Source of the DNA: Azospirillum sp. 51_20
GTDB taxonomy: Bacteria > Pseudomonadota > Alphaproteobacteria > RF32 > CAG-239
DNA: 64,000 nucleotides
Direction of reading: 5' to 3'
NCBI GenBank assembly: GCA_001917175.1
Contig: MNTV01000018.1
Coordinates: 53,907-117,906 of the forward strand
Shown: piece by piece, positions 1 to 64,000 of the stretch
How the letters are laid out: each line of letters begins with the position of its first letter
How positions within the stretch are numbered: the stretch's first letter is position 1
The notes under the pieces: generated by a model
The model's database searches: none
What the model was told of the DNA's origin: nothing
Seen by the model: the letters and a program-made list of their open reading frames with translations, nothing else
Translations under genes and position numbers: made by a program

Positions 1-2
1 AA

Positions 3-665
3 GACGCCGAAATCAGACAAATTCTGGACGATAACACGAAAAAGATGAACATTCTGAAACAAAAGGCCGACGATCTTAAGAGCAAAGCGGAAGCGGCGAG
101 AATTGCCCACGACAAGAAGGTGGCCAACCTCGAAAGCCAGATTTCGATCTTAAAAACCCGGCTGGAAGCGGAAATCGAATCTTCCAAGAAAAAAATCGCC
201 GCGGCCAAAGCCGAAAGCAAGAGCGGACGCAAAAATCCGTTTGCCACCGCCAGCGGCATTGACCTGACGACGCCTCTGTCGCCGGAAAAAGTCAAACTCA
301 GCAACGAATATGCAATTATGGAAATTACCGGTCAGGGCGAAGAACTGGCGGCCAAACTGATCAACACGGAAGGCGACGTCTTCATGGCCAAAGTCGGCAC
401 CACTTTGAGAAACGGCTTTACCATTGACGAAATTACCCAGACTTATCTGAGCGCGGTCAAAGACAACGCCAAAGACGTGCTGTATTTCTCGGCCGGCGGC
501 ATTCTGGACCGGGAGCCGATTCCGTCCGACATTACCATTAAACAGCCTTATGATCCGGACAACCCGAACGCCGGCGGCAATAACGGCGGCAATCCGTCCC
601 GCGGACGCCAGATCAACGCTACGCAGGGAATTCCGAGCTTAGGTCAGGGTATGTTTATCAGATAA
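3..665 (+). CDS. Coiled-coil protein at the head of the pilus/secretion cluster. The frame is open to the window edge, so the 5' end may lie upstream. The first in-window ATG is at 45.
   Basis: 206-aa ORF from the six-frame track with a K/E/A-rich coiled-coil N-terminus. It is co-oriented with and immediately upstream of the GspE-like ATPase. No recognisable catalytic motifs. Confidence 0.45.
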   Translation, partial: DAEIRQILDDNTKKMNILKQKADDLKSKAEAARIAHDKKVANLESQISILKTRLEAEIESSKKKIAAAKAESKSGRKNPFATASGIDLTTPLSPEKVKLSNEYAIMEITGQGEELAAKLINTEGDVFMAKVGTTLRNGFTIDEITQTYLSAVKDNAKDVLYFSAGGILDREPIPSDITIKQPYDPDNPNAGGNNGGNPSRGRQINATQGIPSLGQGMFIR

Positions 666-674
666 GCGAAGTAA

Positions 675-2339
675 ATGGTAGAAGAAAGCGCAAACAACAA
701 AGAGAACAACACTTCTTCGGCTGCTCAGAACGAGCAGCCGAAGAAGCAGAGCGCAAAAGACTTCATTGAAGGTCTTTTTGCCAACGACAATTATCTTTGT
801 ACGATGCCCAAAGCCAAGCTGCCCGACGGCTCGGCGCTTAATATCAACGACGAAACCAGGCGGCGGCTGGCTCTTTTTGCCGACGGCACACTGCTTATTT
901 CCAAAGACCACCGTTTTGACGGCCCGGTTTTAAGCTTTCTGAGCATTGCGGAAAAGAAGGGGATCAAGATGAAATCCCCGGTTTACATTTCGCAAAACGA
1001 GCTGGCGACCATCTACGCGATGGCCGAACGTAACCAAGTCTTTTCCGAAGACGACGAAGACTTGGCCCGGCTGCAAATGCAGAGGGACTTCGTCAACATC
1101 ATCAAACGCGCTTCGTCAATGAAAGTTTCCGACGTGCATGTCGTCGTTTCCGACAATTGCACGGAAATCTTTTTCCGCGCCAACGGCGTTATGATCAAAG
1201 AAATGGAATACAGCAAGGAATGGGGCGACCAATTTGTGCGTGCCGCTTTTGCTTCCGCCGACATTTCCGACGCCAACTATGCCCAGAACGAATTTCAGGG
1301 CGCGCAAAAATTGGGGTCTACTCCGCTGCGCGGTTCCAAAGGCAAACTGATGCTGCCGCACAACGTTTTGGCCATCCGTCTGCAATTCAACCCGATCGCG
1401 TTCGGTTCGCAATACCTGGTTATGCGTATTCTTTACGCCGACGACAATCCGGACGGCAACGACGACCTGGCGGCTCTGGGCTGCGGCGAATACGAACAAG
1501 ACCTGTTTTTCCGCCTGCGCGCGGCGCCGGTAGGACTGAACATCGTGGCCGGTCCGACCGGTTCGGGAAAATCGACGCTGCTGCAACGTAACATGATCAA
1601 ACTGATCAAAGAGAAAAACGGCGAAATCAATCTGCTGACGGTGGAAGACCCGCCGGAATATCCGATCCCGGGCGCCCGGCAGATGCCGGTGACCAACGCC
1701 AACACGGAAGAAGAAAAGACGGTTCAGTTTACGCTGGCGCTGTCGGCGGCACTGCGTTCCGACCCGGACGTGCTGATGGTGGGCGAAATCCGTTCGCTGG
1801 CCACTGCCAGCCTGACGTTCAAAGGTGCGCTTTCCGGCCACCTGGTATGGGCCACCCTGCACGCCAACTCGGCGCCGGCCATCGTAACCCGTCTGCGCGA
1901 CATGGGCGTACAATCTTACATGCTGAGCGACCCGGAACTGCTGAAAGGGCTGATTTCCCAGCGTCTGTTCCGCAAACTGTGCCCCTATTGCCGGGTACCG
2001 GTCAAAGAAAGGCTGGACAATCCGGCGGTCAAGCGTCTGCGGACGGCACTCGGCGATTTCGGCGTCGAAAACACCTATTTGAAAGGTCCCGGCTGCAAAT
2101 TCTGCGAAGGACGCGGCATCAAAGGACGTTTGGGCGTACAGGAAATGATTCTGCCGGACGGAACGTTCCTGGAACTGATGATCGCGGGAGAAACCCGCAA
2201 GGCCATCGACTACTGGACCGGCGATTTAAACGGAAGAACGCTGAAGGACGCCGCTTTGGAACGAATGCTGAAGGGACTGATCGACCTTGACGAAGTGGAA
2301 CGCTGGTGCGGCCTTCTGGATCAGCGCCCGGTATATTAA
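675..2339 (+). CDS. Type IV pilus / type II secretion family assembly ATPase (GspE/PilB family)
   Basis: 554 aa. Walker A is GPTGSGKST. A C-terminal tetracysteine motif (CPYC ... CKFC) is typical of the GspE/PilB zinc-binding domain. It is followed by a platform-protein gene. Confidence 0.85.
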   Translation: MVEESANNKENNTSSAAQNEQPKKQSAKDFIEGLFANDNYLCTMPKAKLPDGSALNINDETRRRLALFADGTLLISKDHRFDGPVLSFLSIAEKKGIKMKSPVYISQNELATIYAMAERNQVFSEDDEDLARLQMQRDFVNIIKRASSMKVSDVHVVVSDNCTEIFFRANGVMIKEMEYSKEWGDQFVRAAFASADISDANYAQNEFQGAQKLGSTPLRGSKGKLMLPHNVLAIRLQFNPIAFGSQYLVMRILYADDNPDGNDDLAALGCGEYEQDLFFRLRAAPVGLNIVAGPTGSGKSTLLQRNMIKLIKEKNGEINLLTVEDPPEYPIPGARQMPVTNANTEEEKTVQFTLALSAALRSDPDVLMVGEIRSLATASLTFKGALSGHLVWATLHANSAPAIVTRLRDMGVQSYMLSDPELLKGLISQRLFRKLCPYCRVPVKERLDNPAVKRLRTALGDFGVENTYLKGPGCKFCEGRGIKGRLGVQEMILPDGTFLELMIAGETRKAIDYWTGDLNGRTLKDAALERMLKGLIDLDEVERWCGLLDQRPVY

Positions 2340-2382
2340 CATCAAGACCCGGAATTATCAGAAGACAGGGAGACAATAAGAG

Positions 2383-3507
2383 ATGGATGAAAAGAAAAGA
2401 GATTCGGCCTCAAACCTCAGTCAGGCATTAAAAAAAGTTAACGCCATCGAAATTTACTACGCCAAAATCATTTGTATGACTTCCGGCTCCACCAGGCTGA
2501 AAATCTATCGTAAAATTGCGTCGCTGATGAGCAACCGCTTTTCGTTGATGAACGCGCTCGACATGCTGCACGCCACCATTACCAACGACGGCAAAAACCC
2601 GAGCGAGCCGCTGGCGATCGCCATTGCCCAATGGGGCTACGGACTGCAGAACGGTATGTCGTTCTCCGATGCGCTCAAAGGCTGGGCGCCGGACCGCGAA
2701 CGGCTGATGCTTTCGGTGGGCGACGTTTCCGACCTGGAAGGCGCGCTTTACAACCTGATCCGCGTAACCGAAGGCACCACCAAGATGATCCGCCCGATTA
2801 TCAGTGCTATTTCTTACCCGGCGTTTCTGATGATGATGGTTGTTTTGATCATTTACGGTATCGGCGCCTTCATGGTGCCGCCGATGATCGACGCGGCACC
2901 GAACACGCGCTGGCAGGGAACGGCCAAAACCCTGGTCGGACTGTCCAGTTGGATTCAGGAATACTGGGTCGTCGCCTTTTCGATTTTGCCGGCCATCATG
3001 CTCGTAATTTATCTGACGATCGGCATTTGGACCGGACCGACGCGGGCAATTGCCGACCACCTGCCGCCATGGTCGCTGTACAAGACCTTCGTCGGCATTA
3101 CCTGGCTTTTGGCCATGTCGGCGCTGGTCAAGGGCGGAACGCCGGTATCGAACGCCATGCGCGCTTTGCGTAAAGATTCGACCCGATATTTAAAGGAGCG
3201 GATAGACAAGGCTCTGGTGTTCGTCAACAACGGTGACAACCTGGGTCAGGCGCTGTCCAAAACGAAGCTGGATTTTCCGGACGCGGAAATTATCGGTGAC
3301 CTGAAGATTTATTCGGAAATGGACAACTTTGAAGAAGCGTTGGAAAATCTGGCCAACAACTGGCTGGACGAATCCGCCTACGTTATTGAACAAAAGGCCA
3401 GCGTTTTGAACATGGTCGCCCTGCTGATGGTTTCCGGCGTTATCGCCTGGGCGGTTATGGGCACGTTCGAAATGCAAGACCAAATCACCAGTTCGATGGG
3501 CATGTAA
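2383..3507 (+). CDS. GspF/PilC-family inner-membrane platform protein
   Basis: 374 aa. Cytoplasmic N-domain followed by hydrophobic helices. It directly follows the ATPase gene. Confidence 0.8.
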   Translation: MDEKKRDSASNLSQALKKVNAIEIYYAKIICMTSGSTRLKIYRKIASLMSNRFSLMNALDMLHATITNDGKNPSEPLAIAIAQWGYGLQNGMSFSDALKGWAPDRERLMLSVGDVSDLEGALYNLIRVTEGTTKMIRPIISAISYPAFLMMMVVLIIYGIGAFMVPPMIDAAPNTRWQGTAKTLVGLSSWIQEYWVVAFSILPAIMLVIYLTIGIWTGPTRAIADHLPPWSLYKTFVGITWLLAMSALVKGGTPVSNAMRALRKDSTRYLKERIDKALVFVNNGDNLGQALSKTKLDFPDAEIIGDLKIYSEMDNFEEALENLANNWLDESAYVIEQKASVLNMVALLMVSGVIAWAVMGTFEMQDQITSSMGM

Positions 3508-3508
3508 C

Positions 3509-4057
3509 ATGAACAGGCATCTGCAAACGCGCCAACTGTATGTCCTGCTTGCGATAATGACGGCGGCGGTCATACTTATCGTCCGGCAATATGTTTCGCC
3601 AAACAAAAAAGTGGAAGAAGCGGCGCTGCAGGTGGAGGAAATCGCCAGGCTGGTCCGCCAAAACTATGCCAGCCGGGTTGATTACTGGGGATTGAGCACC
3701 CAGTCGGCAATTGATAACAATATGTTAACCAATTTGTCCTATGATGACGGCAAATTGATTAACGCTCTCGGAAAACCGGTAAAAATCGGAAGCGGGGAAA
3801 ACGGCGATACCGTGATGCCCGGAGAGCGCAGTTTTGATGTCGTTTACAGCGGACTGAACACGGGGGAATGCATTGCCCTTGCGGCCTACCGTTTTGAACG
3901 ACCGGAAGAATTAGGCCTCTTACAGGTAACCATCGTCGGCAAAGACAACCGTCAGAGCTTCAGTTGGGGAGAAGAGACCTTCAAGCTGCCGGTTAGCCGG
4001 CCGGAAGCGAAGAAAATCTGTCGCAACGGATCCAAAGTCTTGTGGACAATGGAATAA
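3509..4057 (+). CDS. N-terminally membrane-anchored pilus-cluster protein. It may be pilin-like with a C-terminal Cys pair, but it has no prepilin cleavage motif.
   Basis: 182 aa. Single N-terminal TM (LYVLLAIMTAAVILIV). Two Cys near the C-terminus (GECIALAAY...KKICRNG). Its start is 1 bp after the platform gene stop. Confidence 0.5.
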   Translation: MNRHLQTRQLYVLLAIMTAAVILIVRQYVSPNKKVEEAALQVEEIARLVRQNYASRVDYWGLSTQSAIDNNMLTNLSYDDGKLINALGKPVKIGSGENGDTVMPGERSFDVVYSGLNTGECIALAAYRFERPEELGLLQVTIVGKDNRQSFSWGEETFKLPVSRPEAKKICRNGSKVLWTME

Positions 4058-4160
4058 TTTTGTGGCGGATTTTATCGTATTAGGCTAAAAACAACTTGTA
4101 TTATAGCTAAAAATCAGCTATTATAATTACTTGGAATACGATTTTTTTTGGGAGAAAAAA

Positions 4161-4739
4161 ATGAAGACTTTATATAAGAGTGAACAGAGCGGCCGTTCCA
4201 TGGTTGAAATGCTCGGCGTTCTGGCCATTATCGGCGTTTTGTCGGTCGGTGGTATCGCCGGTTATTCGAAAGCCATGGCCAAGTTCAAAACGTCCAAGGC
4301 TCTGGATCAGGTTTCCACGACCGTTGCCAACGTTCGTACGTTGTACTCCGGTCAGCCGAACTATTCGGGACTGACTACCGAAATCGCCATCAAAATGGGT
4401 GCGATCGGTGCCGAAATGCTGAGTGGCCAGTCGCCGACTAGCGCCAAAGTCGCTTACAATGCTTTTAACGGTGAGGTTACCATTTCCGCGACCACGGTCA
4501 GCGGCCGTGCCAACGCCGGTTTCACGCTGGTATTCAGCGGCCTTTCGAAGGAAGCCTGCGTTCAGATGGCCTCTTCCGACTGGGGTTCGGGTTCTGGTTC
4601 GGGTCTGGTAAGCGTTCAGGCCGGTACCGCTACTGCCGGTACAACCGCATCGGGTACGCTGCCTTTGAATCTGGCTACCGCTGCCGGCGGCTGCAACCAG
4701 GAAGGCGACGCCAACAAAGTTACCTGGGTTTATTACTAA
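4161..4739 (+). CDS. Prepilin-type (class III signal peptide) protein, pilin paralog 1
   Basis: Leader MKTLYKSEQSG followed by RSMVEMLGVLAIIGVLSVGG, with Glu at +5 and a hydrophobic helix. The C-terminal domain is Gly/Ser/Thr-rich. The sigma70-like upstream region has TTGTAT at -35. A rho-independent terminator follows. Confidence 0.75.
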   Translation: MKTLYKSEQSGRSMVEMLGVLAIIGVLSVGGIAGYSKAMAKFKTSKALDQVSTTVANVRTLYSGQPNYSGLTTEIAIKMGAIGAEMLSGQSPTSAKVAYNAFNGEVTISATTVSGRANAGFTLVFSGLSKEACVQMASSDWGSGSGSGLVSVQAGTATAGTTASGTLPLNLATAAGGCNQEGDANKVTWVYY

Positions 4740-4762
4740 TCCGGCGACGAAAAGTCTTTTCA

Positions 4763-4792
4763 AAAAGGAGGAACTACAGTTCCTCCTTTTTT
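4763..4792 (+). terminator. Rho-independent terminator after pilin 1
   Basis: GGAGGAACT/AGTTCCTCC stem followed by a T-run. Confidence 0.6.
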
Positions 4793-4905
4793 GTTCCCCT
4801 GAAAACCACGTGTTAGACACAGGGGGTTACTTTTTGTGTTTTGCGTCCGTGCGGACAAACAGGCACAGACATTTTGGCACCCTCGTAAGGCCCGTATAGT
4901 CTGTT

Positions 4906-5252
4906 GGCCGGCCGAATACGATACGGACAATTTATCCCGCTTATGTCAGCCGGCAAAGGTTTACTTTTTGAAACAATCCGTCCCGAGGCAGCAAAAAAGA
5001 GGACGGCATTTCCGGGGTGACGAATTTGCGCAGCCTTCAGAACGGGAAATCATCGTCCGGCAGAACGTATCCGGCAGAACATAGCTCGTGGGCCGGCCGA
5101 ATACGATGCAGACAATTTATCCCGCTTATGTCAGCCGGCAAAGGTTTATTTTTTGAAACAATCCGTCCCGAGGCAACAAAAAAGAGGTCGGCATTTCCGG
5201 GGTGACGAATTTGCGCAGTCTTCGGAACGGGAAATCATCGTCCGGCAGAACG
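4906..5252. repeat. Tandem direct repeat, two copies of a ~185-bp unit (4906-5067 and 5091-5252) at about 93% identity
   Basis: Direct reading: GGCCGGCCGAATACGAT...CGTCCGGCAGAACG recurs with a period of 185 bp. The small ORFs inside it (82 and 71 aa) share sequence only because of the duplication. Confidence 0.85.
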
Positions 5253-5626
5253 CTGACCGCATAACCGATAAAAAATTATGCTTAAGCTGCCAAGGGTTGC
5301 AAATTTTTTACGAACAATCGGCTTGCGCGGAAAAAAGAAACAAACGTTACAACCTCAAAGAACTATAAAAAAGGATCTGTTTACGGCGTAAATTTTGATT
5401 ATAAATAACAAATAATTTGCATTGGAACATATGATGAAATTTGCCAAGACCGTATTTGTTACAATTTTGTTTTTCATTTCCGGCATATTGGGCACCATTT
5501 ATCTTCTGACACTTTATTTCTGGGAAAAACGCACTTTGACTATATTATCTTTTACGCCGAAAACGCAAACAAGGCCGGCAGCTCGTTAAATATTGCTTTA
5601 TCTTTTTCTGCAGCGTCGTCCCTCCT

Positions 5627-6730
5627 TTGTCTGCCTTTGCCGCGCAATCTCCGTCAGACAAAACACGTGTTGTCACAGTTATGCTGCCGCTTTTTCTTTT
5701 TGTATACACCTTTGGAATCATCAACCGGCTGGCCGGAACAGTTGAAACGACGGATATTTACGAAAAAGAATATATTGCTCCAAACGAGCGGAACTCTTCT
5801 TTCGTTAAAGGCCCCGAAACACGATTGTCCTTAGCCGGAGTCTATGGAAGACGGTTACAGAAACGTCAAAGGACAAAACCTGCTACCGCGGCTGTCCGCG
5901 CTGCGGGAGCAAAACAGCAAATTTCCAGGTTGCAGGCCTTATGTGTATGCCGATGCAACGATTTCCGCCTTAACCGCCGGAATCTGCAGCTTGCCGGACA
6001 AGACGGAAACCAAGCTTAAGAATCTCTTTTCCGTTGTCAACAGCAACCTGCCAAACGCAACAAGTCTGTCTGACATTTTGAAAAAACACGGCCATAATGC
6101 TTCTTTTATCCAAAATGCCGACATTGCCTTCGCCGGAACGGATAAATTTGCCCGCCGGCATGGTTTTGACTTTGTTGCGGGAAATGAAGAACCGTTAAAA
6201 AAATATCCCGATATCGCCAGCGGTGCAAAGGAAAACGACCGGGGAATCAAAGACAGTGTTTTATACGACACCGTCCGGCGGGAAATTTTGCATTTAGCGG
6301 AAGGAAAAAATCCTTTTTAACAGTAATTACAACGGTGTGCACACACGAGCTGACCACGTTTCTTGATCCCGGATGCGAACAAAAATTCGGCAATAAACGC
6401 GACGCGGTTGTCTGCGCCGGCCAAATGGCCGCAGATTTCATAGAATGGGTAAAGAAACAGAATTTTTACCATAATACGGTCATCACCGTTCCGGGAGATC
6501 ACGTCGTCCGCGGCAAAAACTCAATTTATCCCCAAAGAAGCAAACGGCAAATATTTTTTACAATCATTAATCCTCAAAAGGGTTCGGAACCGCAAAAACA
6601 TCGCCGGACAATGCTTGATATTGCGCCGACGCTGTCGAAGCCGCCGGTTTCGGGAACAATGGACTGCGCCGGGACAAAACCTGTGGAAGCAACACCCTGC
6701 TTTGGAAGAAAAATACGGTCTGGCTCTTGA
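5627..6730 (+). pseudogene. Degraded sulfatase/alkaline-phosphatase-superfamily gene (LtaS/OpgB/EptA-like membrane-anchored transferase), split across at least three frames
   Basis: Consecutive ORF fragments at 5627-6019 (TM region), 5844-6320 and 6335-6730 carry family-typical motifs (NTVITVPGDH, MLDIAPTL). A further out-of-frame tail runs to 7082. Confidence 0.5.
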
Positions 6731-7340
6731 CACGGAAATCAATAAATTTTCAACAAGCCCCGAACCGGGACTTAAAAAGCCCTGTTCCTACACTCTCGGA
6801 ATGAAGGTAACCAATCCGCCGACATCGTCCGGTACACCCTTGCACATTATAAAAAAGTCCAAACCGTATGGACGGACAACTTGTATCTCAAAACCGACTT
6901 TTCACAGGCCGAAAACATATGTCCGGACATCGAATTTATCGTCATGTTCGAAAAGCGCGACAAGCCGGCCGCAATTAACGTGTCGATTGACGGAAAAAGC
7001 AAGGACAAACGGACAATTTTCGCCGATGAGCAAGCGCCGTTTCGTAAAAAACCGTTTTTACCCAAAACATAATCGGCAATGATAAAAATTTACTGATCAA
7101 ATTTTTGCGCAACACGCAAACGGAAAAATCTGACTATTTGGCAATCGGCATTAAAAATTTCAAACTGTAAAAAACGGTTATTTTTGTTACATTTTTATGA
7201 CATTTTCCCGGAATCAAAAAAAAAAAAACAGATAAAACAATAGGTTATATACGTATCAAAGTTATATAAACCACTTGTATTTTAATTTTGTTTAGAATAA
7301 AATATTTTTTACATGAGTTGTTTTTGGGAGACTACATCTA

Positions 7341-7928
7341 ATGCAAAGCTATTACAGCTGTCAAAGCGGACGTTCAATGGTTGAAATATTAGGCGTATTG
7401 GCAGTGATCGGCGTTTTGTCCGTCGGAGGCATAGCCGCATATTCAAAAGCAATGGAAAAAATCAACACCGACCAACTGATAGTTGACATCAGCACGACCG
7501 CGCGAAAAATCAAAAACCTGTATGCGGATCAGAAAAGCTATGAAGATTTGGACCAGCAGGTTTACACTCTTAATCTGGTTGCCGGCGCACACAAAATCGA
7601 AGGTATGAACAAAAAGCTGCTGCACATATTCAACGGCGAAGTATTCGTTAAGTCGATCGCCTTAAACAAAGGTTTTGTCATGGTTTACAACGGCTTGACG
7701 GAAAAAGCGTGCGCCACGCTGGCGTCTACCGACTGGGGCAACGGTTCGACCGGATTGAAATATCTGGTCGTCAGCCCGACCGGCATCATTCCGCCGCGGG
7801 GTTATCCTTCCAATCTTGATTCCGGCGAATACGAAGCCAAGGACATTCCGCTTTCGCCCGCCGAAGCCGCCGCGCATTGCAATTGCGACGCTTTTTACAA
7901 ATGCGGCATTGCCTGGTTCTACGAATAA
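7341..7928 (+). CDS. Prepilin-type protein, pilin paralog 2
   Basis: Leader MQSYYSCQSG followed by RSMVEILGVLAVIGVLSVGG. The N-terminus matches paralog 1 but the C-terminal domain diverges (Cys pair HCNCDAFYKC). It has the same upstream CTTGTATT element and a TTTTGGGAG ribosome-binding region. A terminator lies at 7957-7990. Confidence 0.75.
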   Translation: MQSYYSCQSGRSMVEILGVLAVIGVLSVGGIAAYSKAMEKINTDQLIVDISTTARKIKNLYADQKSYEDLDQQVYTLNLVAGAHKIEGMNKKLLHIFNGEVFVKSIALNKGFVMVYNGLTEKACATLASTDWGNGSTGLKYLVVSPTGIIPPRGYPSNLDSGEYEAKDIPLSPAEAAAHCNCDAFYKCGIAWFYE

Positions 7929-8266
7929 GCATAAAAATGTAAACATCTTTTTTTTAACAGGAAGAAGACAACCGTTTTCTTCCTGTTTTTATGTTTCAAA
8001 CGCCGCATGAACAACAAGAAGCGGGCATATTCCCGCCCTGCCGGCCGAACAGGCGGCAGGATCGATCCTTTCATAAGCGGAAAATCAAAATCCAGTTCCA
8101 AATCCCGATAACCCCAGGAAATCAAAACGTCATCGGTATCGTGCAGACTGACAAACCGGTTTTATCACTGCCCCAGCCGGTAAAAAAAAGAATCGGTCTG
8201 AGGGAACGGTTGTCGATTTTGCAATATTTCATATTCAGATTCCGGAATAAAAATTCCACATGTACC

Positions 8267-8833
8267 TTATGAAAAATCAATCGAAGTCAGCAGGGCGGTA
8301 TAGGGCTTGTCCGACGGACTGCAGGCGAAAACGCCGGCAGAAAACACATCGTCGGCAAACGGCAGGCGGAACAGACGAACCGGAACGAAAACCACGCCGT
8401 TGACGGAATAGGACAATTCAGAGGTACCGTCGTCGTTCCTCTTCAGCCGGAACCAGATTTCCGCCGCGCCGGCGGAAAGCGGCGTCAGCGCCATGTCCGA
8501 ACAGCCGCCGGCGGTAACGACGCTGCCGACGTTAAGCGAACTGCCGTTTTTCGACATGACGGAAATTTTAAACCAATGGTTTTCGTCAACCCGCCCCATC
8601 AGTCCGCACTGGGCAAAATCGACGGGAATGCCGAAGCGCCAGCAAACGGTCATGACAAAGGCGCCCCGGCGGCGGGCAAAAAAGAAATGGCCGCTGTCCC
8701 GATGATAGCCGCGGACGGCATCCTGCCAGAAATCGGTCTGCGGCGCTGCCGTCACCCGCACGCCGCGCTCGCCGAAAGCGACGTCCGCCGCCTCGTTGTA
8801 CCATTCAAAGTCGCGCAAAGCCTCCAGAAGCAT
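8267..8833 (-). CDS. Hypothetical protein. It may be DUF1349-like (concanavalin-like fold), but this is unverified.
   Basis: 188-aa ORF that is translationally coupled to and downstream of cbpA. Confidence 0.45.
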   Translation of the reverse strand: MLLEALRDFEWYNEAADVAFGERGVRVTAAPQTDFWQDAVRGYHRDSGHFFFARRRGAFVMTVCWRFGIPVDFAQCGLMGRVDENHWFKISVMSKNGSSLNVGSVVTAGGCSDMALTPLSAGAAEIWFRLKRNDDGTSELSYSVNGVVFVPVRLFRLPFADDVFSAGVFACSPSDKPYTALLTSIDFS

Positions 8834-9765
8834 TAAAAAGTCCTGACATTCTCATCCGGCATGCTTTGCAGAACTCTCTCCAGCTCCGGATTTTTGTTGC
8901 GCGGCGCAACGATCTTCAGGGTAATCAGCTGATCTCCCTGCCCGTTGCGGTTTTTGATGCCCTTGCCTTTCAGGCGCAGTTTGTCGCCGCTGCCGGCATA
9001 GGACGGAATTTTGACCGCGACCTGGCCGTCGATGGTGGGTACGGTAATTTTGGCGCCCAAAACCGCTTCTTTGACGGTGATCGGCAGTTCCATGGTAATA
9101 TTCTGCCCTTCCAGCCCGAAATAAGGGTGTTTGTCGACGTTTAAGGTTATCAGCACGTCGCCGTTTTCGCCGTTATAATGCCCCGGGCCGCCCAGACCTT
9201 TCAGGCGCAGGGTCTGTCCGTCGACGGTGCCGGAAGGGATTTTGACGTTGATGTTGCGGCCGCCGAGCGTCACCTGACGTTCGCCGCCGCGAACCGCGGT
9301 CAGAAAATCGATCCGCATGGTATAGGTAATGTCTTCGCCTTTGCGCGGCCGTTTGGCGCCGCCGCCGAAGCCCTGATAACCTCCCCGGCCGCCGCCGAAA
9401 GCCGAAAAAATGTCGTCGCCGAAAATGGAAGAGAAGTCGAAGTTGGCGTTTTGTCCGCCGGAAGACGAATAAAAACCGCCCTGCCCGAACGGATTGCCGC
9501 CGCCGTACGCACCGCCGAAACCGGCGCCGAAGCCGGTCGGCTTGCCGTCGCCGTCAATTTCGTTGTTGTCGTATTTTTTCCTTTTTTCGTCATCCCCCAA
9601 AATGTCGTAAGCAGCCGAAATTTCCTTGAATTTTTCGGCTGCCGACGGATTGTCCTTGTTGACGTCGGGATGATATTTGCGTGCCAGCTTATGATAGGCG
9701 GACTTGATCTCCGCCTTGGTTGCGCTTTTGGACACGCCTAAAATGCTGTATAAATCTTTTCCCAT
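8833..9765 (-). CDS. cbpA: Curved-DNA-binding protein CbpA (a DnaJ homolog with no zinc-finger region)
   Basis: J-domain at the N-terminus (YHPD motif), a G/F-rich linker, and a DnaJ C-terminal domain. No CxxCxGxG repeats. 310 aa. Confidence 0.8.
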   Translation of the reverse strand: MGKDLYSILGVSKSATKAEIKSAYHKLARKYHPDVNKDNPSAAEKFKEISAAYDILGDDEKRKKYDNNEIDGDGKPTGFGAGFGGAYGGGNPFGQGGFYSSSGGQNANFDFSSIFGDDIFSAFGGGRGGYQGFGGGAKRPRKGEDITYTMRIDFLTAVRGGERQVTLGGRNINVKIPSGTVDGQTLRLKGLGGPGHYNGENGDVLITLNVDKHPYFGLEGQNITMELPITVKEAVLGAKITVPTIDGQVAVKIPSYAGSGDKLRLKGKGIKNRNGQGDQLITLKIVAPRNKNPELERVLQSMPDENVRTF

Positions 9766-9831
9766 CTGATACTCTTGACCGATACGTTTGCAATCTTTAT
9801 TTCTTTGTATCTATATAGGGTTTTACAAAGT

Positions 9832-10335
9832 CTATTGCAAGCGCAGGCAGTCAAAAGTGGCGCGGCGGGCATAATTTTTGTAAAGGATTACGCCACGCAG
9901 CACCGCGGTACGGTTGCCGTGTTCCAGACAATAGCGGGAGGCAATCGGCGCCAGCTCGTCAACGCGCACGTCCTTGTATTCGTAGGTAACGTAATTTTCC
10001 GAACGGGCTTTGATGACGACGTTGTCGAGAAAACGGTCATAAGCCGAATCGTAAACCAGCTTTTCCACCGGCTGATCGGGGTTCATGACTTCGATTTTCT
10101 CTTTTTCTTCCGCCGCGGGAGCCGGCCGTTCGGCCGCCTTTTTTTCTTCCGCCGCCGAAGCCGCGGGATCATTGACGGGGATTGCGGTTACCGTCGTTTC
10201 GGCGGCTAAGACAGAGCTTTCCGCCGCGGCGTTGTTTTCGGCGTTCAGAGCTTCTTCGTCGTAATAAAACTCGTGATACCGGCACCCGGCAAGCAGCAAA
10301 ACCGCACCCAACATGGCATATGTAAACTTTTTCAT
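9832..10335 (-). CDS. Lipoprotein of unknown function
   Basis: MKKFTYAMLGAVLLLAGC lipobox. The ORF in the track extends further upstream, to 10392. Confidence 0.55.
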   Translation of the reverse strand: MKKFTYAMLGAVLLLAGCRYHEFYYDEEALNAENNAAAESSVLAAETTVTAIPVNDPAASAAEEKKAAERPAPAAEEKEKIEVMNPDQPVEKLVYDSAYDRFLDNVVIKARSENYVTYEYKDVRVDELAPIASRYCLEHGNRTAVLRGVILYKNYARRATFDCLRLQ

Positions 10336-10395
10336 TTTCTTCCCCATCTGGTTAAACCTTTTTTCAGACTTTAGCACCGCTTGGTTAAACAATGC

Positions 10396-10701
10396 TTAAT
10401 CCAAAAGGTTATACAAATCTTTTCCCGCCTGTTCCAAAATCTGCAAAACTTTCCGGTTGGTGGTGTTTTTGCTGCGGTTGTTGCTCAGCTTGTCGAGCAT
10501 TTTCTGCACTTTTTCGTTAAACCGGCGGTCTTCGCGCAGGCGTTCGATGTTGCGGATGTTTTCCTCGTCGTCAATCTTGTAGTTGACCACCGCGCGCAGC
10601 ACGGCAATATACTGGGCATCGCGGGTGGCGGCCATCTGGGCGTTTGCGGCACCGGCAAAACCAATCATCACTGCGGTTATCAAAAAGGCAAATTTTTTCA
10701 T
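10396..10701 (-). CDS. Small secreted protein of unknown function
   Basis: 101 aa with a signal peptide, MKKFAFLITAVMIGFAGAANA. Confidence 0.5.
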   Translation of the reverse strand: MKKFAFLITAVMIGFAGAANAQMAATRDAQYIAVLRAVVNYKIDDEENIRNIERLREDRRFNEKVQKMLDKLSNNRSKNTTNRKVLQILEQAGKDLYNLLD

Positions 10702-10801
10702 TGCGGCCTCCGGATCGGTTAAAAAAAGATTGTGTTAATCAACATAGATAATATAATGGGAAACGAATCGTTTTACCATAAAAATATTAGAGTTATCAAA
10801 C

Positions 10802-11779
10802 ATGAAAAAAACTATCTGGGCACTTATGGACGACCGGGCCGGCAGCGTCGGCCAGGCCAAGGGAATTTTCCCCGTCATCGAGGACGAATTTGAAATTATC
10901 GAAAAAAAGATCGTATATAACCGGCTGGCGGCTCTGCCGAACATGCTTCGCGGCAAAACCCTGATCGGCGTCAACCGCAAGGAAAGTTCGTCGCTCAAAA
11001 ACGAACCCTTCCCCGACGCCGTGCTGTCGATCAGCCGGCGGACCGCGCCGATTGCGCTGTGGCTGAAAAAGGCCTCCAAAGGCAAAACCAAGATTATCCA
11101 GCTGATGTTCCCGGGCAAATTCGGCTTAAAAGACATTGACCTGGTAATCATCCCCGAACACGACCGCGGCAAAGCGGAAGGCGACAACCTGTTCTACATC
11201 ACCGGCTGCGCCCACCGCGTTTCGGAAAAGGCGCTTGAAGAAGCCCGCGCCAAATGGGAAACCGAATTTGCCAAGCTGCCCAAACCGCTGACGGCGGTGC
11301 TGGTCGGCGGCGCGATCAAGAAAAAACCGTTTACCGCCGAAAACGCGGAAATGCTGGCCGACGCGATTTTGAACGTGCACAATCAGGTCAGCGGTTCGAT
11401 TCTGATCACTTCGTCGCGGCGCACCGGCAAAGAGGCGGAAGACATCATCATGAAGAAAATCGGCCATATCCCCGCTTACACTTATTTGTGGGGCGAGAAA
11501 AAAGACAACCCGATCATGGGCTTTTACGCCTGTGCCGACCGCATCATCGTTACCGGAGACTCCGTATCCATGGCCTGCGAAGCCTGCGGTTCGGGCAAGC
11601 CGGTACTGGTTTTCCGCGGCAAAAACTGGCTGACGCCGAAACATCAGCGCTTTGTTCAATCGCTTTACGAAGGCGGCTTTGCGGTCGACATCGACGGATA
11701 TGACACTGAGCAGACCGGCGCCATGAAACGGCTGGATCCGGCGCTTGAAATCGGCGAAAAAATAAAAGCCCTGTTTTGA
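10802..11779 (+). CDS. ELM1/DUF1022-family protein (putative glycosyltransferase-like)
   Basis: 325-aa ORF. The family call rests on recollection of the family and is not verified. Confidence 0.5.
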   Translation: MKKTIWALMDDRAGSVGQAKGIFPVIEDEFEIIEKKIVYNRLAALPNMLRGKTLIGVNRKESSSLKNEPFPDAVLSISRRTAPIALWLKKASKGKTKIIQLMFPGKFGLKDIDLVIIPEHDRGKAEGDNLFYITGCAHRVSEKALEEARAKWETEFAKLPKPLTAVLVGGAIKKKPFTAENAEMLADAILNVHNQVSGSILITSSRRTGKEAEDIIMKKIGHIPAYTYLWGEKKDNPIMGFYACADRIIVTGDSVSMACEACGSGKPVLVFRGKNWLTPKHQRFVQSLYEGGFAVDIDGYDTEQTGAMKRLDPALEIGEKIKALF

Positions 11780-11812
11780 CAAACACCGTTCCGAAAAAAA
11801 CGGAACAACGGC

Positions 11813-11846
11813 AAAAAAAATCCCCGGAAAATCCGGGGATTTTTCA
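11813..11846. terminator. Bidirectional rho-independent terminator between convergent genes
   Basis: CCCCGGAAAATCCGGGG hairpin flanked by A- and T-runs. Confidence 0.6.
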
Positions 11847-11863
11847 TATGCGGCGGACCGCCT

Positions 11864-12598
11864 TTAATACAGACTTTCCTTTTTGGTAACCACCACCTTT
11901 TGATACATGCGGCCGAAAAAGGTGGTTTTGCGCCAGAAAAACTCTGCCGGATTGCGGGCATAGTTTTTAATTTCGTTGTTCCACAGCTTTTCGGCAAAAG
12001 GCTGATAAAGGCGGTTGAAAAACTTGACGACATAGCGCAGCGGATGCCAGACCAGCGAATTGTTGTAGTCGACAAACACCGCCTTGCCGCCCGGCTTCAG
12101 GCAGTCGAGCGCGTTATTGACGATCCGCGCGCGGGTGGCCGACGGCACTTCGTGCAGCAGCATATAGCAGATGACGACGTCATATTTGCGCTTGGGCGGC
12201 TCGGAAGCGTCGCCGTTGACAAAGCGCATAAACGGATAAAGATAACAGTATTTGTTGCGCTGATGACGCAGCTGCACCATGCTGACGTCCAGCAGGTCAT
12301 AATGGCCGTAAATGCCGACTTTGGCCGCCGCCACCCCGATCTGGTCGCCGAAAGTCGCCCCCATTTGCAAAACGTCGGAAGAAACGGCAATTTCTCCGGC
12401 ACAGGACCGCAGCATTTTTGAACTGAAGCCAAACGTCAGCACATTGAGCAGACGCTGGTTGTCCAGCCAGCGGGTGAGGCGCGGGCTTTCATACAGCCAG
12501 CTGTAGAATTCCCGCTGATAGAGCGGAATCTTGGCCTTGTCCGCCGCCCGCCGGGCGGGGGGAATTTTACTCGCCTTTCTTCTCATTTTCTTCTCCAT
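11864..12598 (-). CDS. Class I SAM-dependent methyltransferase
   Basis: 244 aa with a methyltransferase-fold glycine motif (LDCLKPGGKAVF). Its 5' end overlaps the 3' end of rsmE. Confidence 0.6.
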   Translation of the reverse strand: MEKKMRRKASKIPPARRAADKAKIPLYQREFYSWLYESPRLTRWLDNQRLLNVLTFGFSSKMLRSCAGEIAVSSDVLQMGATFGDQIGVAAAKVGIYGHYDLLDVSMVQLRHQRNKYCYLYPFMRFVNGDASEPPKRKYDVVICYMLLHEVPSATRARIVNNALDCLKPGGKAVFVDYNNSLVWHPLRYVVKFFNRLYQPFAEKLWNNEIKNYARNPAEFFWRKTTFFGRMYQKVVVTKKESLY

Positions 12599-13325
12599 TC
12601 CACAAACCGCTTATCGCCTGCCAAACGCTCAAAGCCGCGGCAGCCGCCGTTTCCGCCCGCAGAATCAGCGGTCCGAGACTGACCGCGCGGGCAAAAGGAC
12701 GCGACCGCAGTCCGTTTAGTTCCTCTTCGGCAAATCCGCCTTCCGGACCGACCAGCAGCGCCGCCGGTCCCTGATATTCCCCGAACGCTTCCGCAGCGGG
12801 ACGGCCGCGGCCGCTTTCGTCCATAAAGAACAGCCGCCGGGCGGAATCCCAGTCGGCAAGCAGCTTTTCCAAACGCACCGGCGCGCCGATCTCCGGCACT
12901 TCCACCCGCCGCGACTGTTCGGCCGCTTCCGCCGCCTGCGCCCGCAAACGTTCAACGCGCACCTTGTCGGTAATCGTATGCCGGGTAATCACCGGAATGA
13001 TTTTTCCGGCGCCGAGTTCGGTCGCTTTTTCTATGATGAAATCGGTGCGATCCTTTTTGACCGGAGCAAACAACAGCCACACGTCAGCCGCCGGCGCAAA
13101 CGGACGGGTCCGCGCACGAACGGCCGCAGCCCCCGTTTTTTTGCCGAGGCTGACGATTTCCGCGGAAAACTCGCCGTTTATGCCGTCAAACAGCAGCACC
13201 GCATCGCCGGGCGCAAGCCGCATCACGGCACCGAGATAACGGCTTTGTTCCTCATTAAACGAAATTTCTCCGCCGACGGCAAGCGGCGTATCGACATACA
13301 GGCGGATTGCGGTGTTTCTGGACAA
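12567..13325 (-). CDS. rsmE: 16S rRNA (uracil1498-N3)-methyltransferase RsmE
   Basis: 252-aa ORF in the expected size and position. The family call is from recollection and is not verified. Confidence 0.75.
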   Translation of the reverse strand: MSRNTAIRLYVDTPLAVGGEISFNEEQSRYLGAVMRLAPGDAVLLFDGINGEFSAEIVSLGKKTGAAAVRARTRPFAPAADVWLLFAPVKKDRTDFIIEKATELGAGKIIPVITRHTITDKVRVERLRAQAAEAAEQSRRVEVPEIGAPVRLEKLLADWDSARRLFFMDESGRGRPAAEAFGEYQGPAALLVGPEGGFAEEELNGLRSRPFARAVSLGPLILRAETAAAAALSVWQAISGLWNGEENEKKGE

Positions 13326-13438
13326 TTTATTTACCCCAAACGAAAATAAATTCTGAATAACCTCCCGCGGAGGCTTGAGTTTATCATATGATCGGAATAT
13401 ACAATGACGTTAGTTAAGTTTTCGTTACAGGCAGAAAC

Positions 13439-14125
13439 ATGATTATCACTATTGACGGGCCTGCCGCCGCAGGCAAAGGAACCCTCGCCGCCGCTCTGGC
13501 GAAACGCTATCGGCTTGCTTATTTCGACACCGGCATGGTCTACCGCGCGGTGGGGCTGGAAATGGTGCTGGAAGGGCTTGACGTCCAAAACGAGGAGCAG
13601 GCAGCGCAGACGGCATCGAAACTGACGTTTGTCAAGATGATGGAGCTTTCCGGCCACCGGGATTTTCGCAGCGATGTCGGCAGCCGCGCGGCCTCAATCG
13701 TTTCCGCCCATCCGAAAGTGCGCGGCGCGCTTCTTAAAATGCAGCAGGATTTTGCCTTGAACCCGACCTTTGCCGACGGCAGTCCGGCCGAGGGTGTGGT
13801 TTACGACGGCCGCGACACCGGCACCGTCGTATGTCCGCAGGCAGACGTCAAACTGTTTGTTACCGCCTGTCCGGAAGTACGCGCCCGGCGCCGTTACGAC
13901 GAATTCGTGCAAAAAGGAATCGAGACCGAATACGAAAAAGTCTTAGCCGACATGATTGCCCGCGACAAACGCGATTCCGAACGCACTGCCGCCCCTTTGA
14001 AGCCGGCGGAAGACGCGGTGATTTTCGACACTTCGGAAATGAACGCGGCGGAAGTGGCGGCCAAAGTCACGGCTCTGATTGAAGAAAAAAGTCAAAAAAG
14101 TGACTTTGAGCGGCAAAAAAAGTGA
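13439..14125 (+). CDS. cmk: Cytidylate kinase
   Basis: Begins MIITIDGPAAAGKGT (P-loop). It sits in the conserved cmk-rpsA arrangement. Confidence 0.9.
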   Translation: MIITIDGPAAAGKGTLAAALAKRYRLAYFDTGMVYRAVGLEMVLEGLDVQNEEQAAQTASKLTFVKMMELSGHRDFRSDVGSRAASIVSAHPKVRGALLKMQQDFALNPTFADGSPAEGVVYDGRDTGTVVCPQADVKLFVTACPEVRARRRYDEFVQKGIETEYEKVLADMIARDKRDSERTAAPLKPAEDAVIFDTSEMNAAEVAAKVTALIEEKSQKSDFERQKK

Positions 14126-14303
14126 CTTTTCGTGTCAAATTTGACGCCGATAATTCAGATTGCGCTTGAAAAATAACAATTTACGTGTATAAATGAGCTG
14201 ATTTGACGCGCAGGGTACGCTGCGCTCAATTTTTTAACGACGTACAAGTCCGCCCGCTTTTGCAAAATGCGGGAATGGCATTTTGAATTGTTTTTACTTT
14301 ATG

Positions 14304-15983
14304 AATACAGCAGAAGTTCAAATCCCCGAAACCGACGAAGTTTTTGCCGACCTGCTCAACGAACAGTTCGGTGACAACGGCCTGATCGGTTCGGTCGTAA
14401 AAGGAACCATCATTAAAATCAACCCCGATTTCGTTACCGTTGATGTCGGCCTGAAATCCGAAGGCCGCATCCCGGTTCGCGAATTCGGCCAGAATCCGGA
14501 ACTCAAAGTCGGCGACACGGTCGAAGTTTATGTTGACCGTTACGAAGACCGCGAAGGCAACATCGTTCTTTCGCGCGAAAAAGCCCGCCGCGAAGAAGTA
14601 TGGCAGGATCTGGAAAAAGCCATGAACGCCAACGAAAGAATCAACGGCGTTATCTTCGGCCGCGTTAAAGGCGGCTTCACCGTTGACTTAAACGGCGCCA
14701 TCGCCTTCCTGCCGGGTTCTCAGATCGACATCCGTCCGATCCGCGACATCACCCCGCTGATGGGCATTTCCCAGCCCTTCCAGATTTTGAAAATGGACAA
14801 GGTCAGAGGCAACATCGTTGTTTCCCGCCGCGTCGTTCTGGAAGAAACCAGAGCCGAATCGAGAGCCGAACTGATCGACGCGATCAAAGAAGGCTCGGTT
14901 CTTGACGGCGTGGTCAAAAACATCACCGACTACGGCGCGTTCATTGATCTCGGCGGCGTTGACGGTCTGTTGCACGTTACCGACATTTCCTGGAAGCGCA
15001 TCAACCACCCGGCCGAAGTTCTGTCTGTCGGACAGACGGTTAAGGTTCAGGTTATCAAATTCAACGAAGACAACCAGCGCATCAGCCTCGGCATGAAACA
15101 GCTCGAGAGCGATCCGTGGCAGAACGTTGAAGAAAGATTCAAAGTCGGCGACGTTTACAAAGGCAAAGTTACCAACATTACCGATTACGGCGCGTTCGTC
15201 GAACTCGAAGACGGCATTGAAGGTCTGGTTCACGTTTCCGAAATGAGCTGGACCCGCAAGAACGTTCACCCCGGCAAGATCGTTTCGACCTCGCAGGAAG
15301 TTGAAGTCAAAGTTCTTGAAGTTGATCCGGAAAAGAGAAGAATCAGCCTCGGCATCAAACAGTGCACGCCGAACCCCTGGGCCGCTTATGTTGAAGAGCA
15401 CCCGGTCGGATCCGTCATTGAAGGCAAGATCAAAAACATTACCGAATTCGGTTTGTTTGTCGGCCTGAACGACGAAATCGACGGCATGATCCACCTGTCC
15501 GACATTGCCTGGGACAAATCCGGCGAAGAAGCGGTCAAAGACTATGCCAAGGGCCAGGAAATCCAGGCTAAGATCATTGACGTCGACGTTGAAAAAGAAC
15601 GCATCAGCCTCGGCATCAAACAGCTGACCGAAGACGAGAACGCCACCGCTCTCGACGGCTTCAAGAAAGGCGACACGGTCAAAGCGACCATCACCGCCAT
15701 CGACGACAAAGGCGTTGACGTCGAAGTCAACGGCGTTGCCGCCAACATCAAGAAAGCCGACATGTCGAAAGATAAAGCCGGACAGGATCTGAGCCAGTAT
15801 AACGTCGGCGACGAGCTGGAAGCCAAAGTCGTCAGCGTTGACAAGAAGAAAGGCAGACTCGGCCTGTCGGTCAAAGCTTTGGAAATCGAGGAAGAGAAAA
15901 AGGCGCTGGAAGAATACTCCAACACCGCTTCCACCGGTTCCGCTCTCGGCGACGCCCTCGGCGAAGCCCTGAAAAAGAAATAA
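14304..15983 (+). CDS. rpsA: 30S ribosomal protein S1
   Basis: Six S1 domains. The track start at 14283 is probably an N-terminal overcall, and MNTAEV at 14304 is the more plausible start. A terminator lies at 16006-16039. Confidence 0.9.
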   Translation, partial: NTAEVQIPETDEVFADLLNEQFGDNGLIGSVVKGTIIKINPDFVTVDVGLKSEGRIPVREFGQNPELKVGDTVEVYVDRYEDREGNIVLSREKARREEVWQDLEKAMNANERINGVIFGRVKGGFTVDLNGAIAFLPGSQIDIRPIRDITPLMGISQPFQILKMDKVRGNIVVSRRVVLEETRAESRAELIDAIKEGSVLDGVVKNITDYGAFIDLGGVDGLLHVTDISWKRINHPAEVLSVGQTVKVQVIKFNEDNQRISLGMKQLESDPWQNVEERFKVGDVYKGKVTNITDYGAFVELEDGIEGLVHVSEMSWTRKNVHPGKIVSTSQEVEVKVLEVDPEKRRISLGIKQCTPNPWAAYVEEHPVGSVIEGKIKNITEFGLFVGLNDEIDGMIHLSDIAWDKSGEEAVKDYAKGQEIQAKIIDVDVEKERISLGIKQLTEDENATALDGFKKGDTVKATITAIDDKGVDVEVNGVAANIKKADMSKDKAGQDLSQYNVGDELEAKVVSVDKKKGRLGLSVKALEIEEEKKALEEYSNTASTGSALGDALGEALKKK

Positions 15984-16153
15984 GCCGCAACCGGTTTGTT
16001 TGCAAGGAACCGCCCGTCATCGGGCGGTTCTTTTTTTTAACGTCGGCAGACGCAGGCGGCGGGAACGACCGAAAAAAAACGACAGCCGCATTTTTTGCTT
16101 GGAAAAAACCGGCAAACAGAGTATAATATAAGGACATCAGACAGGAGTAAGGC

Positions 16154-17215
16154 ATGAAACTGAACGTATCCGAATACCGTTGGATTCTGCTGAACTGTAA
16201 TATTATGGCAGGCCTGTACAAAGGAAAACAATATGCGGTGATCGAACCGAAGTTTCCCAAATATCAGGCCAAACTCGACCGCCTGCTCGGCAGCATCACC
16301 TTTCCTTCCATCGAAGAATGGAACAGACTTTCCCGCGAACTCAAACCCAAACTGAAAGAAACCGGAAAGCTCCGGCACGAACAGACCGTCCGCAAGCTGG
16401 CAGGCATGTCCAACAGCCGGCTCGCCACCCTTAACAACAAGCAGAGAATCGAACTGCTCGACGGCCTGCTGCAAGATGTTATCGGCCGGGATCTTGAAAC
16501 TTTTGAGCAAAATCGGCAAACCGTTTCCGCCTACGGCGATCAGCTCAAAATACTGCTGTTCGGGATCAGGCTGCCGGAAGAGTTTCTCCGGCAGGAACAG
16601 GCGCGCTGCGAACAGTTCTGCCACCGCCTGCAAAGCGTGCCGCGGCTGAAAGAAGACCTTGAAAACTGGTTTGAACTGGAATTCCGGCTACAACGCGCAT
16701 TGGCCGAAAACATCATAAAAGCCTTCAACGACACTTATCAGACCCAAATCGGGCTGCGGTTTTTCGGAGAAAGCGAATGGTATCGGGCACAGGCGGAAAA
16801 AAACGCCGCGCCGGTCGGCAAAACCGCGCCGGCCGCCTATGCCGAAGGCTGCACGGTTTTCATCAACAAAGAAAAAATTGCCGCCTGCAACAACCTTTTC
16901 GTTCCCGCACTGATTTTTCACGAAGCACTGCGTGTTGCCCGGCAGCAGGAAGACTGGTCGCATTTTCCGCTGATCGACAAACTGTTTGAAAACAAATTCG
17001 CTTATCTTGCCCTGGAGGGAAACGACCTTTACGGCATGAACCCCGTGGAACATCACGCCTACCGGATGGACGAGGCCGTCGCAGGCTTCCTGCTTGACAA
17101 AATGCAAATCAAATTTATCGAAAACGATTGTCCGCCGGCAGACGCCTTTCCCCGTTTCGCGGGCAAAAACATTTTTTCCCGCAGCGAAAAAACGGCAGAT
17201 ATCGACAAACAGTGA
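16154..17215 (+). CDS. Hypothetical protein
   Basis: 353-aa ORF with consistent codon usage. The antisense ORF at 16037-16633 is rejected. Confidence 0.5.
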   Translation: MKLNVSEYRWILLNCNIMAGLYKGKQYAVIEPKFPKYQAKLDRLLGSITFPSIEEWNRLSRELKPKLKETGKLRHEQTVRKLAGMSNSRLATLNNKQRIELLDGLLQDVIGRDLETFEQNRQTVSAYGDQLKILLFGIRLPEEFLRQEQARCEQFCHRLQSVPRLKEDLENWFELEFRLQRALAENIIKAFNDTYQTQIGLRFFGESEWYRAQAEKNAAPVGKTAPAAYAEGCTVFINKEKIAACNNLFVPALIFHEALRVARQQEDWSHFPLIDKLFENKFAYLALEGNDLYGMNPVEHHAYRMDEAVAGFLLDKMQIKFIENDCPPADAFPRFAGKNIFSRSEKTADIDKQ

Positions 17216-17267
17216 AAAAGGCTTTTAATAAAAGAAAAACGCACTATTTTGACAAGGAGCACTTTGT

Positions 17268-17861
17268 ATGAAAAAAACAATTTTGGGAGTATTTACGGCG
17301 ATGGCAATCATTAACAACGTTTCGGCCGCGGAACAAAAACTGCCCGACCCGAACCGGGAAGGCGGCATGCCGCTGATGCAGGCCTTAAACGAAAGACATT
17401 CGGTCAAACAGTTCGGCGACAAGGCAATTGATGACCAAACCTTAAGCGACCTTTTGTGGGCAGCCTACGGCGTCAACCGCAGCGGCGGCCTGCGTACCAT
17501 TCCGACGGCCATGAACCAGAAAGACCTTGAAATATACGTCGCCAAAGCCGACGGAATCTGGCAGTATAACGCCATCAGCCACACGCTCAAACAAATCGGC
17601 ACCGACAACATTCTGCCGCTGTTTCAAACTCAGGACTACATGAAAAACGTGCCGTTGGTATTGATATATACCGGCAGCAAAGACGAAGACTATCCGGCCA
17701 TGCATGCGGGATCGGCCTATCAGAACGTCGGCCTTTACGCCGCGTCCAGAGGGCTCGGCGCCGTCGTCCGCGGCTATTTTGACAAAGAAGCGGTTGCCAA
17801 AGCGCTGAACCTGCCGAACTCGGAAGCGGTCATTATCAGCCAGGCCATCGGTTGGGAGTAG
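17268..17861 (+). CDS. Secreted nitroreductase-family (SagB/ThcOx-like) protein
   Basis: Signal peptide MKKTILGVFTAMAIINNVSAA, followed by a nitroreductase-fold region. Confidence 0.6.
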   Translation: MKKTILGVFTAMAIINNVSAAEQKLPDPNREGGMPLMQALNERHSVKQFGDKAIDDQTLSDLLWAAYGVNRSGGLRTIPTAMNQKDLEIYVAKADGIWQYNAISHTLKQIGTDNILPLFQTQDYMKNVPLVLIYTGSKDEDYPAMHAGSAYQNVGLYAASRGLGAVVRGYFDKEAVAKALNLPNSEAVIISQAIGWE

Positions 17862-17964
17862 GAATGCCGAATCGCCGCATGCCGCCGGGTTAATGCGGCG
17901 CGGCCGGCGGCGAACATTTTTCTCAACACTGAAAAATCTCTCCTTCCGGAGGGATTTTTACTTT

Positions 17965-18063
17965 CGCGTTTTTATTTTTATACCTTGCCGTCGCTGCAGC
18001 CGCTTCGCTTTCGTTATACCATTTTAATACCGGCAGAACCGTCCGACGCGGTTTGCCGACCGG
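17965..18063. repeat. Left copy of a ~100-bp inverted repeat. Its partner is at 31128-31222.
   Basis: The reverse complement of 31128-31222 aligns with 17965-18063 at about 85-90% identity. The shared core is TTTTATTTTTATACCTTGCCG.CGCTGCAGCCGCTTCGCTTT.GTTATACCATTTTAATACCGGCAG. Confidence 0.7.
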
Positions 18064-18271
18064 CATCTTTTCTTCTTTTCGGGAACGTATTTTTTATCCA
18101 TAATTTTTTCCTTGTTAAACCAAAACAGAAAAAATCCCCTGTCGGGGCTAAAGAAAACAAAGCCGGAAATTGACAGACAAATAAGCAAAGCACAACGCAA
18201 ATATCTTTGAATGACAATAATAGCATGCAAATTCAACTTATTATACAAATTATGCCGTTTTTTTGAAATTT

Positions 18272-18301
18272 TTGTTGCAAAACTCAAGACAATGCTATAA
18301 T
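18272..18301 (+). promoter_or_regulatory. Sigma70-type promoter for tRNA-Ser
   Basis: TTGTTG/TTGCAA -35 elements and a TATAAT -10 ending about 16 nt before the tRNA 5' end. Confidence 0.5.
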
Positions 18302-18317
18302 CTGCCAACAGTTTTAC

Positions 18318-18408
18318 GGACAGGTGGCCGAGTGGTCGAAGGCGCACGATTGGAAATCGTGTGTACCCCTAAAGGGTACCAAGGGTTCGAATCCCTTTCT
18401 GTCCGCCA
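18318..18408 (+). tRNA. tRNA-Ser, anticodon GGA
   Basis: A manual fold gives a 7-bp acceptor stem (GGACAGG/TCTGTCC with one G-U pair) and an anticodon stem CACGA/TCGTG with loop TTGGAAA. There is a long variable arm of class II type, a GGTTCGAATCC T-loop, and an encoded CCA. Confidence 0.9.
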
Positions 18409-18416
18409 TTTTAATT

Positions 18417-18446
18417 AAAAAGACGCTCGTTTGCAGCGTCTTTTTT
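18417..18446 (+). terminator. Rho-independent terminator of the tRNA
   Basis: AAAAAGACGCT...AGCGTCTTTTTT hairpin. Confidence 0.65.
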
Positions 18447-18479
18447 CGTATCCGGCGGAAACACGGGCTTTGCGGGCAG

Positions 18480-18509
18480 TTGACATCGCCGAAATGACTA
18501 TGGTAAGCT
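18480..18509 (+). promoter_or_regulatory. Promoter-like element inside the direct repeat (TTGACA -35 and TAAGCT -10), reading into the island
   Basis: Perfect -35 hexamer, 18-bp spacer, and TAnnnT -10. It is conserved in the right-hand copy as TTGACT. Confidence 0.45.
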
Positions 18510-18591
18510 TGTTTTATGTTAAAAAATGCAAAAATTATGGCCCTTACATACAATGCCGATTTTTGTAAAGTCACTTCAGCGAGAAGAAACA

Positions 18592-19404
18592 ATGAGTGAG
18601 CTATCTTTTTCAGATAAAACAATTTTAGAAAATGCTTTGAATATGCATAATGGATATGTGTTAAATTTTACAGATCGTACTTTTTCAGATTTTTTTGCTA
18701 CGTTGGGAATAGATATTAATGCTGAAAAATACATGGCCAATGGAACATCTAAAGCTAATCGTCTTAGAACTTTTTGGAATATAGAAGATAATTTTGTAGT
18801 AGGGAAAGCAATTATAGAGTTAGCTAATATGATGAAGGCAGAAAATTTGTCTCAAACAACTGGTGTTAAAGCAGCGTGGATGACAGCTGGTGCTAAAAAT
18901 TTTTTTGAACAACAGCGAATATTAATTGAGCAAGTAGAAAAGATTGGATCAAAACTGGTAGATAATAAAGTTGTATCTCAAACAAAACCCAAGATAAATA
19001 CTTTTCAATATTGTAATGAACTTAATATCAGGATCAGAGAAGAAATTTACAGTCATATAAAACGTTATTTGGATAATGAAGATTATTTTCATGCTATAGA
19101 AGAGGCTTATAAAGTCGTAAGACATAAATTAAAAGAAATTACAGCAAAAGAAAAAGCCTCAGATGTTTTTAATCCAAATGCAGAAAATACCAAGTATCAT
19201 GAAAAATTATTTGGTGAAAATGCAGCTGTCGGCAGTCCTAAATATGATTTTTTTCGTGGTGTTGGTTATTTGCATTTGGCAGTTCAATTCCTACGAAATG
19301 AAAAAGCCCATATGCTAGCTCATGATTTAGATAAAAATTTGGCTCTTCATTATTTATCTTTGGCTAGCTTATCTTATGATTTAATTTCTAGAAATAACGT
19401 TTAA
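18592..19404 (+). CDS. Hypothetical protein. Its C-terminal region loosely resembles the Abi_C/TIGR02391 abortive-infection-associated domain. This is a tentative call.
   Basis: 271 aa, AT-rich. The C-terminus has FLRNEKAHML..HDLDKNLALHYLSL. It is the first gene inside the island, directly downstream of the repeat-borne promoter. Confidence 0.5.
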   Translation: MSELSFSDKTILENALNMHNGYVLNFTDRTFSDFFATLGIDINAEKYMANGTSKANRLRTFWNIEDNFVVGKAIIELANMMKAENLSQTTGVKAAWMTAGAKNFFEQQRILIEQVEKIGSKLVDNKVVSQTKPKINTFQYCNELNIRIREEIYSHIKRYLDNEDYFHAIEEAYKVVRHKLKEITAKEKASDVFNPNAENTKYHEKLFGENAAVGSPKYDFFRGVGYLHLAVQFLRNEKAHMLAHDLDKNLALHYLSLASLSYDLISRNNV

Positions 19405-21024
19405 CATCTTTTCCTGCTCTTCAAAGATTAGGTTTTTAGAGGCGATATCGAAGAGGGTTTGCAGATTGATGGTTAGGGTTCCGGAGAGAAGTTGATTGAC
19501 TATTCTTGGTGAGAGGTAGGCAAGGTTGAGATATTTGTAGATGGTACGTTTGGAGATGTGTTCTTGCTTGGCGATGTCATCGGTTGCCATACCGTTTTCA
19601 TAAAGTTTTTTATACCGCCAAGCATAGGCAAAGGCTCGGACAATCAAGCGGTTGTTGTCATTCACACTCATCAGCCCGACTTTACCAGCGTTATAGACAT
19701 TGCTTGACAGCCCGCGGTTGATGATGACTTGTTTTTCATAGATGATTTGATTGTTGGCATTATCGGCAATGAACTCTAGCGGATTATCGTTTTGGTTTAA
19801 CGAATCGCTGGTATAGGCTGAGAGAATTATCGGATCGGTATTAAAAAAGAAGGTCAGGCGATCTTTTTGATAGATGATTTTGTTAATGAAGTTGCGGATA
19901 AAATTGCGTTGCGCGAAGTAGTCCATATCAGTAAAGTTTATCAGCTTTAGAGCCATGGCGCTATCTTTGTTCAGCCCATTGAAGTTACTGTTAAGAATTT
20001 CAATTATGGCATCTTTGGCGAGCTTATCAATTTGTTCTGTTGGCAGGAACAAGCCTTTGATAGAATAGTAATGTCTTTTGGTAGCTTTCTTTTTGCTGTT
20101 GGCTTGATTGGTAAAAATGGTGCCATTGGCATCAAATAACTTGCCTGTCAGCAGGTTATTGTTTCGGCTCCTTGTATGATTAGCGCAGTTGTCATTTTCT
20201 TTGAGCATGGCTTGCACCTTTTCCCATAATTCTTTTGATATGATGGCCTCATGCTGTCCTTTAAATGCTTGTCCGGTGCGTTTGTTCTCAATCATGCCGA
20301 GGTATAATTTTTCATGCAGCAAGCGGTGGAGCGCGGATATTTTAAAAGGTTTGCCGCCTCTCTGTTCCCCCTTGTTGGTTATCCAGCTTTTATGTTTGAA
20401 ACCTTTAATTTCAGCAAATTTCTCAAGTTCGGTCAGAGAGCCGCATTGTAAATAGCCTTCAAAAATGCTGTGTACCTGTTCGGCCTCGACGGGATTAATG
20501 ACCAGTTTTTTGTCTTTAATATCATAACCAAGTTTGGGAACGCCGCCCGTCCATAAGCCTTTGGCTTTACTGGCGCGGATTTTATCACGGACACGCTCTG
20601 AGGATACCTCTCGCTCGAATTGAGCAAAGGACAGCAACATATTTAAGGTCAGCTTGCCCATGGAGGTTGAGGTATCAAATGCCTGTGTGATCGAAACAAA
20701 ACTGCAGCCATATTTATCAAATTCTTTCATCATATTGTGGAAGTCCATTATTGAACGTGACAAACGGTCAACTTTGTAAACCACTACCGTTTGAACTAAT
20801 CCTCGGCGGATGTCTTCAAGCATTTGTTTTAAAGCCGGGCGTTCCATTGTGCCGCCGGAAATGCCGCCGTCGGTATAGGTTTTGAAATATTCCCAGTTGT
20901 TAAAGGCTTGAGACATAATGTAACTGCGACAGGCGTCTTCCTGATTATGCAGCGAGTTAAACTCAAGCTCCAAGCCTTTTTCGGTAGATTTGCGGACATA
21001 GATCGCGCAGTTTATTCTAATCAT
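19381..21024 (-). CDS. Large serine recombinase (resolvase/invertase N-domain, recombinase domain, zinc ribbon)
   Basis: N-terminus AIYVRKSTEKG...VYKVDRLSRS matches a resolvase catalytic domain. At 547 aa it has the length of a large serine recombinase. Confidence 0.9.
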   Translation of the reverse strand: MIRINCAIYVRKSTEKGLELEFNSLHNQEDACRSYIMSQAFNNWEYFKTYTDGGISGGTMERPALKQMLEDIRRGLVQTVVVYKVDRLSRSIMDFHNMMKEFDKYGCSFVSITQAFDTSTSMGKLTLNMLLSFAQFEREVSSERVRDKIRASKAKGLWTGGVPKLGYDIKDKKLVINPVEAEQVHSIFEGYLQCGSLTELEKFAEIKGFKHKSWITNKGEQRGGKPFKISALHRLLHEKLYLGMIENKRTGQAFKGQHEAIISKELWEKVQAMLKENDNCANHTRSRNNNLLTGKLFDANGTIFTNQANSKKKATKRHYYSIKGLFLPTEQIDKLAKDAIIEILNSNFNGLNKDSAMALKLINFTDMDYFAQRNFIRNFINKIIYQKDRLTFFFNTDPIILSAYTSDSLNQNDNPLEFIADNANNQIIYEKQVIINRGLSSNVYNAGKVGLMSVNDNNRLIVRAFAYAWRYKKLYENGMATDDIAKQEHISKRTIYKYLNLAYLSPRIVNQLLSGTLTINLQTLFDIASKNLIFEEQEKMLNVISRN

Positions 21025-21469
21025 GAGCCGTCTCCTTTAATGCCCGTTTGTTATTTAATCCGAAGAAGTCATAACCGGAAACCTTTATGCCGCAGATTTC
21101 TTTGGCTACAGCGGATAAGGTTTTATAATGCTGTCCGTTGTAGATAAAATCGTTAATCTCAGCTATAGTAACCTTATATTGTCGACCAAGATAGGTTTTA
21201 ATGATTTCGGTACCGGGATGCAGATTGTATTTGGTCTTATAAACCTTAACCATACACTCATCGGGGTTTTCGGCGTATTTTTCTAGCTTAGTCAGATGTT
21301 TGCGTTCAATTTTAAGATTGGCGTTTTCGCAGGCGTTATAATACCACAGTGCGCGAAACTGCCGTTCATAGGGACTGTTATGATACCGCGCCCATAGTTC
21401 AGCTTGTTTCTGGTGATTTAGCTTTTTTAATTCTTCAGCGCTTTTCGGCAGATAAATCTTCTTTCTCAT
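21017..21469 (-). CDS. DUF2924-like protein, a partner commonly found upstream of large serine recombinases
   Basis: 150 aa. Its stop overlaps the recombinase start. It has an ELWARY...RQFRALWYY pattern. Confidence 0.55.
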   Translation of the reverse strand: MRKKIYLPKSAEELKKLNHQKQAELWARYHNSPYERQFRALWYYNACENANLKIERKHLTKLEKYAENPDECMVKVYKTKYNLHPGTEIIKTYLGRQYKVTIAEINDFIYNGQHYKTLSAVAKEICGIKVSGYDFFGLNNKRALKETAHD

Positions 21470-21662
21470 CGGTCAACTCCTTGTTTTTTATATATTTTCC
21501 AAGTAAAGCAACGCTTACTGTTTTAAGAAAGTCAAGCCTAATAGCTTGGTTTCTCCAAGCCTTTGATTTTTAATGATAAATCTCGAGTTTGATTTTTGTA
21601 TATTATATACAATCCTCCGTTTGAGGAGGAATCTGTTTAAATTGAAATAAAGGAGAAAAAGT

Positions 21663-22997
21663 ATGTCTGATATGTATATAAAAATTGAATATACAGCCTT
21701 GGAAAATCTTAACCCTTATAAAGGAAATCCTAAGGTTCATGACGAGAAACAAATTCAGCAAATTGCTAAGTCGATTGAAAGATTTGGTTTTAATAATCCC
21801 ATTTTGATTGATGAAAAATCAGAGGTAATTGCCGGTCATGGTCGTCTGTTGGCCGCAAGACTGTTAAAACTGGAAACAGTTCCGGTAGTTCGTCTCATAC
21901 ATCTTTCTGAAGCGGAAAAACGGGCTTATCGCATAGCAGACAATAAATTATCAGAGAATGGTCGATGGGATACGGATTTGTTAAAGCTGGAATTTTCAGA
22001 AATTGAGAAACTGGCTCTGAATCTTGAAGATGAATTGAATCTGGATATTACCGGGTTTGATTTTAAGGAGATAGATGTTCTTTTGGCCGATAATAAATCC
22101 AACGAAAAAGCGGATGAAAAACTTAATTCCGTTCCGTATGTGCCGGAAAATGAAATAGTCAGTCAACACGGCGATGTCTGGCTTCTGGGAAAACACAAAA
22201 TTATTTGCGGAGATTCATTGCAAGGGGAAACATATCAGCGTTTGTTTGAAGAGGTTAAAGCCAATATGGTTTTTATTGATTCGCCGTACAATGTTAAAAT
22301 TCAAGGACATGTTTGCGGCGCAGGTCAAACGAAGCATAAAGAGTTTGCCTTTGGTTCCGGCGAGATGAATGAGGCTGAATTTATTTCGTTTTTGAAAACA
22401 TCAATGGCGAATATAGCCAAATATTCTGCTGAAAATTCCATTCATTATATTTGCATGGATTGGCGACATATATCCGAGCTGCTTTCCGCTTCTCGAGATA
22501 TCTATCCCCAAATGCTGAATATGGTGGTTTGGTGCAAAAAGAATGGTGGGATGGGTAGTTTTTACCGATCCCAGCACGAATTGATTTTTGTTTTTCAGAA
22601 TGGAAAAGGCTCTCATGTTAATAATGTGGAGTTAGGCAAGCATGGCCGCTATCGAACAAATGTTTGGCATTATGCCGGTGTTAACAGTTTTGGCTCCGAA
22701 CAGAAAAATCTTAAAATGCATCCGACGGTCAAACCGGTAGAATTAGTCCGCGATGCAATTTTGGATGCGTCTAAACGGGGCGATATTGTGCTGGATGCGT
22801 TTCTCGGCAGCGGAACAACGCTGATTGCAGCAGAAAAAGCCGGACGTGTTTGTTATGGAATCGAGTATGAGCCCTTGTATATCGATACGATTATCCGTCG
22901 GTATCACGAATTAACTGGAAATTGGGCAATTCATCTAAGTTCGCAAAAATCATATGAGCAATTATTGCAAGAAAAATTGGAGAAAATCAATGAGTGA
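21663..22997 (+). CDS. ParB-like N-terminal domain fused to a DNA methyltransferase (N6-adenine / N4-cytosine beta class)
   Basis: N-terminal ParB-like segment (IAGHGRLLAA). The central DSPYN motif is of the DPPY type. The gene lies immediately upstream of terminase-associated genes, a typical phage arrangement. Confidence 0.8.
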   Translation: MSDMYIKIEYTALENLNPYKGNPKVHDEKQIQQIAKSIERFGFNNPILIDEKSEVIAGHGRLLAARLLKLETVPVVRLIHLSEAEKRAYRIADNKLSENGRWDTDLLKLEFSEIEKLALNLEDELNLDITGFDFKEIDVLLADNKSNEKADEKLNSVPYVPENEIVSQHGDVWLLGKHKIICGDSLQGETYQRLFEEVKANMVFIDSPYNVKIQGHVCGAGQTKHKEFAFGSGEMNEAEFISFLKTSMANIAKYSAENSIHYICMDWRHISELLSASRDIYPQMLNMVVWCKKNGGMGSFYRSQHELIFVFQNGKGSHVNNVELGKHGRYRTNVWHYAGVNSFGSEQKNLKMHPTVKPVELVRDAILDASKRGDIVLDAFLGSGTTLIAAEKAGRVCYGIEYEPLYIDTIIRRYHELTGNWAIHLSSQKSYEQLLQEKLEKINE

Positions 22998-23361
22998 AAG
23001 CGGTTATAAAAATCCGCCCAAACATTCGCGATTTCAGAAAGGGTGTTCGGGTAATCCTGCAGGGAGGCCGAAAGGAAGCAAGAACACGCTCAAACTTCTG
23101 GATGCTGTTTTGGAACAGAAAATTAAAATTCAGCAAGAGGGCAAAACCATCAGCATTACCAAAAAGCAGGCGATGCTGATGCAATTGGTTAATGCTGCGG
23201 TAAAAGGCGAAATTAAGGCCATTGCGGCGCTTTTTCCATACATGATGCAGCTGGACATGAAAGAAGAGCAATCCTTGGAAACAAACAAATTGTCTCTAAA
23301 AGATGAGGAAATTTTACAACAATTTTTAGAAGAAAATAAACAGGAGAGTAAAAATGACTGA
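22990..23361 (+). CDS. DUF5681-like protein of the kind usually found just upstream of a large terminase. It may be a small-terminase-like or packaging accessory protein.
   Basis: Basic N-terminus (KNPPKHSRFQKGCSGNPAGRPKGSKN). Its ATG overlaps the TGA of the preceding gene, and its stop overlaps the TerL start. Confidence 0.55.
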   Translation: MSESGYKNPPKHSRFQKGCSGNPAGRPKGSKNTLKLLDAVLEQKIKIQQEGKTISITKKQAMLMQLVNAAVKGEIKAIAALFPYMMQLDMKEEQSLETNKLSLKDEEILQQFLEENKQESKND

Positions 23362-24919
23362 TATAAATCAGGTTAAAAATGCGATATTACGCAAAAGTTT
23401 TTCAAGCTTTGTACAGAAGTGTTTTTATGAATTAAATCCTTCGGAGGCATTTATAAAAGGCGCGTATATAGACTTATTATGCGATCAAATCCAAAATATG
23501 ATAGAGGGAAAAAATCAGAAATTGATAATCAATCTTCCTCCAAGATATTTAAAATCGGTTATATGTTCTATAGCTTTGCCCGCGTTTATTTTGGGGCATA
23601 ATCCGTCAACTAAAATTATGTGCATCAGCTATGGTGAGGAGTTGGCTTCCAAATTAGCGGCTGATTGTAAGAGCGTTATGGAGGCGGATTGGTATAAAGC
23701 GCTTTTCCCTGAGACGAAAATCCGGACAGATAAAAAATCTGTTATGGATTTTGAAACGACAAAACACGGCGGACGGTTTGCGACGACAATTTCAGGAGCA
23801 GTCACAGGACGCGGCGCAGACTGGATTATTATAGATGATCCGCTAAAACCGGCTGATGCCCTTTCAGACGTGGTTAGGGAAAAAATTAATGAACTCTATG
23901 GAAATACTGTCAGTTCCAGACTGAATGATAAAAATACCGGGAGAATACTCGTGGTCATGCAGCGTTTGCATGCGCATGATTTATCCGGTTTCCTGTTTGA
24001 GAACGATCCTGATTTTAAGTCTATCGTCTTGCCGCTAATTGCTGAAAAAGATGAAAAATGGCAAATAAAAAATCGTATTGCCAAAACGATAACGACATAT
24101 GAGCGGAAAAAAGGAGAATTGTTGCATCCGGAACGCGAAGGCGAAAAAGTTGTAAACAGTTATCGCAATTCGATGAGTCCTTTTGTATTTTCTGCGCAAT
24201 ATCAGCAGAATCCAATGCCTATCGGCAGCGGAATGATCAAACAGGAGTGGATGAAGTATTATCAAGCACTGCCGTCAAGATTAGATAAAATTATTTTATC
24301 GTGGGATACAGCGGCTAAGGCTATGGAAAATAACGCTTATTCTGCCTGCGCGGTTGTCGGAATCGGAAATGAAAATGGTCAGAAATATTATCTGATAGAG
24401 GTGTTTCGCGGCAGACTTAATTTTCCTGAATTAACAAAAAAGGTTCAGGAAATATCTGATAAATATGAAAGAATTGCGCAGGGGCGGACTATAACTTTGA
24501 TTGAAGACGCCTCATCCGGAACTTCTTTATATCAAACGTTGAAAGGTAGAATCGCAAGCCTGAAGTCTGTTTTTTGCAAAGGTTCTAAGGAGCAGCGCTT
24601 TAATATTGTCACGTTAAAAACCGAGCAAGGGGACTTGTTGTTTCCGGGCAAATATGAATCCTGGTTCAAAAATTTTGAAGATGAGTTCTTAACTTTTCCG
24701 AATTCTTTATTTAAGGATCAATGTGACGCATTGAGCCAAGCCCTGAATTATGGTTTGGAAAATTATAATCAGGTTTCGCAAAATATGCCGTTGGCCGCCC
24801 GCGTGGATACGATGTGCGGTATGGGCGGTTATAATACCGGCATAGAGGAACTCTATAGCATGAATAATATACCATATAAATCTAATGGAGGCTATGCTTG
24901 GTGGAATGGTAAATCTTAA
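23354..24919 (+). CDS. Phage terminase large subunit
   Basis: 521 aa with an N-terminal ATPase region (hhhhDDP Walker B at WIIIDDPLKP) and a C-terminal nuclease-like region. Confidence 0.75.
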   Translation: MTDINQVKNAILRKSFSSFVQKCFYELNPSEAFIKGAYIDLLCDQIQNMIEGKNQKLIINLPPRYLKSVICSIALPAFILGHNPSTKIMCISYGEELASKLAADCKSVMEADWYKALFPETKIRTDKKSVMDFETTKHGGRFATTISGAVTGRGADWIIIDDPLKPADALSDVVREKINELYGNTVSSRLNDKNTGRILVVMQRLHAHDLSGFLFENDPDFKSIVLPLIAEKDEKWQIKNRIAKTITTYERKKGELLHPEREGEKVVNSYRNSMSPFVFSAQYQQNPMPIGSGMIKQEWMKYYQALPSRLDKIILSWDTAAKAMENNAYSACAVVGIGNENGQKYYLIEVFRGRLNFPELTKKVQEISDKYERIAQGRTITLIEDASSGTSLYQTLKGRIASLKSVFCKGSKEQRFNIVTLKTEQGDLLFPGKYESWFKNFEDEFLTFPNSLFKDQCDALSQALNYGLENYNQVSQNMPLAARVDTMCGMGGYNTGIEELYSMNNIPYKSNGGYAWWNGKS

Positions 24920-24925
24920 GACGTT

Positions 24926-25258
24926 TTACTTGGCGATTATTTCAAAATTGTCAATCAGCTTTAGCAGGGATTCCTTTTGAGAATCAGTCATAAGGTTGAG
25001 TTTGCGGATGATTTTGTCTTTCACGTCCTGCTGCGATATATCTTCTTTCAAATCTTTGGTAATATCAATGTCCAAAGCGAAAAGCAGTTTGTACAGCGAG
25101 TAGGAGCGCGGATTTTGCTTTTGATTCTCAATCAAGTTAATAGACGAATAATCCATACCGCTCAGCTCGGACAATTTTTCACTGGAAATTTTGCCGGCTA
25201 ATCGTCTTTTTCGAATAGAATCGCTGATAAGCCTTAAAAACTCTTTTTCATTAAGCAT
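24926..25258 (-). CDS. XRE-family helix-turn-helix transcriptional regulator
   Basis: 110 aa with an HTH at KISSEKLSELSGMDYSSINLIENQKQNP. It is divergent from the downstream plus-strand block, with an AT-rich promoter region at 25259-25379. Confidence 0.75.
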   Translation of the reverse strand: MLNEKEFLRLISDSIRKRRLAGKISSEKLSELSGMDYSSINLIENQKQNPRSYSLYKLLFALDIDITKDLKEDISQQDVKDKIIRKLNLMTDSQKESLLKLIDNFEIIAK

Positions 25259-25379
25259 GCTTCACCCCTTAAAAATATATTGGGATGATACAATAGCTTT
25301 TTCGATAAAAGTATTGCGATAAAACAATATAATTTTATTGACTAAACAAAATAATTAAACCAACATAAGGAGAAAGAAA

Positions 25380-25673
25380 ATGGCGTTAGTTTACGTTACG
25401 GACATTGAATATCAGGCAGATATAAAAGTATTTGCCGTTAATGAGAGGTATCAGGCTGATTTATGTTTTTTCGAGGTTGATCGAGATTACAAGGCCAATA
25501 CGGAGGCAAAATGGTTTTTTGAAGATAAGGACTATAAAGCGACGGTTAAAATATATTGGGTTGAACATGAGTATCAGGCAGATTTGAAAGTCTTCCGGGT
25601 TACGCAGGAACACCTAGCCGGTTGGCAAAAGAGCCACCGTTTGATTACGAGATTGGGAAAATACACATATTAA
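25380..25673 (+). CDS. Small protein built from tandem ~12-residue repeats (EYQADIKVF / RYQADLCFF / DYKANTEAKWFF / DYKATVKIYWV / EYQADLKVF)
   Basis: Direct reading of the 97-aa ORF. The repeats have period [D/E/R]Y[Q/K]A[D/N/T] followed by alternating hydrophobic positions. A strong AAGGAG ribosome-binding site lies upstream. Confidence 0.5.
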   Translation: MALVYVTDIEYQADIKVFAVNERYQADLCFFEVDRDYKANTEAKWFFEDKDYKATVKIYWVEHEYQADLKVFRVTQEHLAGWQKSHRLITRLGKYTY

Positions 25674-25686
25674 AGGAGATAAAAAA

Positions 25687-25935
25687 ATGACAGAAGAAGT
25701 TAAAAAAGAAACCCCAAAAACAAAATTGCCCGGCTTGCCGCCGTTGGTTGCGTTTATTTATGCGGTTCTCATTTTTATTATGACCATGGGGTACCTTAAG
25801 GTATTTCTTATTATGGGTTTCAGGATGAATCCTGATGAAGCCGGAATATTGTCATTTTTTGCGGGAGCGTTTTTTGCCTATATCGGCAACAAAGGAGTTA
25901 GAGCCATGTTTAAGCTGAGAGAACTGTCAAAATAA
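25687..25935 (+). CDS. Small membrane protein (2-3 TM)
   Basis: 82-aa hydrophobic ORF translationally close to its neighbours. Confidence 0.45.
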   Translation: MTEEVKKETPKTKLPGLPPLVAFIYAVLIFIMTMGYLKVFLIMGFRMNPDEAGILSFFAGAFFAYIGNKGVRAMFKLRELSK

Positions 25936-25947
25936 AGGATTTAGGTT

Positions 25948-26760
25948 ATGGTTAGGATATTGCGCGCAGCAACTTGGAACTTTGGCTACGGTTCTGTTGG
26001 TTCACCCAGCAAGAACAACAAGACGAAAGTTCAAAAAGCCCTTGAATATCTGCGGAAAAATAATGTGGATATTGTTTTGGCGCAGGAAATTTTTGATCCA
26101 AACGAGTTGCGGCGTCTTTATCCTAACCAGATTTATTCTGACGTTCCCGTTTATAATCCGCAGGGGCAAGGATTATGGGGCGCGATGGATTTTTCGATTG
26201 ATACGCGCAATAACAATAGCCGCCCTAAATGGGGAACGGCGATATTGGCTGCCGAGAATGTCAATTTGAGCAAAATTGAGTTAAAATATAGCACCGCCTA
26301 TCCGGGAAGCATGACTGTTGCACAGATTGCAGGAACGGACATTGCCGTTATTTCCATGTATGGCAAAAATGTCTATGATTATGAAAAAGTAACGGCTTTT
26401 TCGTATCTGGCCAATCTGCATCGCTGTTTATCCGATACTGCGCCGCTGCTGGACGGTTTTTCTTCTGCCAAAAGATTTATTATCGCCGGCGATTGGAATG
26501 CCGGGCCGCAATGGGATAAGGGAAAGTCGCGCAAGAATTTTAACTTTTTTGAGCGGTTGGCAACCTTTGATCTTAAGGATTGTTTGGGGCATTTTCCTGA
26601 CGGCGGTTATGAAACGACATTTAAACATAACGGCAATCGACAAATAGACTGGATGTTTGCCAGCCAGGCGTTTACTGTTCATAATCCGCATATTGACTAT
26701 GTAGCGGAGATTGAGGATTTGTCTGATCATTACCCGATAATTGCGGAATTTGAGATATGA
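25948..26760 (+). CDS. Endonuclease/exonuclease/phosphatase (EEP) family protein
   Basis: 270 aa. N-terminal ATWNFGYG and C-terminal SDHYPIIAEF motifs are typical of the EEP fold. Confidence 0.75.
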   Translation: MVRILRAATWNFGYGSVGSPSKNNKTKVQKALEYLRKNNVDIVLAQEIFDPNELRRLYPNQIYSDVPVYNPQGQGLWGAMDFSIDTRNNNSRPKWGTAILAAENVNLSKIELKYSTAYPGSMTVAQIAGTDIAVISMYGKNVYDYEKVTAFSYLANLHRCLSDTAPLLDGFSSAKRFIIAGDWNAGPQWDKGKSRKNFNFFERLATFDLKDCLGHFPDGGYETTFKHNGNRQIDWMFASQAFTVHNPHIDYVAEIEDLSDHYPIIAEFEI

Positions 26761-27188
26761 AAAAGGGTAATGTAATGTTTTGGAAATTCTTATTTTTAGG
26801 CTTTATTGTATGTTTTTCTGTTCAAGCACAGGAAAAAGCCAATAGTACCAGCGAACAAAATGATTATGGTATCTTTATTATCGGTGTTGCGATTTATTTA
26901 CTTTTTAAAGCAGTGGGGGTTATCTGGCATTATCGCTGTCCGAAATGCAAAAAATGGTGGGTAATGCGACAGGAAAAGAAAGAACTGCTGAATACGGATG
27001 TTGTGACCGAATCCAGAAAAGAAGAAATAAAAGACAATAACGGAAATGTGTTGCGGGTAGAGGAAGTAGAGGTTCCCGTATTGGTTCGTCATTATGAAAT
27101 TTGGCGAAAATGTAAGCATTGCGGACATCTTGTTAAGATTTTTGAAGACGAGAAGGAAGAAAAATATAACAGAACACCGCTTAAATAA
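26757..27188 (+). CDS. Membrane-anchored zinc-ribbon protein
   Basis: Signal/TM sequence at the N-terminus, a second TM, and two CxxC pairs (CPKCKKW ... CKHCGH). Confidence 0.5.
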   Translation: MKKGNVMFWKFLFLGFIVCFSVQAQEKANSTSEQNDYGIFIIGVAIYLLFKAVGVIWHYRCPKCKKWWVMRQEKKELLNTDVVTESRKEEIKDNNGNVLRVEEVEVPVLVRHYEIWRKCKHCGHLVKIFEDEKEEKYNRTPLK

Positions 27189-27203
27189 TGAGAGGAAACA
27201 GAT

Positions 27204-28160
27204 ATGCGGAAAATTAGTTGGCTGGCGATTTTGTTGATAGGCGGATGTACTCTGATAGTAGAACAGAGTAATCTTGTTTCCTTAAATGATTCTTCAGAAT
27301 TCCGCTTTCTGGATGAACAGGTATTCATATGCTCGTGCCGTCAGCTCAAGGAAGAAAGTTATGATATTTTCTATGCGGCGGAAAATCAAAAATGTCTGGA
27401 AGAGAATGCCAAGCAAATGCAAAAGCTGTCCGAACAGATTGAGCAGACGAATGATTTAATTAAGAAAGAGAAACTTCTTGATGATGTATTGGCAAGTTCT
27501 GAAAAGTTTGATGCCTGTAAAATATCTAAGGGGTTAACTGTTGCCGGTTTTGCTAAACAATCTAATGACAGCGCTATTGCATACTGGGAGCGTGATAAAA
27601 TAATCGCTTATTTTACCCAAACTTATCAGATTTGTGAAAATGGAGAATATTTTGATAAGAATGACGGAAGCCGTATTGTTGCGGATTATCAAACTGTGGC
27701 GCGGCAAAAAGAGAAAAATACGCCGAAGATAGAAAAATTTAAGGAGTTAAAAAGCAAAATTTCCTCTCAAAATCAGATGAATAAAAAGATTGCGGCGCTT
27801 TTATCCGGAGACAATCCGATTATAAGAAAAATGCAGCAGGCAGCTCCTGATTTTATGCGGGTAAAGGTTAATGAATGTCCGATAATCTTTTTTGTGCAGT
27901 TTCTCAAGGAAAATGTGGCAATGTTTAATTCTGATTTTGCCTTTGCTGATAACTATCAATTTAAGAAAAAAGGCGCAGACACGCTTGTTTTGACTGTCGG
28001 TGATATCGAATATACTTTCCTGAAAAAAGGAAAAGACAGCGCGGATGTCATAATTGTTAAAGATATTGATCAATGGGGCAATCAGATAATCAATAAAAGC
28101 ACTATTCTAAATAATATTGACGTTTCCTCATCGTGCTGGGGGTATTATAAGGCTATATAA
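27204..28160 (+). CDS. Lipoprotein of unknown function
   Basis: MRKISWLAILLIGGC lipobox. 318 aa, AT-rich. Confidence 0.55.
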   Translation: MRKISWLAILLIGGCTLIVEQSNLVSLNDSSEFRFLDEQVFICSCRQLKEESYDIFYAAENQKCLEENAKQMQKLSEQIEQTNDLIKKEKLLDDVLASSEKFDACKISKGLTVAGFAKQSNDSAIAYWERDKIIAYFTQTYQICENGEYFDKNDGSRIVADYQTVARQKEKNTPKIEKFKELKSKISSQNQMNKKIAALLSGDNPIIRKMQQAAPDFMRVKVNECPIIFFVQFLKENVAMFNSDFAFADNYQFKKKGADTLVLTVGDIEYTFLKKGKDSADVIIVKDIDQWGNQIINKSTILNNIDVSSSCWGYYKAI

Positions 28161-28246
28161 AAAATTTGGAGATATTTGCATTTAATTGTAGAAATATTGT
28201 ATGTAAACTGATATTAACTAATTATTAATAACTTTAAGATTAGCTA

Positions 28247-29071
28247 ATGTTAAATAGAGACTTAATAATATCTCCTTTTTTAAAATGGGCAGGTGGAAAG
28301 CGTTGGCTTATTCATCAATGCATTGATATTTTCCCTAAGCAAAATGAATATAATGTTTATTATGAACCTTTTTTGGGAAGTGCGGCGGTTTTTTTTCATT
28401 TAAAACCGTTTCATGCTGTTTTATCTGATATTAATGCGGAACTAATAGATACATATAAAACTATTAAAAGTTCTCCTTCCGCTGTCGTTTCATTATTGAA
28501 AAATCATCATAATTTACATAGCAAAGAACATTATTATCATGTAAGAAGTGCTTTATATTCTAACGATGTTGAAAAAGCTGCTCGTTTTATTTACTTAAAT
28601 AGAACTTGTTGGAATGGGTTATATCGTGTTAATAATTCTGGAGGATTTAATGTCCCTATCGGCACTAAAACAAAAGTGATTCTCGATAACGATAATTTTG
28701 AGGCAGTTGCTAAATTGTTAGAAAATGCAATAATATTAAAAATGGATTTTGAAGAAGCTATGCAACAAGCTCAAAAAAATGATTTTATTTTTGTAGATCC
28801 TCCATATACAGTTAAACACAATTCTAATGCTTTTGTGCAATATAATGAAACGTTGTTTTCTTGGGCGGATCAAGTTCGTTTAAGAGATAGCGTAGAAAGT
28901 GCTGTTAGTAGAGGTGTTAAAGTTTTAGTTACAAATGCTAATCACTCCTCAATTAGAGAGTTATATGATGGTTTGGGAGATATGATCTGTTTATCTAGAG
29001 CTAGCGTTTTGGCATCAAATCCTGAAAAAAGGGGGAAATATGAGGAGTTAGCTATAAAATGTGGTTATTAA
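28247..29071 (+). CDS. Dam-family (D12 class) N6-adenine DNA methyltransferase
   Basis: N-terminus PFLKWAGGKRWL, FxGSAAV, and a DPPY motif (FVDPPYT). 274 aa. Strongly AT-rich relative to the host sequence. Confidence 0.8.
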   Translation: MLNRDLIISPFLKWAGGKRWLIHQCIDIFPKQNEYNVYYEPFLGSAAVFFHLKPFHAVLSDINAELIDTYKTIKSSPSAVVSLLKNHHNLHSKEHYYHVRSALYSNDVEKAARFIYLNRTCWNGLYRVNNSGGFNVPIGTKTKVILDNDNFEAVAKLLENAIILKMDFEEAMQQAQKNDFIFVDPPYTVKHNSNAFVQYNETLFSWADQVRLRDSVESAVSRGVKVLVTNANHSSIRELYDGLGDMICLSRASVLASNPEKRGKYEELAIKCGY

Positions 29072-29577
29072 ATATAAGAAAAATAGGCTTTGAATTATGG
29101 AAATGGCTTCTAGCATGGTTTTTTGTCTCTTTACCTTCTTTAGTTACAATGTTCTGGCTATGGGTAAGAGAAAAAGAGCTTGCTAAACCAAGTATCATGG
29201 GCATTGGTACGAGTGAATTCCTTGTTTATGCTATATCTTTTTCTGCCCCATTGTTTGCTCAGTGTTTCTTTAAAAATAGAACAAAAAAGTTATTTCATTT
29301 TACAGATTTTATTGCTTTTATAATTTTTTTAGCATCAATAGTTCTATTTATTATGCTAAAAGAAGAAACAGCAATAGATAAATTAAATATATTATTTAGA
29401 TGGGTTTTGATATTGTATATAGCTTCTTTACTATTTTCTTTGTTATCAGCTTTATGCATTGCTCTTATTCCAGATAGAGAAACTATTGAAAAAGCAAATA
29501 TTGAGCAACAAAATGATTTTAATTCTGCATTTGATAAAATCTTAGAAGAACGAGGTGTGAAAAATGAACACATATAA
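29059..29577 (+). CDS. Membrane protein with four predicted TM helices and unknown function
   Basis: 172 aa. It overlaps the Dam stop by 13 nt, and its own stop is overlapped by the DGQHR gene start. Confidence 0.55.
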   Translation: MWLLNIRKIGFELWKWLLAWFFVSLPSLVTMFWLWVREKELAKPSIMGIGTSEFLVYAISFSAPLFAQCFFKNRTKKLFHFTDFIAFIIFLASIVLFIMLKEETAIDKLNILFRWVLILYIASLLFSLLSALCIALIPDRETIEKANIEQQNDFNSAFDKILEERGVKNEHI

Positions 29578-30718
29578 AACTAAGGTTATTAAAGTTCGTC
29601 AACCGATAGGTGACTTTTATATAGCATCTTTGCCTTGTAGTATCGTTGCTCAAATTGCGACTGCAGATGTTAGGCGTTTGGAAGAGCGAGATGTAGAGAA
29701 ATATCTTGGAATACAAAGGCCTTTAAAAGAAGATCGAGTTAAAGAACTACAAAAATATGTTAAAACTATGGATGCGACATTTCCTACTTCTGTTATTTTA
29801 GCGGTTGATGAGAAGTGTGCATCTTTAAATGAAGATGATATGGAGTTAACGTTGTCTGAATACATAGATAATGAACATCCTGAAGATTCTATTCCAATGG
29901 AACAAGTTGCAAAAATAATTGATGGTCAACACCGAATAGCTAGTTTCGTTGAAATAGATAAGGATGGACAACGTATATTTAAGTTTGGAGATGAAATTTT
30001 TGATATAAGTGTGGCAATATTTATTGGCGCGGATATATCGCAACAAGCTAACATTTTTTCTACGGTTAATTTAGCTCAAACTAAGGTAAACAAAAGTTTA
30101 GCATATGATTTAGCAGATTTAGCAAAATATAGAAGTCCTCAAAAAACATGTCATATGATTTCAGTTATGCTTGATTCTAGAGAAGATAGTCCTTTTTATC
30201 AAAGAATTAAGCGGTTAGGTGTCAAAACACAAGGGCGGGTACAGTTAGAGCCTTTAACTCAAGCTGTGTTTGTTGAAGCTTTGATGAAATTTATATCTGC
30301 AGAACCGATGAAAGATAGAGATTTGTTGCAGAGGAAAAAAAGTCTTCCACTGCTTAACGATAAAGATTTAGTCAAATTTCCTTTTAGAAATTTGTTTATT
30401 GAAGAAAAAGATTCAGATATTGCATTTATTATATATGAATATTTTTCAGCAATAAAAAGTTTGTGGCCAAAATCATGGAATGATTTAACGACTAAAGGAA
30501 ATATTCTGCCTAAAAGTAATGCTTTTAGGGCTTTTATGCGGTATTTACATGAAATATGTGGAGAAAATCTAAATAAAATTATGAATAGAAATGACTTTTT
30601 GTCGTATTTTAATAAAGATGCTTTTATTGATGGAGATGTTACCAGCCAACAATTTTTACCAGGTAGTGGTGGAGAAGCTGCATTTTTGAAAAAATTACAA
30701 AAAAAGCATTGTGATTAA
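29564..30718 (+). CDS. DGQHR-domain protein (DndB-like, ParB/Srx-related DNA-binding family)
   Basis: Contains the literal motif IIDGQHRIASF. 384 aa. It is the last gene of the plus-strand block in the island. Confidence 0.75.
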   Translation: MNTYKTKVIKVRQPIGDFYIASLPCSIVAQIATADVRRLEERDVEKYLGIQRPLKEDRVKELQKYVKTMDATFPTSVILAVDEKCASLNEDDMELTLSEYIDNEHPEDSIPMEQVAKIIDGQHRIASFVEIDKDGQRIFKFGDEIFDISVAIFIGADISQQANIFSTVNLAQTKVNKSLAYDLADLAKYRSPQKTCHMISVMLDSREDSPFYQRIKRLGVKTQGRVQLEPLTQAVFVEALMKFISAEPMKDRDLLQRKKSLPLLNDKDLVKFPFRNLFIEEKDSDIAFIIYEYFSAIKSLWPKSWNDLTTKGNILPKSNAFRAFMRYLHEICGENLNKIMNRNDFLSYFNKDAFIDGDVTSQQFLPGSGGEAAFLKKLQKKHCD

Positions 30719-30972
30719 TCCCTTTTTTTGATAAAAATTCCCTGATAAATTTGTGGCTAGGTAGGCACAATCCAAGTAAATCTGTATATTTGTGAGAATT
30801 TTGCATGTAAAATCCACCCAAATTTCCCTGCAGATTCTCTGTTATTAGAGAATGGATAATGATACATTCGTAATTTGGTGGTAGAAAAGATTTATGGTCA
30901 TCGGTTTAGAATATTAGCGAAATTTCATCTTTCGTATGCTTAATACCGTTGGGGTTTACTACACCGCCATTT

Positions 30973-31122
30973 TGATTAAAAAGACGCTAAATGATAGCGT
31001 CTTTTTTTGTATCCGGCGGAAATGCGGGCTTTGCGGGCGGTTGACTTCGCCGAAATGACTATGGTAAGCTCGTTTTATATTGGAAAATGCAAAGTTTTAG
31101 GCAGTTACATACGATGCCAGTC
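30973..31122. repeat. Right copy of the ~150-bp direct repeat. It is not preceded by a tRNA.
   Basis: See the 18403-18560 entry. It begins ACACCGCCATTTTGATTAAAAAGACGCT. Confidence 0.75.
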
Positions 31123-31127
31123 AGCTA

Positions 31128-31222
31128 ACCGCACCGGACGGACCTGCCGGTATTAAAATGGTATAACAAAAGCGAAGCGGCTGCAGCGGCGGCAAGGTAT
31201 AAAAATAAAAATGCGAATGCCG
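31128..31222. repeat. Right copy of the ~100-bp inverted repeat
   Basis: See the 17965-18063 entry. Confidence 0.7.
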
Positions 31223-31585
31223 ATTTCGGGAGAGGCGCTTCAAATATTATCTTTTATAGTTTGCACTTTGATAACAGGTACCCAAATTGTTAACCAGCAA
31301 GTTATCCTGTATTGAATTACAAGCGACTGCGGTTGTAGATATTTTATTATCAGTCACGGAAGATTTGAACGCTTAAAACGCTCCCGGGCAGGCTTTTGTT
31401 ATTGCAAAATTTACCAATTTCAACCTTTTTTCCAAAGGCAGCCAATATCAACGGCCCCGGCCGGCAATTCTGCCATATCTTTTTTATCAGCGGGTTCTCC
31501 GCAGGCATGGCTCATTCCCATACACACCAGACCGACGGCCGAAACTTCCGACTCTCCGATTTTACGCTATCTCACATTCTGATTC

Positions 31586-32431
31586 CTATATTTTATAATT
31601 AACCAGGAACTCAACGGTTTCCGGATCATAATGAGAAAAAAACAGGCTGTTTTCCGTATCCAGCCGACGTATTGTTTCCATTTCTCCGGCAGATAAGTTA
31701 AAATCGAATATGTCAAAGTTTTGTTCCATACGTTCTTTGTGAACGGACTTCGGAATGACAACGACATTTTCCTGTATCAAAAAGCGCAACGCCGTCTGAG
31801 CAACCGTTTTATGATGTTTTTCGCCGATTTTTTGCAAAGTTTCATTTTGAAAGAAGTTATTCCGCCCTTCGGCAAAAGGCCCCCAGGACATTGGCTGCGT
31901 GTTGTATTTTTTCATAATTTCACGAGCTTGCTGCTGTTGCTGGAAAACATGGAGTTCAACCTGGTTAACCGCAGGTTTTATTTCGGCAAAGTGAGCAATA
32001 TCGACAAATCGGTCCGGATAAAAATTGGAAACACCGACAGCCCGGATCTTACCGTCTTTATACGCTTCTTCCATTGCCCGATATGTTCCGTAATAATCGT
32101 TAAACGGCTGATGAATAAGCAGCAAATCAATATAATCCGTTTGCAGCTTTCTTAAAGATTCTTCTATGGAAGCTTTGGCTTTTTCATATCCGGCATTGGA
32201 AATCCATACCTTTGTAACCAGAAAAAAATCCTGACGCGGCAAACCGCTTTTTTTAACGGCATTGCCGACGGCTTCTTCGTTAAAATAAGCCTGAGCGGTA
32301 TCAATTAAGCGATAACCCGTTTGAATTGCTTCGCTGACAGCTTGTTCGCATTCTTTCAAATTTTCAATCTGATAAACGCCAAAACCTAAAATCGGCATTT
32401 TAACGCCATTATTTAATGTTACATATTCCAT
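31586..32431 (-). CDS. Aldo/keto reductase
   Basis: N-terminal region GVKMPILGFGVYQ and a C-terminal LIPKSVHKERMEQN motif are AKR-typical. The track ORF runs to 32446. Confidence 0.8.
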   Translation of the reverse strand: MEYVTLNNGVKMPILGFGVYQIENLKECEQAVSEAIQTGYRLIDTAQAYFNEEAVGNAVKKSGLPRQDFFLVTKVWISNAGYEKAKASIEESLRKLQTDYIDLLLIHQPFNDYYGTYRAMEEAYKDGKIRAVGVSNFYPDRFVDIAHFAEIKPAVNQVELHVFQQQQQAREIMKKYNTQPMSWGPFAEGRNNFFQNETLQKIGEKHHKTVAQTALRFLIQENVVVIPKSVHKERMEQNFDIFDFNLSAGEMETIRRLDTENSLFFSHYDPETVEFLVNYKI

Positions 32432-32553
32432 AACTTTTCCTTCCATATTATTTAATCAGATATCTCGGCCTTCCGCTGCCGTTTTCAGGTTTTTCGGCGT
32501 CTTTTGTCTCAAACGACGGCTGATGACATATGATTCGTTCATCATCCATATCC

Positions 32554-33612
32554 TTAATTTAACCGGTTGTATTCTTCATCCGCGACCGGTTCCAGCCACT
32601 CTGCCGAGGCGCCTTCGTTCGGAACAGAAATCGCAATATGGGTAAACCAACTGTCTTTCGCCGCGCCGTGCCAATGTTTAACCCCTTCCGGAATATCGAC
32701 GACATCACCCGCTTTCAATTCCTGCGCCGGCTTTCCCCATTCCTGATACCAGCCGCGGCCGGAAACGACAAACAAGGTCTGTCCGGTTTTGTGATGAACA
32801 TGCCAGTTATTGCGGGCTCCCGGCTCAAAAGTAACGTTTGAAGCGCTGATACCCTCTTTTGTCAGCGGCTGCAAATAACTTTTGCCGGTAAAATATTCGG
32901 CATAGGCGGCATTTTCTCCGCCCAACCCGAACAAAACCGTTTCGGTTCCGGTTTTATCAGCAATTTCCAGGATTTCCGCGACTTGCGCGTCAGTCAAACC
33001 GTTGTGTCTGCCAATGTTAACGTGGCCGTTAAGCTGGTCCGTTACGTTATCCATTGAAGCCAGCATGGCGATTGTGGCCAATTCTCTTGTTTGCCAGTCA
33101 ACATTATCGCGGGCAAAAACATCACCGAACAAATGGGCTTTTAAGAACTCGTCAATTGCCGGAGCAAATTCATAAATTTTGCCCCGAACCGGCTGTCCGA
33201 CAAGTTTCGTTTGATTTTCCGTGCCATAATCAAGGCTGTTTCCTTCCGGTTTTGCACTCGGGAGTCTGCCTTGTTCATCCCCGTTGCCGCGCTCTTCTTC
33301 AAGCTGCATCAATGTGTTTAAGGCATTCAGACTCCTCGGAAAGCCGCAATAAGCATAAACCTGCACCAGAATTTCCTTAAATTCGTTGACGGTAACGCCG
33401 GCTTCCAATCCCGCCGTCAGAGCCTGTTTCAAACCGGCCTGATTGCCGCGGGCAGCATAAGAAGCCGCCGCAGCTATTGATTTTTGTCCGGCATTTAAAG
33501 CTGTTTCAGCCATAGCATTTTCTCCCGTAAAAAGTATTATTCCTAAAATAACAGAGGCAAATATTCGTTTTATCATGGTCATGTCCTTATCTGATAAAGC
33601 TGGTAAACTCAA
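32554..33612 (-). CDS. Carboxymuconolactone-decarboxylase (AhpD-like) domain fused to a cupin domain. It may be exported.
   Basis: 352 aa. Hydrophobic N-terminal segment, a CMD-like helical region, and a C-terminal cupin (NNWHVHH...GVKHWHGA). Confidence 0.6.
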   Translation of the reverse strand: MSLPALSDKDMTMIKRIFASVILGIILFTGENAMAETALNAGQKSIAAAASYAARGNQAGLKQALTAGLEAGVTVNEFKEILVQVYAYCGFPRSLNALNTLMQLEEERGNGDEQGRLPSAKPEGNSLDYGTENQTKLVGQPVRGKIYEFAPAIDEFLKAHLFGDVFARDNVDWQTRELATIAMLASMDNVTDQLNGHVNIGRHNGLTDAQVAEILEIADKTGTETVLFGLGGENAAYAEYFTGKSYLQPLTKEGISASNVTFEPGARNNWHVHHKTGQTLFVVSGRGWYQEWGKPAQELKAGDVVDIPEGVKHWHGAAKDSWFTHIAISVPNEGASAEWLEPVADEEYNRLN

Positions 33613-33833
33613 TATTCCCTTTTTATCCCGCCTGAATTCATCAGGTGCGGTGAGCCGTTGATCAGCAAAACTTTCATGTTTTCCCTCCCATAAATTTCAT
33701 CGGACTGTTATAGTTTAGTACCTTATTTTTGAACTTACAGACCATATTCTCTCAAATAATTGCCTGTTTCTCTCATTTTTTGTTTGCAATAATAAAAACG
33801 CCTTTATATTCTCGTAACAGAAAGTGAGAACCC

Positions 33834-34721
33834 ATGGACAGTTTGGAAGAAAAGCGCAATTTGCTGAAAACGAAGGTGCGGAAGCTTTTTCCCGCTCCGG
33901 GATTGCTGCAGACCGGCATCAAAGGCTTCGGCGCCGCACTCAGAACCGCACCGACCTTTAACCGGCATTGTTTTTACAAACCGACGGCAATCGTGGTTTT
34001 GCAAGGAAAAAAGCAGACTGTTTTAGGCTCGGAGAAGTTTACCTATAACGAAAATCAGCTGGTTGTAACATCCATTGACATTCCGACAGTCGGCAGCATT
34101 GTCGAAGCCAGTCCGGAAAAACCGTTTATGACCCTGATTTTGGATCTGGACAGTTATCTTATCAGCCAGCTCTTAAGCGAGGGAAATTACCCGCATAACG
34201 AAACGGCGCGCCGGGGCATGGGAATCGCCGAAACCGACGAAGCCCTGCTGGATGCCTTTTACCGGCTGATTTCGCTTTTGGATCGGCCCGAACGGCAAAA
34301 GATTATGGCACCGATGATCATTAAAGAAATTCATTATCTTTTGCTCACTTCGCCGTTAGGGGACATTCTCCGTTCCGTCAACACCAAAGGCTCGCGAAAC
34401 AACCAGATTGCCGACGCCATTGCCTGGCTCAAGGAAAATTATCGCCAGCCTTTAAAAATTGAAGAACTGGCGCATAAATTCAATATGGCGGAATCTTCAT
34501 TTTACCGTCATTTCAGCAAAGTAACCAGCCTTAGTCCGCTGCAGTATCAAAAACGGCTCCGCCTTTATGAAGCGCAGCGCCTGATGTTGTCGGAAAACCT
34601 TGATGCCGCCAACGCCGCTTATGAAGTCGGCTATGAAAGCGCCAGCCAGTTTAACCGCGAATACAAACGGATGTTCGGCATGCCGCCCAAAACAAACGTC
34701 AACCGGATGAAAAACGCCTGA
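33834..34721 (+). CDS. AraC-family transcriptional regulator
   Basis: C-terminal double HTH of AraC type (KIEELAHKFNMAESSFYRHF... and the MFGMPPK region). It is divergent from the CMD-cupin gene. Confidence 0.8.
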   Translation: MDSLEEKRNLLKTKVRKLFPAPGLLQTGIKGFGAALRTAPTFNRHCFYKPTAIVVLQGKKQTVLGSEKFTYNENQLVVTSIDIPTVGSIVEASPEKPFMTLILDLDSYLISQLLSEGNYPHNETARRGMGIAETDEALLDAFYRLISLLDRPERQKIMAPMIIKEIHYLLLTSPLGDILRSVNTKGSRNNQIADAIAWLKENYRQPLKIEELAHKFNMAESSFYRHFSKVTSLSPLQYQKRLRLYEAQRLMLSENLDAANAAYEVGYESASQFNREYKRMFGMPPKTNVNRMKNA

Positions 34722-34743
34722 CCGACGTCTGTGCGGGAAAATT

Positions 34744-35100
34744 TTACAGTTGATTGTTTTTATATTTTGTCCCCCATTCCGCCATTGCCATAATTACCGG
34801 TCGTAAAGACAGTCCCGTTTTATTAAGGCTGTATTCGACTCTGGGCGGAACTTCCGCGTAAACCCTGCGGTCAAGCAGTCCGTCACTCTCCAGATTGCGG
34901 AGGTTTTCGGTTAAAACGCGCTGGCTGATTCCGGTCAAACTTTTACGCAATTCGCCGAAACGCTTCGTTCCGCCGAGCAAGTCGCGGACAATCAGCAGTT
35001 TCCATTTGTTGCCTATCAGGCTGATGGTCGTTGCGACCGGACAATCTAAATTTTTTTTATTTGAAATCACCTTGTTTTCTCCAAAAGTTACTTTTTGCAT
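34744..35100 (-). CDS. HxlR-family winged-helix transcriptional regulator
   Basis: CPVATTISLIGNKWKLLIVRDL is a signature of the HxlR type. It is divergent from the cupin gene. Confidence 0.8.
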   Translation of the reverse strand: MQKVTFGENKVISNKKNLDCPVATTISLIGNKWKLLIVRDLLGGTKRFGELRKSLTGISQRVLTENLRNLESDGLLDRRVYAEVPPRVEYSLNKTGLSLRPVIMAMAEWGTKYKNNQL

Positions 35101-35193
35101 ACTTCATAACAAAATAGTGCCTACTTTACATTTCAATCTAAATGTCATTATAAAATTATTGTTCTTAAACGCAATCATTTTCGGAGAAAACAA

Positions 35194-35622
35194 ATGAAAG
35201 AAATAATTGTAAAAAATTACCGTGAAATTCCCGCACAAGTGCAAACCCAGGGCGATAACCGGTTCAGCGTTAAGCCGGTTATCGAAGACATTGCCAAGTG
35301 CTCGGCCAACTTCGTGGAGGTTGAGCCCGGAAAACATGCCTATGGTTACCATTACCACGAAGAGAACGAAGAAGTCTTTTATATCATCAGCGGCAAGGCA
35401 ACGGTTAAAACGGAAAAGGGGGATATTCATCTTAATGCCGGCGACATTATTTGTTTTCCGGCAGACGTAAGCGGTTCGCACGTTATCTCGAATCCGTCCG
35501 AGACCGAAAAGCTGATTTATCTGGATGTCGGGACAGCCAACAGACCGGACGTCGTTCACTTTACCGGAACGAATGCCGGAATGGTTGTTGCCCGCGAAGG
35601 CATTTATAACTTTTCAAAATAG
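35194..35622 (+). CDS. Cupin-domain protein
   Basis: 142 aa with GYHYHEENEEVFYII...G and a second metal-binding motif. Confidence 0.65.
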   Translation: MKEIIVKNYREIPAQVQTQGDNRFSVKPVIEDIAKCSANFVEVEPGKHAYGYHYHEENEEVFYIISGKATVKTEKGDIHLNAGDIICFPADVSGSHVISNPSETEKLIYLDVGTANRPDVVHFTGTNAGMVVAREGIYNFSK

Positions 35623-35683
35623 TCCCCAAAGCCGATCAGCATTATTCCGGCCGGCTTTAAACCGCTTAAACGGGCTGAAAAAT

Positions 35684-35900
35684 TCAGTTTTCCGGTTTTA
35701 GCGAATCATAGAAGAATGATGCCGTTGCCCCGCCGTCAATCAGAAAATCGGAACCGGTAATAAACGATCCGTCAGGTGACATTAAAAATTCCGCAACATT
35801 GGCAACTTCATCGGCCGTTCCGGGCTTTCCGGACGAACGAAAGGCACCTTCGGGAACTGAAAAAACACCAGCGGTTCGGCGCTTGCATTTGACGGCGGCA
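35684..35900 (-). pseudogene. Remnant of the C-terminus of a short-chain dehydrogenase/reductase gene
   Basis: Minus-strand translation gives ...PEGAFRSSGKPGTADEVANVAEFLMSPDGSFITGSDFLIDGGATASFFYDSLKPEN*. This is a typical SDR C-terminal segment, with no N-terminal body or start codon. Confidence 0.4.
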
Positions 35901-35989
35901 AACCTTATATAAAAATATGGAGATTGTTTTTAAAAAAACGAATCAAAGGCGACCGCTCCGGGCGGCCGCCGCAAAAGGAGGACATACAC

Positions 35990-36610
35990 ATGCTTAAGAT
36001 ACTTGCCAACAAACACGCCGTCGTTTTAACCGCCGCTCTTCTGATGAGCGGATTTGCCGCCCTGCCCGTTTGCGCGGGACAGACAAATGCCGCCCAAAAC
36101 GCCGACGACAAGGAAATAGCCATGCTCAAACAGCGGGTTGACGAACAGGAACGGATGATCAACGACCTTTTGCGTTTCAATTCTCCGGCCAAATTTCATC
36201 ACCATATGCGGAGAATGCTGAACGATCCGTATTTTGCGCCGGACGACATTCTGTTCAACGCGCCGATGCAGGCGCCGACGGACGTTTTCGGCCGGATGAA
36301 CGTATCCGATAAAAAAGACGCGATCGAAGTAACGGTTGAAATGCCGGGCATGGATAAAAAGGACATTGAAATCGAAGTCAAGGACAACATCCTGACCGTC
36401 AGCGGAGAGAAAAAGGAAGCTCAGGAAGTCAAAGAAGGCGATTACTATATGCAGGAACGCCAGTTCGGACAGTTCAACCGTTCAATCGGCCTGCCGGACA
36501 ACATTGACGTCAACAAAATTTCCAGCAGCCTCAAAAACGGCGTGTTGACCATCATTGTACCGAAAACGGCAGAAAAGGCCGTGGAAGTTAAAAAGATTCC
36601 GGTTGACTGA
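35990..36610 (+). CDS. Hsp20/alpha-crystallin-family protein with an N-terminal signal peptide
   Basis: MLKILANKHAVVLTAALLMSGFAALPVCAG signal. Alpha-crystallin domain (DIEIEVKDNILTVSGEK ... LKNGVLTIIVPK). The track ORF starts at 35924. A terminator lies at 36627-36654. Confidence 0.75.
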   Translation: MLKILANKHAVVLTAALLMSGFAALPVCAGQTNAAQNADDKEIAMLKQRVDEQERMINDLLRFNSPAKFHHHMRRMLNDPYFAPDDILFNAPMQAPTDVFGRMNVSDKKDAIEVTVEMPGMDKKDIEIEVKDNILTVSGEKKEAQEVKEGDYYMQERQFGQFNRSIGLPDNIDVNKISSSLKNGVLTIIVPKTAEKAVEVKKIPVD

Positions 36611-36877
36611 CCGCAAGCAAACAACCGAAGACCGGCAGCAGCCGGTCTTTTCTTACCGCAAAAGCGCCGTAACGGGTTGATAATATCCGGTTATATTTCA
36701 TAATACCTTCAGGTTAAGAATCGGAAAACGCCGGACTCAGAAAGCGAAACGGCGAGGAAAAACGATTTCCGCATTGACCGGCAACGAATGCTTCGGTAAG
36801 TTTGGACGAGTTTATGACAAAAGCCCGCTAAAAACCTTTCGGTTTTTAACGGGCTTTTCGTTTTAAAACGACTTTGC

Positions 36878-37165
36878 TCATTTGTTTTTTAAAAAGTTTT
36901 TAATGCCGAAGCACCAGCAGAAAACCAAAGTCCCCAATATCATCAGTACCAGAGCTTCCGCGCCGGCTGCCAAAAGCGCCAGCAGCAAATTTTCGGGAAA
37001 CAGTTCATCGGTGACGGAAAAAGCAATCCCGCTCAGCGCAACCCAGGCAAACACAAGCGCTATGTTCCGCATCAGGTTGGGAAATCTGAGAGAGTGTGCG
37101 GAAATTGATATACACACAATAAACCCGGCCACACCCACAATGAGCATTACAAGATTCGTATACAT
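36878..37165 (-). CDS. Possible small membrane protein
   Basis: 95-aa ORF with three hydrophobic helices and no other support. Confidence 0.3.
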   Translation of the reverse strand: MYTNLVMLIVGVAGFIVCISISAHSLRFPNLMRNIALVFAWVALSGIAFSVTDELFPENLLLALLAAGAEALVLMILGTLVFCWCFGIKNFLKNK

Positions 37166-37371
37166 GATAATAAATTTAAAAATTAAACATGTCTGTATTA
37201 TATCATCTTTGCGGAATTTGTACAGAATTTATCCGACAAGCCGCAAAAAACCGGGATCATCCCGGTTCTTCCTGCCAGCCGGATGAAACCGGCCGCCGTT
37301 TTTTTGTTTTACTTCGGCGGCAAAACGCGTTACAGTTAATAAATTACATAAACAGAACGAATGCCAAGACA

Positions 37372-38181
37372 ATGGACAAAGTATCAGTCATCATCCCGGT
37401 TTACAACTGCGAAAAGTTTTTAAAACACACCGTTCAGTCGGTTTTAAATCAGAGTTTTCAGAACTGGGAAGCAATTATCGTCAACGACGCCTCAACCGAC
37501 GGCAGTCTGGCGGCCGCCCGCGAATTTTCCGTCAGCGATCCGCGGATCCGGGTGGTCAGCCAGGAAAAGAACAGCGGGGTCGGCGCCTGCCGCAACCGGG
37601 GAATGGCGCTGGCCGGCGGGCGCTATCTGGCGTTTCTCGATTCCGACGACCTGTGGTCAAAGGAAAAGCTTTCCCGTCAGCTGGCCTTCATGCGGCAAAA
37701 CAATGCCGCGGCTTCGCACACCGGCTATGCCTTTATGAGCGAAAAAGGAGAAGTTCTGGTTAAGGGAAAAGTTTCCGTCGACCGCGAAATCGGGCTGGAA
37801 CAGTATATGAAAACCACCCAGATCGGCATGTCGACGGTGATGATCGACCGGCAGAAAATCCCCGATCTGAAATTTCCCGAAGAGAGGGAACTGTGCGAAG
37901 ACGCCAGGGCCTGGGTTTCGCTCTTTCACCGCGGATACCGCTTCCACGGGTTAAACGAAGTGCTGCTGCTTTACCGGGTGCGGCAGAACCAGCTTTCCGG
38001 CAACAAGCTCAACATGGCCCTCAACACGCTGAAACGTTATCTGCGCGAGGACAACCTGCCGGCTTACAAACGGTTGTACTGTTTCCTCAGCTATGCCTGC
38101 AACGGCGCCAAAAAAAGAATGAACCAAAGCAATCTGGCGCCGGAAATCATACATAATTTCAACTGCAGGAACAACGAATGA
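37372..38181 (+). CDS. Family 2 glycosyltransferase
   Basis: Begins VSVIIPVYNCEKFL, then ...DAS and ...DSDD motifs. The track ORF extends upstream to 37189. Confidence 0.8.
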   Translation: MDKVSVIIPVYNCEKFLKHTVQSVLNQSFQNWEAIIVNDASTDGSLAAAREFSVSDPRIRVVSQEKNSGVGACRNRGMALAGGRYLAFLDSDDLWSKEKLSRQLAFMRQNNAAASHTGYAFMSEKGEVLVKGKVSVDREIGLEQYMKTTQIGMSTVMIDRQKIPDLKFPEERELCEDARAWVSLFHRGYRFHGLNEVLLLYRVRQNQLSGNKLNMALNTLKRYLREDNLPAYKRLYCFLSYACNGAKKRMNQSNLAPEIIHNFNCRNNE

Positions 38182-39062
38182 ACAAAATCATTGCCTTTCT
38201 TTCGGCTTTTTGCCTTTATGCCGGCAATTCCGCCGCACAATCGACCCCGCTCCTGCCGGGCAGCGAAGGAGCCTTGGGCGCATGCCGGGCGGACGAAAGA
38301 AAACAGACGAGCGAACTGTTCGGCATGAAAGTCGCCGTCGTTCAGACAATCTCTCCGCTTAAAAACGACGGCTGCCGGTTTGAATCCGTCGCCGAAAGCG
38401 ATCTGGGCGTCAATATCACCGTCTGCAACTTTACGGCGGAACAAATAAAAGAAATTGCCCGTGCCGAAAACGACGAAGAAAAAGAGATTTACGAAGAAAC
38501 CATTCCCCTTCGCATGACGGACGAAGACGGCAACCCGGCCGAAGGCGGACAGCTGACGGTCAGGGGCACGCGCAAAGAAATCGTCTGGAGCCGTTTTCTG
38601 AATGATGAAAACGTCTGCCGCAGCGAATTTAAGGAAAAAGACTCCGCACAAGATCTGGCGGCGGCCGTCGCCGACTGCAAAAAATTTGAAAAAAATCTGA
38701 ACTTATTCGGTTTTCGGCTCAATGTTAGCGTTAAACCCGGCAGCAAGGGCTGTCTCTACCGTTTCCGCTCCAAAACGCCCGGCATGACAAACGGCTTTGC
38801 CGGCGAAGAAAGCCGAACGCCGCCGCATGAAATTGAAATCAACTGCCGGTTTTCCCCCGAACAGCGACGGCAAGCGGCAGACTTTATCCGAAGCGGCGGG
38901 AGCAGCGAATACGAATTTCCCGTCGGCCGCGATTCAAAAGCGACGCTGCAAATCATGCTGCCGGCGGAATTTCTGCACGATCCGCAAATCTGCACCGTCA
39001 GCCGGCGGCCGGAATCCCGCACCGAACCGTCAGCCGCGGAGATCAAACAGCAAAAGGTTTGA
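38178..39062 (+). CDS. Secreted Cys-containing hypothetical protein
   Basis: Signal peptide MNKIIAFLSAFCLYAGNSAAQ. Its start overlaps the GT2 stop (ATGA). Confidence 0.55.
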   Translation: MNKIIAFLSAFCLYAGNSAAQSTPLLPGSEGALGACRADERKQTSELFGMKVAVVQTISPLKNDGCRFESVAESDLGVNITVCNFTAEQIKEIARAENDEEKEIYEETIPLRMTDEDGNPAEGGQLTVRGTRKEIVWSRFLNDENVCRSEFKEKDSAQDLAAAVADCKKFEKNLNLFGFRLNVSVKPGSKGCLYRFRSKTPGMTNGFAGEESRTPPHEIEINCRFSPEQRRQAADFIRSGGSSEYEFPVGRDSKATLQIMLPAEFLHDPQICTVSRRPESRTEPSAAEIKQQKV

Positions 39063-39737
39063 AACTTCGTCGAGCCCCCTGACGACAAGCGGACGTTCTT
39101 CTTCATAAACCGCCAGCCCGTCGCCGCCGACCAGCAGATTGCCGCTGACGTCGACCGATCCGGAAACAACCTGAATCCAGACCGCCCGTTTTTCGCCGAC
39201 CGAATATTCCAGTACGGCGCCGGCCGACAAACGGGTCTGAAAGATTTTTGCGTCCTGATAAATTTTCAACGACTCCTCCGCGCCGTCCGGCGATACGATC
39301 AGGCACCAGCGGTCTTTCATCTTTTCCGGCGCGAACTTCTGCTGCCGGTAAGAAGGTTCCAGTCCCTGCATATCAGGCATGATCCAGATTTGCAGAAAAT
39401 GAACGGATTCTTCCGCCGAAGGATTGAATTCGCTGTGATGAATGCCGGTACCGGCCGTCATCGCCTGCACTTCGCCGGGCGTGATGACGGAGCCGGATCC
39501 CAGACTGTCCTTGTGTTCCAGCCGGCCGGCAAAAACGACGCTGACAATTTCCATATTGTCGTGAGGATGAGTGCCGAACCCTCCGGAAGGCGCAACGACG
39601 TCGTCGTTAATCACTCTCAGGTCGCTGAACGCCATAAAACGCGGATCATAATACTGCCCGAAAGAAAAAGTATGGCGGCTGTCGAGCCAGTCGGTTTGAG
39701 TGCGGCCGCGCTTGTCGGCCTGACGCAGATAAAACAT
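39030..39737 (-). CDS. Pirin-family protein
   Basis: HPHDNMEIVSVV...E metal-binding motif of the pirin/cupin family. 235 aa. Confidence 0.8.
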   Translation of the reverse strand: MFYLRQADKRGRTQTDWLDSRHTFSFGQYYDPRFMAFSDLRVINDDVVAPSGGFGTHPHDNMEIVSVVFAGRLEHKDSLGSGSVITPGEVQAMTAGTGIHHSEFNPSAEESVHFLQIWIMPDMQGLEPSYRQQKFAPEKMKDRWCLIVSPDGAEESLKIYQDAKIFQTRLSAGAVLEYSVGEKRAVWIQVVSGSVDVSGNLLVGGDGLAVYEEERPLVVRGLDEVSNLLLFDLRG

Positions 39738-39870
39738 GTTCTTCTCCTTTTATTGTTTGTTTCCGCAAACCGATATGGGAACCGCCGCCTTGATTTTAAA
39801 TCTGTCTTTCGGATGATTTTAAACAGGAAAAGGGCGGCGGTTTGACCCGCTGCCCTTTTGCCCGAAAAGT

Positions 39871-40560
39871 TTAGTACAGCTCGTAGCTTTCGATCACGTT
39901 GCCCGTCGTGTCAAGATAATTGACCCGGCAGACGCCGTCATAAAAAATTTCCACCAGCCGGATACCCTGAGCGGTTGAAAGCTCCAGGTGGCTGTGACAA
40001 CCGGCATACAACTGCTGCCGCGACATCAGGCGCCCTCTGGTATCCCAGATGAAAAGCGTGTTGTTGTCGCGAATCAGCTGAACCTGATCATCCACGGTAA
40101 CGCCCATCATACAGTTGGTGCTGGTATAAAACACCGTGTTGCCGCAGGAAGTCGGATACCAGTAGAACGGGCTGTTGTTCATATAGCGGTAAGGCCAGAA
40201 CGGCATGCCCGGACGGCCGACAACCCAGCGGTTGGGCGCATGACTGTCAAAATAACCGTAGTATCGTTCCGTGCAATACGGAGCGAAAATACGGTCGGCA
40301 ATGACAATTCCGCGCAGAATTTCGCTTGCCACATATGCCGCTTTGGCGACTTTGCTCGGACGCGGACGATGATATCCTCTGCCTTTTCTCGGTTCCCAGC
40401 GGCGTTCAACACCGTGACGGCCGGAAGACCAGGAATAGGAATAAGGATCGGCATAACCGCGGGCCGGCAAATGGTGCTCTCCGTAATATCCCTGAGCGGA
40501 CACCACGGTCGATACTGACATAGCTGCTACGCACAGTACCAAAACAAATAATCTCTTCAT
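39871..40560 (-). CDS. Secreted hypothetical protein, rich in Tyr, Trp, Arg and Pro
   Basis: Signal peptide MKRLFVLVLCVAAMSVSTVVSA. 229 aa. Confidence 0.5.
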   Translation of the reverse strand: MKRLFVLVLCVAAMSVSTVVSAQGYYGEHHLPARGYADPYSYSWSSGRHGVERRWEPRKGRGYHRPRPSKVAKAAYVASEILRGIVIADRIFAPYCTERYYGYFDSHAPNRWVVGRPGMPFWPYRYMNNSPFYWYPTSCGNTVFYTSTNCMMGVTVDDQVQLIRDNNTLFIWDTRGRLMSRQQLYAGCHSHLELSTAQGIRLVEIFYDGVCRVNYLDTTGNVIESYELY

Positions 40561-40628
40561 AATATACAGTGTTATAATTTTCTTACCGGCAATTATAACA
40601 CGGACAAAAATATTTGTCTATCAGAGAT

Positions 40629-43469
40629 TTAATTTGTCAAAACATAGCCGTCGTCATCAAATGTCAAAGCCTTGTCCGGTTTGATTTCCCGGCCGGCAAA
40701 GGAATCGGACTTCAACACCCCGTCCCGGTACGACACGCCGGGCAGCAGGCTGCCGCAGGTTCCCGGCCGGTTGTAAAGCGGGGTGTTAAAGCTGACGACG
40801 GCGCCGGCCGCCGGCAAAATCAGCCCCGACAGAATCCGCACGCCGAACTTTTTTACCCACAGTTCAAAAGTTTTTTCCGTAAGGGAAGAATCGGACAAGG
40901 CATAGCGCAGAGAAAAGAAATCGTACTGGTGCGCCGCTTCGCCGCAGCCGGCAAAAAGCGCTTCGTCGCCGAACATGACCGTTGCTTCGGCATCATAGCA
41001 AATCTCCGCGATCTGCCGGTACTGCGCCGGATGCAGACAGAAAACGAGCCGGCTGCCGGAAAAAAGCGGCAGCAGCACGGCCGGCACAAGTCCGATTACG
41101 GTTGACAGCGGCCGGGCCACGGCAACCTTGTCTTTGGCGTTAAAAGGCAGCACCGTTCCGAGCTGGCTGCAACCGGCAAGAAGGTTGCGATGGGTAAGCG
41201 TCACATTGCCGGGCAGAACCACCGCCGGGTCGTTTGCCCCGACCCGGGGAATCCGGCGACGGATACAACAGCCCAAGCCGCGGATCCGGTCAAGGACAGA
41301 AAGGCGGATATCAGCTATCGGCGGCAGACACGGCAGGCTGCCGGAACGGTCTTCCTCTTCAAGCATAACCGCGGTTTTACCGGCGGCAAGAACGGCAAAA
41401 AGCGAAACCAGCCCGTCAATACCCGCCGGGTTAAGCAGCCCGATGCGGTCGGCCGCCGGCCAGCTGCGGCGGACAAAAGCGGCCAAAATGCAACTTTCCC
41501 GCAACAGACGGCCGAAGGTGAGCGGTCGTTTGCCCGGTTCGATTGCGGCAATATGCCGGCGGCCGTGAGTTTTGGCGGCAAAAACAAGCGCCTCAGACAG
41601 ACCGGCCCGGCTTTCCGTCGTCTTGTACATCATTTCCGCCATCAGGTTGTACAGGCGGCGGGCAATTTTATGACGCGCCTCCCGGTTGCCGGCAGATACG
41701 GCCGGAAAACGGCAGGGCTCCAGGATATTCAGGGTAATTTTCGGAAACCAGCGGGTGGGAAACTTGTCTTTCAGGTAAGAAAATTTGGAATATTGGGCGC
41801 CGTTGATCCGTACCGGCAGGATTTTGGCGCCGGCTTTGGCGGCAATCACGCCCGCCCCTTCGTAAACCTTCATCATCGCGCCGGTGGTGGTAACCCGCCC
41901 TTCGGGAAAAATCATCACTTTGCGACCTTTTTTAATTTCTTCCGCCAGCGAGCGGACCGACAGCGGATTGGCCGGATCGACCGGATAAAAATCGACCAGC
42001 AGGCGGATGACGGGAATAAACCATTTCTGCGTCCAGCCGGTGTTGATGGCAAAAGTGATCCGTTCGGGCATAAAAGCCGCCAGCAAAACGCCGTCAAGAA
42101 GCGAAACATGGTTGGAAACAATCAGCACTTTCGAACCGGCGCGCTTAAAGTTGGCAATGCCGCCGACTTTGGAGCGAAACAGAAAACCGAGCAGGCTTTG
42201 CACCAGCGAGCGGGTCAGCGCATCCGGCAGCAGCGCGCAGATATACACGGAAACCGCGGCACAGGCCAACGCCGCCGCCAGAAAAAGCTGCGGCAGGGTA
42301 AAGCCGAGGGAAAGAAAAACGACCGCAAAAACCGCCGACAGCACCATGCCCAGCGCATTGAAGATGTTGTTGCCGGCAATGACGGTGGCCACATAGGCCT
42401 TCGGCGCGCGGCTCTGCATAAAGGCGTTGAGCGGAATGACATACATGCCGCCCCAGAAAGCCAGCGCGAACAGGTTAAAGCTCAGACCGAAGGCATGCGG
42501 CCGAGAAAAAAATTCGGCAAAGGAAACTTTTTCCGCCGGGGTCGGATAACCGTCGGCAAACCAATACAGCAAAAACAGGCTGACGCCCATGCCGACGGCC
42601 GAAAGCGGCACGTAAGTCGTATGGACGAAGCCTTTCAGAAGCCGGTTGCAGCAATAGGAACCGGCCGCCACGCCGACCGAAAACAGCACCAGAAAAAAGG
42701 TGATGACGCCTTCCCCGGCATTGAGTATTTTGCCGCACAGCGGATAGACCTGCACCGCCACCAGCGCACCGACGGTCCAAAACCAGGTGGCGCCGAGAAC
42801 GCTCATGAAAACCTGCCGGTGTTTAAGCAGAAAGCGGAAATTTTCCAGCGCGGAGGCAAACAGGTTGGCAGAAACCTTCAGTTCCGGCCGCGGAGAAGGC
42901 GCCGGAGGAATCTGCCGGGCGGACAGCCAGCCGACGGCCGCCAGCAGAATCAGCAGCCCGATCGTTACCTCAATCGGCAGCAGGGTGCCGAGAATCAGCC
43001 CCAGCAAAATCGCCATATAGGTGGTGCTTTCGATATAGGCGTTGCCGGCGATCAGTTCTTCGGGTTTCAGGTGCTGCGGCAAAAGGGCGTATTTGACCGG
43101 CCCGAAAAAGGCCGACTGTGCACCCATCAGAGTCATAATCACGATCAGAAGCGGCAGGCTGTGCCGGTAATAAGCCAAAGCCACCCCGAGCATCAGCAGC
43201 AGTTCGGTTATTTTCAGCACGCGGGCGATTTTGTCGCGCGGATATTTGTCCGCCAGCTGCCCGGCCATGGCAGAAAAAAGGAAAAACGGCAGAATGAAAA
43301 GGCCCGCGATCAGGTTGGAAAGAATGTCCGACTGCGCCGTCATCTTCACGGTTACCAGCGTCAGCAGGGCATTTTTGAACAGGTTGTCATTCAAGGCACC
43401 CAGAAACTGGGTAATCATCAGGGGCAGGAAACGTTTGGTTTTCAGCAGCATAAGTTTTTCCTCAGTCAA
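40629..43469 (-). CDS. Fusion protein made of an MFS lysophospholipid transporter (LplT-like), a 1-acyl-glycerol-3-phosphate-type acyltransferase domain (HxxxxD), and an AMP-binding acyl-ACP-synthetase-like domain (Aas-like). The C-terminus appears truncated.
   Basis: The first ~440 aa have 12 TM helices. Then SNHVSLLDG (acyltransferase motif), then LTHRNLL...TEKTFELW and the end DDDGYVLTN*. The usual ~120 aa downstream of the D.G motif are missing. Confidence 0.7.
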   Translation of the reverse strand: MTEEKLMLLKTKRFLPLMITQFLGALNDNLFKNALLTLVTVKMTAQSDILSNLIAGLFILPFFLFSAMAGQLADKYPRDKIARVLKITELLLMLGVALAYYRHSLPLLIVIMTLMGAQSAFFGPVKYALLPQHLKPEELIAGNAYIESTTYMAILLGLILGTLLPIEVTIGLLILLAAVGWLSARQIPPAPSPRPELKVSANLFASALENFRFLLKHRQVFMSVLGATWFWTVGALVAVQVYPLCGKILNAGEGVITFFLVLFSVGVAAGSYCCNRLLKGFVHTTYVPLSAVGMGVSLFLLYWFADGYPTPAEKVSFAEFFSRPHAFGLSFNLFALAFWGGMYVIPLNAFMQSRAPKAYVATVIAGNNIFNALGMVLSAVFAVVFLSLGFTLPQLFLAAALACAAVSVYICALLPDALTRSLVQSLLGFLFRSKVGGIANFKRAGSKVLIVSNHVSLLDGVLLAAFMPERITFAINTGWTQKWFIPVIRLLVDFYPVDPANPLSVRSLAEEIKKGRKVMIFPEGRVTTTGAMMKVYEGAGVIAAKAGAKILPVRINGAQYSKFSYLKDKFPTRWFPKITLNILEPCRFPAVSAGNREARHKIARRLYNLMAEMMYKTTESRAGLSEALVFAAKTHGRRHIAAIEPGKRPLTFGRLLRESCILAAFVRRSWPAADRIGLLNPAGIDGLVSLFAVLAAGKTAVMLEEEDRSGSLPCLPPIADIRLSVLDRIRGLGCCIRRRIPRVGANDPAVVLPGNVTLTHRNLLAGCSQLGTVLPFNAKDKVAVARPLSTVIGLVPAVLLPLFSGSRLVFCLHPAQYRQIAEICYDAEATVMFGDEALFAGCGEAAHQYDFFSLRYALSDSSLTEKTFELWVKKFGVRILSGLILPAAGAVVSFNTPLYNRPGTCGSLLPGVSYRDGVLKSDSFAGREIKPDKALTFDDDGYVLTN

Positions 43470-43729
43470 ATATCCAAAACTAAAGCATGAAGCCCGGGCA
43501 CTGTCAAGAAATTAAAATAAAGGCAAATAACGGTTGCTATTTATAAAAATGCGTGTATCCTTAAAAACTGCGTTAGATTTTAAGGCCGCGGCGACGCGGC
43601 GTCCCGAATTAGATTTTTCTTTTAATGTCATAAACCGTCAAAAGATTTTTCTATACGTCAGGAAAATCTTTGCGACCCCGTGTCCAATTCCGGACAAGGG
43701 CAATTTGTTTTAAGAAAAGGAAAATCAAA

Positions 43730-43933
43730 ATGACCAAAGGTATCGTAAAATGGTTCAACACCCGCAAGGGTTACGGCTTCATTCAGCCGGAAGACGGCTC
43801 GAAAGATATTTTCGTTCACATCAGCGCGCTGGAAAGGGCCGGCCTGAACAATTTGCGGGAAAATCAGAAAATCGCTTTTGAAGCGGTTGAAAGCAAAGGC
43901 AAAATTTCCGCCGAAAACCTCAGCCTGCTGTAA
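43730..43933 (+). CDS. Cold-shock protein (CspA family)
   Basis: Begins [30 protein letters not shown] and has RNP1/RNP2 motifs. 67 aa. The track ORF is extended upstream to 43670. Confidence 0.85.
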
Positions 43934-43976
43934 ACGAAAAAAGGCCCCGCGTCCGACGCGAGGGCTTTCCGATACA

Positions 43977-44004
43977 AGGAACCCCGGAATTTTCCGGGGT
44001 TTCT
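43977..44004. terminator. Bidirectional rho-independent terminator between csp and the 3' end of tpsA
   Basis: AACCCCGGAATTTTCCGGGGTT hairpin. Confidence 0.55.
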
Positions 44005-44221
44005 TATATATATGGTTTGGACGTTTGCTGAAATCGACGGACGCCGACCGGCCTGCCCCGCCGTTGCGAAGCCCGAAACCGGGCAAACGTCGTTTGCAAC
44101 GACCAATACCGCTTGCGCCGGCTTGCGGAAGCTTATCGTCCGTTTGCACAAAACGGCTTCGAAAATGCCGGAACCGTTTTTTTGTTTGCGATACGGCGCT
44201 TTTTTTTGCAAACCGCGAAGC

Positions 44222-47200
44222 TTAAAAGCCAACCGAAAGCTTTTCCTCTTCTCCCGTCAGGCTGCCGATGTTCATGAACAGCCCGTCGCCCGTTTGCAGC
44301 TTGTAACGGTCAAGCAGCGGCGCCCGCATGATTTCGATCGGATTTTCCGACGGATATTCGGTATAAGGCGGATTCATCATCCGCGCTTCCAGATCGGAAA
44401 TGCCCAGCCAGATGTTGTAGAAGTCCGTATGCTCGCGGACATACAGCTCAAATCCGCCGACCGCCGTTACCCGGGCAATGTTGGCATGGCCGGAAGGCAG
44501 GCCGATCATCACCTTGCCCGACTGCAGGTTGTAAACGTAGTCGGAAACCAGGCCATCCCCCAGCTTGTTAACGGCAATTCCCGTTTCCGCCTTGAGGTTG
44601 ATTTTGCCGCGGCCGTTGTCGTTTAAGGCCAAAACCAGCCGGTTGTCAGGCATGCCGATGCTGCCGTTCGTATGCAGCGTAATGTTGTCCGCCTTAAAGT
44701 TCGGCACTTCGGGATCCATGCCCGGCGCCGCCATGATCGAACTTTCCACCCGCATGTCAATGTCGCCGTTTGAGGCAAACCGGCGGACGTTCATATCGCC
44801 GTTGACCTCGCTGATGAAAATTCCCTTTTCCGCCAACGCGCTGATCCAGCCCGGTTCGGTATAAGAGGAATCAACCGTCAGATAATTGCCGGAGGTACCG
44901 ATGCTGCCGTTTTTCGCCGTCAGGTCGACGGTGTTGGCAATGATCGCCCCTTCCGCCGGCGCGCCGGCATTCAGGACGGAACCGCCGGCCGTAACCGTTA
45001 CCCGGCCGTTGGCGGCTTTGACCGAACCGCGCAGGTTGGCGTCGGCATTTTCAACCGTCAGGGCAATATTTCCCTTTTCCGACGTCAAACGGCCGAAAAT
45101 GTTGTCACTGTTGACGGCAATCCGCATGTCACCGCCGGAAACAACCTCGTCCAAGTCTGCCGAATCGGCGGCAATGCTGACTTTTTCGCCGGCATTTATG
45201 TTGCCGGCCGTCAGGTTGCCGGCCGCGTCAATTTTCATATCGCCGCCGGAACCGATCAACTCGGCAACCATGTCTCCCAGGCGTGATACCAGGGTTACGC
45301 TTCCTTCGGCCGTCGCACCGCTCACGTCAAGATCGTTTTCCGCCGTCATCAGCAAATCGCCGCCGGCACGGAGATTATTCGCGAAAAGGCTGCCGGCGCC
45401 GTTGACTTTGACGCTGCCGCCGGCGGTTGCGTCGTTTAAGGTCAGGTCGGCGGCGGAGGTTATTTCAATCTCCCGGCCGGCGTTGACGCCTTCAAAAACG
45501 GCCGAACGGACATTGTTCAGATAAATGCTGCCGTCGGCGGAAGCCGTCAGCCGTTCCGTCGACACATTCAGATAACGTCCGGCCGCGCCGATGTCGCCGC
45601 CGACGCCGTTAAACTCAAGGGCCGCCGCGGACAACAGACTGTCGGCCGTCGCGCCGATAAGCGAAGAAGCAGACTTCAGACGGAGGGTTCCGCCGACCGC
45701 CGACGATTCAACCGCCAGTTCCTGCGCGCCGAGGTTGTTGACATTGGCATCACCGGCAACATTTAACGTCAGCGTATGTTCTTCGTTTTCCTTGTCGCCC
45801 AAAGCGACGGTCAGATAATTGTCCTCATCGCCGACGTTTTCGGCATTGACGACAATGCTCTGTCCCTGCAGATTGACAATCTCGCCCTCTTTCAGCGTGC
45901 CGGCAATCAGGCTGCCGTCAGCCGTCAGGCTGAGAACGCCGTCTTTGGCCAGCAGACTTTCCGCCACCAGATCGCCGCCGGTCGAGTTAAGGAAAATGTC
46001 GTTTTGGCTGCGGGCCGTTACTTTGGCGCCGTCGGCCAGCTTGAGGTTCAGCGCCTTATCCTCGGTGCCGATGCTGCCGTCGGCCGCTTCCAGGACAAGA
46101 TCGCCGCCGATAACGTTGGCATGATCGGCCTCGGTCGCCACGTTGTAAATACCCTTGGCGCCGGCAATGGTAATCTTCTGCCCTTCGCCCGCCTCGACCG
46201 TATTGACGTTGATGTCTTCTTCGCCGCCGAGATAAATGTAGTCCCTGGCCTTTAACGTGATACTGTCGGCGTGGATGTCAACGTCCTCGCGTTTGTGTAC
46301 GGTCACCGTGTCGCCGTCTTCGGCAATTTCCAGATTGTCCCGTTCGGCCGAAGCGATCAGCAGTATCTTGTCAACGTCCGTTTCCAGCGAAAGCTCGGAA
46401 AGTTTGAAAGTTTCGCTGCCGGTATCCTGCCCGATCGAACCGTTGGCTTCAATGGTTACGTTTTTGCCGACCACGTTCGGATCCTCAATCATATACTGGG
46501 TATCGACCACTTCGCCTTCTTTGGCCTTGAAGATGCTGTAGGCCAGCTGGCTCTTGTTCCAGCCCGCGCCTTCCGCCAGTTCGGCCTCCTCGGCCTCGCT
46601 TAACCGGTATGTCCAGCCGGCGTCATAGCTCGAACCGTATTTGCCCTCGTCGCCGTAAACGGCGGCCAGCTTTTTGTATTCGGCCGTCTTTTCGGCTTCC
46701 AGCCGATTGATATATTCGTCGGTAATCTTATCCATGCCGAGAGCCTGTTTTTCGCTTTCGTTCAGCTCCTTGTTCAGCAGCGCTTCCCGCTCGGCGGCGG
46801 TAAACCTGAATTCCGGCTCTCCGCCTTCCGGCTGGCGCGACTTATACTGCCAGTAGGCATTATATTCCGCTTTCTTGCCGTTGAGGAACGCTTCCTTCAT
46901 CTGTTCGTTGCCGACGTCAAGCCCCATGTCGTCCCAGATTTTGGTCAGCTGCTCGACCGTCTTGTCGTCGTAGACTTCGTTGGTGTTGGCGTCAAACACG
47001 CTGCCGTTTTCAACCTTGACGTTGACGTCGCCGGCTAAGGAAACCACGCTTTCAAGACCGAGGTCGCCTTCTTCCTGAACGAGGTTGACATTGTTGTTGG
47101 CCAAAACCGTCAGAGCGCTGTCTTCATCGCCGGAAGTCTGAATTTTAAGCGCCGTGTCATCGGTGCCGATTGAGCCGGTCTGCGCCGTCAGACTGATTTT

Positions 47201-50200
47201 CCCGCCGCTGATCAGCGAATCCGCCGAAGCGCCGAAGATGCTGCCGGCAGCGTTGACCGAGGTGTTGCCGCCGTTGTTGACAATGCTGTTGAAAACAAAG
47301 TCGCTGCCGGCCGACTTCAGATTGACGTCACCCGACACCTTGTTGACGACGTTCAGGTTGCCGCCGGCAACGTCAACCGCCAGCGCGGTGCCGTTGCTGC
47401 CGATGCCGTTGTTGGCCGTCAGGTTAAGGCCGTCGCCCAAAATCCGCGCATAATCGGAACCGACCTTGATTGCCCCTTCGGTGGTGATGTTGGTGGTGCC
47501 GCTCCGGTTGTTAATGACGCCGTTCAACGTAATGTCGGATTTGGAGACGATGTCCGCCAGCGCGCTGTCATAACCCTTGAACGAAATTTTGATGTCATAG
47601 TCGGCTTTGACGCTGTGGGTGTTGATGTGGGTTTCCCCTTTCTGATAAATGTCGGTCGTCTTGTATTTGTCGACCGAGAAAATCCACCAGCCCTCGCTCC
47701 ACTCTTCCACATTATGGTAAATCAGCTTGTCTTCGCTCGATACGTAAGAATCTTTCTCATATTCGTACTTGTTGCCGGAACTGCTGATTTCGATGCGTTC
47801 GCCGTCTTCCATCTTAACCGGGTCGCCGACCGGCGTCGGCCCGGTGACGGTTACGCCCTCGCCGGTATCGGGAACCAGCCAGTCCATGCCCCAGAAAGAA
47901 TCGCCTTCGTAGGTCTTGGTGGTCTCGCTGACGGTTTTTTGTCCGGTCTGCCAGACATAACGCTGATTTTCCAGCGGCGAATAAGCGGTACTTGACTTGC
48001 CGTTTTCATCCTGCACGGCATTAATGTCTTTACTGCCGCCGTTGTTGTCGGCCACCGTGATCGTGTTGCCGTTGCGGGTATAAGTGGTTTGCAGATACTC
48101 GCCCGCAGCGTTCTTTTTTGCCAGGTCGGTGATCTTGATCACGCCGGAAATGCGGTTGGACAGACTCATGTTATTGACCACGATTTCCCTGCCCGACCGG
48201 TTGTTGATGTTAACCCGCCCGTAACCGTCGGTTACCATAATTTCGCCGGAATTCTGCGAGGTGTTGAGAATATGCCCGTAAATTTCGACGTAACCGCCTT
48301 CGACCCGCACGTCGGCCAGCTCGATCTGTCCGGTGACGGCGTTGTAATAGGCGTCAACATTGCCGTATTTGTCGGACAGTTTATAAAGCGGCGACGCGTT
48401 GTAATTATACTGTTTGTTGCGATTGTAGTCGGCCAACGCGGTTTCCGAAGTCAGTCCGCCCGCCAGCTGAATTTCCCCGTCGGGGATGTCCAGATTATAA
48501 TCGGTGGTGCCGCTTTGTACCAGACCGTTCAGGTTGATATAACGGCCGCTCAGGAAAATGTTGTTGCCGGCAACCAGCGACGAACGGCTGTCGTCAATGT
48601 CCGCGTTGGACGAAGCAGTGGCCGAACCGTCGGTCAGGTGGCCGCTTTCATTGCCCGAGGCTATAGCGTCCCAGGCGGCTTCCGGACTGCCGCCGATATG
48701 ACGGAAACCGTTGGTATAGCCCTGATAAATGTCGCGGCCGGCGGTGATATTCAGGTCTTTGCCGTGAATGGTGCCGTTGACGTAAATGCTGCCTGCGGCG
48801 TTGTTCACTTTAACCAGACCGCCGTAGTTGGTGACGGTGCCGTCAATGTCAATGTTCGGCGCACGGCCGTCATTGGCCGCAATGTCTGAAGTAATGGTCA
48901 CGGTCGGGCTTTCCATCGTCTTTTCGGCAATATGGACTTTCAGCGAACCGATGTCGCCGGTAACCGCCGCGCCGTTAAGCTTAACGGTGCCGCCGCTGCC
49001 TTCGGGAATGGTAATGTCCGAAACGCGGAGGAAAGAAGAGCTCTTGTTTTCGATCGTCACCGCCGCGTCGCTGGTAACCGACATTAAACCCGTCCCTTCC
49101 ATCGATTGGGTATTGAGGCTGATGGCACCGGGCTGGGCGTAGATGTCGCCCAGGGTTATATAGTTAACGGTAGTGTTAACGGTGCCGCCGTTTTCGCTGT
49201 AAAGCCCCATCAGCGTCAGCTTGGCCTGCAGGGCGGCGATTTCCGCGTCATAATAGGCCACGGCGTCTTTGTCTTCGATATATTCCGCCCGCAGATTTTT
49301 CATCCGGTTGATTTCATCAATGATATTGCTGTAAAGCTTCTCGCCGGTCTTTTTATGATAAAGCTGATCATCGTCATAGAAAGTTTCTTCGCCGATGGTT
49401 ACCTTAACCCGGCCGTTTTCGTCAATTATAAATTTCTGAATGTTGTTGACGCCGGCTTCCGCAGTGCCGTTAACGACGATCCGCGAATTGTTGTCGACCG
49501 TTCCGTTGAAAGATTTGTCTTCCAGCGAAAGCAGCTCGTTATACGGGTTTTTGGCCGAAGAAAAGCCGTCGGCAACCGCAATTCCCATGTTCGAGGTCAG
49601 ATTGATGTCGCGGCCGCTTTTTACAACCGCGCCGGAATCGATATTGATCAGGTTGTTCATGACAATCGTTGCTTCAACTTCCGGATCGGAGAACGGCAGC
49701 GCGGTGTTGTTCCACAGATAAACGCGGGAATGCAGCGTATTGTTGCCGCTGTAGTCTTCATAAGCCTGGCCGGCGTAAACGTGAAGGTCGCCGTAGGACA
49801 TGGTACGGGAACCGTCGGCAAAGTTGACCGAATTGTCGGACGTCGTCCGCACCGTCGAGCTGCCCATCGCCACTCCGGAGGCGCCATAAGTGTTGACGTA
49901 AACTTCCGAATTGAGGTTGGCATTCGAGTTGGCCGTCAAGATCAGGTCGTCGATCGAGGCAATGCTGCCTTTTAAGTTGACCGCGGCTTTGTTTTTGCGG
50001 TTGTCGATCGAAGAAACGGTATCGGCAATCGCCAGCACGCCGCCGCTGACCAGTTTGGCCTTGTCGGTCGCCTTCACATCATTTAAGGCGGAAACGGCAA
50101 ACTGATAGTCTTTTTCCTTTTCCTTGCGGGCAACATTGCGCGAGAACACCGTGTCTGCGCCGAAATCAACCGTCGCTTCGTTGTCAATTACGGTTTTGCT

Positions 50201-53200
50201 GATGACGGCGGGCGCATCGACGACGCCGCCGGAACCGGACTGAATATTGTAGTCCACGCCGCTTTCCGACCAGCCGCTGCCGTTATAGGCGAATTTACCG
50301 TTCTTGTCATAGGTGTTAATTGCCTTGACGTTAACGTCGTTAACCGCAAATTCGGCATTGCCTTTAATGTCAACCGCGGTTACGGCGTTTGACGCATTGT
50401 CAACCCGGGCGCCGCTGGCTCCGACCACCGAAGCGTTGACGGAATCGGCGGTGCCGTTCTGTTTGACCGACCGGCTGGCAAGAACTTCCAGCGCTTCCAG
50501 GTCAAAATACCCATCTTTGCCGTCGGTGCCGATCGTTACTTTGGTTTCGGCATCGTTTTTGGTACCGGATATGGCCGCCGCGCCGGAAATAACGCCGCCG
50601 CTGCCGGAAACAGTTTCCGCATACAGAATGTCCGTCGCCTCGGCTTTGGCCGTCAGCTTGTCGGCCGTCAGGTCAATTGCCCCTATTTCGGTAATCGTGT
50701 CAAGGTGTCCCGCAGCGTCGGCAAGAGTTGCGCCGGCAGCCAAAATGCCGCCTCGGTACGCCGAAGAAACCGCCGCCTGTCCGGAGTTGGACATGCTCAG
50801 AATCTCCACGTTTCCGGCACCGGTAAATTTGGCGCCGTCTTCAACTTTGGCCAGCACCTTGCCCCCGACGCCGGCAGAAGACTGCGCGCCGTTGCCGCCG
50901 ATCAGGGCGCCGGCCGCGGCCAGCGAATCGGTTACGGCATCGGCTTTCAGCTGCCCGGCACCGACATAAACGTCAGCGGCGGCAATTTCCGCGCTGCCGT
51001 CGACAACCGCCTGATTGTCCAGATCAATATCGGATTTGGCAACTGAAGCGCCGACGCTCAAAACGCCGGCATTGACACCCAGCGCCCCGGCATTGCCGTG
51101 GCTGGAACCCGAAGTAAACATGCGGAAACCTTCCGCCAGTTTGAAAACCGCATCACCGACATAAGACTTCAGCTTGCTGACAATCGAACTTTCGGCATAG
51201 GCGCCTTCGCCGCTGACAACGCCGGCCGCACCGGCAATCGCCTGAACGTCGACGCTGACGTCGTCTTTGGCACTGCCCTCAAAGCTGTCTGCCGTTACTT
51301 TGGCACCGTCGGCGACAAAAGCCCGAACATCGTTGGTCTTGTTAACGATTGCTACCGACGCGCCGGCCGCGCCGCCGACCGACGCTTCCACCCCGGCCGC
51401 CAGAACCTCGATGTCGGACTCGTCTTCGGCTTCCATGGTTACGTTGCCGGCGTTAACGACGGCACCGTTGCCGACATAAGCCTGAGCGTGGCTGTCCGCG
51501 TTGACATGAACCACCGATCCGCCGGCGGCAAACATGGTGGCAATGACGCCGCCCATGCTCTTGCTGTCAACATCGGTTTTGGTCAGAGCACTCAATGAAA
51601 AGTCTTTTCCGGAAGCAACCAGCGCGTTGCCGGCAATATAAGCTTTGGCCGCGTTGCGGATGTCGGTTATGCCGACCGAAGCGCCGGCACTGACACCGCC
51701 GGCAGCCATTTCGCCGGTCAGATTACGGGTGTGCACGTCGTCGGTCGCGGCAACCGCAATATTGCCGCCGGCTTTTACCGTCGCCCCCGAACCGACATAG
51801 GCGGAAGTGCCGACGTCTTTGCTGACGGAAGTCGAGAATTCCTTGTTAACATCGCGGTCAAATTCGGACAAATCAATATCCGTCGGCAGCCCGTTGATGT
51901 TCAGACTGTCCTGATACTCGTTATTGCGGGCAATTTCGGCATTGACCGTTTCCAAAACGCCGGCCGTCTGCTCCTGCATGTCGGCAGTATAGTTGCTGCC
52001 GACGCGAATGACGGAAATTGCGCCCGACAAAGTGCCGGCGCCGCCCGAACCGGCAATACCTTCCACGCTGATGTCGCGGACACTGTCGGCCGTAATGTCA
52101 ATGTTTCTGCCGGCGGAAAGCGCCAGACTGCCGATTGTTCCGGCCGAAGTTCTGCCGTCAATGGTGGAAACGTCCACGCTGGCGCCGCCCGAACCCAGGC
52201 CGACCGCCGCCGAACCCAGCAGGTTTTCAATCGCGGCGTCGGCGGAAGCGGCAATTTTCACATCCTGCGAAGCGTTGCTCATGTTTTGGTTGATTTCGGT
52301 CGTTTTGCCCTCGTCTTCGGTAATGAAAGCTTCGGTCGTATTGTCGATCGTATTGACCGCAACCGAACCGGCAACGCCGGAATAAGCGCCCAGACCGGCG
52401 GCAAAGACGTAAGACAAAATGCTGCTGTCGGAATCGGCCGTCAGCGAAAGCTTCTTCGCAACATCGACGGAAGAGTTGCCGATTTTGGCCGTCGTATCGT
52501 TTGCAATGTCGGAAACCAGAACCGACGCGCCGGTGCCGTTATACAGACCGACGCCGCCGGCGCCCAGGGCAACCGCAAAATCCTCTTCCGTTCCGTCATC
52601 CTTCAGGCGTTTGCCGAGGCGGGTTACATCTTTTGCCGCCACCGTCATGCTGCCGTAGCCGGCAATCGTCGAAGCGTCGACCAGCGCGCGGTTATGGTTG
52701 CCGATTTCCGCCACGTTGACATTGCCGGCCACCCCGACCTTGCCGCCGGCGCCGCCGACAACAACCGAGTTAAAATAGGTTTTGGCGTCGGTATTAACCC
52801 CGATGTCGCCTTTCGACTTCACGTTTGAACCGTTGACGATTTCCGCTTTGGTCGTATTCTCCACCAGCGTGGTAACCGAGGACAGGCCGACCCCGACTGT
52901 TCCGCCGGCCAGCGTGCCGGCATGGGTTTCCAGCTGCGTCTTGTTGGCAGCAGAAACGTTAACCTCTTGATTTACGGCATATTTTTCATCATTTCCGCCG
53001 CTTAAGTCCTGATTGATTTTGGCATTGTCAATTCTTGCGACCGCCGAATTGTTAACCTGACTGACCGCCACGTTGGCGCCGATGCCGGCAGCTTTGCCGA
53101 GGCCGGCGTTGACGCCGTACATATTGACGATGCTGTCGTTTTCGGCCGCCACGCCGACACCGGTCGTTCCGTCTTCCGCCAGCTTGTTGCCGTAAGCCTT

Positions 53201-56200
53201 AATTTCGGAATTGTTACGGATTTCGGCCAGCGTGTCTTCGCTCACCGAACTGGTGCCGACGGTTCCGCCGCCGCCCACGCCTTTGGTTGAAAGCGCAATC
53301 ATGCCGCCGTAAAAATTGATGACGCTTTTGGCAATGCTCTTTAACAACACGCTGCCGTAAGCCGTCAGACCGGAATTGTCGGCATAGCCGTAAGTGCGGT
53401 TATTGATGTTGTTGACGGAAACCGAACCGGAAACGGAAGCCTTGCCGCCGTAACCGACGCCGGCCGAAGAAGTTTCGATTTCCGAAGTATTTTGCGCCGT
53501 GATCGAAATATTGCCCTTTTCGGCTTCAATATCGGCGTTTTTGGCGTAGGATTCCGTGGTATTGTCAATTTCGTTCACCGCGACCGAAGCGCCCACGCCG
53601 CCGGTGCCGGCGGCAGAAATGTTGCCGGCCAGAGCAAAGATGTCGGCGCCGCTTTCGGCTTTGATTTCAACATTATCGGCACTGACGAATTTGCCGCCGT
53701 TAACTTTCGAATTGCTGACATAGGCCGCCGTCCGGTTGCCGATCTCGTTGATCGACACTGCGCCGGCAATGGTAATGCCGGTTTTGCCGAACGCGCCGGA
53801 AGCGCTTTCCGCCGCAGCGATAATTTCGCCGGTTGAGGCCGCATGGATTTTCAGGTCGCCGATATTGTCGACTTTCGCGTTGTTGACAAAGGCAACCGAC
53901 CGCGAACCATCCAGCTTGTTGATGCCGACTGCGCCGGCTATGCCGACGTTGGTGCCGCTTTGTTTGACAAAGGAAACGCCGCCGCCGACGGTCAGGACAT
54001 CGTTGTCGTTATTGCTCGCCACTTCAAGAGCGGGACGTTTTTCCTCATCCCCCGAAGCGCCTGACACGCCTTCGATCACCGCGTTGTTGACATAGGCTTC
54101 GGAAACGCTTTCCAGCGTGTTGTAGGAAGCGGTGCCCGACAACCCGAGACCGAAATTGGTACTGCCGTTGTCCTGGCCTTTATCCTGGGTAATCAGCGCA
54201 CCGGCGGCGGAAACGGCGTAGAGGTTTGAACTGTTTTGGGCGTTGACGAGGATGTTGCCGTCGGTAACGATTTTGCCGGTAACGGCAGAGTTGTCATTCT
54301 GATTCAAGCTGCCGATCACCGCGCGGGTATTCTGACTAATGTCGTTCAACGCGCCCGAAGCGCCGATGCCGACCATGGAACCGCGAACCACGCCGCCGGC
54401 AATGTTGACAAAGCTGTTTTCGCTTTCGGCGTTAACCGTAACGCCGCTCTTTTCGTCCGCCTTTTCAACCAGGACGTCCGCCTGATTGCTGATTTGCGCC
54501 AGCACGTCGGAATTGGACTTCAGCCAGTCGAACGTCCCCTGAAAACCGAAAGTGTCCGACTTTTTGTAACCGGCGGTGCCGGCAATCGACAGATTGCGGT
54601 GGGTTGCGGAAGCATTGACGTCCAAATCGCCGGCATAAAGTTTGACGTTGTCGCCGATAATCGCGTTAACTTTGCTGTCGTACCAGGTTTGCAGATATGA
54701 GCCGCCGAGGCCGAATTTGGCCGCGCCGCCGTATTCGCCGGACATGTTGAAGGTTTCGACATAGCTGTCGGCGCTGACTTTGACGGCCGGCGCCTTGTCC
54801 AGCCTGGTGTAGCCGGCATTGTTCGGATTATACAGCTGATTGATCTCGGCGCCATCGGCAATCACCGCATCGGACTTGTTGTTAAATTCCATCAGGTTGA
54901 CCGAACCGGCAATGCCGACAATGCCGTTTTTCTCCTCTCCGGGGTTTGCGTCGCCGGAACTGGTGTTGGCGCTGCTCTTGACCAACGAGGTATAAAACGA
55001 CATCGGGTTGTCTTCCAGATATTTTTCAATGTTGGTCAAAAGCGCTTCGCCTTTTTCCAGCACGTTACCGGCCAAACCGTCGAAAACGTTGAGGATGGAA
55101 GCGTCCGGCCACAAAACAGGTTCTTCGGTTTCAGAAGTCAGCTCAAGGCTTTGCGAAGCGTTGACGGCAACGCCGGCGCCGATTTCCGCGCGGGAAGTGT
55201 TATCGTAAACGCCGTAACCGACCGCCCCGGCAAAAGAATTTTCCTTGTTCTGGTCCTGACTGTGGTCCTTGTCGTTCGTCTTGGGCGAAACGCTTGCGCT
55301 GGCGCCGTTGGTAATCACGTCCATAACATGCGAACCGATTGTAACTTTGTCGCCGGTCACCGTAGTTTTGGGCGTATCGGCAGCCGTTTGTCCTTCGCCG
55401 TAGTTGTTGGCAATTTTGACATTTGAACTGTTGTTGTGTTTGCTGTAGGAAACTGCGCCGCTCATTGCCAGCTTGACGTTGCTTTGCGAATGGGTCTGCG
55501 CCGGAATGGCAGTAATCCATTTGGACAGGCCGTCCAGCATCTTGTTGCCGGCCCATACGTTCAACCGGTCGAAAATACCGTTGCCGACGACGGTTTTGGC
55601 GGAAGACGCGTTTTTAACCGCTTCAATGTCGGAAGTAATGTTAACCGTACCGCCTTTAATCGTTCCGCCGACGGTCACGCTGCTGCTGCTTTCGGATTCG
55701 CTGTAAGCCACGCCGGCCGCCGCCCAGCCGTCCTGATAAGCCAGTCCTTCGGCGGCGACGTTATGCGACTTGCGGGTATCGGCGGCAATCTCCAGTTTGT
55801 CGGTTGCGGTAATGCTCGCTCCGTTTTTAATGTCAATTTTGTTATCGGTATCGGTCAGACCGACGGCTACCGCAATATCAACCGGCACGCCGCGGCCGCT
55901 GCCGTAAGCGGAGGTTGTCGCCTCGGCCGAAGTAGTACTGTCGATTTCGGAAGTGATGGCCACGTTTTTGCCGCTGATGTTGACGCCGCTGTCAATAAAG
56001 ACGCCTGAAGCAGCACTGTTTTCGGCCACAGTCACGTCAATGCCGGTACCCAGCGTGTCCACTTCGGAGTTGGAAACTACCTTGGAATTGATTTTGACGT
56101 CTTCTTTGGCGGCAATGGTTACGTTTTTGCCGATATTGATGCCGGCTTCCGCCTCCGACTTGCTGTAACCGACAAACAGGCCGCTGTCGGTCAGCGCCTC

Positions 56201-57565
56201 GAAAAATTCCAGCCCTTTGGCCTTCAAGGTTTCGCCGATCGCCGTCAGCGCCGACGAACCGTTGTCTTCCGTCACTTCGCCGGTAACGATGCCGTCCAGC
56301 ACTTCGGCGTCGCCGGCCAGCGCATAGAGATAAATGTTGTCGCCTTTTAAGGTCGCGTTGTCCTCAATGTTCAGAAACGCGCCGCTTTTCTTGACCCAGC
56401 CGGCGTCGGTGTCGCGGGCGATCAGAGTGATATCGCCGTTCTCCTTAACCAGACTGACGCCTTGTTTGACGTTGACGATATTGGCGATCGCGTAGATGTT
56501 GTCCTGTCCTTTGTAAGCGCTGTCGGAAGTGATGTTTAAAATTTCGGGATCAATAAAGATCATGCCGTCCCGGCCGCCGGCCGTCATGGTGCCGCCGTTC
56601 AAATTGACTTCCTTTAACGCGCTCAGTTCGACAAAGCCGCCTTTGGCCGAACCGTCGTAAGCGTCGGCGGCAATTTCCGCGCCTTTTTCCAGATCGGCCT
56701 TATTGTCGGCAAAAACCACCACCGAACCGCCGTCCTTATGCTCGGCAGACCCTTTGGCGCTGATCAGCGAGCCTTTCCGCAGGCTGATATTGCCGCCGGC
56801 TTTGACAACGATGCCGCCGGCTTTGCCGCTGCCGCCCGCATCGGCTTTGATCGTCCCGGCATTAACCACGTCGTTTTCGGCAAAAACGCCGATTTTGCCG
56901 TCTTTGAAAGCAAGAGGCGCGTCAATGTCAAGACCGCCGGTATTAACGATGTCGGAAGCCTGCGTCGGTTTGAGGTTGGCCAAAATCTCGCCGGCGTTAA
57001 CCACGCCGCCGGCCCTGACCGCAACCGAATCAAGCGCTTTGATTTTGCCTTTGACGGAAATGACGCCGGCCGGATTGATCGGCAGGTCGCCCGCCAGCAC
57101 GGACTTGGTCGCCAGTTCGGAAATGCTGCCGTCCTGCCCGATCACCTGATCCATGAATTCCTTGTTCGGGGTTGAAAGCATCAGCGAACCGACGTTGACC
57201 ACGCCGCTTTTGCCGATGGCAATGCCGTGCGGGTTCAGAATGAAGACGTTGCCGCCGATTTTGCCGTTTTTGATTGAGTTCAGAATGCCGTCGATGTTGG
57301 TTTTGCCGTCGCGCACCAGGTTGATCAGATTGAGCGTGGAACCGGGCAGATAAAGGTTGACCGTGGTTCCTTTGTAGACGTCGAAATTGGAAAACGAGTT
57401 GAACGCGTTTTGGCCGGAAACGGTAGAAGTCGTCACGTCATACACATGGCCGTTGACGTTAACCGTGGTCTGGGTACGGCCGTCGGGGGTAATCATCGCC
57501 GCCCAACAAACATTGGAAAACATAAAGCTGTAAATTGTCAGGTAAGTGATGATTTTTCTGAACAT
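44222..57565 (-). CDS. Giant two-partner-secretion exoprotein (TpsA; filamentous-hemagglutinin/adhesin family) of 4447 aa
   Basis: N-terminal signal peptide and TPS domain (NLINLVRDGKTN..ILNPHGIAIG, a variant of the NPNGI motif). Highly repetitive Gly/Val/Ser/Asn/Ala-rich beta-helix-like composition over 13.3 kb. Immediately downstream of tpsB. The best start is ATG at 57565, with an AGGAG ribosome-binding site; the track uses a TTG at 57583. Confidence 0.85.
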   Translation of the reverse strand: MFRKIITYLTIYSFMFSNVCWAAMITPDGRTQTTVNVNGHVYDVTTSTVSGQNAFNSFSNFDVYKGTTVNLYLPGSTLNLINLVRDGKTNIDGILNSIKNGKIGGNVFILNPHGIAIGKSGVVNVGSLMLSTPNKEFMDQVIGQDGSISELATKSVLAGDLPINPAGVISVKGKIKALDSVAVRAGGVVNAGEILANLKPTQASDIVNTGGLDIDAPLAFKDGKIGVFAENDVVNAGTIKADAGGSGKAGGIVVKAGGNISLRKGSLISAKGSAEHKDGGSVVVFADNKADLEKGAEIAADAYDGSAKGGFVELSALKEVNLNGGTMTAGGRDGMIFIDPEILNITSDSAYKGQDNIYAIANIVNVKQGVSLVKENGDITLIARDTDAGWVKKSGAFLNIEDNATLKGDNIYLYALAGDAEVLDGIVTGEVTEDNGSSALTAIGETLKAKGLEFFEALTDSGLFVGYSKSEAEAGINIGKNVTIAAKEDVKINSKVVSNSEVDTLGTGIDVTVAENSAASGVFIDSGVNISGKNVAITSEIDSTTSAEATTSAYGSGRGVPVDIAVAVGLTDTDNKIDIKNGASITATDKLEIAADTRKSHNVAAEGLAYQDGWAAAGVAYSESESSSSVTVGGTIKGGTVNITSDIEAVKNASSAKTVVGNGIFDRLNVWAGNKMLDGLSKWITAIPAQTHSQSNVKLAMSGAVSYSKHNNSSNVKIANNYGEGQTAADTPKTTVTGDKVTIGSHVMDVITNGASASVSPKTNDKDHSQDQNKENSFAGAVGYGVYDNTSRAEIGAGVAVNASQSLELTSETEEPVLWPDASILNVFDGLAGNVLEKGEALLTNIEKYLEDNPMSFYTSLVKSSANTSSGDANPGEEKNGIVGIAGSVNLMEFNNKSDAVIADGAEINQLYNPNNAGYTRLDKAPAVKVSADSYVETFNMSGEYGGAAKFGLGGSYLQTWYDSKVNAIIGDNVKLYAGDLDVNASATHRNLSIAGTAGYKKSDTFGFQGTFDWLKSNSDVLAQISNQADVLVEKADEKSGVTVNAESENSFVNIAGGVVRGSMVGIGASGALNDISQNTRAVIGSLNQNDNSAVTGKIVTDGNILVNAQNSSNLYAVSAAGALITQDKGQDNGSTNFGLGLSGTASYNTLESVSEAYVNNAVIEGVSGASGDEEKRPALEVASNNDNDVLTVGGGVSFVKQSGTNVGIAGAVGINKLDGSRSVAFVNNAKVDNIGDLKIHAASTGEIIAAAESASGAFGKTGITIAGAVSINEIGNRTAAYVSNSKVNGGKFVSADNVEIKAESGADIFALAGNISAAGTGGVGASVAVNEIDNTTESYAKNADIEAEKGNISITAQNTSEIETSSAGVGYGGKASVSGSVSVNNINNRTYGYADNSGLTAYGSVLLKSIAKSVINFYGGMIALSTKGVGGGGTVGTSSVSEDTLAEIRNNSEIKAYGNKLAEDGTTGVGVAAENDSIVNMYGVNAGLGKAAGIGANVAVSQVNNSAVARIDNAKINQDLSGGNDEKYAVNQEVNVSAANKTQLETHAGTLAGGTVGVGLSSVTTLVENTTKAEIVNGSNVKSKGDIGVNTDAKTYFNSVVVGGAGGKVGVAGNVNVAEIGNHNRALVDASTIAGYGSMTVAAKDVTRLGKRLKDDGTEEDFAVALGAGGVGLYNGTGASVLVSDIANDTTAKIGNSSVDVAKKLSLTADSDSSILSYVFAAGLGAYSGVAGSVAVNTIDNTTEAFITEDEGKTTEINQNMSNASQDVKIAASADAAIENLLGSAAVGLGSGGASVDVSTIDGRTSAGTIGSLALSAGRNIDITADSVRDISVEGIAGSGGAGTLSGAISVIRVGSNYTADMQEQTAGVLETVNAEIARNNEYQDSLNINGLPTDIDLSEFDRDVNKEFSTSVSKDVGTSAYVGSGATVKAGGNIAVAATDDVHTRNLTGEMAAGGVSAGASVGITDIRNAAKAYIAGNALVASGKDFSLSALTKTDVDSKSMGGVIATMFAAGGSVVHVNADSHAQAYVGNGAVVNAGNVTMEAEDESDIEVLAAGVEASVGGAAGASVAIVNKTNDVRAFVADGAKVTADSFEGSAKDDVSVDVQAIAGAAGVVSGEGAYAESSIVSKLKSYVGDAVFKLAEGFRMFTSGSSHGNAGALGVNAGVLSVGASVAKSDIDLDNQAVVDGSAEIAAADVYVGAGQLKADAVTDSLAAAGALIGGNGAQSSAGVGGKVLAKVEDGAKFTGAGNVEILSMSNSGQAAVSSAYRGGILAAGATLADAAGHLDTITEIGAIDLTADKLTAKAEATDILYAETVSGSGGVISGAAAISGTKNDAETKVTIGTDGKDGYFDLEALEVLASRSVKQNGTADSVNASVVGASGARVDNASNAVTAVDIKGNAEFAVNDVNVKAINTYDKNGKFAYNGSGWSESGVDYNIQSGSGGVVDAPAVISKTVIDNEATVDFGADTVFSRNVARKEKEKDYQFAVSALNDVKATDKAKLVSGGVLAIADTVSSIDNRKNKAAVNLKGSIASIDDLILTANSNANLNSEVYVNTYGASGVAMGSSTVRTTSDNSVNFADGSRTMSYGDLHVYAGQAYEDYSGNNTLHSRVYLWNNTALPFSDPEVEATIVMNNLINIDSGAVVKSGRDINLTSNMGIAVADGFSSAKNPYNELLSLEDKSFNGTVDNNSRIVVNGTAEAGVNNIQKFIIDENGRVKVTIGEETFYDDDQLYHKKTGEKLYSNIIDEINRMKNLRAEYIEDKDAVAYYDAEIAALQAKLTLMGLYSENGGTVNTTVNYITLGDIYAQPGAISLNTQSMEGTGLMSVTSDAAVTIENKSSSFLRVSDITIPEGSGGTVKLNGAAVTGDIGSLKVHIAEKTMESPTVTITSDIAANDGRAPNIDIDGTVTNYGGLVKVNNAAGSIYVNGTIHGKDLNITAGRDIYQGYTNGFRHIGGSPEAAWDAIASGNESGHLTDGSATASSNADIDDSRSSLVAGNNIFLSGRYINLNGLVQSGTTDYNLDIPDGEIQLAGGLTSETALADYNRNKQYNYNASPLYKLSDKYGNVDAYYNAVTGQIELADVRVEGGYVEIYGHILNTSQNSGEIMVTDGYGRVNINNRSGREIVVNNMSLSNRISGVIKITDLAKKNAAGEYLQTTYTRNGNTITVADNNGGSKDINAVQDENGKSSTAYSPLENQRYVWQTGQKTVSETTKTYEGDSFWGMDWLVPDTGEGVTVTGPTPVGDPVKMEDGERIEISSSGNKYEYEKDSYVSSEDKLIYHNVEEWSEGWWIFSVDKYKTTDIYQKGETHINTHSVKADYDIKISFKGYDSALADIVSKSDITLNGVINNRSGTTNITTEGAIKVGSDYARILGDGLNLTANNGIGSNGTALAVDVAGGNLNVVNKVSGDVNLKSAGSDFVFNSIVNNGGNTSVNAAGSIFGASADSLISGGKISLTAQTGSIGTDDTALKIQTSGDEDSALTVLANNNVNLVQEEGDLGLESVVSLAGDVNVKVENGSVFDANTNEVYDDKTVEQLTKIWDDMGLDVGNEQMKEAFLNGKKAEYNAYWQYKSRQPEGGEPEFRFTAAEREALLNKELNESEKQALGMDKITDEYINRLEAEKTAEYKKLAAVYGDEGKYGSSYDAGWTYRLSEAEEAELAEGAGWNKSQLAYSIFKAKEGEVVDTQYMIEDPNVVGKNVTIEANGSIGQDTGSETFKLSELSLETDVDKILLIASAERDNLEIAEDGDTVTVHKREDVDIHADSITLKARDYIYLGGEEDINVNTVEAGEGQKITIAGAKGIYNVATEADHANVIGGDLVLEAADGSIGTEDKALNLKLADGAKVTARSQNDIFLNSTGGDLVAESLLAKDGVLSLTADGSLIAGTLKEGEIVNLQGQSIVVNAENVGDEDNYLTVALGDKENEEHTLTLNVAGDANVNNLGAQELAVESSAVGGTLRLKSASSLIGATADSLLSAAALEFNGVGGDIGAAGRYLNVSTERLTASADGSIYLNNVRSAVFEGVNAGREIEITSAADLTLNDATAGGSVKVNGAGSLFANNLRAGGDLLMTAENDLDVSGATAEGSVTLVSRLGDMVAELIGSGGDMKIDAAGNLTAGNINAGEKVSIAADSADLDEVVSGGDMRIAVNSDNIFGRLTSEKGNIALTVENADANLRGSVKAANGRVTVTAGGSVLNAGAPAEGAIIANTVDLTAKNGSIGTSGNYLTVDSSYTEPGWISALAEKGIFISEVNGDMNVRRFASNGDIDMRVESSIMAAPGMDPEVPNFKADNITLHTNGSIGMPDNRLVLALNDNGRGKINLKAETGIAVNKLGDGLVSDYVYNLQSGKVMIGLPSGHANIARVTAVGGFELYVREHTDFYNIWLGISDLEARMMNPPYTEYPSENPIEIMRAPLLDRYKLQTGDGLFMNIGSLTGEEEKLSVGF

Positions 57566-57576
57566 ATGACTTGCTC

Positions 57577-59283
57577 CTACCAAATTCTGGATTGAATGAA
57601 GAAAAGGAATTCGACGTCTTCGTCGCTTTCGTAATATTTGTGTTCCTTGAGCGGAAACGCCACCGTAAAGTTGGCGTCCAGCCGCCCAAACAGTCCCGCC
57701 CGGGCACCGACGCCGGTACTGTAGATAAAAGCTTCGTTTTCGTTTTTCAAATTGTTGCTGTCTTTGGCATAGACATGACCAAAGTCAAAAAAGGCATAGA
57801 CTTTGGCGCTGTTCAGCCAGTCGGCTTCCTTAATCAGCGGTTTTATGTCGTATTGCAGTTCGTTCATGACGGCAAAACCCTTGTCGCCGACCAGCATCCC
57901 CTCGGTATAGCCGCGCACCGAATTGACGCCGCCGATCTGGAACTGTTCCGACGACGGCAGGAAATCCTGCTCGGTATATTGCGCCTTGGCCTTGACGTTC
58001 AGGGCAAAATCGTCGAGGAAACTCTACTGAAACTCGCCGTTATAATTGAAGCGCCAGAAGGAACGGGTGCCGTCAAACAGCTTGGCGCCTTTGGTAACGC
58101 TCAGCTGATTATACAAGTAACCGCCGGCAAACAGTTTTAAGCTGTCCCACGACAGGCTCAGGGTATCGGTATAAACCTTCTGGGTGCGGAAATCGCCGAT
58201 ATAGGAAGCGCCGTTTTTAAAATTAGCGGTGAAGTTGAGATTGTTGACAAAACTGTCGGTTACGTAAACCGGACGTTTGACATAAAAATAATAGTTGTAG
58301 AAATTGCCGGTTACGTCCAGCGCCTTCAGGTCACCGCCGACGATTTCGGTATCGGAATAGTCGGCGCCGAAACCGATGCGGCTGTCAAAAACCGGTTCGG
58401 GAATATCAAACGAACCGAAAAAGGCATTCGACCCTTCGGTTACCACGCCGCCGAAGTTCAGATTGTCACGGTAACCGGTCAGACTGCGGACGGAAGCAAA
58501 GGCGCCGGCACGGTAAACGCCGGTCGACTTTTGTCCGGCATTGTCGGCAAAAGCAGATACGGACACCCTCTGCGGCTCTTCGACAATCACGTCAAGGTCG
58601 GTGGTGGCAAACTTTTCGCCCGGTTCCATCGCAATCCGCGCCTTGATGTCGTTGGCGGCGTTAAACATCAGAATGTTGTCCTGAAGCTCCTTAACGTTCA
58701 GTCGGTCGCCGCTTTCAACGCCCAGATTTCTGCGCACGAAATTTTCGCTGGTCGACTTGTTTTCCTTAACCGTAATCCTGTCGATTTTTCCTTCAATCAG
58801 ATTGATTTTGAGGATATGGTCGCGCACGTCCTGGTTGGGAACATAGGCTTTGGCAGCAAAATAACCGCGATCCTTATATTCGCGGTCCACTTCTCTGACG
58901 ATTGCGCCGATGTCGTTTAAGCCGATTTCCTTTCCCTCGTAACGCGAGGCAATGCCTTCGAGAAAACTGTCGGGCAAAAGCTCCGAACGGTCAAAGATCA
59001 AGCGTTTCAACTTCATGATCTTTTTGTCGGCGGCAGCTTTTTTCTCCGGCGCCTTGTCTTTTTTCTTTGCGGACGCATCTTTTAACTTTTCTTTTTCATA
59101 TTCGTCCGAAAAACGGCGGATTCTGGCGTCGGTAGCCTTGGAACGCAGGGTTTCCTTGGTTCTCTCCAGTTCATAAGCCGGCGAATAGGCGCGGACGGCG
59201 GGTACGACGGGAACGGTTTGGGCATGCGCACAGGAAACGAATACGGCAAAAATCCCGACATTCAATATGCTCAGTCTGGTCAA
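57577..59283 (-). pseudogene. TpsB (ShlB/FhaC-family outer-membrane transporter) reading frame interrupted by a single in-frame TAG at 58024-58026
   Basis: ORFs 58024-59283 and 57577-57918 are in the same frame. Reading through the TAG gives a continuous, TpsB-like sequence (...NYNGEFQ*SFLDDFALNVKAKAQYTEQDFLPSSEQFQIGGVNSVRGYTEGM...) including the conserved GG.NSVRGY motif. The signal peptide is MTRLSILNVGIFAVFVSCAHA. Confidence 0.65.
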
Positions 59284-59494
59284 AACAAAAACCTTAAAAT
59301 TCTGTTAATTTAATGTTTTTATAATAAGCCGCAAATGTCTTTTGTCAAGAACATTATTTTAACTTACAAAAATAATACCTTGATATATTTACGATTTTTT
59401 GCCGCCTTTGATTTTTTATCAGACTCAAAAACAAACGGTTATCGTTTTTGACAATTCCGTTGCGGATTTTCCGTCAAACGTCCTTCACTAAGCC

Positions 59495-59502
59495 GGGGGG
59501 GG
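59495..59502. repeat. G8 homopolymeric tract about 210 bp upstream of the tpsB start
   Basis: Literal AGCCGGGGGGGGCGGA. Confidence 0.9.
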
Positions 59503-59662
59503 CGGATCAGCCGTCACAGCCTGACCGCACTCATCGGCGCGGAACGGCGTTTGGACGACCGCCCTGCATTCGGCCCCGGCAAATCGTTTTTTCTGCAAAA
59601 AATGTAACCAAAAAAGAGCGGACAAACGCCCGCTCTTTTTTCAACAAGATAAAGAGGAAGTT

Positions 59663-60118
59663 TTATTCCTCTTCTTTCGTTTCCTCCTTAGCCGCCGGAG
59701 TTTCCCGATTTTTCGGCAGCCTGCGCAGACCGACGTCGCGCGCGCCGCTGATGCCGAGAATAACCGTTAAGGCGGTAATCAGCTGCGACCAGTCATTGAC
59801 ACGAAGGTCAAGATAAGGCGCTATGATGCAGTTGATGAAAAAACCGCCGGCCAAAGCCCAGCCCACGCAAGGGATCCACATTCTCTGCCAGCCTTTGCCC
59901 GACCTGTTCTCCGGAAGCTTGTCCAGAGAATTTTTCAGGAAATAATCGCGGGTACCGCTGATACCGAGCAAAATGCCGAGAGAAGTGATCAGACCGTTCC
60001 ACTCTACCAAAGAAATTTCGGTGAACGGAGCAACGAAGAGGTTATTGACAAAACCTCCGACCAGAATCCAGCCAATGACCGAAATCCAAAGTCTTTTGAA
60101 CTTTATCTTCTTTTTCAT
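59663..60118 (-). CDS. Membrane protein built from two tandem ~60-aa units, each with two TM helices
   Basis: Unit 1 (WISVIGWILVGGFVNNLFVAPF..WNGLITSLGILLGISGTRD) and unit 2 (WIPCVGWALAGGFFINCIIAPY..WSQLITALTVILGISGARD) align residue for residue. The C-terminal tail is acidic. Confidence 0.55.
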   Translation of the reverse strand: MKKKIKFKRLWISVIGWILVGGFVNNLFVAPFTEISLVEWNGLITSLGILLGISGTRDYFLKNSLDKLPENRSGKGWQRMWIPCVGWALAGGFFINCIIAPYLDLRVNDWSQLITALTVILGISGARDVGLRRLPKNRETPAAKEETKEEE

Positions 60119-60201
60119 ATGTATAAATGTTAATAATTTTTTTCCTGTTTTTTATCATAAGCGAACCGCCGCTGTTTGTCAATTGTTTTTGTCTAAAAGG
60201 T

Positions 60202-61545
60202 TTATTCCTTACAGATAATTACCGAAAAGCCGTCGCCGCTGTTGTCAAATTCCATTTTGCAGCCGTGCAAAGCGGCAATCTTGCCGACAATCGACAGACC
60301 GAGGCCGCTGCCGTTTTCTTTTTGTCCGGCCGGACGGAAGAAACGTTCACTCAAATGACGCAGATGGCGGTCGGCAATCTTAACTCCGGAATTGTGGACT
60401 TCGATTTCGTCGGCGGAAATACGGACGGCAACCGTTGCGCCCTCGGGGCTGTATTTTACCGCGTTGTCCAAAAGGTTGCGCAGCATGGCAGCCAGCAGCA
60501 CGGAATTGCCTTTGTTTACCGGCGCACGGGCGGTAACGTCGGTTTTAAGAATTTGTTTTTTCGCCCGCAGCGCTTCGTCATATTCGGCGGCAAGGGAACC
60601 GACAATCTGCGGCCAGGAAACATCTTCCGCTTCGTCGGTCATCGCCAGTCCGCTTTCCAGCTTCGACAACAGCAGCAGCTGTTCCACCAGCCGGGCACAG
60701 CGCTCAATCCCCTGCCCCATCTTGGCCGCGGCGGAACGTCTGGCCCCGGCGTCGTCTTCCGCCAGCTCCAGCACTTCCAGCTGCACTTTCAAAGCCGTCA
60801 GCGGCGAACGCAATTCATGCGCGGAATCGGAGATAAAGCTTTTTTCCCGCTTGATCATGCCGTCAATCCGGCGCAAAAGGTCGTTCATGGCGGTTGTCAA
60901 AGGCTTGATTTCGTCGGGCAGATCCTTGTCGGAAAGCGGCGACAGATCATCGGGACGACGCGCTTCCAGTTCTTTTGCCAGTCGGCGGAAAGAAGAAAAT
61001 TCGCGGCCGACGAAATAAATCACCGCACCGAGCAAAATCAACAATCCGCACAGCCAGGGGGTGAGAAATTCCTCAACCATGTCCAGCGTGACTTCGGTGC
61101 GGTACTCCATTTCCTGGCCGACGGCTATGACGTAGTTTTTGTCCGCGGAATCGACCCAGACGATGCGCCACTCCTCATCATCCACGTTCTGGTTGAAGAA
61201 ACTGCCGGTGCGGGGAGAGAAAATAAAGTCTTTGCCGTTTTCGTTATCGTGAAAAATCATTTTGCCCGCACGGTCAAAAACGGCAAAACCGATCGCTTCG
61301 TCTTCTTCGTCGGCATTGTCAATGCCGCCGATAATGCGGTTGGTGGCCTTCTGACTGTCGGCGGAAAGTCCGCTCCAGTCGGCAGAAGCCAGCTGACGGG
61401 CAAGCAAAATCTGATACTGGTCGAAAAATTCGTCGATTTTCTCGCGGCTTTCAAACCACGAAAACAACCCCGAACAAATCCATATCAAACAGGAAATGCC
61501 GGTAAAAAGCAGCAGCAGGCGAATTCTCAGACTTAGTTTTTTCAT
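60202..61545 (-). CDS. Two-component sensor histidine kinase (QseC/PmrB-like)
   Basis: Two TMs with a periplasmic loop, a HAMP region, an H-box (SHELRSPLT), and N, G1 and G2 boxes. 447 aa. It overlaps the response regulator gene stop. Confidence 0.8.
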
Positions 61546-62201
61546 GTTTCTTCCAGTATATATCCGATTTTGTTAACCGTGCGGACAATGTCCTTGCCGA
61601 GTTTTTTGCGCAGATGGTGAATGTGAACCTCCACCGCGTTGCTCGAAACTTCGTCATCCCAGGAATAAATTTTGCTTTCAATCGCTTCCTTGGAAAGAAC
61701 CTTGTTTTTGTTTAAGAGCAGCAGTTCCAGCAAAGCGGTTTCCTTGGGCGACAGCACCACTTCCCGGCCGGCGGAGGTCACTTTGCGGGTTTCGGGATCA
61801 AAAGCGACGTTTCCGTATGTCAGAAGCGGCGAAGGGCGGCCGCTGCTGCGGCGGATCAGGGCATTTAAACGGGCCTGCACTTCTTTTAGGGAAAAGGGCT
61901 TGCCGAGGTAGTCGTCGGCGCCGCTGTTCAATCCGGCGATGCGCTGGTCGACGTCACCGCGGGCGGTTAAAATCAGCACCGGTTCCGTCCGGCTCTTCTG
62001 CCGCCAGTTTTTCAGCACCTCCAAACCGTCCTGACCGGGCAGTCCCAGATCAAGCACCACCGCTGCGTAAGAAGCCTGATACAGAGCTTCTTCCCCTTCC
62101 AGTCCGTCGGTGAACCAGTCGACGGCAAAGCCGAGCTTTTCCAGCCCGACTTTCAAACCGTCGCCGATCAGTTGGTCATCTTCCACCAGCAGGATCCGCA
62201 T
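61542..62201 (-). CDS. OmpR-family response regulator (QseB/BasR-like)
   Basis: Begins MRILLVEDD, has a receiver Asp in VVLDLGLP, and a winged-helix C-terminus. Confidence 0.85.
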
Positions 62202-62213
62202 GACACACCCGTC

Positions 62214-62588
62214 TTATTTTTTCAGTTTTACGGTATTGACGTCAACTTTGATGTCAAACAGGTCTTTGTCAACTTCGCCGCTGATTTCGATGGTGTCTTC
62301 CGGAGTAACGTTGACGCCGCGCCAGTCTTCGTCGTCGATTTCAATAGTGATGGTGCCGCTCGCGTCTTTGAACAGATATTTTTCGTCGCCCAGGCTCTGC
62401 TGAATCTGTCCGACCAGGACAACCGGCTGGTCGTCACTCATCTTGTTGGCTTCGGCAACGGTCGAAACGGACAGTCCCGGTCCGGTGAATCCGCCGCGGG
62501 GAGCCATGGCGCCCTGATACTGGGCATGAGCCGCGCCGGCAAAACCGATCATCAAAGCCAGGGTAGATACTGCGAGTAATTTGTTCAT
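62214..62588 (-). CDS. YgiW/YdeI (BOF, bacterial OB-fold) family periplasmic protein
   Basis: Signal peptide followed by an OB-fold region. 124 aa. It lies directly upstream of the qseBC-like pair, as ygiW does in E. coli. Confidence 0.65.
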   Translation of the reverse strand: MNKLLAVSTLALMIGFAGAAHAQYQGAMAPRGGFTGPGLSVSTVAEANKMSDDQPVVLVGQIQQSLGDEKYLFKDASGTITIEIDDEDWRGVNVTPEDTIEISGEVDKDLFDIKVDVNTVKLKK

Positions 62589-62863
62589 GTGTTTTCTCCT
62601 AAAAAAATGTTTTGATTAACTGCTTACAAGAACAATACAACATTATAAACTTAAGTAACGCTTAAGGGATAAAAAATTTTTATCTTTTTTATTTAATTTT
62701 GCATATCCGATTGAAAAACATAGATATTATTTTCAAAAAAACGACAAAGCAAAAACTGTCCGCCCGGTCTGCCGGCACATTTTTCTTAAATTATTAAGGC
62801 TTTCCGCCCACAGGCGAATCCGCTTTTTAAGCGGCAGGAACGGCTTTGCCGCACAGACGGAAG

Positions 62864-64000
62864 CTATTCTTCGTCCGCCGTGTTCAATTCGTAGTAATAT
62901 TCCAGAAGCTCGCGGGAATAATCCCTGATTTCTCCCGACGGCAGCACCAGCATCCGGCTGATGCCGATCTGTTCGACAAAGGAAGGATTGTGGCTGACCA
63001 CCAGGATGGTTCCTTCAAACTGACGGAAATTGCCGCCGATCACCGCCTGGGTTTCCGGATCCAGGTGGTTGGTCGGTTCGTCCAAAACCAGCAGGTTTGC
63101 CCTTTGCAGCAAAAGTTTGCACAATGCCACCCGCGCCTTTTCGCCGGGAGAAAGAACGGCCGCGTTTTTGTTGATGTCGTCTTCATAAAAAAGAAAATTG
63201 CTTAAAATGCCGCGCAGCTGCCATTCGTTGTAACCGTCGGTTTCCACGTTTTCAAACACGGTTTTGTCCGCATCAAGCTGTTCCAGTTCCTGGGCATAAT
63301 AGGCAACGTCGGTTTTCGGGTTAAAACGAATCTGTCCGTCAACGGGCGGCAGAAAACCCATAATCAGTTTCAGCAGGGTCGATTTGCCGACGCCGTTTTC
63401 GCCCACCACCAGAAAACGTTCGCCGCCGGAAAGCTTAAACGATAATTTGCGGTAAAGGAAACGCTGCCCGGGGTAGCGGAAACTCAGTTCTTCCACACTC
63501 AAAGGCACCAACGCACCTTCCCGTTTGGGACGGATATCCATTTTCACCCGCCGGTAGGGGCGTTCGCGCACCGGCAGACGGTCACGCATTTTCTCCAGCC
63601 TTAACGCGCGTTCCTGGCCTTTGCGCTTCAGCTTATGGTTTGTCTGCGACGCTTCTCTGGCCCGCTGCACAAAATCTTCCAGCTTTTTTATTTCCCGTTC
63701 CTGCAGCGAAATCTGCCGTTCGCGCACCCGTTGTTCTTCCGCCCGCTGCTTTTTAAAAACGTCGTAATTGCCGTCATAAACCGAAATCTTATGCGTTACT
63801 TTGTTGATAAACACGATTTTGCGCACGATCCGGTTCAAAAAATCAACGTCATGACTGATAATCAGTACCGAACCTTTGTAATTTTTAAGATAACCGGTAA
63901 CATAATCCCGGGTTGCCGCATCCAAATGGTTGGTCGGCTCGTCCAGGCACAAAACTTCCGGTTTGGAATAAAGCACCCGGGCAAAGGCCAACTTCGATTT
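62864..64000 (-). CDS. ABC-F family ATPase. It is partial, and its 5' end lies beyond the window.
   Basis: Two ABC signature/Walker regions (LSGGE, VLDEPTNHLD) with an arm/linker between them. The frame is open to the window edge. Confidence 0.8.
   Translation of the reverse strand, partial: KSKLAFARVLYSKPEVLCLDEPTNHLDAATRDYVTGYLKNYKGSVLIISHDVDFLNRIVRKIVFINKVTHKISVYDGNYDVFKKQRAEEQRVRERQISLQEREIKKLEDFVQRAREASQTNHKLKRKGQERALRLEKMRDRLPVRERPYRRVKMDIRPKREGALVPLSVEELSFRYPGQRFLYRKLSFKLSGGERFLVVGENGVGKSTLLKLIMGFLPPVDGQIRFNPKTDVAYYAQELEQLDADKTVFENVETDGYNEWQLRGILSNFLFYEDDINKNAAVLSPGEKARVALCKLLLQRANLLVLDEPTNHLDPETQAVIGGNFRQFEGTILVVSHNPSFVEQIGISRMLVLPSGEIRDYSRELLEYYYELNTADEE

Follow-up and report, generated by a model that had tools for sequence, protein, structure and literature searches.

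A conserved island end module and a host inverted repeat nested at a tRNA-Ser(GGA) locus

The repeats that surround a mobile island at tRNA-Ser(GGA) in the 64-kb window (the whole stretch of DNA analysed) are of two kinds. The direct repeat (DR) unit is a conserved island end module: the final 6 nt of the tRNA are joined in it to a substitute terminator, a promoter-like element and a leader. The 105-bp inverted repeat (IR) belongs to the host and does not depend on the island. Taken as a whole, a scenario of a serine-recombinase island with this end module, a relic resident copy of the module and a host IR is considered likely. In it, a 12,561-bp terminase-encoding, satellite-like island (18403–30963) would have been integrated by a large serine recombinase into CCGCCA of tRNA-Ser(GGA), and the right DR copy would be a second module already present in the chromosome of the species, directly after the tRNA in island-free strains.

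Island genes and end-module anatomy

A repeat search of the window gave a gap-free DR pair (18403–18557 and 30964–31118; 155 nt, 85% identity; BLASTN E = 3e-46) and an IR pair (17963–18067 and 31113–31217; 105 nt, 90% complementary; BLASTN E = 4e-37), both far above chance. Neither sequence occurred in a further repeat of comparable size in the window. Both DR copies open with CCGCCA and contain a hairpin with a T-run and TTGAC(A/T)-N18-TAAGCT. An earlier sequence-only reading had described this repeat, and its existence, CCGCCA start, hairpin, promoter-like element and approximate 85% identity all hold; the right copy, placed by that reading at 30973–31122, begins 9 nt earlier, at 30964. Features are listed by position in the window.

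17963–18078, left IR arm (unit E, which reads minus here), between the nitroreductase terminator and the tRNA promoter
18318–18408, plus strand, tRNA-Ser(GGA), the integration target, with encoded CCA end (ARAGORN; Rfam tRNA, 58 bits)
18403–30963, plus strand, mobile island, 12,561 bp, 37% GC, 100.000% identical in L043 and L039
18403–18408, plus strand, CCGCCA, the common core at attL, the left junction; these final 6 nt of the tRNA are the sole sequence that insertion itself duplicates
18403–18557, plus strand, left DR copy, the end module that belongs to the island, with the right-hand arm of the island attachment site, tRNA terminator, promoter-like element and 5' leader region
18417–18446, plus strand, replacement tRNA terminator hairpin (RNA fold): AAAAAGACGCT, 7-nt loop, AGCGTCTTTTT, T-run
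18480–18509, plus strand, putative promoter-like element: TTGACA, 18-nt spacer ending in TGG (extended -10), TAAGCT
18558–18581, plus strand, conserved leader GATTTTTGnAAAGTCACTTCAGCG, left edge of the variable cargo slot
18592–19404, plus strand, cargo gene in the left hotspot (TIGR02391 / Hypoth_Ymh family)
19381–21024, minus strand, large serine recombinase, 547 aa (Pfam Resolvase 1.5e-40, Recombinase 8.5e-15, C-terminal HTH_7)
21017–21469, minus strand, DUF2924 protein, paired with the recombinase every time
21663–28160, plus strand, conserved island core: ParB_N-N6/N4 methyltransferase, DUF5681, large terminase (phrog_38, 4e-97) and HTH repressor-like (minus strand) genes, then DUF6150, an 82-aa gene, Exo_endo_phos nuclease, and 143-aa and 318-aa unknowns
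28247–30718, plus strand, second variable region: Dam-type D12 methyltransferase, 172-aa membrane protein, DGQHR/DndB-like protein
30934–30963, plus strand, conserved right end of the island, GTATGCTTAATACCGTTGGGGTTTACTACA, left-hand arm of the island attachment site
30964–31118, plus strand, right DR copy, the resident host module, with its CCGCCA core at 30964–30969
31110–31217, right IR arm (unit E, which reads plus here), starting with GATGCC, shared with the module end

Between the DR copies GC content is 37%, against about 52% in the flanks. The serine recombinase is the only recombinase of the island; its best NCBIfam match is CcrB, at 149 bits against a cut-off of 900, so it is not a CcrB equivalog, and its PDB matches are the TP901-1 and A118 integrases. 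No structural or lysis genes were recognisable among the island genes, and the island is putatively satellite-like. Its left hotspot holds, in other island copies, a type VI retron, AbiH, PD-Lambda-3_A, DUF4238, Fic, unknown genes or nothing, and the second variable region likewise carries different gene sets.

Across module copies the stem of the terminator hairpin is conserved and its loop hypervariable, with two compensatory stem changes in L016. The promoter-like element is the most conserved stretch of the module; 21 copies were found with a pattern taken from this stretch, which inflates its apparent invariance, and in copies found via proteins or the island right end it is also invariant or differs by 1 base. 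A strict consensus promoter scan did not call the element, since its -10 hexamer matches at just 3 of 6 positions. This weak hexamer, together with the roughly one-third of cargo types whose genes face the opposite way, counts against promoter activity, which is putative. No conserved RNA structure was detected in the leader.

Insertion site, crossover and inverted repeat

Locus L043 carries the identical island (12,561/12,561 nt) at tRNA-Ser(TGA), within unrelated chromosomal flanks. The stretch over which the window and L043 are identical runs from 1 nt before 18403 to 6 nt (CCGCCA) past 30963, and at the right junction of L043 CCGCCA runs straight into an unrelated terminator. Only CCGCCA is duplicated there, as is expected for a serine recombinase, and the right junctions of L044, L032 and L037 likewise lack the module. 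The long DR is thus not a product of the serine-recombinase crossover, as the sequence-only reading had argued. The left DR copy belongs to the island and the right copy to the host, a single resident module being present in 5/5 island-free strains.

Since the left copy matches the module of the L043 island at 158/158 positions, and the right copy matches the one module of island-free L005 at 159/159, the window junctions hold unrecombined parental alleles. These first differ 11 nt into the repeat, which places the crossover inside CCGCCATTTT, a stretch shorter than RecA-type recombination needs; this argues against homologous insertion, one of the mechanisms raised earlier. Entry by RecA-dependent (Campbell-type) recombination between the island module and the resident module, rather than by the serine recombinase, could draw on the 155 bp that the copies share at 85–97% identity, and mosaic alleles and allele sharing indicate that homologous exchange within the module does occur in the population. 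For the window insertion this route is already contradicted: the exchange is confined to the first 10 nt, the longest identical block elsewhere in the pair is 24 nt, and the identical island inserts where only CCGCCA is common. It is therefore judged highly improbable, and integration would have been catalysed by the 547-aa serine recombinase.

A repeat starting inside the 3' end of a tRNA is seen with classical tRNA islands and could alternatively mark a tRNA-targeting tyrosine-integrase element, either an earlier unrelated one or a second mechanism, and extra 14–19-nt tRNA-Ser 3' fragments are present at some related loci. No Phage_integrase domain was found among the island ORFs, however, and an ORF/gap check found no island gap big enough for a second recombinase. 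Just 6 nt of tRNA are repeated, with the remaining repeat lying downstream of the gene, and the module is physically linked to the serine recombinase wherever sequence suffices. This explanation can be given almost no credence. The earlier suggestion of a previous tRNA-targeting element stands as the best account of the right DR copy, but its tyrosine integrase does not (none found; at most 6 nt of displaced tRNA).

In the serine-recombinase scenario, the island would carry the 155-bp end module because the crossover cuts the tRNA from its own terminator. The module would restore the tRNA 3' end and supply a new terminator, and its promoter-like element and leader would point into the slot of exchangeable cargo that precedes the recombinase gene.

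The IR does exist as a reverse complement, as first reported, but its right arm had been placed at 31128–31222, 5–15 nt off, and overlaps the right DR copy by about 6–9 nt (GATGCC) rather than merely following it. Alignment with related island-free genomes, proposed in the sequence-only reading, finds both IR arms without the island: in L002, L003, L005, L006 and L009 they flank tRNA-Ser(GGA) about 480 bp apart, and the stretch between the two arms holds the tRNA followed by a single module. Unit E was not found in other species examined; it has two copies in the 64-kb window and, among the fetched loci, occurs at orthologous positions only. The IR is probably an older duplication of host DNA, confined to this species, with one arm to each side of the tRNA locus, and would have come to lie outermost only through insertion of the island between the arms.

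That the IR pair mediates inversion of the intervening segment, or bounds a larger composite element including the island, is very unlikely. The arms (105 nt, 90–94% identical) are long enough for homologous inversion, and the right arm of L038 has the left-arm-typical variant GGTTC, which suggests that the arms exchange sequence. Yet 18/18 focal-species loci inspected share one orientation, with no inverted isomer, which leaves the earlier idea of an inverting 13-kb segment unsupported, and the arms are no ends of a composite element, given their presence in island-free strains and the islands of L041–L044, which move without them.

Distribution and origin of the module

The module was found in 33 distinct versions among 45 copies, in several species of uncultured gut Alphaproteobacteria and at three tRNA-Ser isoacceptor genes. 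Every one of the 45 copies sits at the 3' end of a tRNA-Ser gene, at a tRNA 3' fragment, at an island end or at an island-free site of that tRNA. A pattern scan of genome contigs gave 21 loci, all tRNA-Ser 3' ends or island ends, with at most 2 per genome and solely in uncultured gut alphaproteobacterial genomes; the same scan of a viral collection gave 0 matches. The scan-found modules are 78–93% identical and always begin at CCGCCA of tRNA-Ser(GGA) or (CGA). Where sequence sufficed, they are followed by leader, cargo and recombinase (76–95% aa identity), an order seen in every island-borne module, with a swappable slot, often of anti-phage genes, preceding the recombinase gene. The host nitroreductase next to them is just 39–53% identical; the promoter-like element is island-borne and conserved among variants in diverged hosts, not a host-like promoter awaiting an island as had been supposed.

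These positions also dispose of the DR as a dispersed intergenic family, and a REP- or MITE-like family behind one or both repeats is very unlikely. Unit E does have an internal imperfect dyad and raised polymorphism, but it is limited to two copies in the window and, among the fetched loci, to the orthologous positions.

The resident module is most likely what a previous member of this island family left behind. A deletion ending in ATGCC, common to the module end and the start of unit E, probably removed everything else of that member; the incoming island would then have recombined within CCGCCATTTT and displaced the resident module by 12.5 kb, leaving the 155-bp, 85% direct repeat. Decay intermediates are seen in L008 (a module with Fic cargo, then the terminal ~32 nt of the resident module) and L024 (recombinase fragment and half module), and L034 carries tandem elements. 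Among island-free strains the resident module differs by 1.3–10% and its flanks by 0.1–0.3%; together with terminator-loop variants common to resident and island copies, this points to repeated exchange with incoming islands. No direct ancestor–descendant pair for the proposed deletion was found.

Some observations run counter to this scenario. Half modules at right junctions in four other host contexts break at nearly the same position (~60–76 nt), which would not be expected of independent random deletions. With a resident module in place, moreover, the right arms of the host and island sites are equal over at least 150 bp, and efficient integration is then not predicted by the canonical serine-integrase directionality model.

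The resident 155-bp unit might instead be ancestral host DNA (tRNA terminator and host promoter) captured by the island family, for example through aberrant excision, so that the island copy would derive from the right copy. Every focal-species strain inspected has a resident module, several related hosts keep at least the first 60–76 nt after tRNA-Ser(GGA) at right junctions, and the module of the L038/L041 island variant differs from a resident allele at only 3/155 positions. We nevertheless consider this origin unlikely. The resident promoter half faces no gene: downstream come unit E, then 370 bp without coding sequence, then an aldo-keto reductase gene in convergent orientation. The module has been found at three different tRNA-Ser genes, and its divergence parallels that of the recombinase (L014 and L022, 78% nt and 76–79% aa identity), which suggests long association. 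In species B the half module is 90% identical despite a neighbour gene at 44% and a tRNA at 89–90%, a mismatch that vertical conservation of an intergenic stretch does not explain.

Relation to known elements

Among the closest known systems are the Dehalococcoides ssrA-specific islands (McMurdie et al. 2011, PMC3146451); SCCmec cassettes mobilised by CcrAB are a looser parallel. Shared with the ssrA islands are a CcrB-like large serine recombinase of ~540 aa on the reverse strand beside the left junction, nearby ParB-domain and methylase genes, targeting of the 3' end of an essential RNA gene, and tandem accretion with fixed remnants downstream. Unlike in those islands and SCCmec, the target is tRNA-Ser (three isoacceptor genes) rather than tmRNA or rlmH, insertion itself makes a repeat of 6 bp rather than 20 bp, there is no second small serine recombinase, and a terminase and the 155-bp terminator–promoter module are present.

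As in tyrosine-integrase tRNA islands (Islander signature; Hudson et al. 2015, PMC4383910), island DNA completes the interrupted 3' end of the tRNA gene, and one tRNA can gather tandem arrays as well as damaged islands. The recombinase here is of the serine family, however, and what is restored consists of 6 nt of tRNA together with an entire terminator, against a 15–50-nt tRNA fragment there; according to that paper, in a statement dating from 2014, tRNA genes were not known as serine-recombinase targets. Prochlorococcus tycheposons (Hackl et al., bioRxiv 10.1101/2020.12.28.424599) are also cargo-bearing, partly PICI-like and located at tRNA genes including tRNA-Ser, and successive integrations push older elements inward while partial remnants stay. 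Their recombinases are tyrosine recombinases in 910/937 cases, their flanking partial tRNAs measure ~40 nt, and a terminator–promoter end module is not described for them. Wolbachia phage WO (PMC11376236) shares the order of large serine recombinase, DUF2924 and large terminase and an alphaproteobacterial host, but is complete with structural and lysis genes, none of which were recognised in the island.

The cargo slot resembles the defence hotspots of P4-like satellites and P2-like phages (Rousset et al. 2022, PMC9122126), which are reported as fixed slots between conserved genes with interchangeable anti-phage genes; the slot contents here are those listed above for the left hotspot. The element family, integrase type and hosts (here uncultured gut Alphaproteobacteria) differ, and the slot here immediately follows the attachment-site arm and is headed by a conserved promoter-like module.

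Direct and inverted repeats at the tRNA-Ser(GGA) locus

Both the direct and the inverted repeat claimed in the sequence-only reading were found in the window by BLASTN (E = 3e-46 and 4e-37, respectively). That reading located both repeats but misplaced the right-hand copies by 5–15 nt, and it set the right arm of the inverted repeat behind the right copy of the direct repeat, which the arm instead overlaps by 6–9 nt. The features concerned are as follows.

17963–18067: left arm of the inverted repeat (unit E), 105 nt, 90% complementary to the right arm
18318–18408: tRNA-Ser(GGA)
18403–18557: left copy of the direct repeat, 155 nt, starting with CCGCCA, the last six bases of the tRNA
18403–30963: island, 12,561 bp
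19381–21024, minus strand: serine recombinase gene, adjoining the left direct repeat
28247–30718: variable region at the right end of the island
30964–31118: right copy of the direct repeat, 155 nt, ungapped against the left copy at 85% identity
31113–31217: right arm of the inverted repeat, 105 nt

The 12.5 kb between the direct-repeat copies have a GC content of 37%, and the flanks ~52%. A Phage_integrase domain was present in none of the 15 ORFs that tile the island with gaps of <250 bp. A displaced tRNA fragment of ~15–50 nt was not found at the distal island end, where CCGCCA alone recurs; the sequence to its left, GGGGTTTACTACA, is not tRNA.

Contigs encoding the exact left-flank nitroreductase yielded both occupied and island-free loci of the focal species, and the 17 contexts summarised comprised nine occupied sites, seven empty sites, and one remnant. 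Alignment with island-free relatives, a check proposed in the sequence-only reading, found a single unit and both arms there: at empty sites (L002, L003, L005, L006, and L009), the left arm is followed by 250 bp, tRNA-Ser(GGA), one 155-bp unit, and the right arm, with the arms ~480 bp apart. The unit is single-copy at these sites, and that of L005 is identical to the right copy of the window at 159/159 positions, which identifies the right copy as resident.

The presence of both arms at island-free sites likewise makes the inverted repeat a host feature and removes the proposed tie between the outer inverted pair and the island, which moves without the arms. Inversion of the segment between the arms was also not borne out, a single orientation being seen in 18/18 inspected focal-species loci (all from assemblies). 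Unit E was found, among the species examined, in this species only, in two copies that both face outward from the tRNA; the local count within the 64-kb window was also two. It has no Rfam match and no conserved ORF, and its fold gave z-scores of −2.6 to +0.8, inconsistent between arms. Between strains, the arms (17963–18078 and 31110–31217; L002–L009 and L038) are 10–30 times more polymorphic than their flanks, and the right arm of L038 bears the GGTTC variant of the left arm, an indication of gene conversion between the two.

The portable end module

For the distribution of the 155-bp unit, 185,579 species genomes were scanned with a unit-derived pattern. The 21 loci recovered all lie in uncultured gut Alphaproteobacteria, at tRNA-Ser genes or island ends, which speaks against a dispersed repeat family, as had been considered, for the direct repeat. 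With other loci included, the set comprised 45 copies (33 distinct sequences), every one of which begins at the CCGCCA of a tRNA-Ser (anticodon GGA, CGA, or TGA) or of a short tRNA 3' fragment. Where the copy is island-borne, it leads into a conserved leader (GATTTTTGnAAAGTCACTTCAG), after which come a variable gene slot and the recombinase gene, entered at its 3' end. Between loci, the module is 78–93% identical and the recombinase 76–95%, whereas the neighbouring host nitroreductase has diverged to 39–53%, so the module belongs to the mobile element. Its parts, in order, are listed below.

Parts of the end module
Part 1: CCGCCA
Part 2: hairpin and T-run; stem conserved, 7-nt loop hypervariable, two compensatory stem changes in L016
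Part 3: GC-rich stretch
Part 4: TTGAC(A/T), 18 nt ending in TGG, and TAAGCT; the best-conserved part
Part 5: leader, ~45 nt

A crossover at CCGCCA severs the tRNA from its native terminator, for which the island would supply a replacement; a terminator role for the hairpin is supported by the covariation in its stem. For the TTGAC(A/T)-TAAGCT element, conservation and position point to a putative promoter, which from its place in the module would also serve expression of whatever occupies the slot. About one-third of the cargo types face the opposite way. Neither element was called by a consensus scan, whose rules are strict, so that the promoter claim rests on conservation. The element had been described as a host-like promoter, but it is part of the island-borne module and not the host's.

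Searches against known RNA families passed the tRNA alone, weak sub-threshold matches overlapping the tRNA or its terminator. RNAalifold predicted no pairs in the leader (24 sequences), and the module had no matches in IMG/VR. A small ORF (MTMVS...) that starts within the promoter-like element was rejected as a gene, since it has an in-frame stop in L010, a frameshift in L023, and no conserved length; in the resident copy it runs on into unit E, sharing the frame of a 25-aa ORF at the left arm.

Site-specific insertion and the resident copy

Variants of the island were retrieved by look-up of the exact terminase protein and occupy at least five chromosomal contexts. One of these, L043, carries at tRNA-Ser(TGA), between flanks unrelated to those of the window, an island that matches window 18403–30963 at 100.000% identity (12,561/12,561 nt). 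Identity ends 1 nt left of 18403 and 6 nt (CCGCCA) right of 30963. The right junction of L043 reads island end TTTACTACA, CCGCCA, and then a native, unrelated tRNA terminator with no module; those of L044, L032, and L037 are arranged in the same way, with CCGCCA as the sole shared sequence. As these naive sites (tRNA-Ser genes without a resident module) show duplication of CCGCCA only, insertion itself makes a 6-nt duplication, and the left direct-repeat copy travels with the island; a 155-bp repeat is seen in the window because a resident copy pre-existed. The 6-nt duplication, as read from these junctions, is as expected for a serine recombinase. L043 may itself belong to the focal species: its contig (248,362 bp) is compatible in length with that of L001/L038 (248,359 bp) and with the same chromosomal segment of ~235 kb, in which case the island would occupy another tRNA-Ser gene ~50 kb away. 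GC content does not separate this reading from that of another host.

The parental alleles of the repeat (L043 for the island, L005 for the host) differ first at 11 nt into the repeat. Since the two window copies are the exact parental alleles, the exchange is placed within CCGCCATTTT; judged from these alleles, insertion is site-specific recombination and not RecA-type exchange within the 155 bp, contrary to the proposed acquisition by homologous recombination. An attP-type junction was found on a 2,155-bp contig (L030), in which the island right end is followed by CCGCCA with the module and the left-end island genes. This contig could derive from a circle or a tandem array. An excised circle containing the module would be expected to have the junction TTTACTACA-CCGCCA-TTTTAATT. 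A search for island-length circular contigs via the recombinase relatives P0007, P0024, and P0028 turned up none: every copy was integrated, some of them variants with a DnaB-like helicase. The L030 junction is the one sequence that points to catalysis of the exchange by the island's recombinase, which we infer.

That enzyme, the only recombinase of the island, is a 547-aa serine recombinase with Pfam Resolvase (1.5e-40, residues 7–157) and Recombinase (8.5e-15, residues 178–277) domains and PDB matches to the TP901-1 integrase (1.5e-23) and the A118 integrase; its best NCBIfam match, CcrB, is far below cut-off. Zn_ribbon_recom was matched neither by the recombinase nor by 120 relatives (86–95% identical), and a single cysteine follows residue 278. 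The motif LLTGKLFDANGTIF...RHYYSIKG lies where, presumably, the canonical zinc-ribbon motif would have its Cys residues, and the C-terminal end is an HTH_7/ParB-like segment. The recombinase was not found in IMG/VR. An offset between half-sites is a canonical feature of serine integrases, and it is resembled at L043, where ATTAAAAAG lies 5 bp nearer the core in the host site than in the island site; no such offset is seen at the remaining naive sites or in the left arms, and this candidate was dropped.

Several observations make it most likely that the resident copy is a relic left by an earlier member of this island family. Naive sites are without the unit, and the resident promoter-like half has no gene facing it. 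Decay intermediates were seen at L008, where the sequence passes from module, leader, and a Fic gene straight to the final ~32 nt of the resident module, and at L024, where a recombinase fragment is retained; at L034, two or three elements stand in tandem. Resident copies always end in ACATACGATGCC, and nearly all island copies in ACATAC[A/T][A/T]TGCC, with a few off by one base; the module end of the L008 remnant also has the resident-type G. As unit E starts with GATGCC at both copies, including the left one, which is never adjacent to a module, the module/E junction falls in a common ATGCC, and a microhomology-ended deletion at this sequence would have removed the older island together with the native tRNA flank. 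That the unit is instead ancestral host DNA captured by the island is improbable in our estimate; half a module, broken at position 60–76, does occur at right junctions in four other host contexts, unexplained by the relic picture. With a relic as the resident copy, the sequence-only reading was right to attribute the long repeat to an earlier element and not to the crossover, and wrong in the kind of element, one of the tyrosine-integrase type having been offered as an option.

Resident modules diverge by 1.3–10% among island-free strains, and the flanking kilobases by 0.1–0.3%. This excess, and terminator-loop variants common to resident and island copies and found across species, indicate that the resident copy keeps exchanging sequence with incoming islands. 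With a resident module in place, host and island sites are identical over at least 150 bp on the right-hand side of the crossover, a configuration that does not fit the canonical directionality model. Because the right arms are identical, integration gives a left junction that cannot be told from the empty host site and a right junction that cannot be told from the attachment site of the island. We put forward, as a rather doubtful proposition, that the recombinase acts on such equal-arm sites, whereby integration would be freely reversible and repeatable and the tRNA-Ser locus would be a landing pad swapping defence islands. If true, this landing pad would need neither half-site asymmetry nor a directionality factor, and it would explain the ~50% occupancy, the tandem arrays, and the 30–50-fold excess of module polymorphism.

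At three loci (L018 5190–5370, L021 5712–5970, and L043 ~17620–17850), a tRNA-Ser with its own terminator is followed by a 180–260-bp insert ending in a 14–19-nt copy of the tRNA 3' end, after which comes an island module or a second terminator copy. These inserts look like relics of another element using the same tRNAs.

Cargo, related systems, and other features of the window

Besides the recombinase, the island encodes DUF2924, a ParB-methyltransferase, DUF5681, a large terminase (phrog_38, 4e-97), an HTH protein, a nuclease, a Dam methylase, and a DGQHR/DndB-like protein. Among its recognisable genes there are none for capsid, portal, or tail, and five core proteins are without annotation. 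The slot, which separates the leader from the 3' end of the recombinase gene, measures 189 bp when empty (L028) and up to 2,480 bp. In the window it holds a TIGR02391/Hypoth_Ymh protein, and elsewhere a type VI retron reverse transcriptase (RT_VI, 1e-75) with an HTH partner, AbiH (PADLOC 2e-25; Pfam 2e-48), PD-Lambda-3_A (5e-11), Fic, DUF4238, a weak HEPN/AbiU2-like protein, or one of several unknowns. Anti-phage cargo thus varies at one constant place flanked by conserved element sequences, as in a phage-satellite hotspot, and the slot is a defence hotspot of the kind known from P4-like satellites (PMC9122126).

The variable region at the right end was compared in L038, L040–L042, L044, and L045. 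In the window it encodes the Dam methylase, a 172-aa membrane protein, and the DGQHR/DndB-like protein, and in copies with a 100% identical terminase either HNH_2-CTD10, MC6/MC7, DUF2326, a reverse transcriptase-trypsin protein, and a 131-aa protein or ParB_N, a 278-aa protein, and a C5 methylase. When L038–L045 were compared with window 19381–24919, the terminase was 100% and the ParB-methyltransferase 99–100% identical between variants, and the adjoining block of recombinase, DUF2924, cargo, and module ~93% identical; by these identities, the islands are mosaics. Among variants with related recombinases, a DnaB-like helicase and a Cas4-like nuclease follow the terminase (L046). At L040 and L045, the left flank of one species is joined through the shared island to the focal-species right flank; these are probably chimeric metagenome assemblies and not real recombinants.

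The closest described system is that of the Dehalococcoides ssrA islands, which have a CcrB-like recombinase by the left junction, integrate at the tmRNA 3' end with a 20-bp repeat, and form tandem arrays and fixed remnants (PMC3146451). As of 2014, a database paper held serine recombinases not to be known to target tRNA genes (PMC4383910). In tycheposons, newcomers likewise push older elements inward at tRNAs, but mostly with tyrosine recombinases, unlike here (Hackl et al., bioRxiv 10.1101/2020.12.28.424599), and the gene order recombinase-DUF2924-terminase recalls Wolbachia phage WO (PMC11376236).

As an architecture, the repeats are nothing unusual: islands accreting at a tRNA gene. Annotators need not read a long direct repeat flanking a serine-recombinase island as a sign of a second integrase; an end module carried by the island and lying beside a relic can produce one too, and the two cases are told apart by comparing an empty site and a naive site occupied by the identical island. 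The island family behind the repeats combines a serine recombinase with two cargo hotspots and has spread between hosts very recently. Its target is the CCA end, in three tRNA-Ser isoacceptor genes; the portable terminator is its answer to the separation of tRNA and terminator, and a portable promoter-like element precedes the exchangeable anti-phage genes. In the assembly collection, 1,571 blocks index the exact terminase protein, and the family is widespread in uncultured human-gut Alphaproteobacteria. Two different tRNA-Ser sites carry the island at 100% identity, and the terminase (100%) and ParB-methyltransferase (99–100%) are conserved across hosts in which a neighbouring gene is 44% identical. 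The 6-bp core and relaxed right arm may be of interest to integrase prospectors.

Elsewhere in the window, two tandem 185-nt units (4896–5265, 91% identical) lie in a stretch without an ORF of at least 150 aa, and a 107-nt repeat (4185–4291 and 7362–7468, 78%) coincides with the 5' ends of two paralogous ~200-aa genes, one of which has a faint pilin ("Bundlin") match in the gene tables. On the minus strand at 44222–57583, a giant ORF of 4,453 aa, dense in short internal repeats, probably encodes a surface or adhesin-type protein.

Follow-up and report, generated by a model that had tools for sequence, protein, structure and literature searches.

The strategies known so far by which satellites exploit phages are capsid remodelling, TerS redirection and the capsid-forming PICIs (cf-PICIs). 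Among the described satellite families, only the cf-PICIs have the large terminase (TerL) as a core marker (PMC10085698). As chromosomal islands dependent on a helper phage, they bring both TerL and a small terminase (TerS) of their own, and their gene set further comprises major capsid, portal, protease and head-tail connectors, a tyrosine integrase and a primase-replicase. Classical PICIs/SaPIs of ~12-17 kb combine site-specific integration, a repressor and defence cargo with the absence of structural and lysis genes; they redirect packaging by a small-terminase-type gene, rely on the TerL of the helper, always have a pri-rep/ori module and integrate with a tyrosine integrase. Integration by large serine recombinases is described for the PLEs of Vibrio cholerae and the marine VEIMEs (module 3) (PMC9618062), for which reports mention at most small-terminase homologues and no TerL. 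P4-like satellites and tRNA integrative islands share a conserved backbone, hotspots of interchangeable defence genes, insertion at tRNA genes and presence or absence between strains.

Here, we describe an intact mobile island of 12,561 bp (positions 18409-30969) in a window of 64,000 nucleotides, the whole stretch of DNA analysed, from a human-gut alphaproteobacterium. According to junction alignments it is inserted at the exact 3' end of a tRNA-Ser(GGA) gene. Its features are:

18318..18408, + strand: host tRNA-Ser(GGA) gene, integration target and B arm of attB (ARAGORN, Rfam, junction alignments)
18409..18585, + strand: left end of the element, attL side (identical in locus L006 at a different tRNA-Ser; found at all loci)
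18526..19404, + strand: left cargo, Hypoth_Ymh/TIGR02391 protein (family match; RT system or other genes in other strains)
19381..21024, - strand: large serine recombinase (LSR) with Resolvase, Recombinase and C-terminal HTH_7 (Pfam; phrog_95 integrase)
21017..21469, - strand: DUF2924 protein, RAMA-like DNA-binding domain (Pfam; LSR pairing)
21470..21662, no strand: divergent control region between recombination and packaging operons (sequence; sliding identity)
21663..22997, + strand: fusion of a ParB_N nuclease-like domain with an N6/N4 DNA methyltransferase (Pfam; phrog_498)
22990..23361, + strand: DUF5681 protein in small-terminase position (Pfam; longer ORF from 22954)
23354..24919, + strand: TerL with T7-type ATPase and RNase-H-like nuclease (phrog_38; Terminase_6C; T7 gp19 profile)
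24926..25258, - strand: XRE-family HTH regulator, presumed repressor (Pfam; divergent from the DUF6150 operon)
25380..28160, + strand: conserved gut-subfamily core operon of the following five genes (dN/dS 0.1-0.3)
25380-25673, + strand: DUF6150/Septknot
25687-25935, + strand: p82 membrane protein
25948-26760, + strand: EEP-fold nuclease/phosphatase
26757-27188, + strand: p143, signal/TM and Zn-ribbon
27204-28160, + strand: p318 lipoprotein
28247..30718, + strand: right cargo slot of the following three genes (other defence systems instead in other copies)
28247-29071, + strand: Dam-type D12 methyltransferase
29059-29577, + strand: p172, 3-TM protein
29564-30718, + strand: DGQHR/DndB-DpdB-like protein
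30880..30969, + strand: right end of the element, P arm of attP, ...TCTTTCGTATGCTTAATACCGTTGGGGTTTACTACACCGCCA (kept in all variants, followed by host-specific flank)
30964/30970..31118, + strand: native tRNA-Ser downstream region of the host, outside the element (present in empty sites)

A first-pass annotation of this DNA had proposed a tRNA-Ser-adjacent island, which is borne out by the tRNA gene itself and by the drop in GC content from ~0.52 to 0.30-0.43 across 18-31 kb of the window. Its right border at 31122 had to be moved to 30969, as the remaining sequence up to 31118 is the host tRNA-downstream region; this region is ~85% identical to the left end of the element. A comparison with related genomes, as the annotation had suggested, recovered real empty sites in conspecific strains, in which window 17862-18408 is joined to 30970-31585 without a gap over 1163 nt at 98-99.7% identity. 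Other strains have at least four cargo variants at the same site, and copies of the element, whose size varies from 12.6 to ~17 kb, are located at tRNA-Ser GGA, TGA and CGA genes. The crossover lies in or adjoining the last tRNA-Ser bases CCGCCA (junction alignments), and CCGCCATTTT is the sole sequence common to both junctions, which indicates conservative insertion without a long target duplication. Inserted at the 3' end of the tRNA-Ser, the element brings its own terminator for this tRNA, a hairpin AAAAAGACGCT...AGCGTCTTTTT in the left end. The left-end sequence is kept in every variant before it diverges into cargo, and by eye also contains a promoter-like TTGACA...TGGTAAGCT pointing at the left cargo slot, for which a consensus scan gave chance level.

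For recombination, the element relies on the LSR and its DUF2924 partner. The LSR (547 aa) has the arrangement and size typical of the family, an N-terminal resolvase catalytic domain with a recombinase domain behind it, within ~450-700 aa (PF00239, E 1.5e-40, residues 7-157; PF07508, E 8.5e-15, 178-277), and matches the phrog_95 integrase with E 4e-96. Zn_ribbon_recom has no Pfam match in this protein and is replaced by HTH_7 at 472-500; it was matched in the second LSR of locus L017. With a dN/dS of 0.05-0.10, the LSR is, judging from its domains, the integrase/excisionase catalyst of the element. The DUF2924 gene is always partnered with an LSR across the loci compared. The domain has been noted as RAMA-like (PMC11342252), and the protein may act as a recombination accessory or directionality factor. 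The annotation had placed both genes at the left edge of the element; the genes are there, whereas the very edge is taken by the Hypoth_Ymh cargo between attL and the LSR. The control region next to them harbours a palindrome, TTGTATATTATATACAA, and is a hotspot of divergence among variants.

The second part of the backbone is the packaging operon, whose first gene, the ParB-methylase, has the equal position in the phages LE3 and L068. The DUF5681 ORF overlaps the TerL start (23354) from upstream, as expected at the TerS position, and such a gene is found directly upstream of TerL in the cultured Leptospira phage LE3 and in the whole island family. In hhalign, the probability for characterised TerS proteins was 26%, with the basic N-terminal arm alone covered, and a Foldseek search gave no match in PDB and one weak TerS match in BFVD (E 0.67). 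By gene position the DUF5681 protein is a TerS candidate. TerL aligns with T7 gp19 at profile level (8dgc, 4bij; E 1e-6), and its nuclease domain matches PF17289 (E 7.8e-8). Among the island TerLs, 27/27 have the same ATPase residues (P-loop K67/S68, Walker B D161/D162, R204/H206/D209) and nuclease residues (D318, E384, D455, D458), and phage TerLs show these catalytic residues as well. With all of these kept and a dN/dS of 0.11-0.19, TerL is a working-looking packaging enzyme. In locus L013 the nuclease/C-terminal half of TerL and the XRE gene have been exchanged and are down to 47-78% identity, against 91-97% for the ATPase half and the genes on either side, a pattern one would expect from adaptation to different helpers.

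ParB-methylase, DUF5681-like protein, TerL, LSR, DUF2924 and XRE are thus all present by Pfam and PHROGs, in agreement with the annotation, which was also right in that no element ORF matches portal, capsid, tail or lysis families in these databases. Besides, no ORF of the window element matches primase, helicase or Rep families (Pfam/PHROGs), neither iterons nor tandem repeats were found in it, and conjugation genes were not detected, since relaxase and T4SS families have no match in any ORF. The regulator is a small XRE protein, and AlpA has no Pfam match in the element. A replication-type gene occurs only in the distant relative L047, which has an extra DnaB-family helicase (DnaB_C) and Bro-N.

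Variable cargo is confined to two slots, one just inside each element end, where defence genes are found. The annotation had taken the remainder of the element as accessory cargo; this applies to the left-hand Ymh gene and the right-hand Dam/p172/DGQHR block, the only variable cargo of the window copy, whereas 25380-28160 belongs to the gut-subfamily core. The Dam/p172/DGQHR block is a candidate modification-based defence system. Across the family, the defence cargo includes Hachiman, pAgo-SIR2, R-M, RT-based and other systems, which are exchanged between host lineages.

Based on these data, the island is an intact site-specific integrative element with a two-part backbone, a recombination pair and a complete phage-type packaging operon. 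The five backbone genes, i.e. LSR, DUF2924, ParB-methylase, DUF5681 and TerL, are linked down to ~35% TerL identity. This linkage is seen with two different gene orders and in gut, marine and soil data, and everything outside the five genes varies across the family. Since the linkage with LSR/DUF2924 is kept while other genes vary, the packaging genes are part of the backbone and not cargo. None of the island-type loci with sufficient downstream sequence has a portal-sized ORF after TerL, nor is a portal or capsid gene found next to TerL where the flanks are long enough, and related true phages have a portal gene at this place in all cases tested (24/24). The LSR-linked TerLs form one clade that is split from the portal-linked phage TerLs with a bootstrap of 94/100, and whose sister group includes a phage with the order ParB-MTase-DUF5681-TerL-portal. 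By this tree, the backbone without a portal arose once and has persisted as a monophyletic, long-lived lineage. A description of such a family was not found in the searchable literature and it is apparently undescribed so far. The closest TerLs of cultured phages are ~30% identical, and comparison identified no helper phage.

The core is also mobile. From ParB-MTase to XRE it is 99.7-100% identical at nucleotide level at four loci with unrelated host flanks, and the syntenic nitroreductase reaches only 44% protein identity, so that recent spread between hosts has to be assumed; the exact TerL protein is present in 1571 assembly blocks. Between host lineages no similarity was seen in the flanking host DNA; the hosts are all uncultured, many flanks come from metagenome contigs and at least one locus (L003) looks chimeric. 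Purifying selection acts on each of the 11 core genes (dN/dS 0.04-0.3), which together with the invariant catalytic residues of TerL argues for maintenance and not decay. A scan for the attP junction of an excised circle matched only attR sites of a second host species, and an element-sized contig proved to be an integrated copy.

TerL without capsid genes matches no described satellite family. None of the genes that cf-PICIs have besides TerL and TerS was found in the element by Pfam or PHROGs. The element fits the PICI range of ~10-18 kb with 12.56 kb, site-specific insertion and no virion structural or lysis genes, and has a presumed repressor, defence cargo and, in DUF5681, a candidate for the small-terminase-type gene, but differs from classical PICIs/SaPIs by its own TerL, the LSR and the lack of a replication module. 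Of the proposed satellite or PICI-like nature, the satellite-like part is supported on comparative grounds only, by the portal-less monophyletic backbone; a strict PICI is ruled out by the serine integrase in place of a tyrosine integrase and by the absence of an AlpA/Stl-type layout and a primase-replicase. With PLEs and VEIMEs the element shares the use of an LSR, and in a general comparison, not made PLE gene by gene, no further gene in common with PLEs. The likeness to P4-like satellites does not extend to the backbone, which is unrelated, and the element has a hotspot inside either att end, two in all. No Pfam or PHROG match to Psu, Sid, Delta, alpha primase or epsilon is present in the window element, and a P4 cII-like gene occurs only as cargo in L046. 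The block of (recombinase, DUF2924)/ParB-nuclease-methylase, DUF5681-type protein and TerL is the same in Wolbachia phage WO, Leptospira phage LE3 and the IMG/VR contig L068. In these phages TerL is followed by the portal and the virion module, whereas in the island lineage XRE, cargo or DUF2924-LSR come next.

The best explanation, which we hold with somewhat more confidence than doubt, is that these satellite-like islands form a new family which depends on a helper but supplies its own terminase. Most likely, the element would work like a phage satellite with its own packaging motor in place of capsid-remodelling genes: the XRE repressor would hold it silent until infection or induction of a helper phage, the LSR would then excise it, and its own terminase would recognise the element DNA and pump it into helper-made procapsids, so that it could travel in helper particles and re-integrate at the tRNA-Ser of a new host. 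Several results count against this reading: neither a helper phage nor an excised circle came to light in the comparisons, capsid-size or helper-interference genes of known type are absent from the element, profile and fold did not show DUF5681 to be a small terminase, the hosts are uncultured with many flanks from metagenome contigs, and the window copy has no replication gene, iterons or tandem repeats to account for a packaging substrate (a concatemer). The failure to find a replication module, helper or circle by attP scan, repeat and family searches, as well as the defence systems packed into both ends, would also suit an integrative defence island with a domesticated terminase, which we regard as unlikely. 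There, the LSR moves the island and ParB-methylase/DUF5681/TerL are kept for a non-transfer role, for example DNA methylation, or interference with the packaging of an infecting phage through procapsid competition or cutting of its concatemers; anti-packaging defences of prophages and satellites are already known. However, defence genes swap as cargo, while the packaging operon varies no more than the recombinase and co-diverges with it family-wide, and a decoy would not need the intact ATPase and nuclease centres kept in every island TerL. Such an island would owe its spread to transformation, mobilisation in trans or generalised transduction, yet near-identical copies in unrelated hosts still require an efficient transfer route.

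The missing replication gene could further be accounted for by a lateral-transduction-like or GTA-like engine, in which the terminase would begin to package while the element is still integrated and bring headfuls of right cargo and adjacent chromosome into helper capsids, instead of or besides the excised element. The packaging operon is oriented towards the right cargo slot and host flank, the size range of the copies speaks against a strict unit length, and phages and PICIs are documented to move defence systems by lateral transduction (PMC12829572). Nevertheless, we consider this improbable, because precise att-to-att copies with identical core at different tRNA-Ser genes show the whole element including the LSR as the moving unit, and host DNA next to it is dissimilar between lineages. 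Hardly credible is an inert remnant, in which only the left end of a prophage with a serine integrase would have survived deletion of the structural genes, even though LSR/DUF2924 followed by ParB-methylase, a small protein and terminase resembles the left end of Wolbachia phage WO (PMC10299305) and the ParB-methylase/DUF5681/TerL trio stands directly before the portal in LE3 and L068. The decayed prophage offered as an alternative by the annotation is refuted by the precise insertion with both att arms intact and the empty sites, by purifying selection on every core gene with intact ORFs and catalytic residues, and by near-identical cores at several loci in several hosts; the portal-less state is monophyletic and ancient and not a recent deletion. 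A full-length prophage at this tRNA-Ser in relatives, named there as speaking against a satellite, was seen in 0 strains compared; wherever the site is occupied, the capsid-less element is there, with cargo that differs between strains. The different host flanks exclude that the many copies stem from a single deletion passed on vertically within one clonal lineage.

Going beyond the helper-dependent reading of this island, the backbone as a whole may represent an unrecognised, ancient and widespread satellite family, a proposal we see nearly as much reason to believe as to doubt: it would take only procapsids (and tails) from the helper, use its own full terminase without capsid-remodelling and often without replication genes, and be a major defence vehicle in human-gut and environmental Alphaproteobacteria. 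In a bolder variant, the islands would package from the integrated state as dedicated lateral-transduction engines. If own terminases indeed fill foreign capsids, this adds a further satellite strategy for exploiting phages. Such islands would escape current satellite finders due to the serine integrase and the lack of primase-replicase and capsid genes. They occur in a large share of the human-gut metagenomes containing these uncultured Alphaproteobacteria. As the C-terminal half of TerL is swapped between alleles, the family offers a clean natural experiment on the demands that a terminase makes on the portal, and serine integrases aimed at tRNA-Ser 3' ends may interest genome engineers.

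A close copy of the element was not found in IMG/VR, which counts against the satellite-like reading. In favour of that reading, a 'Bacteriophage sp.' record, derived from faeces of humans in Mexico, is a 5.4-kb piece of the element, which fits a DNase-treated VLP virome study as its putative origin (PMC8361208).

The element at the 3' end of tRNA-Ser(GGA) belongs to a coherent family, to all appearances undescribed, whose islands lack capsid genes, carry a terminase and a serine integrase, and transport defence systems. We derived its borders from junctions compared across copies of the same element at other loci. In every copy, host tRNA-Ser...CCGCCA runs into TTTTAATTAAAAAGACGCT of the element at attL, and at attR a flank that differs with the host comes after the conserved end ...GTTGGGRTTTACTACACCGCCA. 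In conspecific strains whose nitroreductase protein is 100% identical the site is empty, and window positions 17862-18408 joined to 30970-31585 give a gapless alignment of 1163 nt to these empty sites (98-99.7% identity), so that the element comprises 18409-30969 (12,561 bp). This moves the right border from 31122, as placed in the first-pass annotation, to 30969, with 30970-31118 being host DNA. The crossover lies within CCGCCATTTT, which is common to both junctions and does not fix the exact position, and the attP junction expected for an excised element is ...TTTACTACACCGCCATTTTAATTAAAAAGACGCTCG... An imperfect direct repeat of 155 nt (18403-18557 and 30964-31118, 85% identity) was rejected as a duplicated att site, because its right copy is host sequence that also occurs in empty sites. 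In locus L006, where an element identical to that of the window is integrated at tRNA-Ser(TGA), the left repeat copy is present and the right one absent. The element provides the displaced tRNA with a terminator hairpin of its own, and the sequence facing the left cargo slot appears promoter-like.

Right after the tRNA, the GC content drops from ~0.52 to 0.30-0.43 and stays there up to ~31.0 kb. Scanning every substantial ORF with Pfam, PHROGs, NCBIfam and PADLOC recovered the genes named in the first-pass annotation and gave no match to portal, capsid, tail, lysis, replication or conjugation families among the element's ORFs, which bears out that inventory.

Genes of the element and the adjacent tRNA (window coordinates, strand)
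18318-18408, tRNA-Ser(GGA)
18526-19404, +, Hypoth_Ymh/TIGR02391 protein, left variable cargo
19381-21024, -, large serine recombinase (LSR)
21017-21469, -, DUF2924 protein
21663-22997, +, ParB_N plus N6/N4 methyltransferase protein (ParB-MTase)
22990-23361, +, DUF5681 protein
23354-24919, +, large terminase (TerL; phrog_38, E 4e-97)
24926-25258, -, XRE protein
25380-25673, +, DUF6150/Septknot protein
25687-25935, +, p82, 82-aa membrane protein
25948-26760, +, EEP-fold nuclease/phosphatase
26757-27188, +, p143, 143-aa signal/TM and Zn-ribbon protein
27204-28160, +, p318, 318-aa lipoprotein
28247-29071, +, Dam-type methylase, right variable cargo
29059-29577, +, p172, 3-TM protein, right variable cargo
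29564-30718, +, DGQHR (DndB/DpdB-like) protein, right variable cargo

An Rfam scan found only the tRNA, a promoter/terminator scan gave matches at chance level only, and the window copy of the element has no tandem repeats or iterons. The genes for DUF6150, p82, the EEP-fold protein, p143 and p318 are conserved across the gut subfamily and, judged from their predicted membrane, signal/TM plus Zn-ribbon and lipoprotein features, look envelope-associated. p318 is restricted to the element family and diverges strongly between alleles (33% in the copy L013); its lipoprotein signal peptide and this restriction led us to reject a replication or capsid protein, and one may speculate that such sharp divergence would suit a role in surface exclusion or phage contact. 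The DUF6150 protein (Pfam name now 'Septknot'; 25380-25673) has four internal repeats of the type EYQADxKVF and is partnered with XRE even in L047, a relative with a 48% TerL. The Dam methylase, the membrane protein and the DGQHR protein together make up a putative modification-dependent defence system.

Exactly this TerL protein is recorded in 1571 assembly blocks, and it is the same as a protein of the gut MAG 'Azospirillum sp. 51_20'. Where genome records name a host, it is one of the uncultured Alphaproteobacteria of the gut. At the same chromosomal site, other strains carry the same core with at least four left and several right cargos. Four loci with no detectable similarity between their host flanks share a core that, from ParB-MTase to XRE, is 99.7-100% identical, and the syntenic nitroreductase is 44% identical. 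At least three isoacceptor tRNA-Ser genes serve as integration targets. We thus observe site-specific tRNA-Ser integration, presence/absence polymorphism between strains and horizontal spread, together with a conserved recombination-plus-packaging backbone and two cargo hotspots. The first-pass annotation had left room for a prophage remnant; since all 11 of 11 core genes have dN/dS values of 0.04-0.3, the core is near-identical at unrelated loci and no full-length prophage was found at this tRNA in relatives, that reading is rejected and an inert remnant is highly improbable. The element is a living mobile element. In L003, the left flank is of the host type of loci L004/L005 and the right flank of the window's host type; the identical element has probably led to a chimeric join in the metagenome assembly, which calls for caution in flank-based inference. 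A copy with a 74% TerL allele lies on L012, a 7.7-kb contig of a Gastranaerophilales MAG (cyanobacteria-related Melainabacteria). As a contig of this size in a bin may be mis-binned, which is more likely here than cross-phylum carriage, we set this host claim aside.

TerL homologues number roughly 6,600. The five-gene backbone of LSR, DUF2924, ParB-MTase, DUF5681 and TerL is also present around TerL relatives at 66, 52, 50, 48, 48, 48, 35 and 34% identity, where its neighbours are defence-type cargo: SIR2-pAgo with an EcoO109I R-M system, DpnII R-M, a SNF2/DUF4391/SLFN/methylase system, KAP and AAA_13 ATPases, an ABC-3C-type system with an RT-protease, and Hachiman. The right cargo slot is a rich hunting ground for new defence systems; it holds Hachiman (HamA and DEAD helicase) in L132 (11650-15130), a QueC/M78-HTH/DUF3368 set in L134 (9736-13396), and EcoO109I R-M plus SIR2-pAgo in L023 (14507-19852).

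In an IMG/VR profile scan with TerL, loci were classified by TerL identity. At ≥35% identity (32 loci), ParB-MTase and/or DUF5681 accompany TerL in 28/32 and LSR in 20/32, frequently in the order ParB-MTase, DUF5681, TerL, small ORF, DUF2924, LSR, and a portal-sized ORF follows downstream only in L068, a 39.6-kb phage contig. At ≤34% identity (48 loci), LSR is absent, bar one weak 31% match on L083, a short contig. Among the tested loci of this lower class, with L068 counted in, TerL is directly followed by a portal in 24/24. A neighbour-joining tree sets 27/27 LSR-linked TerLs apart from 25/25 portal-linked ones (bootstrap 94/100), and the sister group of the former includes L068 with ParB-MTase, DUF5681, TerL and portal. 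This split and the position of L068 indicate that the portal-less architecture arose once, from a phage with the same packaging block, and has persisted over deep divergence.

A single-sequence PDB search with TerL gave no match, so a family profile was needed; built from 23 members, it aligns to the ATPase domain of T7 gp19 TerL (8dgc, 4bij). The P-loop K67/S68, Walker B D161/D162, R204/H206/D209 and the nuclease acidic residues D318, E384, D455 and D458 are invariant in 27/27 sampled island-type TerLs and are those of portal-linked phage TerLs; by its residues, TerL looks functional. DUF5681 lies where a small terminase would be expected and overlaps the start of TerL, as in the cultured Leptospira phage LE3, which has a ParB-like nuclease gene upstream and a portal after TerL. 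Its position makes DUF5681 a candidate small terminase (TerS); the AF2 model (pLDDT 79), a profile comparison with an annotated TerS, and Foldseek against PDB and BFVD did not confirm a TerS identity.

Since the packaging operon has stayed as constant as the integrase amid the turnover of all else, the simplest view is that it forms part of the machinery by which the element propagates. The element's terminase would then load element DNA into procapsids provided by a helper phage, and such a satellite-like mechanism, already proposed in the first-pass annotation, is somewhat more probable than all its rivals together. It is the best-supported reading, and its support is comparative. In L013, a recombination breakpoint inside TerL has swapped the nuclease/C-terminal half together with XRE, the parts expected to touch the portal and to sense the helper, which fits helper packaging. 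So does a fragment of the element that came from faecal samples in Mexico, was deposited as 'Bacteriophage sp.' and putatively stems from a DNase-treated VLP study (PMC8361208). What weighs against this mechanism is that we found no helper phage, no close copy of the element in IMG/VR, and no circular junction, either by the attP-junction scan of metagenome contigs or among element-sized contigs; the lack of a replication gene or iterons in the window copy weighs against it as well. The relative L047 has a DnaB-type helicase. Each of the seven matches of the attP scan is an attR site from a second host species, where the native flank of the tRNA is the same as the left end of the element over 59 nt; these matches are uninformative on circles. 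Two contigs considered as excised element-sized circles were rejected: L132 is an integrated copy with host DNA on both sides, and L134 starts within the left end and stops in the right cargo, neither having a terminal overlap. That the terminase was domesticated or serves interference is rather unlikely, and in-situ, lateral-transduction-like packaging is more doubtful still.

cf-PICIs are the only described satellites with TerL as a core marker, alongside capsid, portal and connector genes (PMC10085698); they require capsid genes, whereas the element has none. Marine VEIMEs and PLEs share a serine recombinase with the element but differ in TerL, as small terminases at most are reported for them (PMC9618062). 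The primase-replicase and the tyrosine-integrase/AlpA regulation of PICIs are both missing from the element, which does not qualify as a P4-like satellite either. In Wolbachia phage WO, the same left-end gene order occurs in a complete prophage (PMC10299305). The element lies outside every described satellite family, even if its working is, on balance, satellite-like. The architecture is undescribed in the literature searched in full text, whose incomplete coverage makes an earlier description possible.

Several further observations concern the integration site. The native tRNA-Ser downstream region (30970-31118) resembles the element's left end (18409-18557) at ~85% identity over 155 nt, and in the second host species 59 nt of native tRNA flank equal that end; the element may have captured a terminator/promoter segment from a host, or else the 'native' regions may be what earlier elements left behind. 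A 105-nt inverted repeat (90% identity; 17963-18067 and 31113-31217) flanks the tRNA-Ser gene and the 155-nt downstream region; being found in empty sites too, it is a host feature and could be MITE-like or an invertible segment. L036 (~10290-11950; same locus as window 31116), otherwise an empty site, carries a 1.7-kb insertion with a Fic protein and a 111-aa ORF, flanked by a ~29-nt direct repeat; it sits 147 nt past the tRNA, at the exact start position of the element's left cargo slot. In L039 (3120-7510), a tandem or degenerate arrangement comprises a right end, a 1.6-kb segment also found in L009, a left end, a truncated LSR without its first 147 codons and another right end, as if elements had accreted and decayed at the tRNA. 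L044 (2637-6516) is a cargo-only mini element with a 571-aa protein and a DUF262/GmrSD-like 586-aa protein between element-type ends (left 137 nt, right 40 nt); with no recombinase or terminase between them, it may be a non-autonomous derivative mobilisable in trans. Elsewhere in the window, two type IVb pilin genes (PilS/Bundlin-like; 4131-4739 and 7341-7928) lie with sulfatase fragments in a second low-GC patch (0.41-0.46), which could be a variable surface or phage-receptor locus.

Follow-up and report, generated by a model that had tools for sequence, protein, structure and literature searches.

A Dam methyltransferase, a four-helix membrane protein and a DGQHR protein form a conserved mobile cassette and candidate DNA-modification or defence system

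Do three overlapping genes on a tRNA-linked island, encoding a Dam-type adenine methyltransferase, a small membrane protein and a DGQHR protein, form a functional unit, and what might such a unit do? Modification-based immunity, including restriction-modification (R-M), Dnd, Ssp, Dpd, and BREX systems, is normally read out by nucleases, whereas this cassette pairs Dam with a ParB-fold protein and a membrane protein. The sequence-only reading of this DNA had put the trio forward as a candidate uncharacterised defence or DNA-modification system. Our analysis supports that proposal, with the defence function itself being one that we infer. The more specific reading that we prefer, to which sequence comparison leads us to give about even chances, is that the trio forms a mobile, self-contained system built around DNA modification and most likely serves anti-phage or anti-plasmid immunity.

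All three ORFs lie on the + strand within the 64-kb window, by which we mean the whole stretch of DNA that was analysed (Table 1). Their previously reported coordinates and overlaps (29059-29071, 13 nt, between the Dam and membrane-protein genes and 29564-29577, 14 nt, between the membrane-protein and DGQHR genes) were reproduced exactly. Each downstream gene has a Shine-Dalgarno-like site inside the gene before it: GAGGAG is spaced 11 nt from the ATG at 29059, with the Dam stop codon at 29069-29071, and GAGGTG is spaced 6 nt from the ATG at 29564, with the stop codon of the membrane-protein gene at 29575-29577. A scan for promoters and terminators across 27900-31200 found none above shuffled expectation, and no consensus promoter was found in the gap of 86 nt that precedes the Dam gene.

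Table 1. Coordinates of the trio, its putative translation signals and the boundaries of the island, as positions in the window
Feature	Position	Strand	Product	Remarks
tRNA-Ser(GGA)	18318-18408			
Left 155-nt direct repeat	18403-18557	+		Begins at the tRNA-Ser(GGA) 3' end
Dam gene	28247-29071	+	274 aa	
GAGGAG, Shine-Dalgarno-like site of the membrane-protein gene	29042-29047	+		Within the 3' end of the Dam gene; from sequence
Membrane-protein gene	29059-29577	+	172 aa	
GAGGTG, Shine-Dalgarno-like site of the DGQHR gene	29552-29557	+		Within the 3' end of the membrane-protein gene; from sequence
DGQHR gene	29564-30718	+	384 aa	
Right 155-nt direct repeat	30964-31118	+		85% identity; 246 nt past the DGQHR stop; marks the island end

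The first gene encodes a Dam-family (D12 class) N6-adenine DNA methyltransferase, as had been recognised from the sequence, with matches far beyond chance to PF02086 (E 8.5e-53) and to the Dam family model TIGR00571 (250.8 bits against a cutoff of 114.85). Among relatives of solved structure, the best match is DpnM (2dpm, 187 bits), the DpnII methylase for GATC, with E. coli Dam at 103 bits; the score against the E. coli-type Dam equivalog NF008152 (139.4 bits) is below its cutoff of 441. Among PADLOC models, REBASE-derived 'Type II MTase' models match at 351 bits, and the other matches are weaker (PD-Lambda-5_B, E 6e-14; mad2, E 0.003). The motifs DPPY, WAGGK, and EPFxG are invariant in all 62 methylases of the trio alignment. 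The similarity to DpnM, together with recurrent BglII/BstYI neighbours among the relatives, suggests GATC as the probable target.

The second gene encodes a protein with four transmembrane helices and a charged C-terminal helix by hydropathy, and its AlphaFold model (pLDDT 69) has helices at residues 2-40, 48-71, 76-102, 107-136, and 140-164, in line with the four-helix membrane protein described earlier. The predicted topology is N-in/C-in, which would leave the C-terminal helix in the cytoplasm. No family match was found in Pfam, NCBIfam, PADLOC, or PHROGs. A family HMM matches 90 of the 92 unique ORFs upstream of DGQHR genes and none of 92 shuffled sequences, defining an unannotated membrane-protein family always found directly upstream of the DGQHR gene. 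A word-indexed search of low sensitivity, which yielded 30 short unannotated proteins, gave no case in which the membrane protein is fused to DGQHR or Dam.

The third protein combines an N-terminal ParB/Srx-fold domain with a C-terminal helical domain. It scores 208.5 bits against the DGQHR domain model TIGR03187 (cutoff 58.85) and matches PF14072 (E 5e-17), bearing out its earlier identification as a DGQHR protein. Its nucleotide-binding motif, as defined for this domain (PMC4619093), is intact (Q51-R52, D120-G-Q-H-R124, and F165xxxN169), and the QR, DGQHR, and FxxxN elements are invariant in a 30-sequence alignment; mean column identity is 63% over all 384 aa, across phyla. By contrast with these matches, its scores fall well short of the curated cutoffs for DndB (TIGR03233, 26.2 bits against 328, over the N-terminal 180 residues only) and DpdB (NF041060, 61.3 bits against 300, over residues 7-227 only). 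DpdB (E 2e-21) and DndB (E 8e-9) are also its only PADLOC matches, and PHROGs gives a marginal ParB match only. Neither the DGQHR protein nor the membrane protein has a nuclease domain detectable with Pfam, NCBIfam, or PADLOC, and no known effector domain was detected in the trio. A HEPN domain, which has been stated for DndB (PMC3632139), was considered for the DGQHR C-terminus because of an R..H in 'RAFMRYLH' and rejected, since the histidine is not conserved. No DndACDE, DpdA/C, or SspBCD partner adjoins the trio here, as had been claimed, or in roughly 100 related loci, beside which no dnd, dpd, or ssp genes were found; given the low scores and the neighbouring genes, we find no sign in the neighbourhood that the DGQHR protein belongs to a dnd, dpd, or ssp locus, which the sequence-only reading had named as evidence against its proposal.

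The three genes travel together. Relatives of the DGQHR protein are numerous (4,629 at E <= 1e-5 among 8,000 scored candidates, and at least 339 metagenome loci confirmed from a single pattern scan) and are spread over Alpha-, Beta-, and Gammaproteobacteria, Bacteroidota, Spirochaetota, Planctomycetota, Campylobacterota, and others. In a census of 98 related loci with adequate flanks, drawn from many phyla and phylogenetically non-independent, a close Dam homologue lies beside the membrane-DGQHR pair in 90, so that the trio is conserved as a unit among unrelated flanking genes. The order is Dam, membrane protein, DGQHR in 76 of these loci; in 12 the pair is followed by a convergent downstream Dam gene, and in 2 an additional DGQHR paralogue intervenes. 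Of the eight loci left over, five have a divergent D12 or MT-A70 methylase, and three (L008, L051, and L078) have the pair with no methylase in view, as does a 7.9-kb L. plantarum plasmid. Because the association is kept despite rearrangement and swapping of the methylase, we argue for a functional link to adenine methylation. Four loci additionally have a classical restriction endonuclease, and the pair is therefore not simply 'the R gene'. Pairwise identities across 62 non-redundant trios are correlated most strongly between the DGQHR and membrane proteins (Mantel 0.78), followed by DGQHR and Dam (0.53) and Dam and the membrane protein (0.45; p = 0.001 for each).

In the window, an island of 12.7 kb (18403-31118) that adjoins tRNA-Ser and is bounded by the direct repeats listed in Table 1 carries the trio at its 3' end; the other cargo of the island includes a large serine recombinase, DUF2924, ParB-MTase, and DUF5681 genes, and TerL. 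The trio is also the most AT-rich stretch of the island, as previously described, with a GC content of 0.30-0.32 at 28-31 kb, whereas other parts of the island have 0.36-0.43 and the flanking DNA has 0.45-0.60; on GC content alone, it may have been acquired recently. The genes just upstream at 25948-28160 (an EEP nuclease, orf143, and orf318) were considered as parts of the system and rejected, because L001, a relative with 95% identity, has the trio but not these genes, its upstream cargo being different. The XRE control that the sequence-only reading assigned to the accessory block is likewise only putative. Another locus (L020) is a remnant island flanked by the same repeats, in which Dam and most of the membrane-protein gene have been lost jointly and the DGQHR gene is intact.

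Elsewhere the cassette is found in an ICE-like region, on plasmids, in P2-like prophages, and on chromosomes, with flanks that are unrelated to one another. In P. aeruginosa (the M2/PABL012 version) it lies in a mobile-element region and a C-protein-like XRE gene overlaps the start of Dam; on a small Acinetobacter plasmid (pTR3_1) it adjoins RelE/ParE genes and a BglII/BstYI R-M system, and on Ri plasmids of Agrobacterium/Rhizobium it adjoins VapC and an R-M system. These elements are clinically relevant. In P2-like prophages the pair immediately follows a CI-like repressor gene on the same strand, near gpD; the link to phages comes from IMG/VR prophage predictions only, and a tblastn search of isolated phage genomes in INPHARED gave no match. 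Contexts such as tRNA-linked islands, plasmids, and prophages are typical of defence cargo, and the cassette is often found in chromosomes without an evident mobile element as well. That the sequence-only reading did not recognise this architecture as a named system agrees with PADLOC-DB 2.0, the one defence catalogue tested, from which the trio is absent, and with full-text literature searching, which found no named system with a Dam, membrane protein, and DGQHR cassette. The P. aeruginosa cluster is mentioned in passing by one genome report, which labels the membrane gene a PHO-4 transporter and guesses at a 7-deazaguanine R-M system (PMC9073672); we reject the latter because there is no dpdA/tgt gene and the DpdB score is far under its cutoff.

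How could these three proteins act together? Under the immunity reading, Dam would mark resident DNA as self by methylating its adenines, with GATC-type sites as the probable targets. The DGQHR protein would act as an NTPase of the ParB/Srx fold that binds DNA through its helical domain, corresponding to the 'reader' half of SspE, DndI, GmrSD, and NsnA; it would load on DNA, and its NTPase cycle might tell methylated from unmethylated DNA. The obligate four-helix membrane partner would then deliver the output, which could be membrane permeabilisation (abortive infection, Rex-like) or, alternatively, a Kiwa-like anchoring of the reader to the membrane at the point of entry of foreign DNA. If this is true, the cassette would represent a new effector type in methylation-keyed immunity, and it would provide a function for orphan-looking Dam genes on mobile elements.

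Several other explanations could account for parts of this pattern. The simplest, that a solitary phage Dam happens to lie beside two unrelated ORFs and that the membrane ORF is not a real gene, draws on the AT-rich region and on the lack of a database family for that ORF, but it is refuted by the conservation of the trio among unrelated flanks (90/98 loci), the membrane-family HMM (90/92 against 0/92 shuffles), and the co-variation, and we give it almost no credence. A classical R-M system, in which the DGQHR protein is itself a restriction nuclease or nickase by virtue of its ParB/Srx fold and the membrane protein serves just to anchor or place it at the envelope, would fit the order of an M gene before a putative R gene with translational coupling, the C-protein-like HTH upstream in P. 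aeruginosa, and the tight linkage to Dam in the 62-trio alignment and the census; DNase or nicking activity has also been reported for proteins with this fold such as Osa and RK2 ParB (cited in PMC10853773 and PMC12839542). We nevertheless consider it unlikely, as searches of Pfam, NCBIfam, and PADLOC detected no nuclease family or motif, the related readers SspE, DndI, GmrSD, and Menshen depend on a separate HNH/DUF1524 nuclease, a BglII/BstYI endonuclease is already present in some loci, and a soluble nuclease would leave the obligate, co-varying membrane partner (r = 0.78) unexplained.

The same partner, and the 63% column identity, would be equally unexplained if the DGQHR protein controlled or assisted methylation, either as a DndB-like ATP-modulated repressor or as a DpdB-like ATPase, for the epigenetic or anti-restriction needs of the element. 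Such roles have precedent, as DndB regulates phosphorothioation and DpdB powers DpdA (PMC4507180, PMC10853773, PMC12839542), and the cassette is found on phages, plasmids, and ICE-like elements, which are often carriers of orphan Dam genes. Besides the low scores against both DndB and DpdB, two loci speak against this: the DGQHR gene outlives Dam in the decayed island (L020), and a dnd cluster with a sister DGQHR protein (L125) already encodes DndB separately, so the pair there adds something else. We regard control of methylation as decidedly unlikely. Post-segregational killing, in which loss of Dam would expose unmethylated DNA and release a membrane toxin through the DGQHR protein, stabilising the element with no role against phages, could explain why plasmid-borne cassettes adjoin other toxin-antitoxin genes and why the decayed island lost Dam together with most of the membrane gene while keeping DGQHR intact. 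It uses the same sensing logic as the immunity reading and is thus compatible with it, and R-M systems do both; as the sole function, it sits poorly with the many cassettes at chromosomal sites lacking an obvious mobile element and seems to us improbable.

The immunity reading can also be set against systems that are already known. The nearest R-M counterpart is the Type II, DpnII/GATC kind, which resembles the trio in having the M gene first and a methylase most like DpnM; in the trio, membrane and ParB-fold genes replace the restriction endonuclease, and no cognate endonuclease is recognisable with Pfam, NCBIfam, or PADLOC. The readers SspE, DndI, and GmrSD/BrxU consist of DUF262 with a fused HNH/DUF1524 nuclease, whereas the trio protein is a nuclease-free PF14072/TIGR03187 protein with a membrane partner, in which a Pfam scan found neither DUF262 nor DUF1524; the mark would also differ, being phosphorothioate or a hypermodified base in those systems and m6A here. 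There is precedent for nucleotide use, as an NTPase switch lets the ParB-like DUF262 domains of SspE and DndI detect DNA modification (PMC11662687, PMC12065111) and a DndB-like protein binds ATP and GTP (bioRxiv 10.1101/2025.10.10.680097). DndB and DpdB share with the trio protein a DGQHR/ParB-like N-terminal domain and partnership with DNA-modifying enzymes, but they have no membrane partner, match it only over the N-terminal 180-227 residues, and occur in loci with dndCDE or dpdA, which the trio neighbourhoods lack. Lambda RexAB and Kiwa (KwaAB) are two-gene modules in which a small membrane protein with four TM segments has a cytosolic partner associated with DNA, and the P2-like prophage pair, like rexAB, lies downstream of a CI-like repressor. 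Neither is known to have a methylase, unlike the trio; homology of the membrane protein to RexB was not detected (hhalign probability 0.6%), nor did it match Kiwa or any other PADLOC model, a catalogue that also includes Menshen, PD-Lambda-5, and MADS.

The closest named family is TIGR04172, 'DNA phosphorothioation-associated DGQHR protein 1', which matches the trio protein over its full length (profile positions 2-373 of 381, roughly 25-28% identity) at 194.4 bits against a cutoff of 450, with Dam as the neighbour in our case. The likeness extends to the gene upstream: in all five TIGR04172-like loci examined, as in the trio, an ORF with 3-4 TM segments (171-206 aa) lies directly upstream of the DGQHR gene. 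This is resemblance and not membership, and hhalign detected no homology when the membrane partners linked to Dam were compared with those linked to dnd genes (probability 1.4%). The modification genes differ, with dndBCDE, dptH, or Pbe-like genes (phosphorothioate) beside TIGR04172-like proteins and a Dam methylase in the trio. Because TIGR04172 with its upstream membrane ORF adjoins dnd genes, the membrane-DGQHR pair seems to join up with more than one kind of DNA-modification module. A broader possibility, which we raise tentatively and think on balance doubtful, is that the pair is a modular unit of modification reader and membrane output that plugs into chemically different DNA-marking systems (m6A from Dam or MT-A70, and Dnd phosphorothioate), with a ParB-fold NTPase clamp signalling to a membrane partner and not to a nuclease. 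If so, modification-based immunity would have a new logic of effector action, and the unit could be the missing restriction partner of many dnd clusters that do not have dndFGH. Should the cassette act as the immunity reading proposes, the sister family would also explain the phosphorothioation 'satellite family analogous to DptFGH' that Haft's group described in 2011 (PMC3226654) and that has been uncharacterised since.

A close homologue of the window's Dam-family methyltransferase (mostly 50-60% identical) adjoins the gene pair for the small membrane protein and the DGQHR-domain protein in 90 of the 98 loci with determinable flanks, and the genes around the trio are otherwise unrelated between loci, so the proposal, made from the sequence alone, that the three genes form a unit holds. 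These loci come from a census of 12 genome, 80 metagenome and 21 IMG/VR loci, supplemented with the surroundings of individual proteins and with plasmid records; DGQHR relatives at 40-55% identity number in the thousands and occur in very different phyla. Dam lies upstream of and co-directional with the pair in 76 loci, convergent and directly downstream in 12, and upstream with an extra DGQHR paralogue of 757-760 aa in between in two. The eight loci without a close Dam comprise two with a divergent 380-390-aa D12 methylase (L079 and L122; likewise L086, whose short flanks place it outside the 98), one with an MT-A70 methylase and a BglII/BstYI-family endonuclease (L123; likewise L066, with flanks too short for the census), one with a BglII-like endonuclease at the contig edge (L075), the decayed remnant L020, and three with no methylase within view (L008, L051 and L078). 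Across 62 complete, non-redundant trios, pairwise identity averages 49% in the DGQHR protein, 51% in Dam and 18% in the membrane protein, and the identity matrices are correlated (DGQHR-membrane r = 0.78, DGQHR-Dam r = 0.53, Dam-membrane r = 0.45; each Mantel p = 0.001), which describes co-inheritance and is no proof of interaction, since the loci are not phylogenetically independent.

In the window, the sequence-only reading had the positions of the three ORFs right, as well as their AT-richness: their GC content of 0.30-0.32 is the lowest in the island. The genes overlap by 13 nt (ORF1/ORF2) and 14 nt (ORF2/ORF3), and a Shine-Dalgarno-like hexamer lies inside each preceding gene, as translational coupling would require. 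The low-GC host island also carries a large serine recombinase, DUF2924, a ParB-N6/N4 methylase, DUF5681 and TerL (terminase large subunit), with no capsid or tail genes, and looks like a satellite or defective prophage. An identical copy is found on a human-gut metagenome contig, and a 95% relative (L001), in an uncultured alphaproteobacterial MAG, keeps the recombinase and trio with different cargo between them. The three genes packed upstream of the trio in the window (an EEP-family nuclease/phosphatase of 270 aa; a protein of 143 aa that has two CxxC pairs and a hydrophobic segment at its N-terminus; and one of 318 aa whose hydrophobic N-terminal segment may be a signal peptide) have no PADLOC or PHROG match; being absent from L001, they were rejected as parts of the system. 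The island has fewer GATC sites than expected (22 against 47; O/E 0.47), its flanks have close to the expected number (O/E 1.02 and 0.93), and the trio has 4 observed against 6.4 expected. In another host, the tRNA-Ser site has, between two repeat copies, only an intact DGQHR gene (99.7% identity to the window) and the final 165 nt of the membrane gene (remnant L020): the island has decayed there, losing Dam together with most of the membrane gene. In L021, a short low-coverage contig, unrelated sequence abuts position 29497 of the window, within the membrane gene; this may reflect either a chimeric assembly or a second variant with a deletion.

Coordinates of features in the window and in related loci
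Feature	Locus	Position	Strand	Remarks
Low-GC island	window	18403-31118		12.7 kb, beside tRNA-Ser(GGA); with the tRNA, 18318-31118
Direct repeats, 155 nt	window	18403-18557 and 30964-31118		island bounds; 85% identity; start at tRNA-Ser(GGA) 3' end
Small HTH protein	window	24926-25258	-	weak PADLOC matches: CapH (E 2e-6), R-M control-protein models
Three tightly packed genes	window	25948-28160		upstream of trio
ORF1, Dam-family methylase	window	28247-29071	+	274 aa; PF02086 E 8.5e-53; TIGR00571 250.8 bits (cutoff 114.85)
GAGGAG hexamer before ORF2 start	window	29042	+	embedded in ORF1
ORF2, small membrane protein	window	29059-29577	+	172 aa; hydropathy and AlphaFold model
GAGGTG hexamer before ORF3 start	window	29552	+	embedded in ORF2
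ORF3, DGQHR-domain protein	window	29564-30718	+	384 aa; TIGR03187 208.5 bits (cutoff 58.85); PF14072 E 5e-17
Island remnant	L020	4465-6800		OGQM01000358.1
Junction contig	L021	1-601
Long DGQHR paralogue	L010	3091-5373		Mucilaginibacter genome
Long DGQHR paralogue	L048	2072-4345		metagenome contig
BglII/BstYI-family endonuclease beside pair	L066	260-988
BglII/BstYI-family endonuclease beside pair	L075	17-976
BglII/BstYI-family endonuclease beside pair	L122	1084-1731
BglII/BstYI-family endonuclease beside pair	L123	1846-2652
Distant DGQHR locus	L132	2176-7219		Zymomonas pZZM405
Small ORF and sister DGQHR gene	L125	7466-9239
Small ORF and sister DGQHR gene	L127	8441-10215
Small ORF and sister DGQHR gene	L128	8459-10188
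Small ORF and sister DGQHR gene	L130	3348-5251
Small ORF and sister DGQHR gene	L131	3432-5269

The window methylase belongs to the Dam family. Among solved relatives it is nearest to the DpnII system's GATC methylase, DpnM (187 bits; 103 bits for E. coli Dam). Because the DPPY, WAGGK and EPFxG motifs are invariant in 62/62 trio methylases, it is probably active in kind. We infer that it is GATC-specific, the one reinforcement being the recurrence beside the pair of BglII/BstYI (RGATCY/AGATCT) endonucleases. The methylases that accompany these endonucleases are MT-A70 or long D12 enzymes, and the recurrence is a hint of either GATC-core specificity or joint action with a classical R-M system.

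The membrane protein has no match in Pfam, NCBIfam, PADLOC or PHROGs and fell outside RexB in a membership test; its AlphaFold model (pLDDT 69) has four hydrophobic helices followed by a charged C-terminal helix. At every locus with enough upstream sequence, an ORF of 150-260 aa that contains 2-5 hydrophobic segments runs up to the start of the DGQHR gene, and an HMM trained on ten of these ORFs recognised 90 of 92 unique upstream ORFs and 0 of 92 shuffled controls. Three features define the DGQHR domain (PMC4619093), and the window protein retains each of them: the QR pair, the DGQHR pentapeptide and FxxxN. None of them varies among 30 aligned sequences, whose mean column identity over the full length is 63%.

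The linkage, intact motifs, co-variation, genomic contexts and the parallel with TIGR04172 are observed, and they may be explained by a pair that serves as a reader and output module attached to a DNA-marking module, a class of explanation to which we give an even chance. The activities, direction of sensing and phenotype that we propose are as follows: Dam would mark resident DNA, the DGQHR protein, acting as an NTPase, would distinguish DNA that bears the mark from DNA that lacks it, as SspE and DndI do, and the membrane protein would supply the output, by permeabilising the membrane (abortive infection of the Rex type) or by keeping the reader at the envelope (the Kiwa type); any one of these output types is a more tentative choice. 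SspE and DndI use the NTPase cycle of their ParB-like DUF262 domains to read phosphorothioate on DNA, and the same domains control the HNH nuclease fused to them (PMC11662687). Proteins of the ParB fold act as switches that depend on NTP, and one DndB-like protein has been found to bind ATP and GTP (bioRxiv 10.1101/2025.10.10.680097). In NsnA, DndB, GmrSD and SspE alike, the ParB domain is followed by a helical one (PMC12065111).

That the DGQHR protein is itself the nuclease is unlikely: it shows neither a recognisable nuclease domain nor a nuclease motif, and an apparent Rx6H in the window sequence is not conserved in the 30-sequence alignment. It could instead regulate or assist methylation as a DndB- or DpdB-like protein, which we consider rather improbable; in membership tests it fell within the DGQHR domain family and outside DndB, DpdB, TIGR04172 and the DUF262-DUF1524 enzymes. 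Pure plasmid addiction is very unlikely. The cassette does occur on a 15-kb Acinetobacter plasmid, with RelE/ParE adjoining, and on an Ri plasmid, with VapC adjoining, and a 7.9-kb Lactiplantibacillus plasmid carries the pair without any methylase; it is also found between housekeeping genes in Leptospira and Chryseobacterium, in a mobile-element region of P. aeruginosa (ParA, integrase) where a small XRE gene overlaps the Dam start, and in P2-like prophages, where a CI-like repressor (HTH and S24 peptidase) directly precedes the pair and a convergent Dam follows, then umuC or tail gene D. Chance adjacency of the three genes is effectively refuted. A distant DGQHR protein of 496 aa on Zymomonas pZZM405 has a phospholipase-C-domain protein upstream in place of the membrane protein and, on its other side, a 440-aa unknown protein and then a Dam gene: the Dam link is that of the trio and the partner set is different.

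The cassette is widespread, compact, experimentally tractable and missing from PADLOC, and the mechanism proposed for it is concrete and falsifiable. The trio fell outside every PADLOC-modelled system, and the full-text literature covered, which excludes much subscription literature, yielded no paper naming or testing it. The cluster had been noticed in a genome report on P. aeruginosa, which tentatively took it for a 7-deazaguanine R-M system (PMC9073672), a reading left unsupported by the absence of dpdA and by the DpdB score. The profile searches and gene-neighbourhood analysis suggested with the sequence-only reading support its interpretation as a candidate uncharacterised defence or DNA-modification system outside dnd, dpd and ssp. 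It would be a form of modification-keyed immunity with a ParB-fold reader, and there is a real chance that the membrane output sets it further apart.

The nearest parallel comes from the uncharacterised family TIGR04172 ('DNA phosphorothioation-associated DGQHR protein 1'), whose model alone matches the DGQHR protein over its full length (194 bits, cutoff 450). In five plasmid loci with TIGR04172 proteins or near relatives (Rhizobium, Ruegeria, Mesorhizobium, Aliivibrio and Aureimonas), a hypothetical ORF of 171-206 aa with 3-4 hydrophobic segments directly adjoins the DGQHR gene upstream (5/5), an ORF of which we found no mention in the literature covered. DndB is also encoded in the Rhizobium locus, where the DGQHR protein is therefore no substitute for it. 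Profile-profile comparison of the membrane proteins linked to Dam with those linked to dnd detected no homology (probability 1.4%), and the parallel is therefore one of architecture, in size, topology and position. Both families place a small membrane ORF upstream of a DGQHR gene, but the sister pair neighbours dndBCDE, dptH or Pbe-like genes, whereas the pair described here neighbours Dam.
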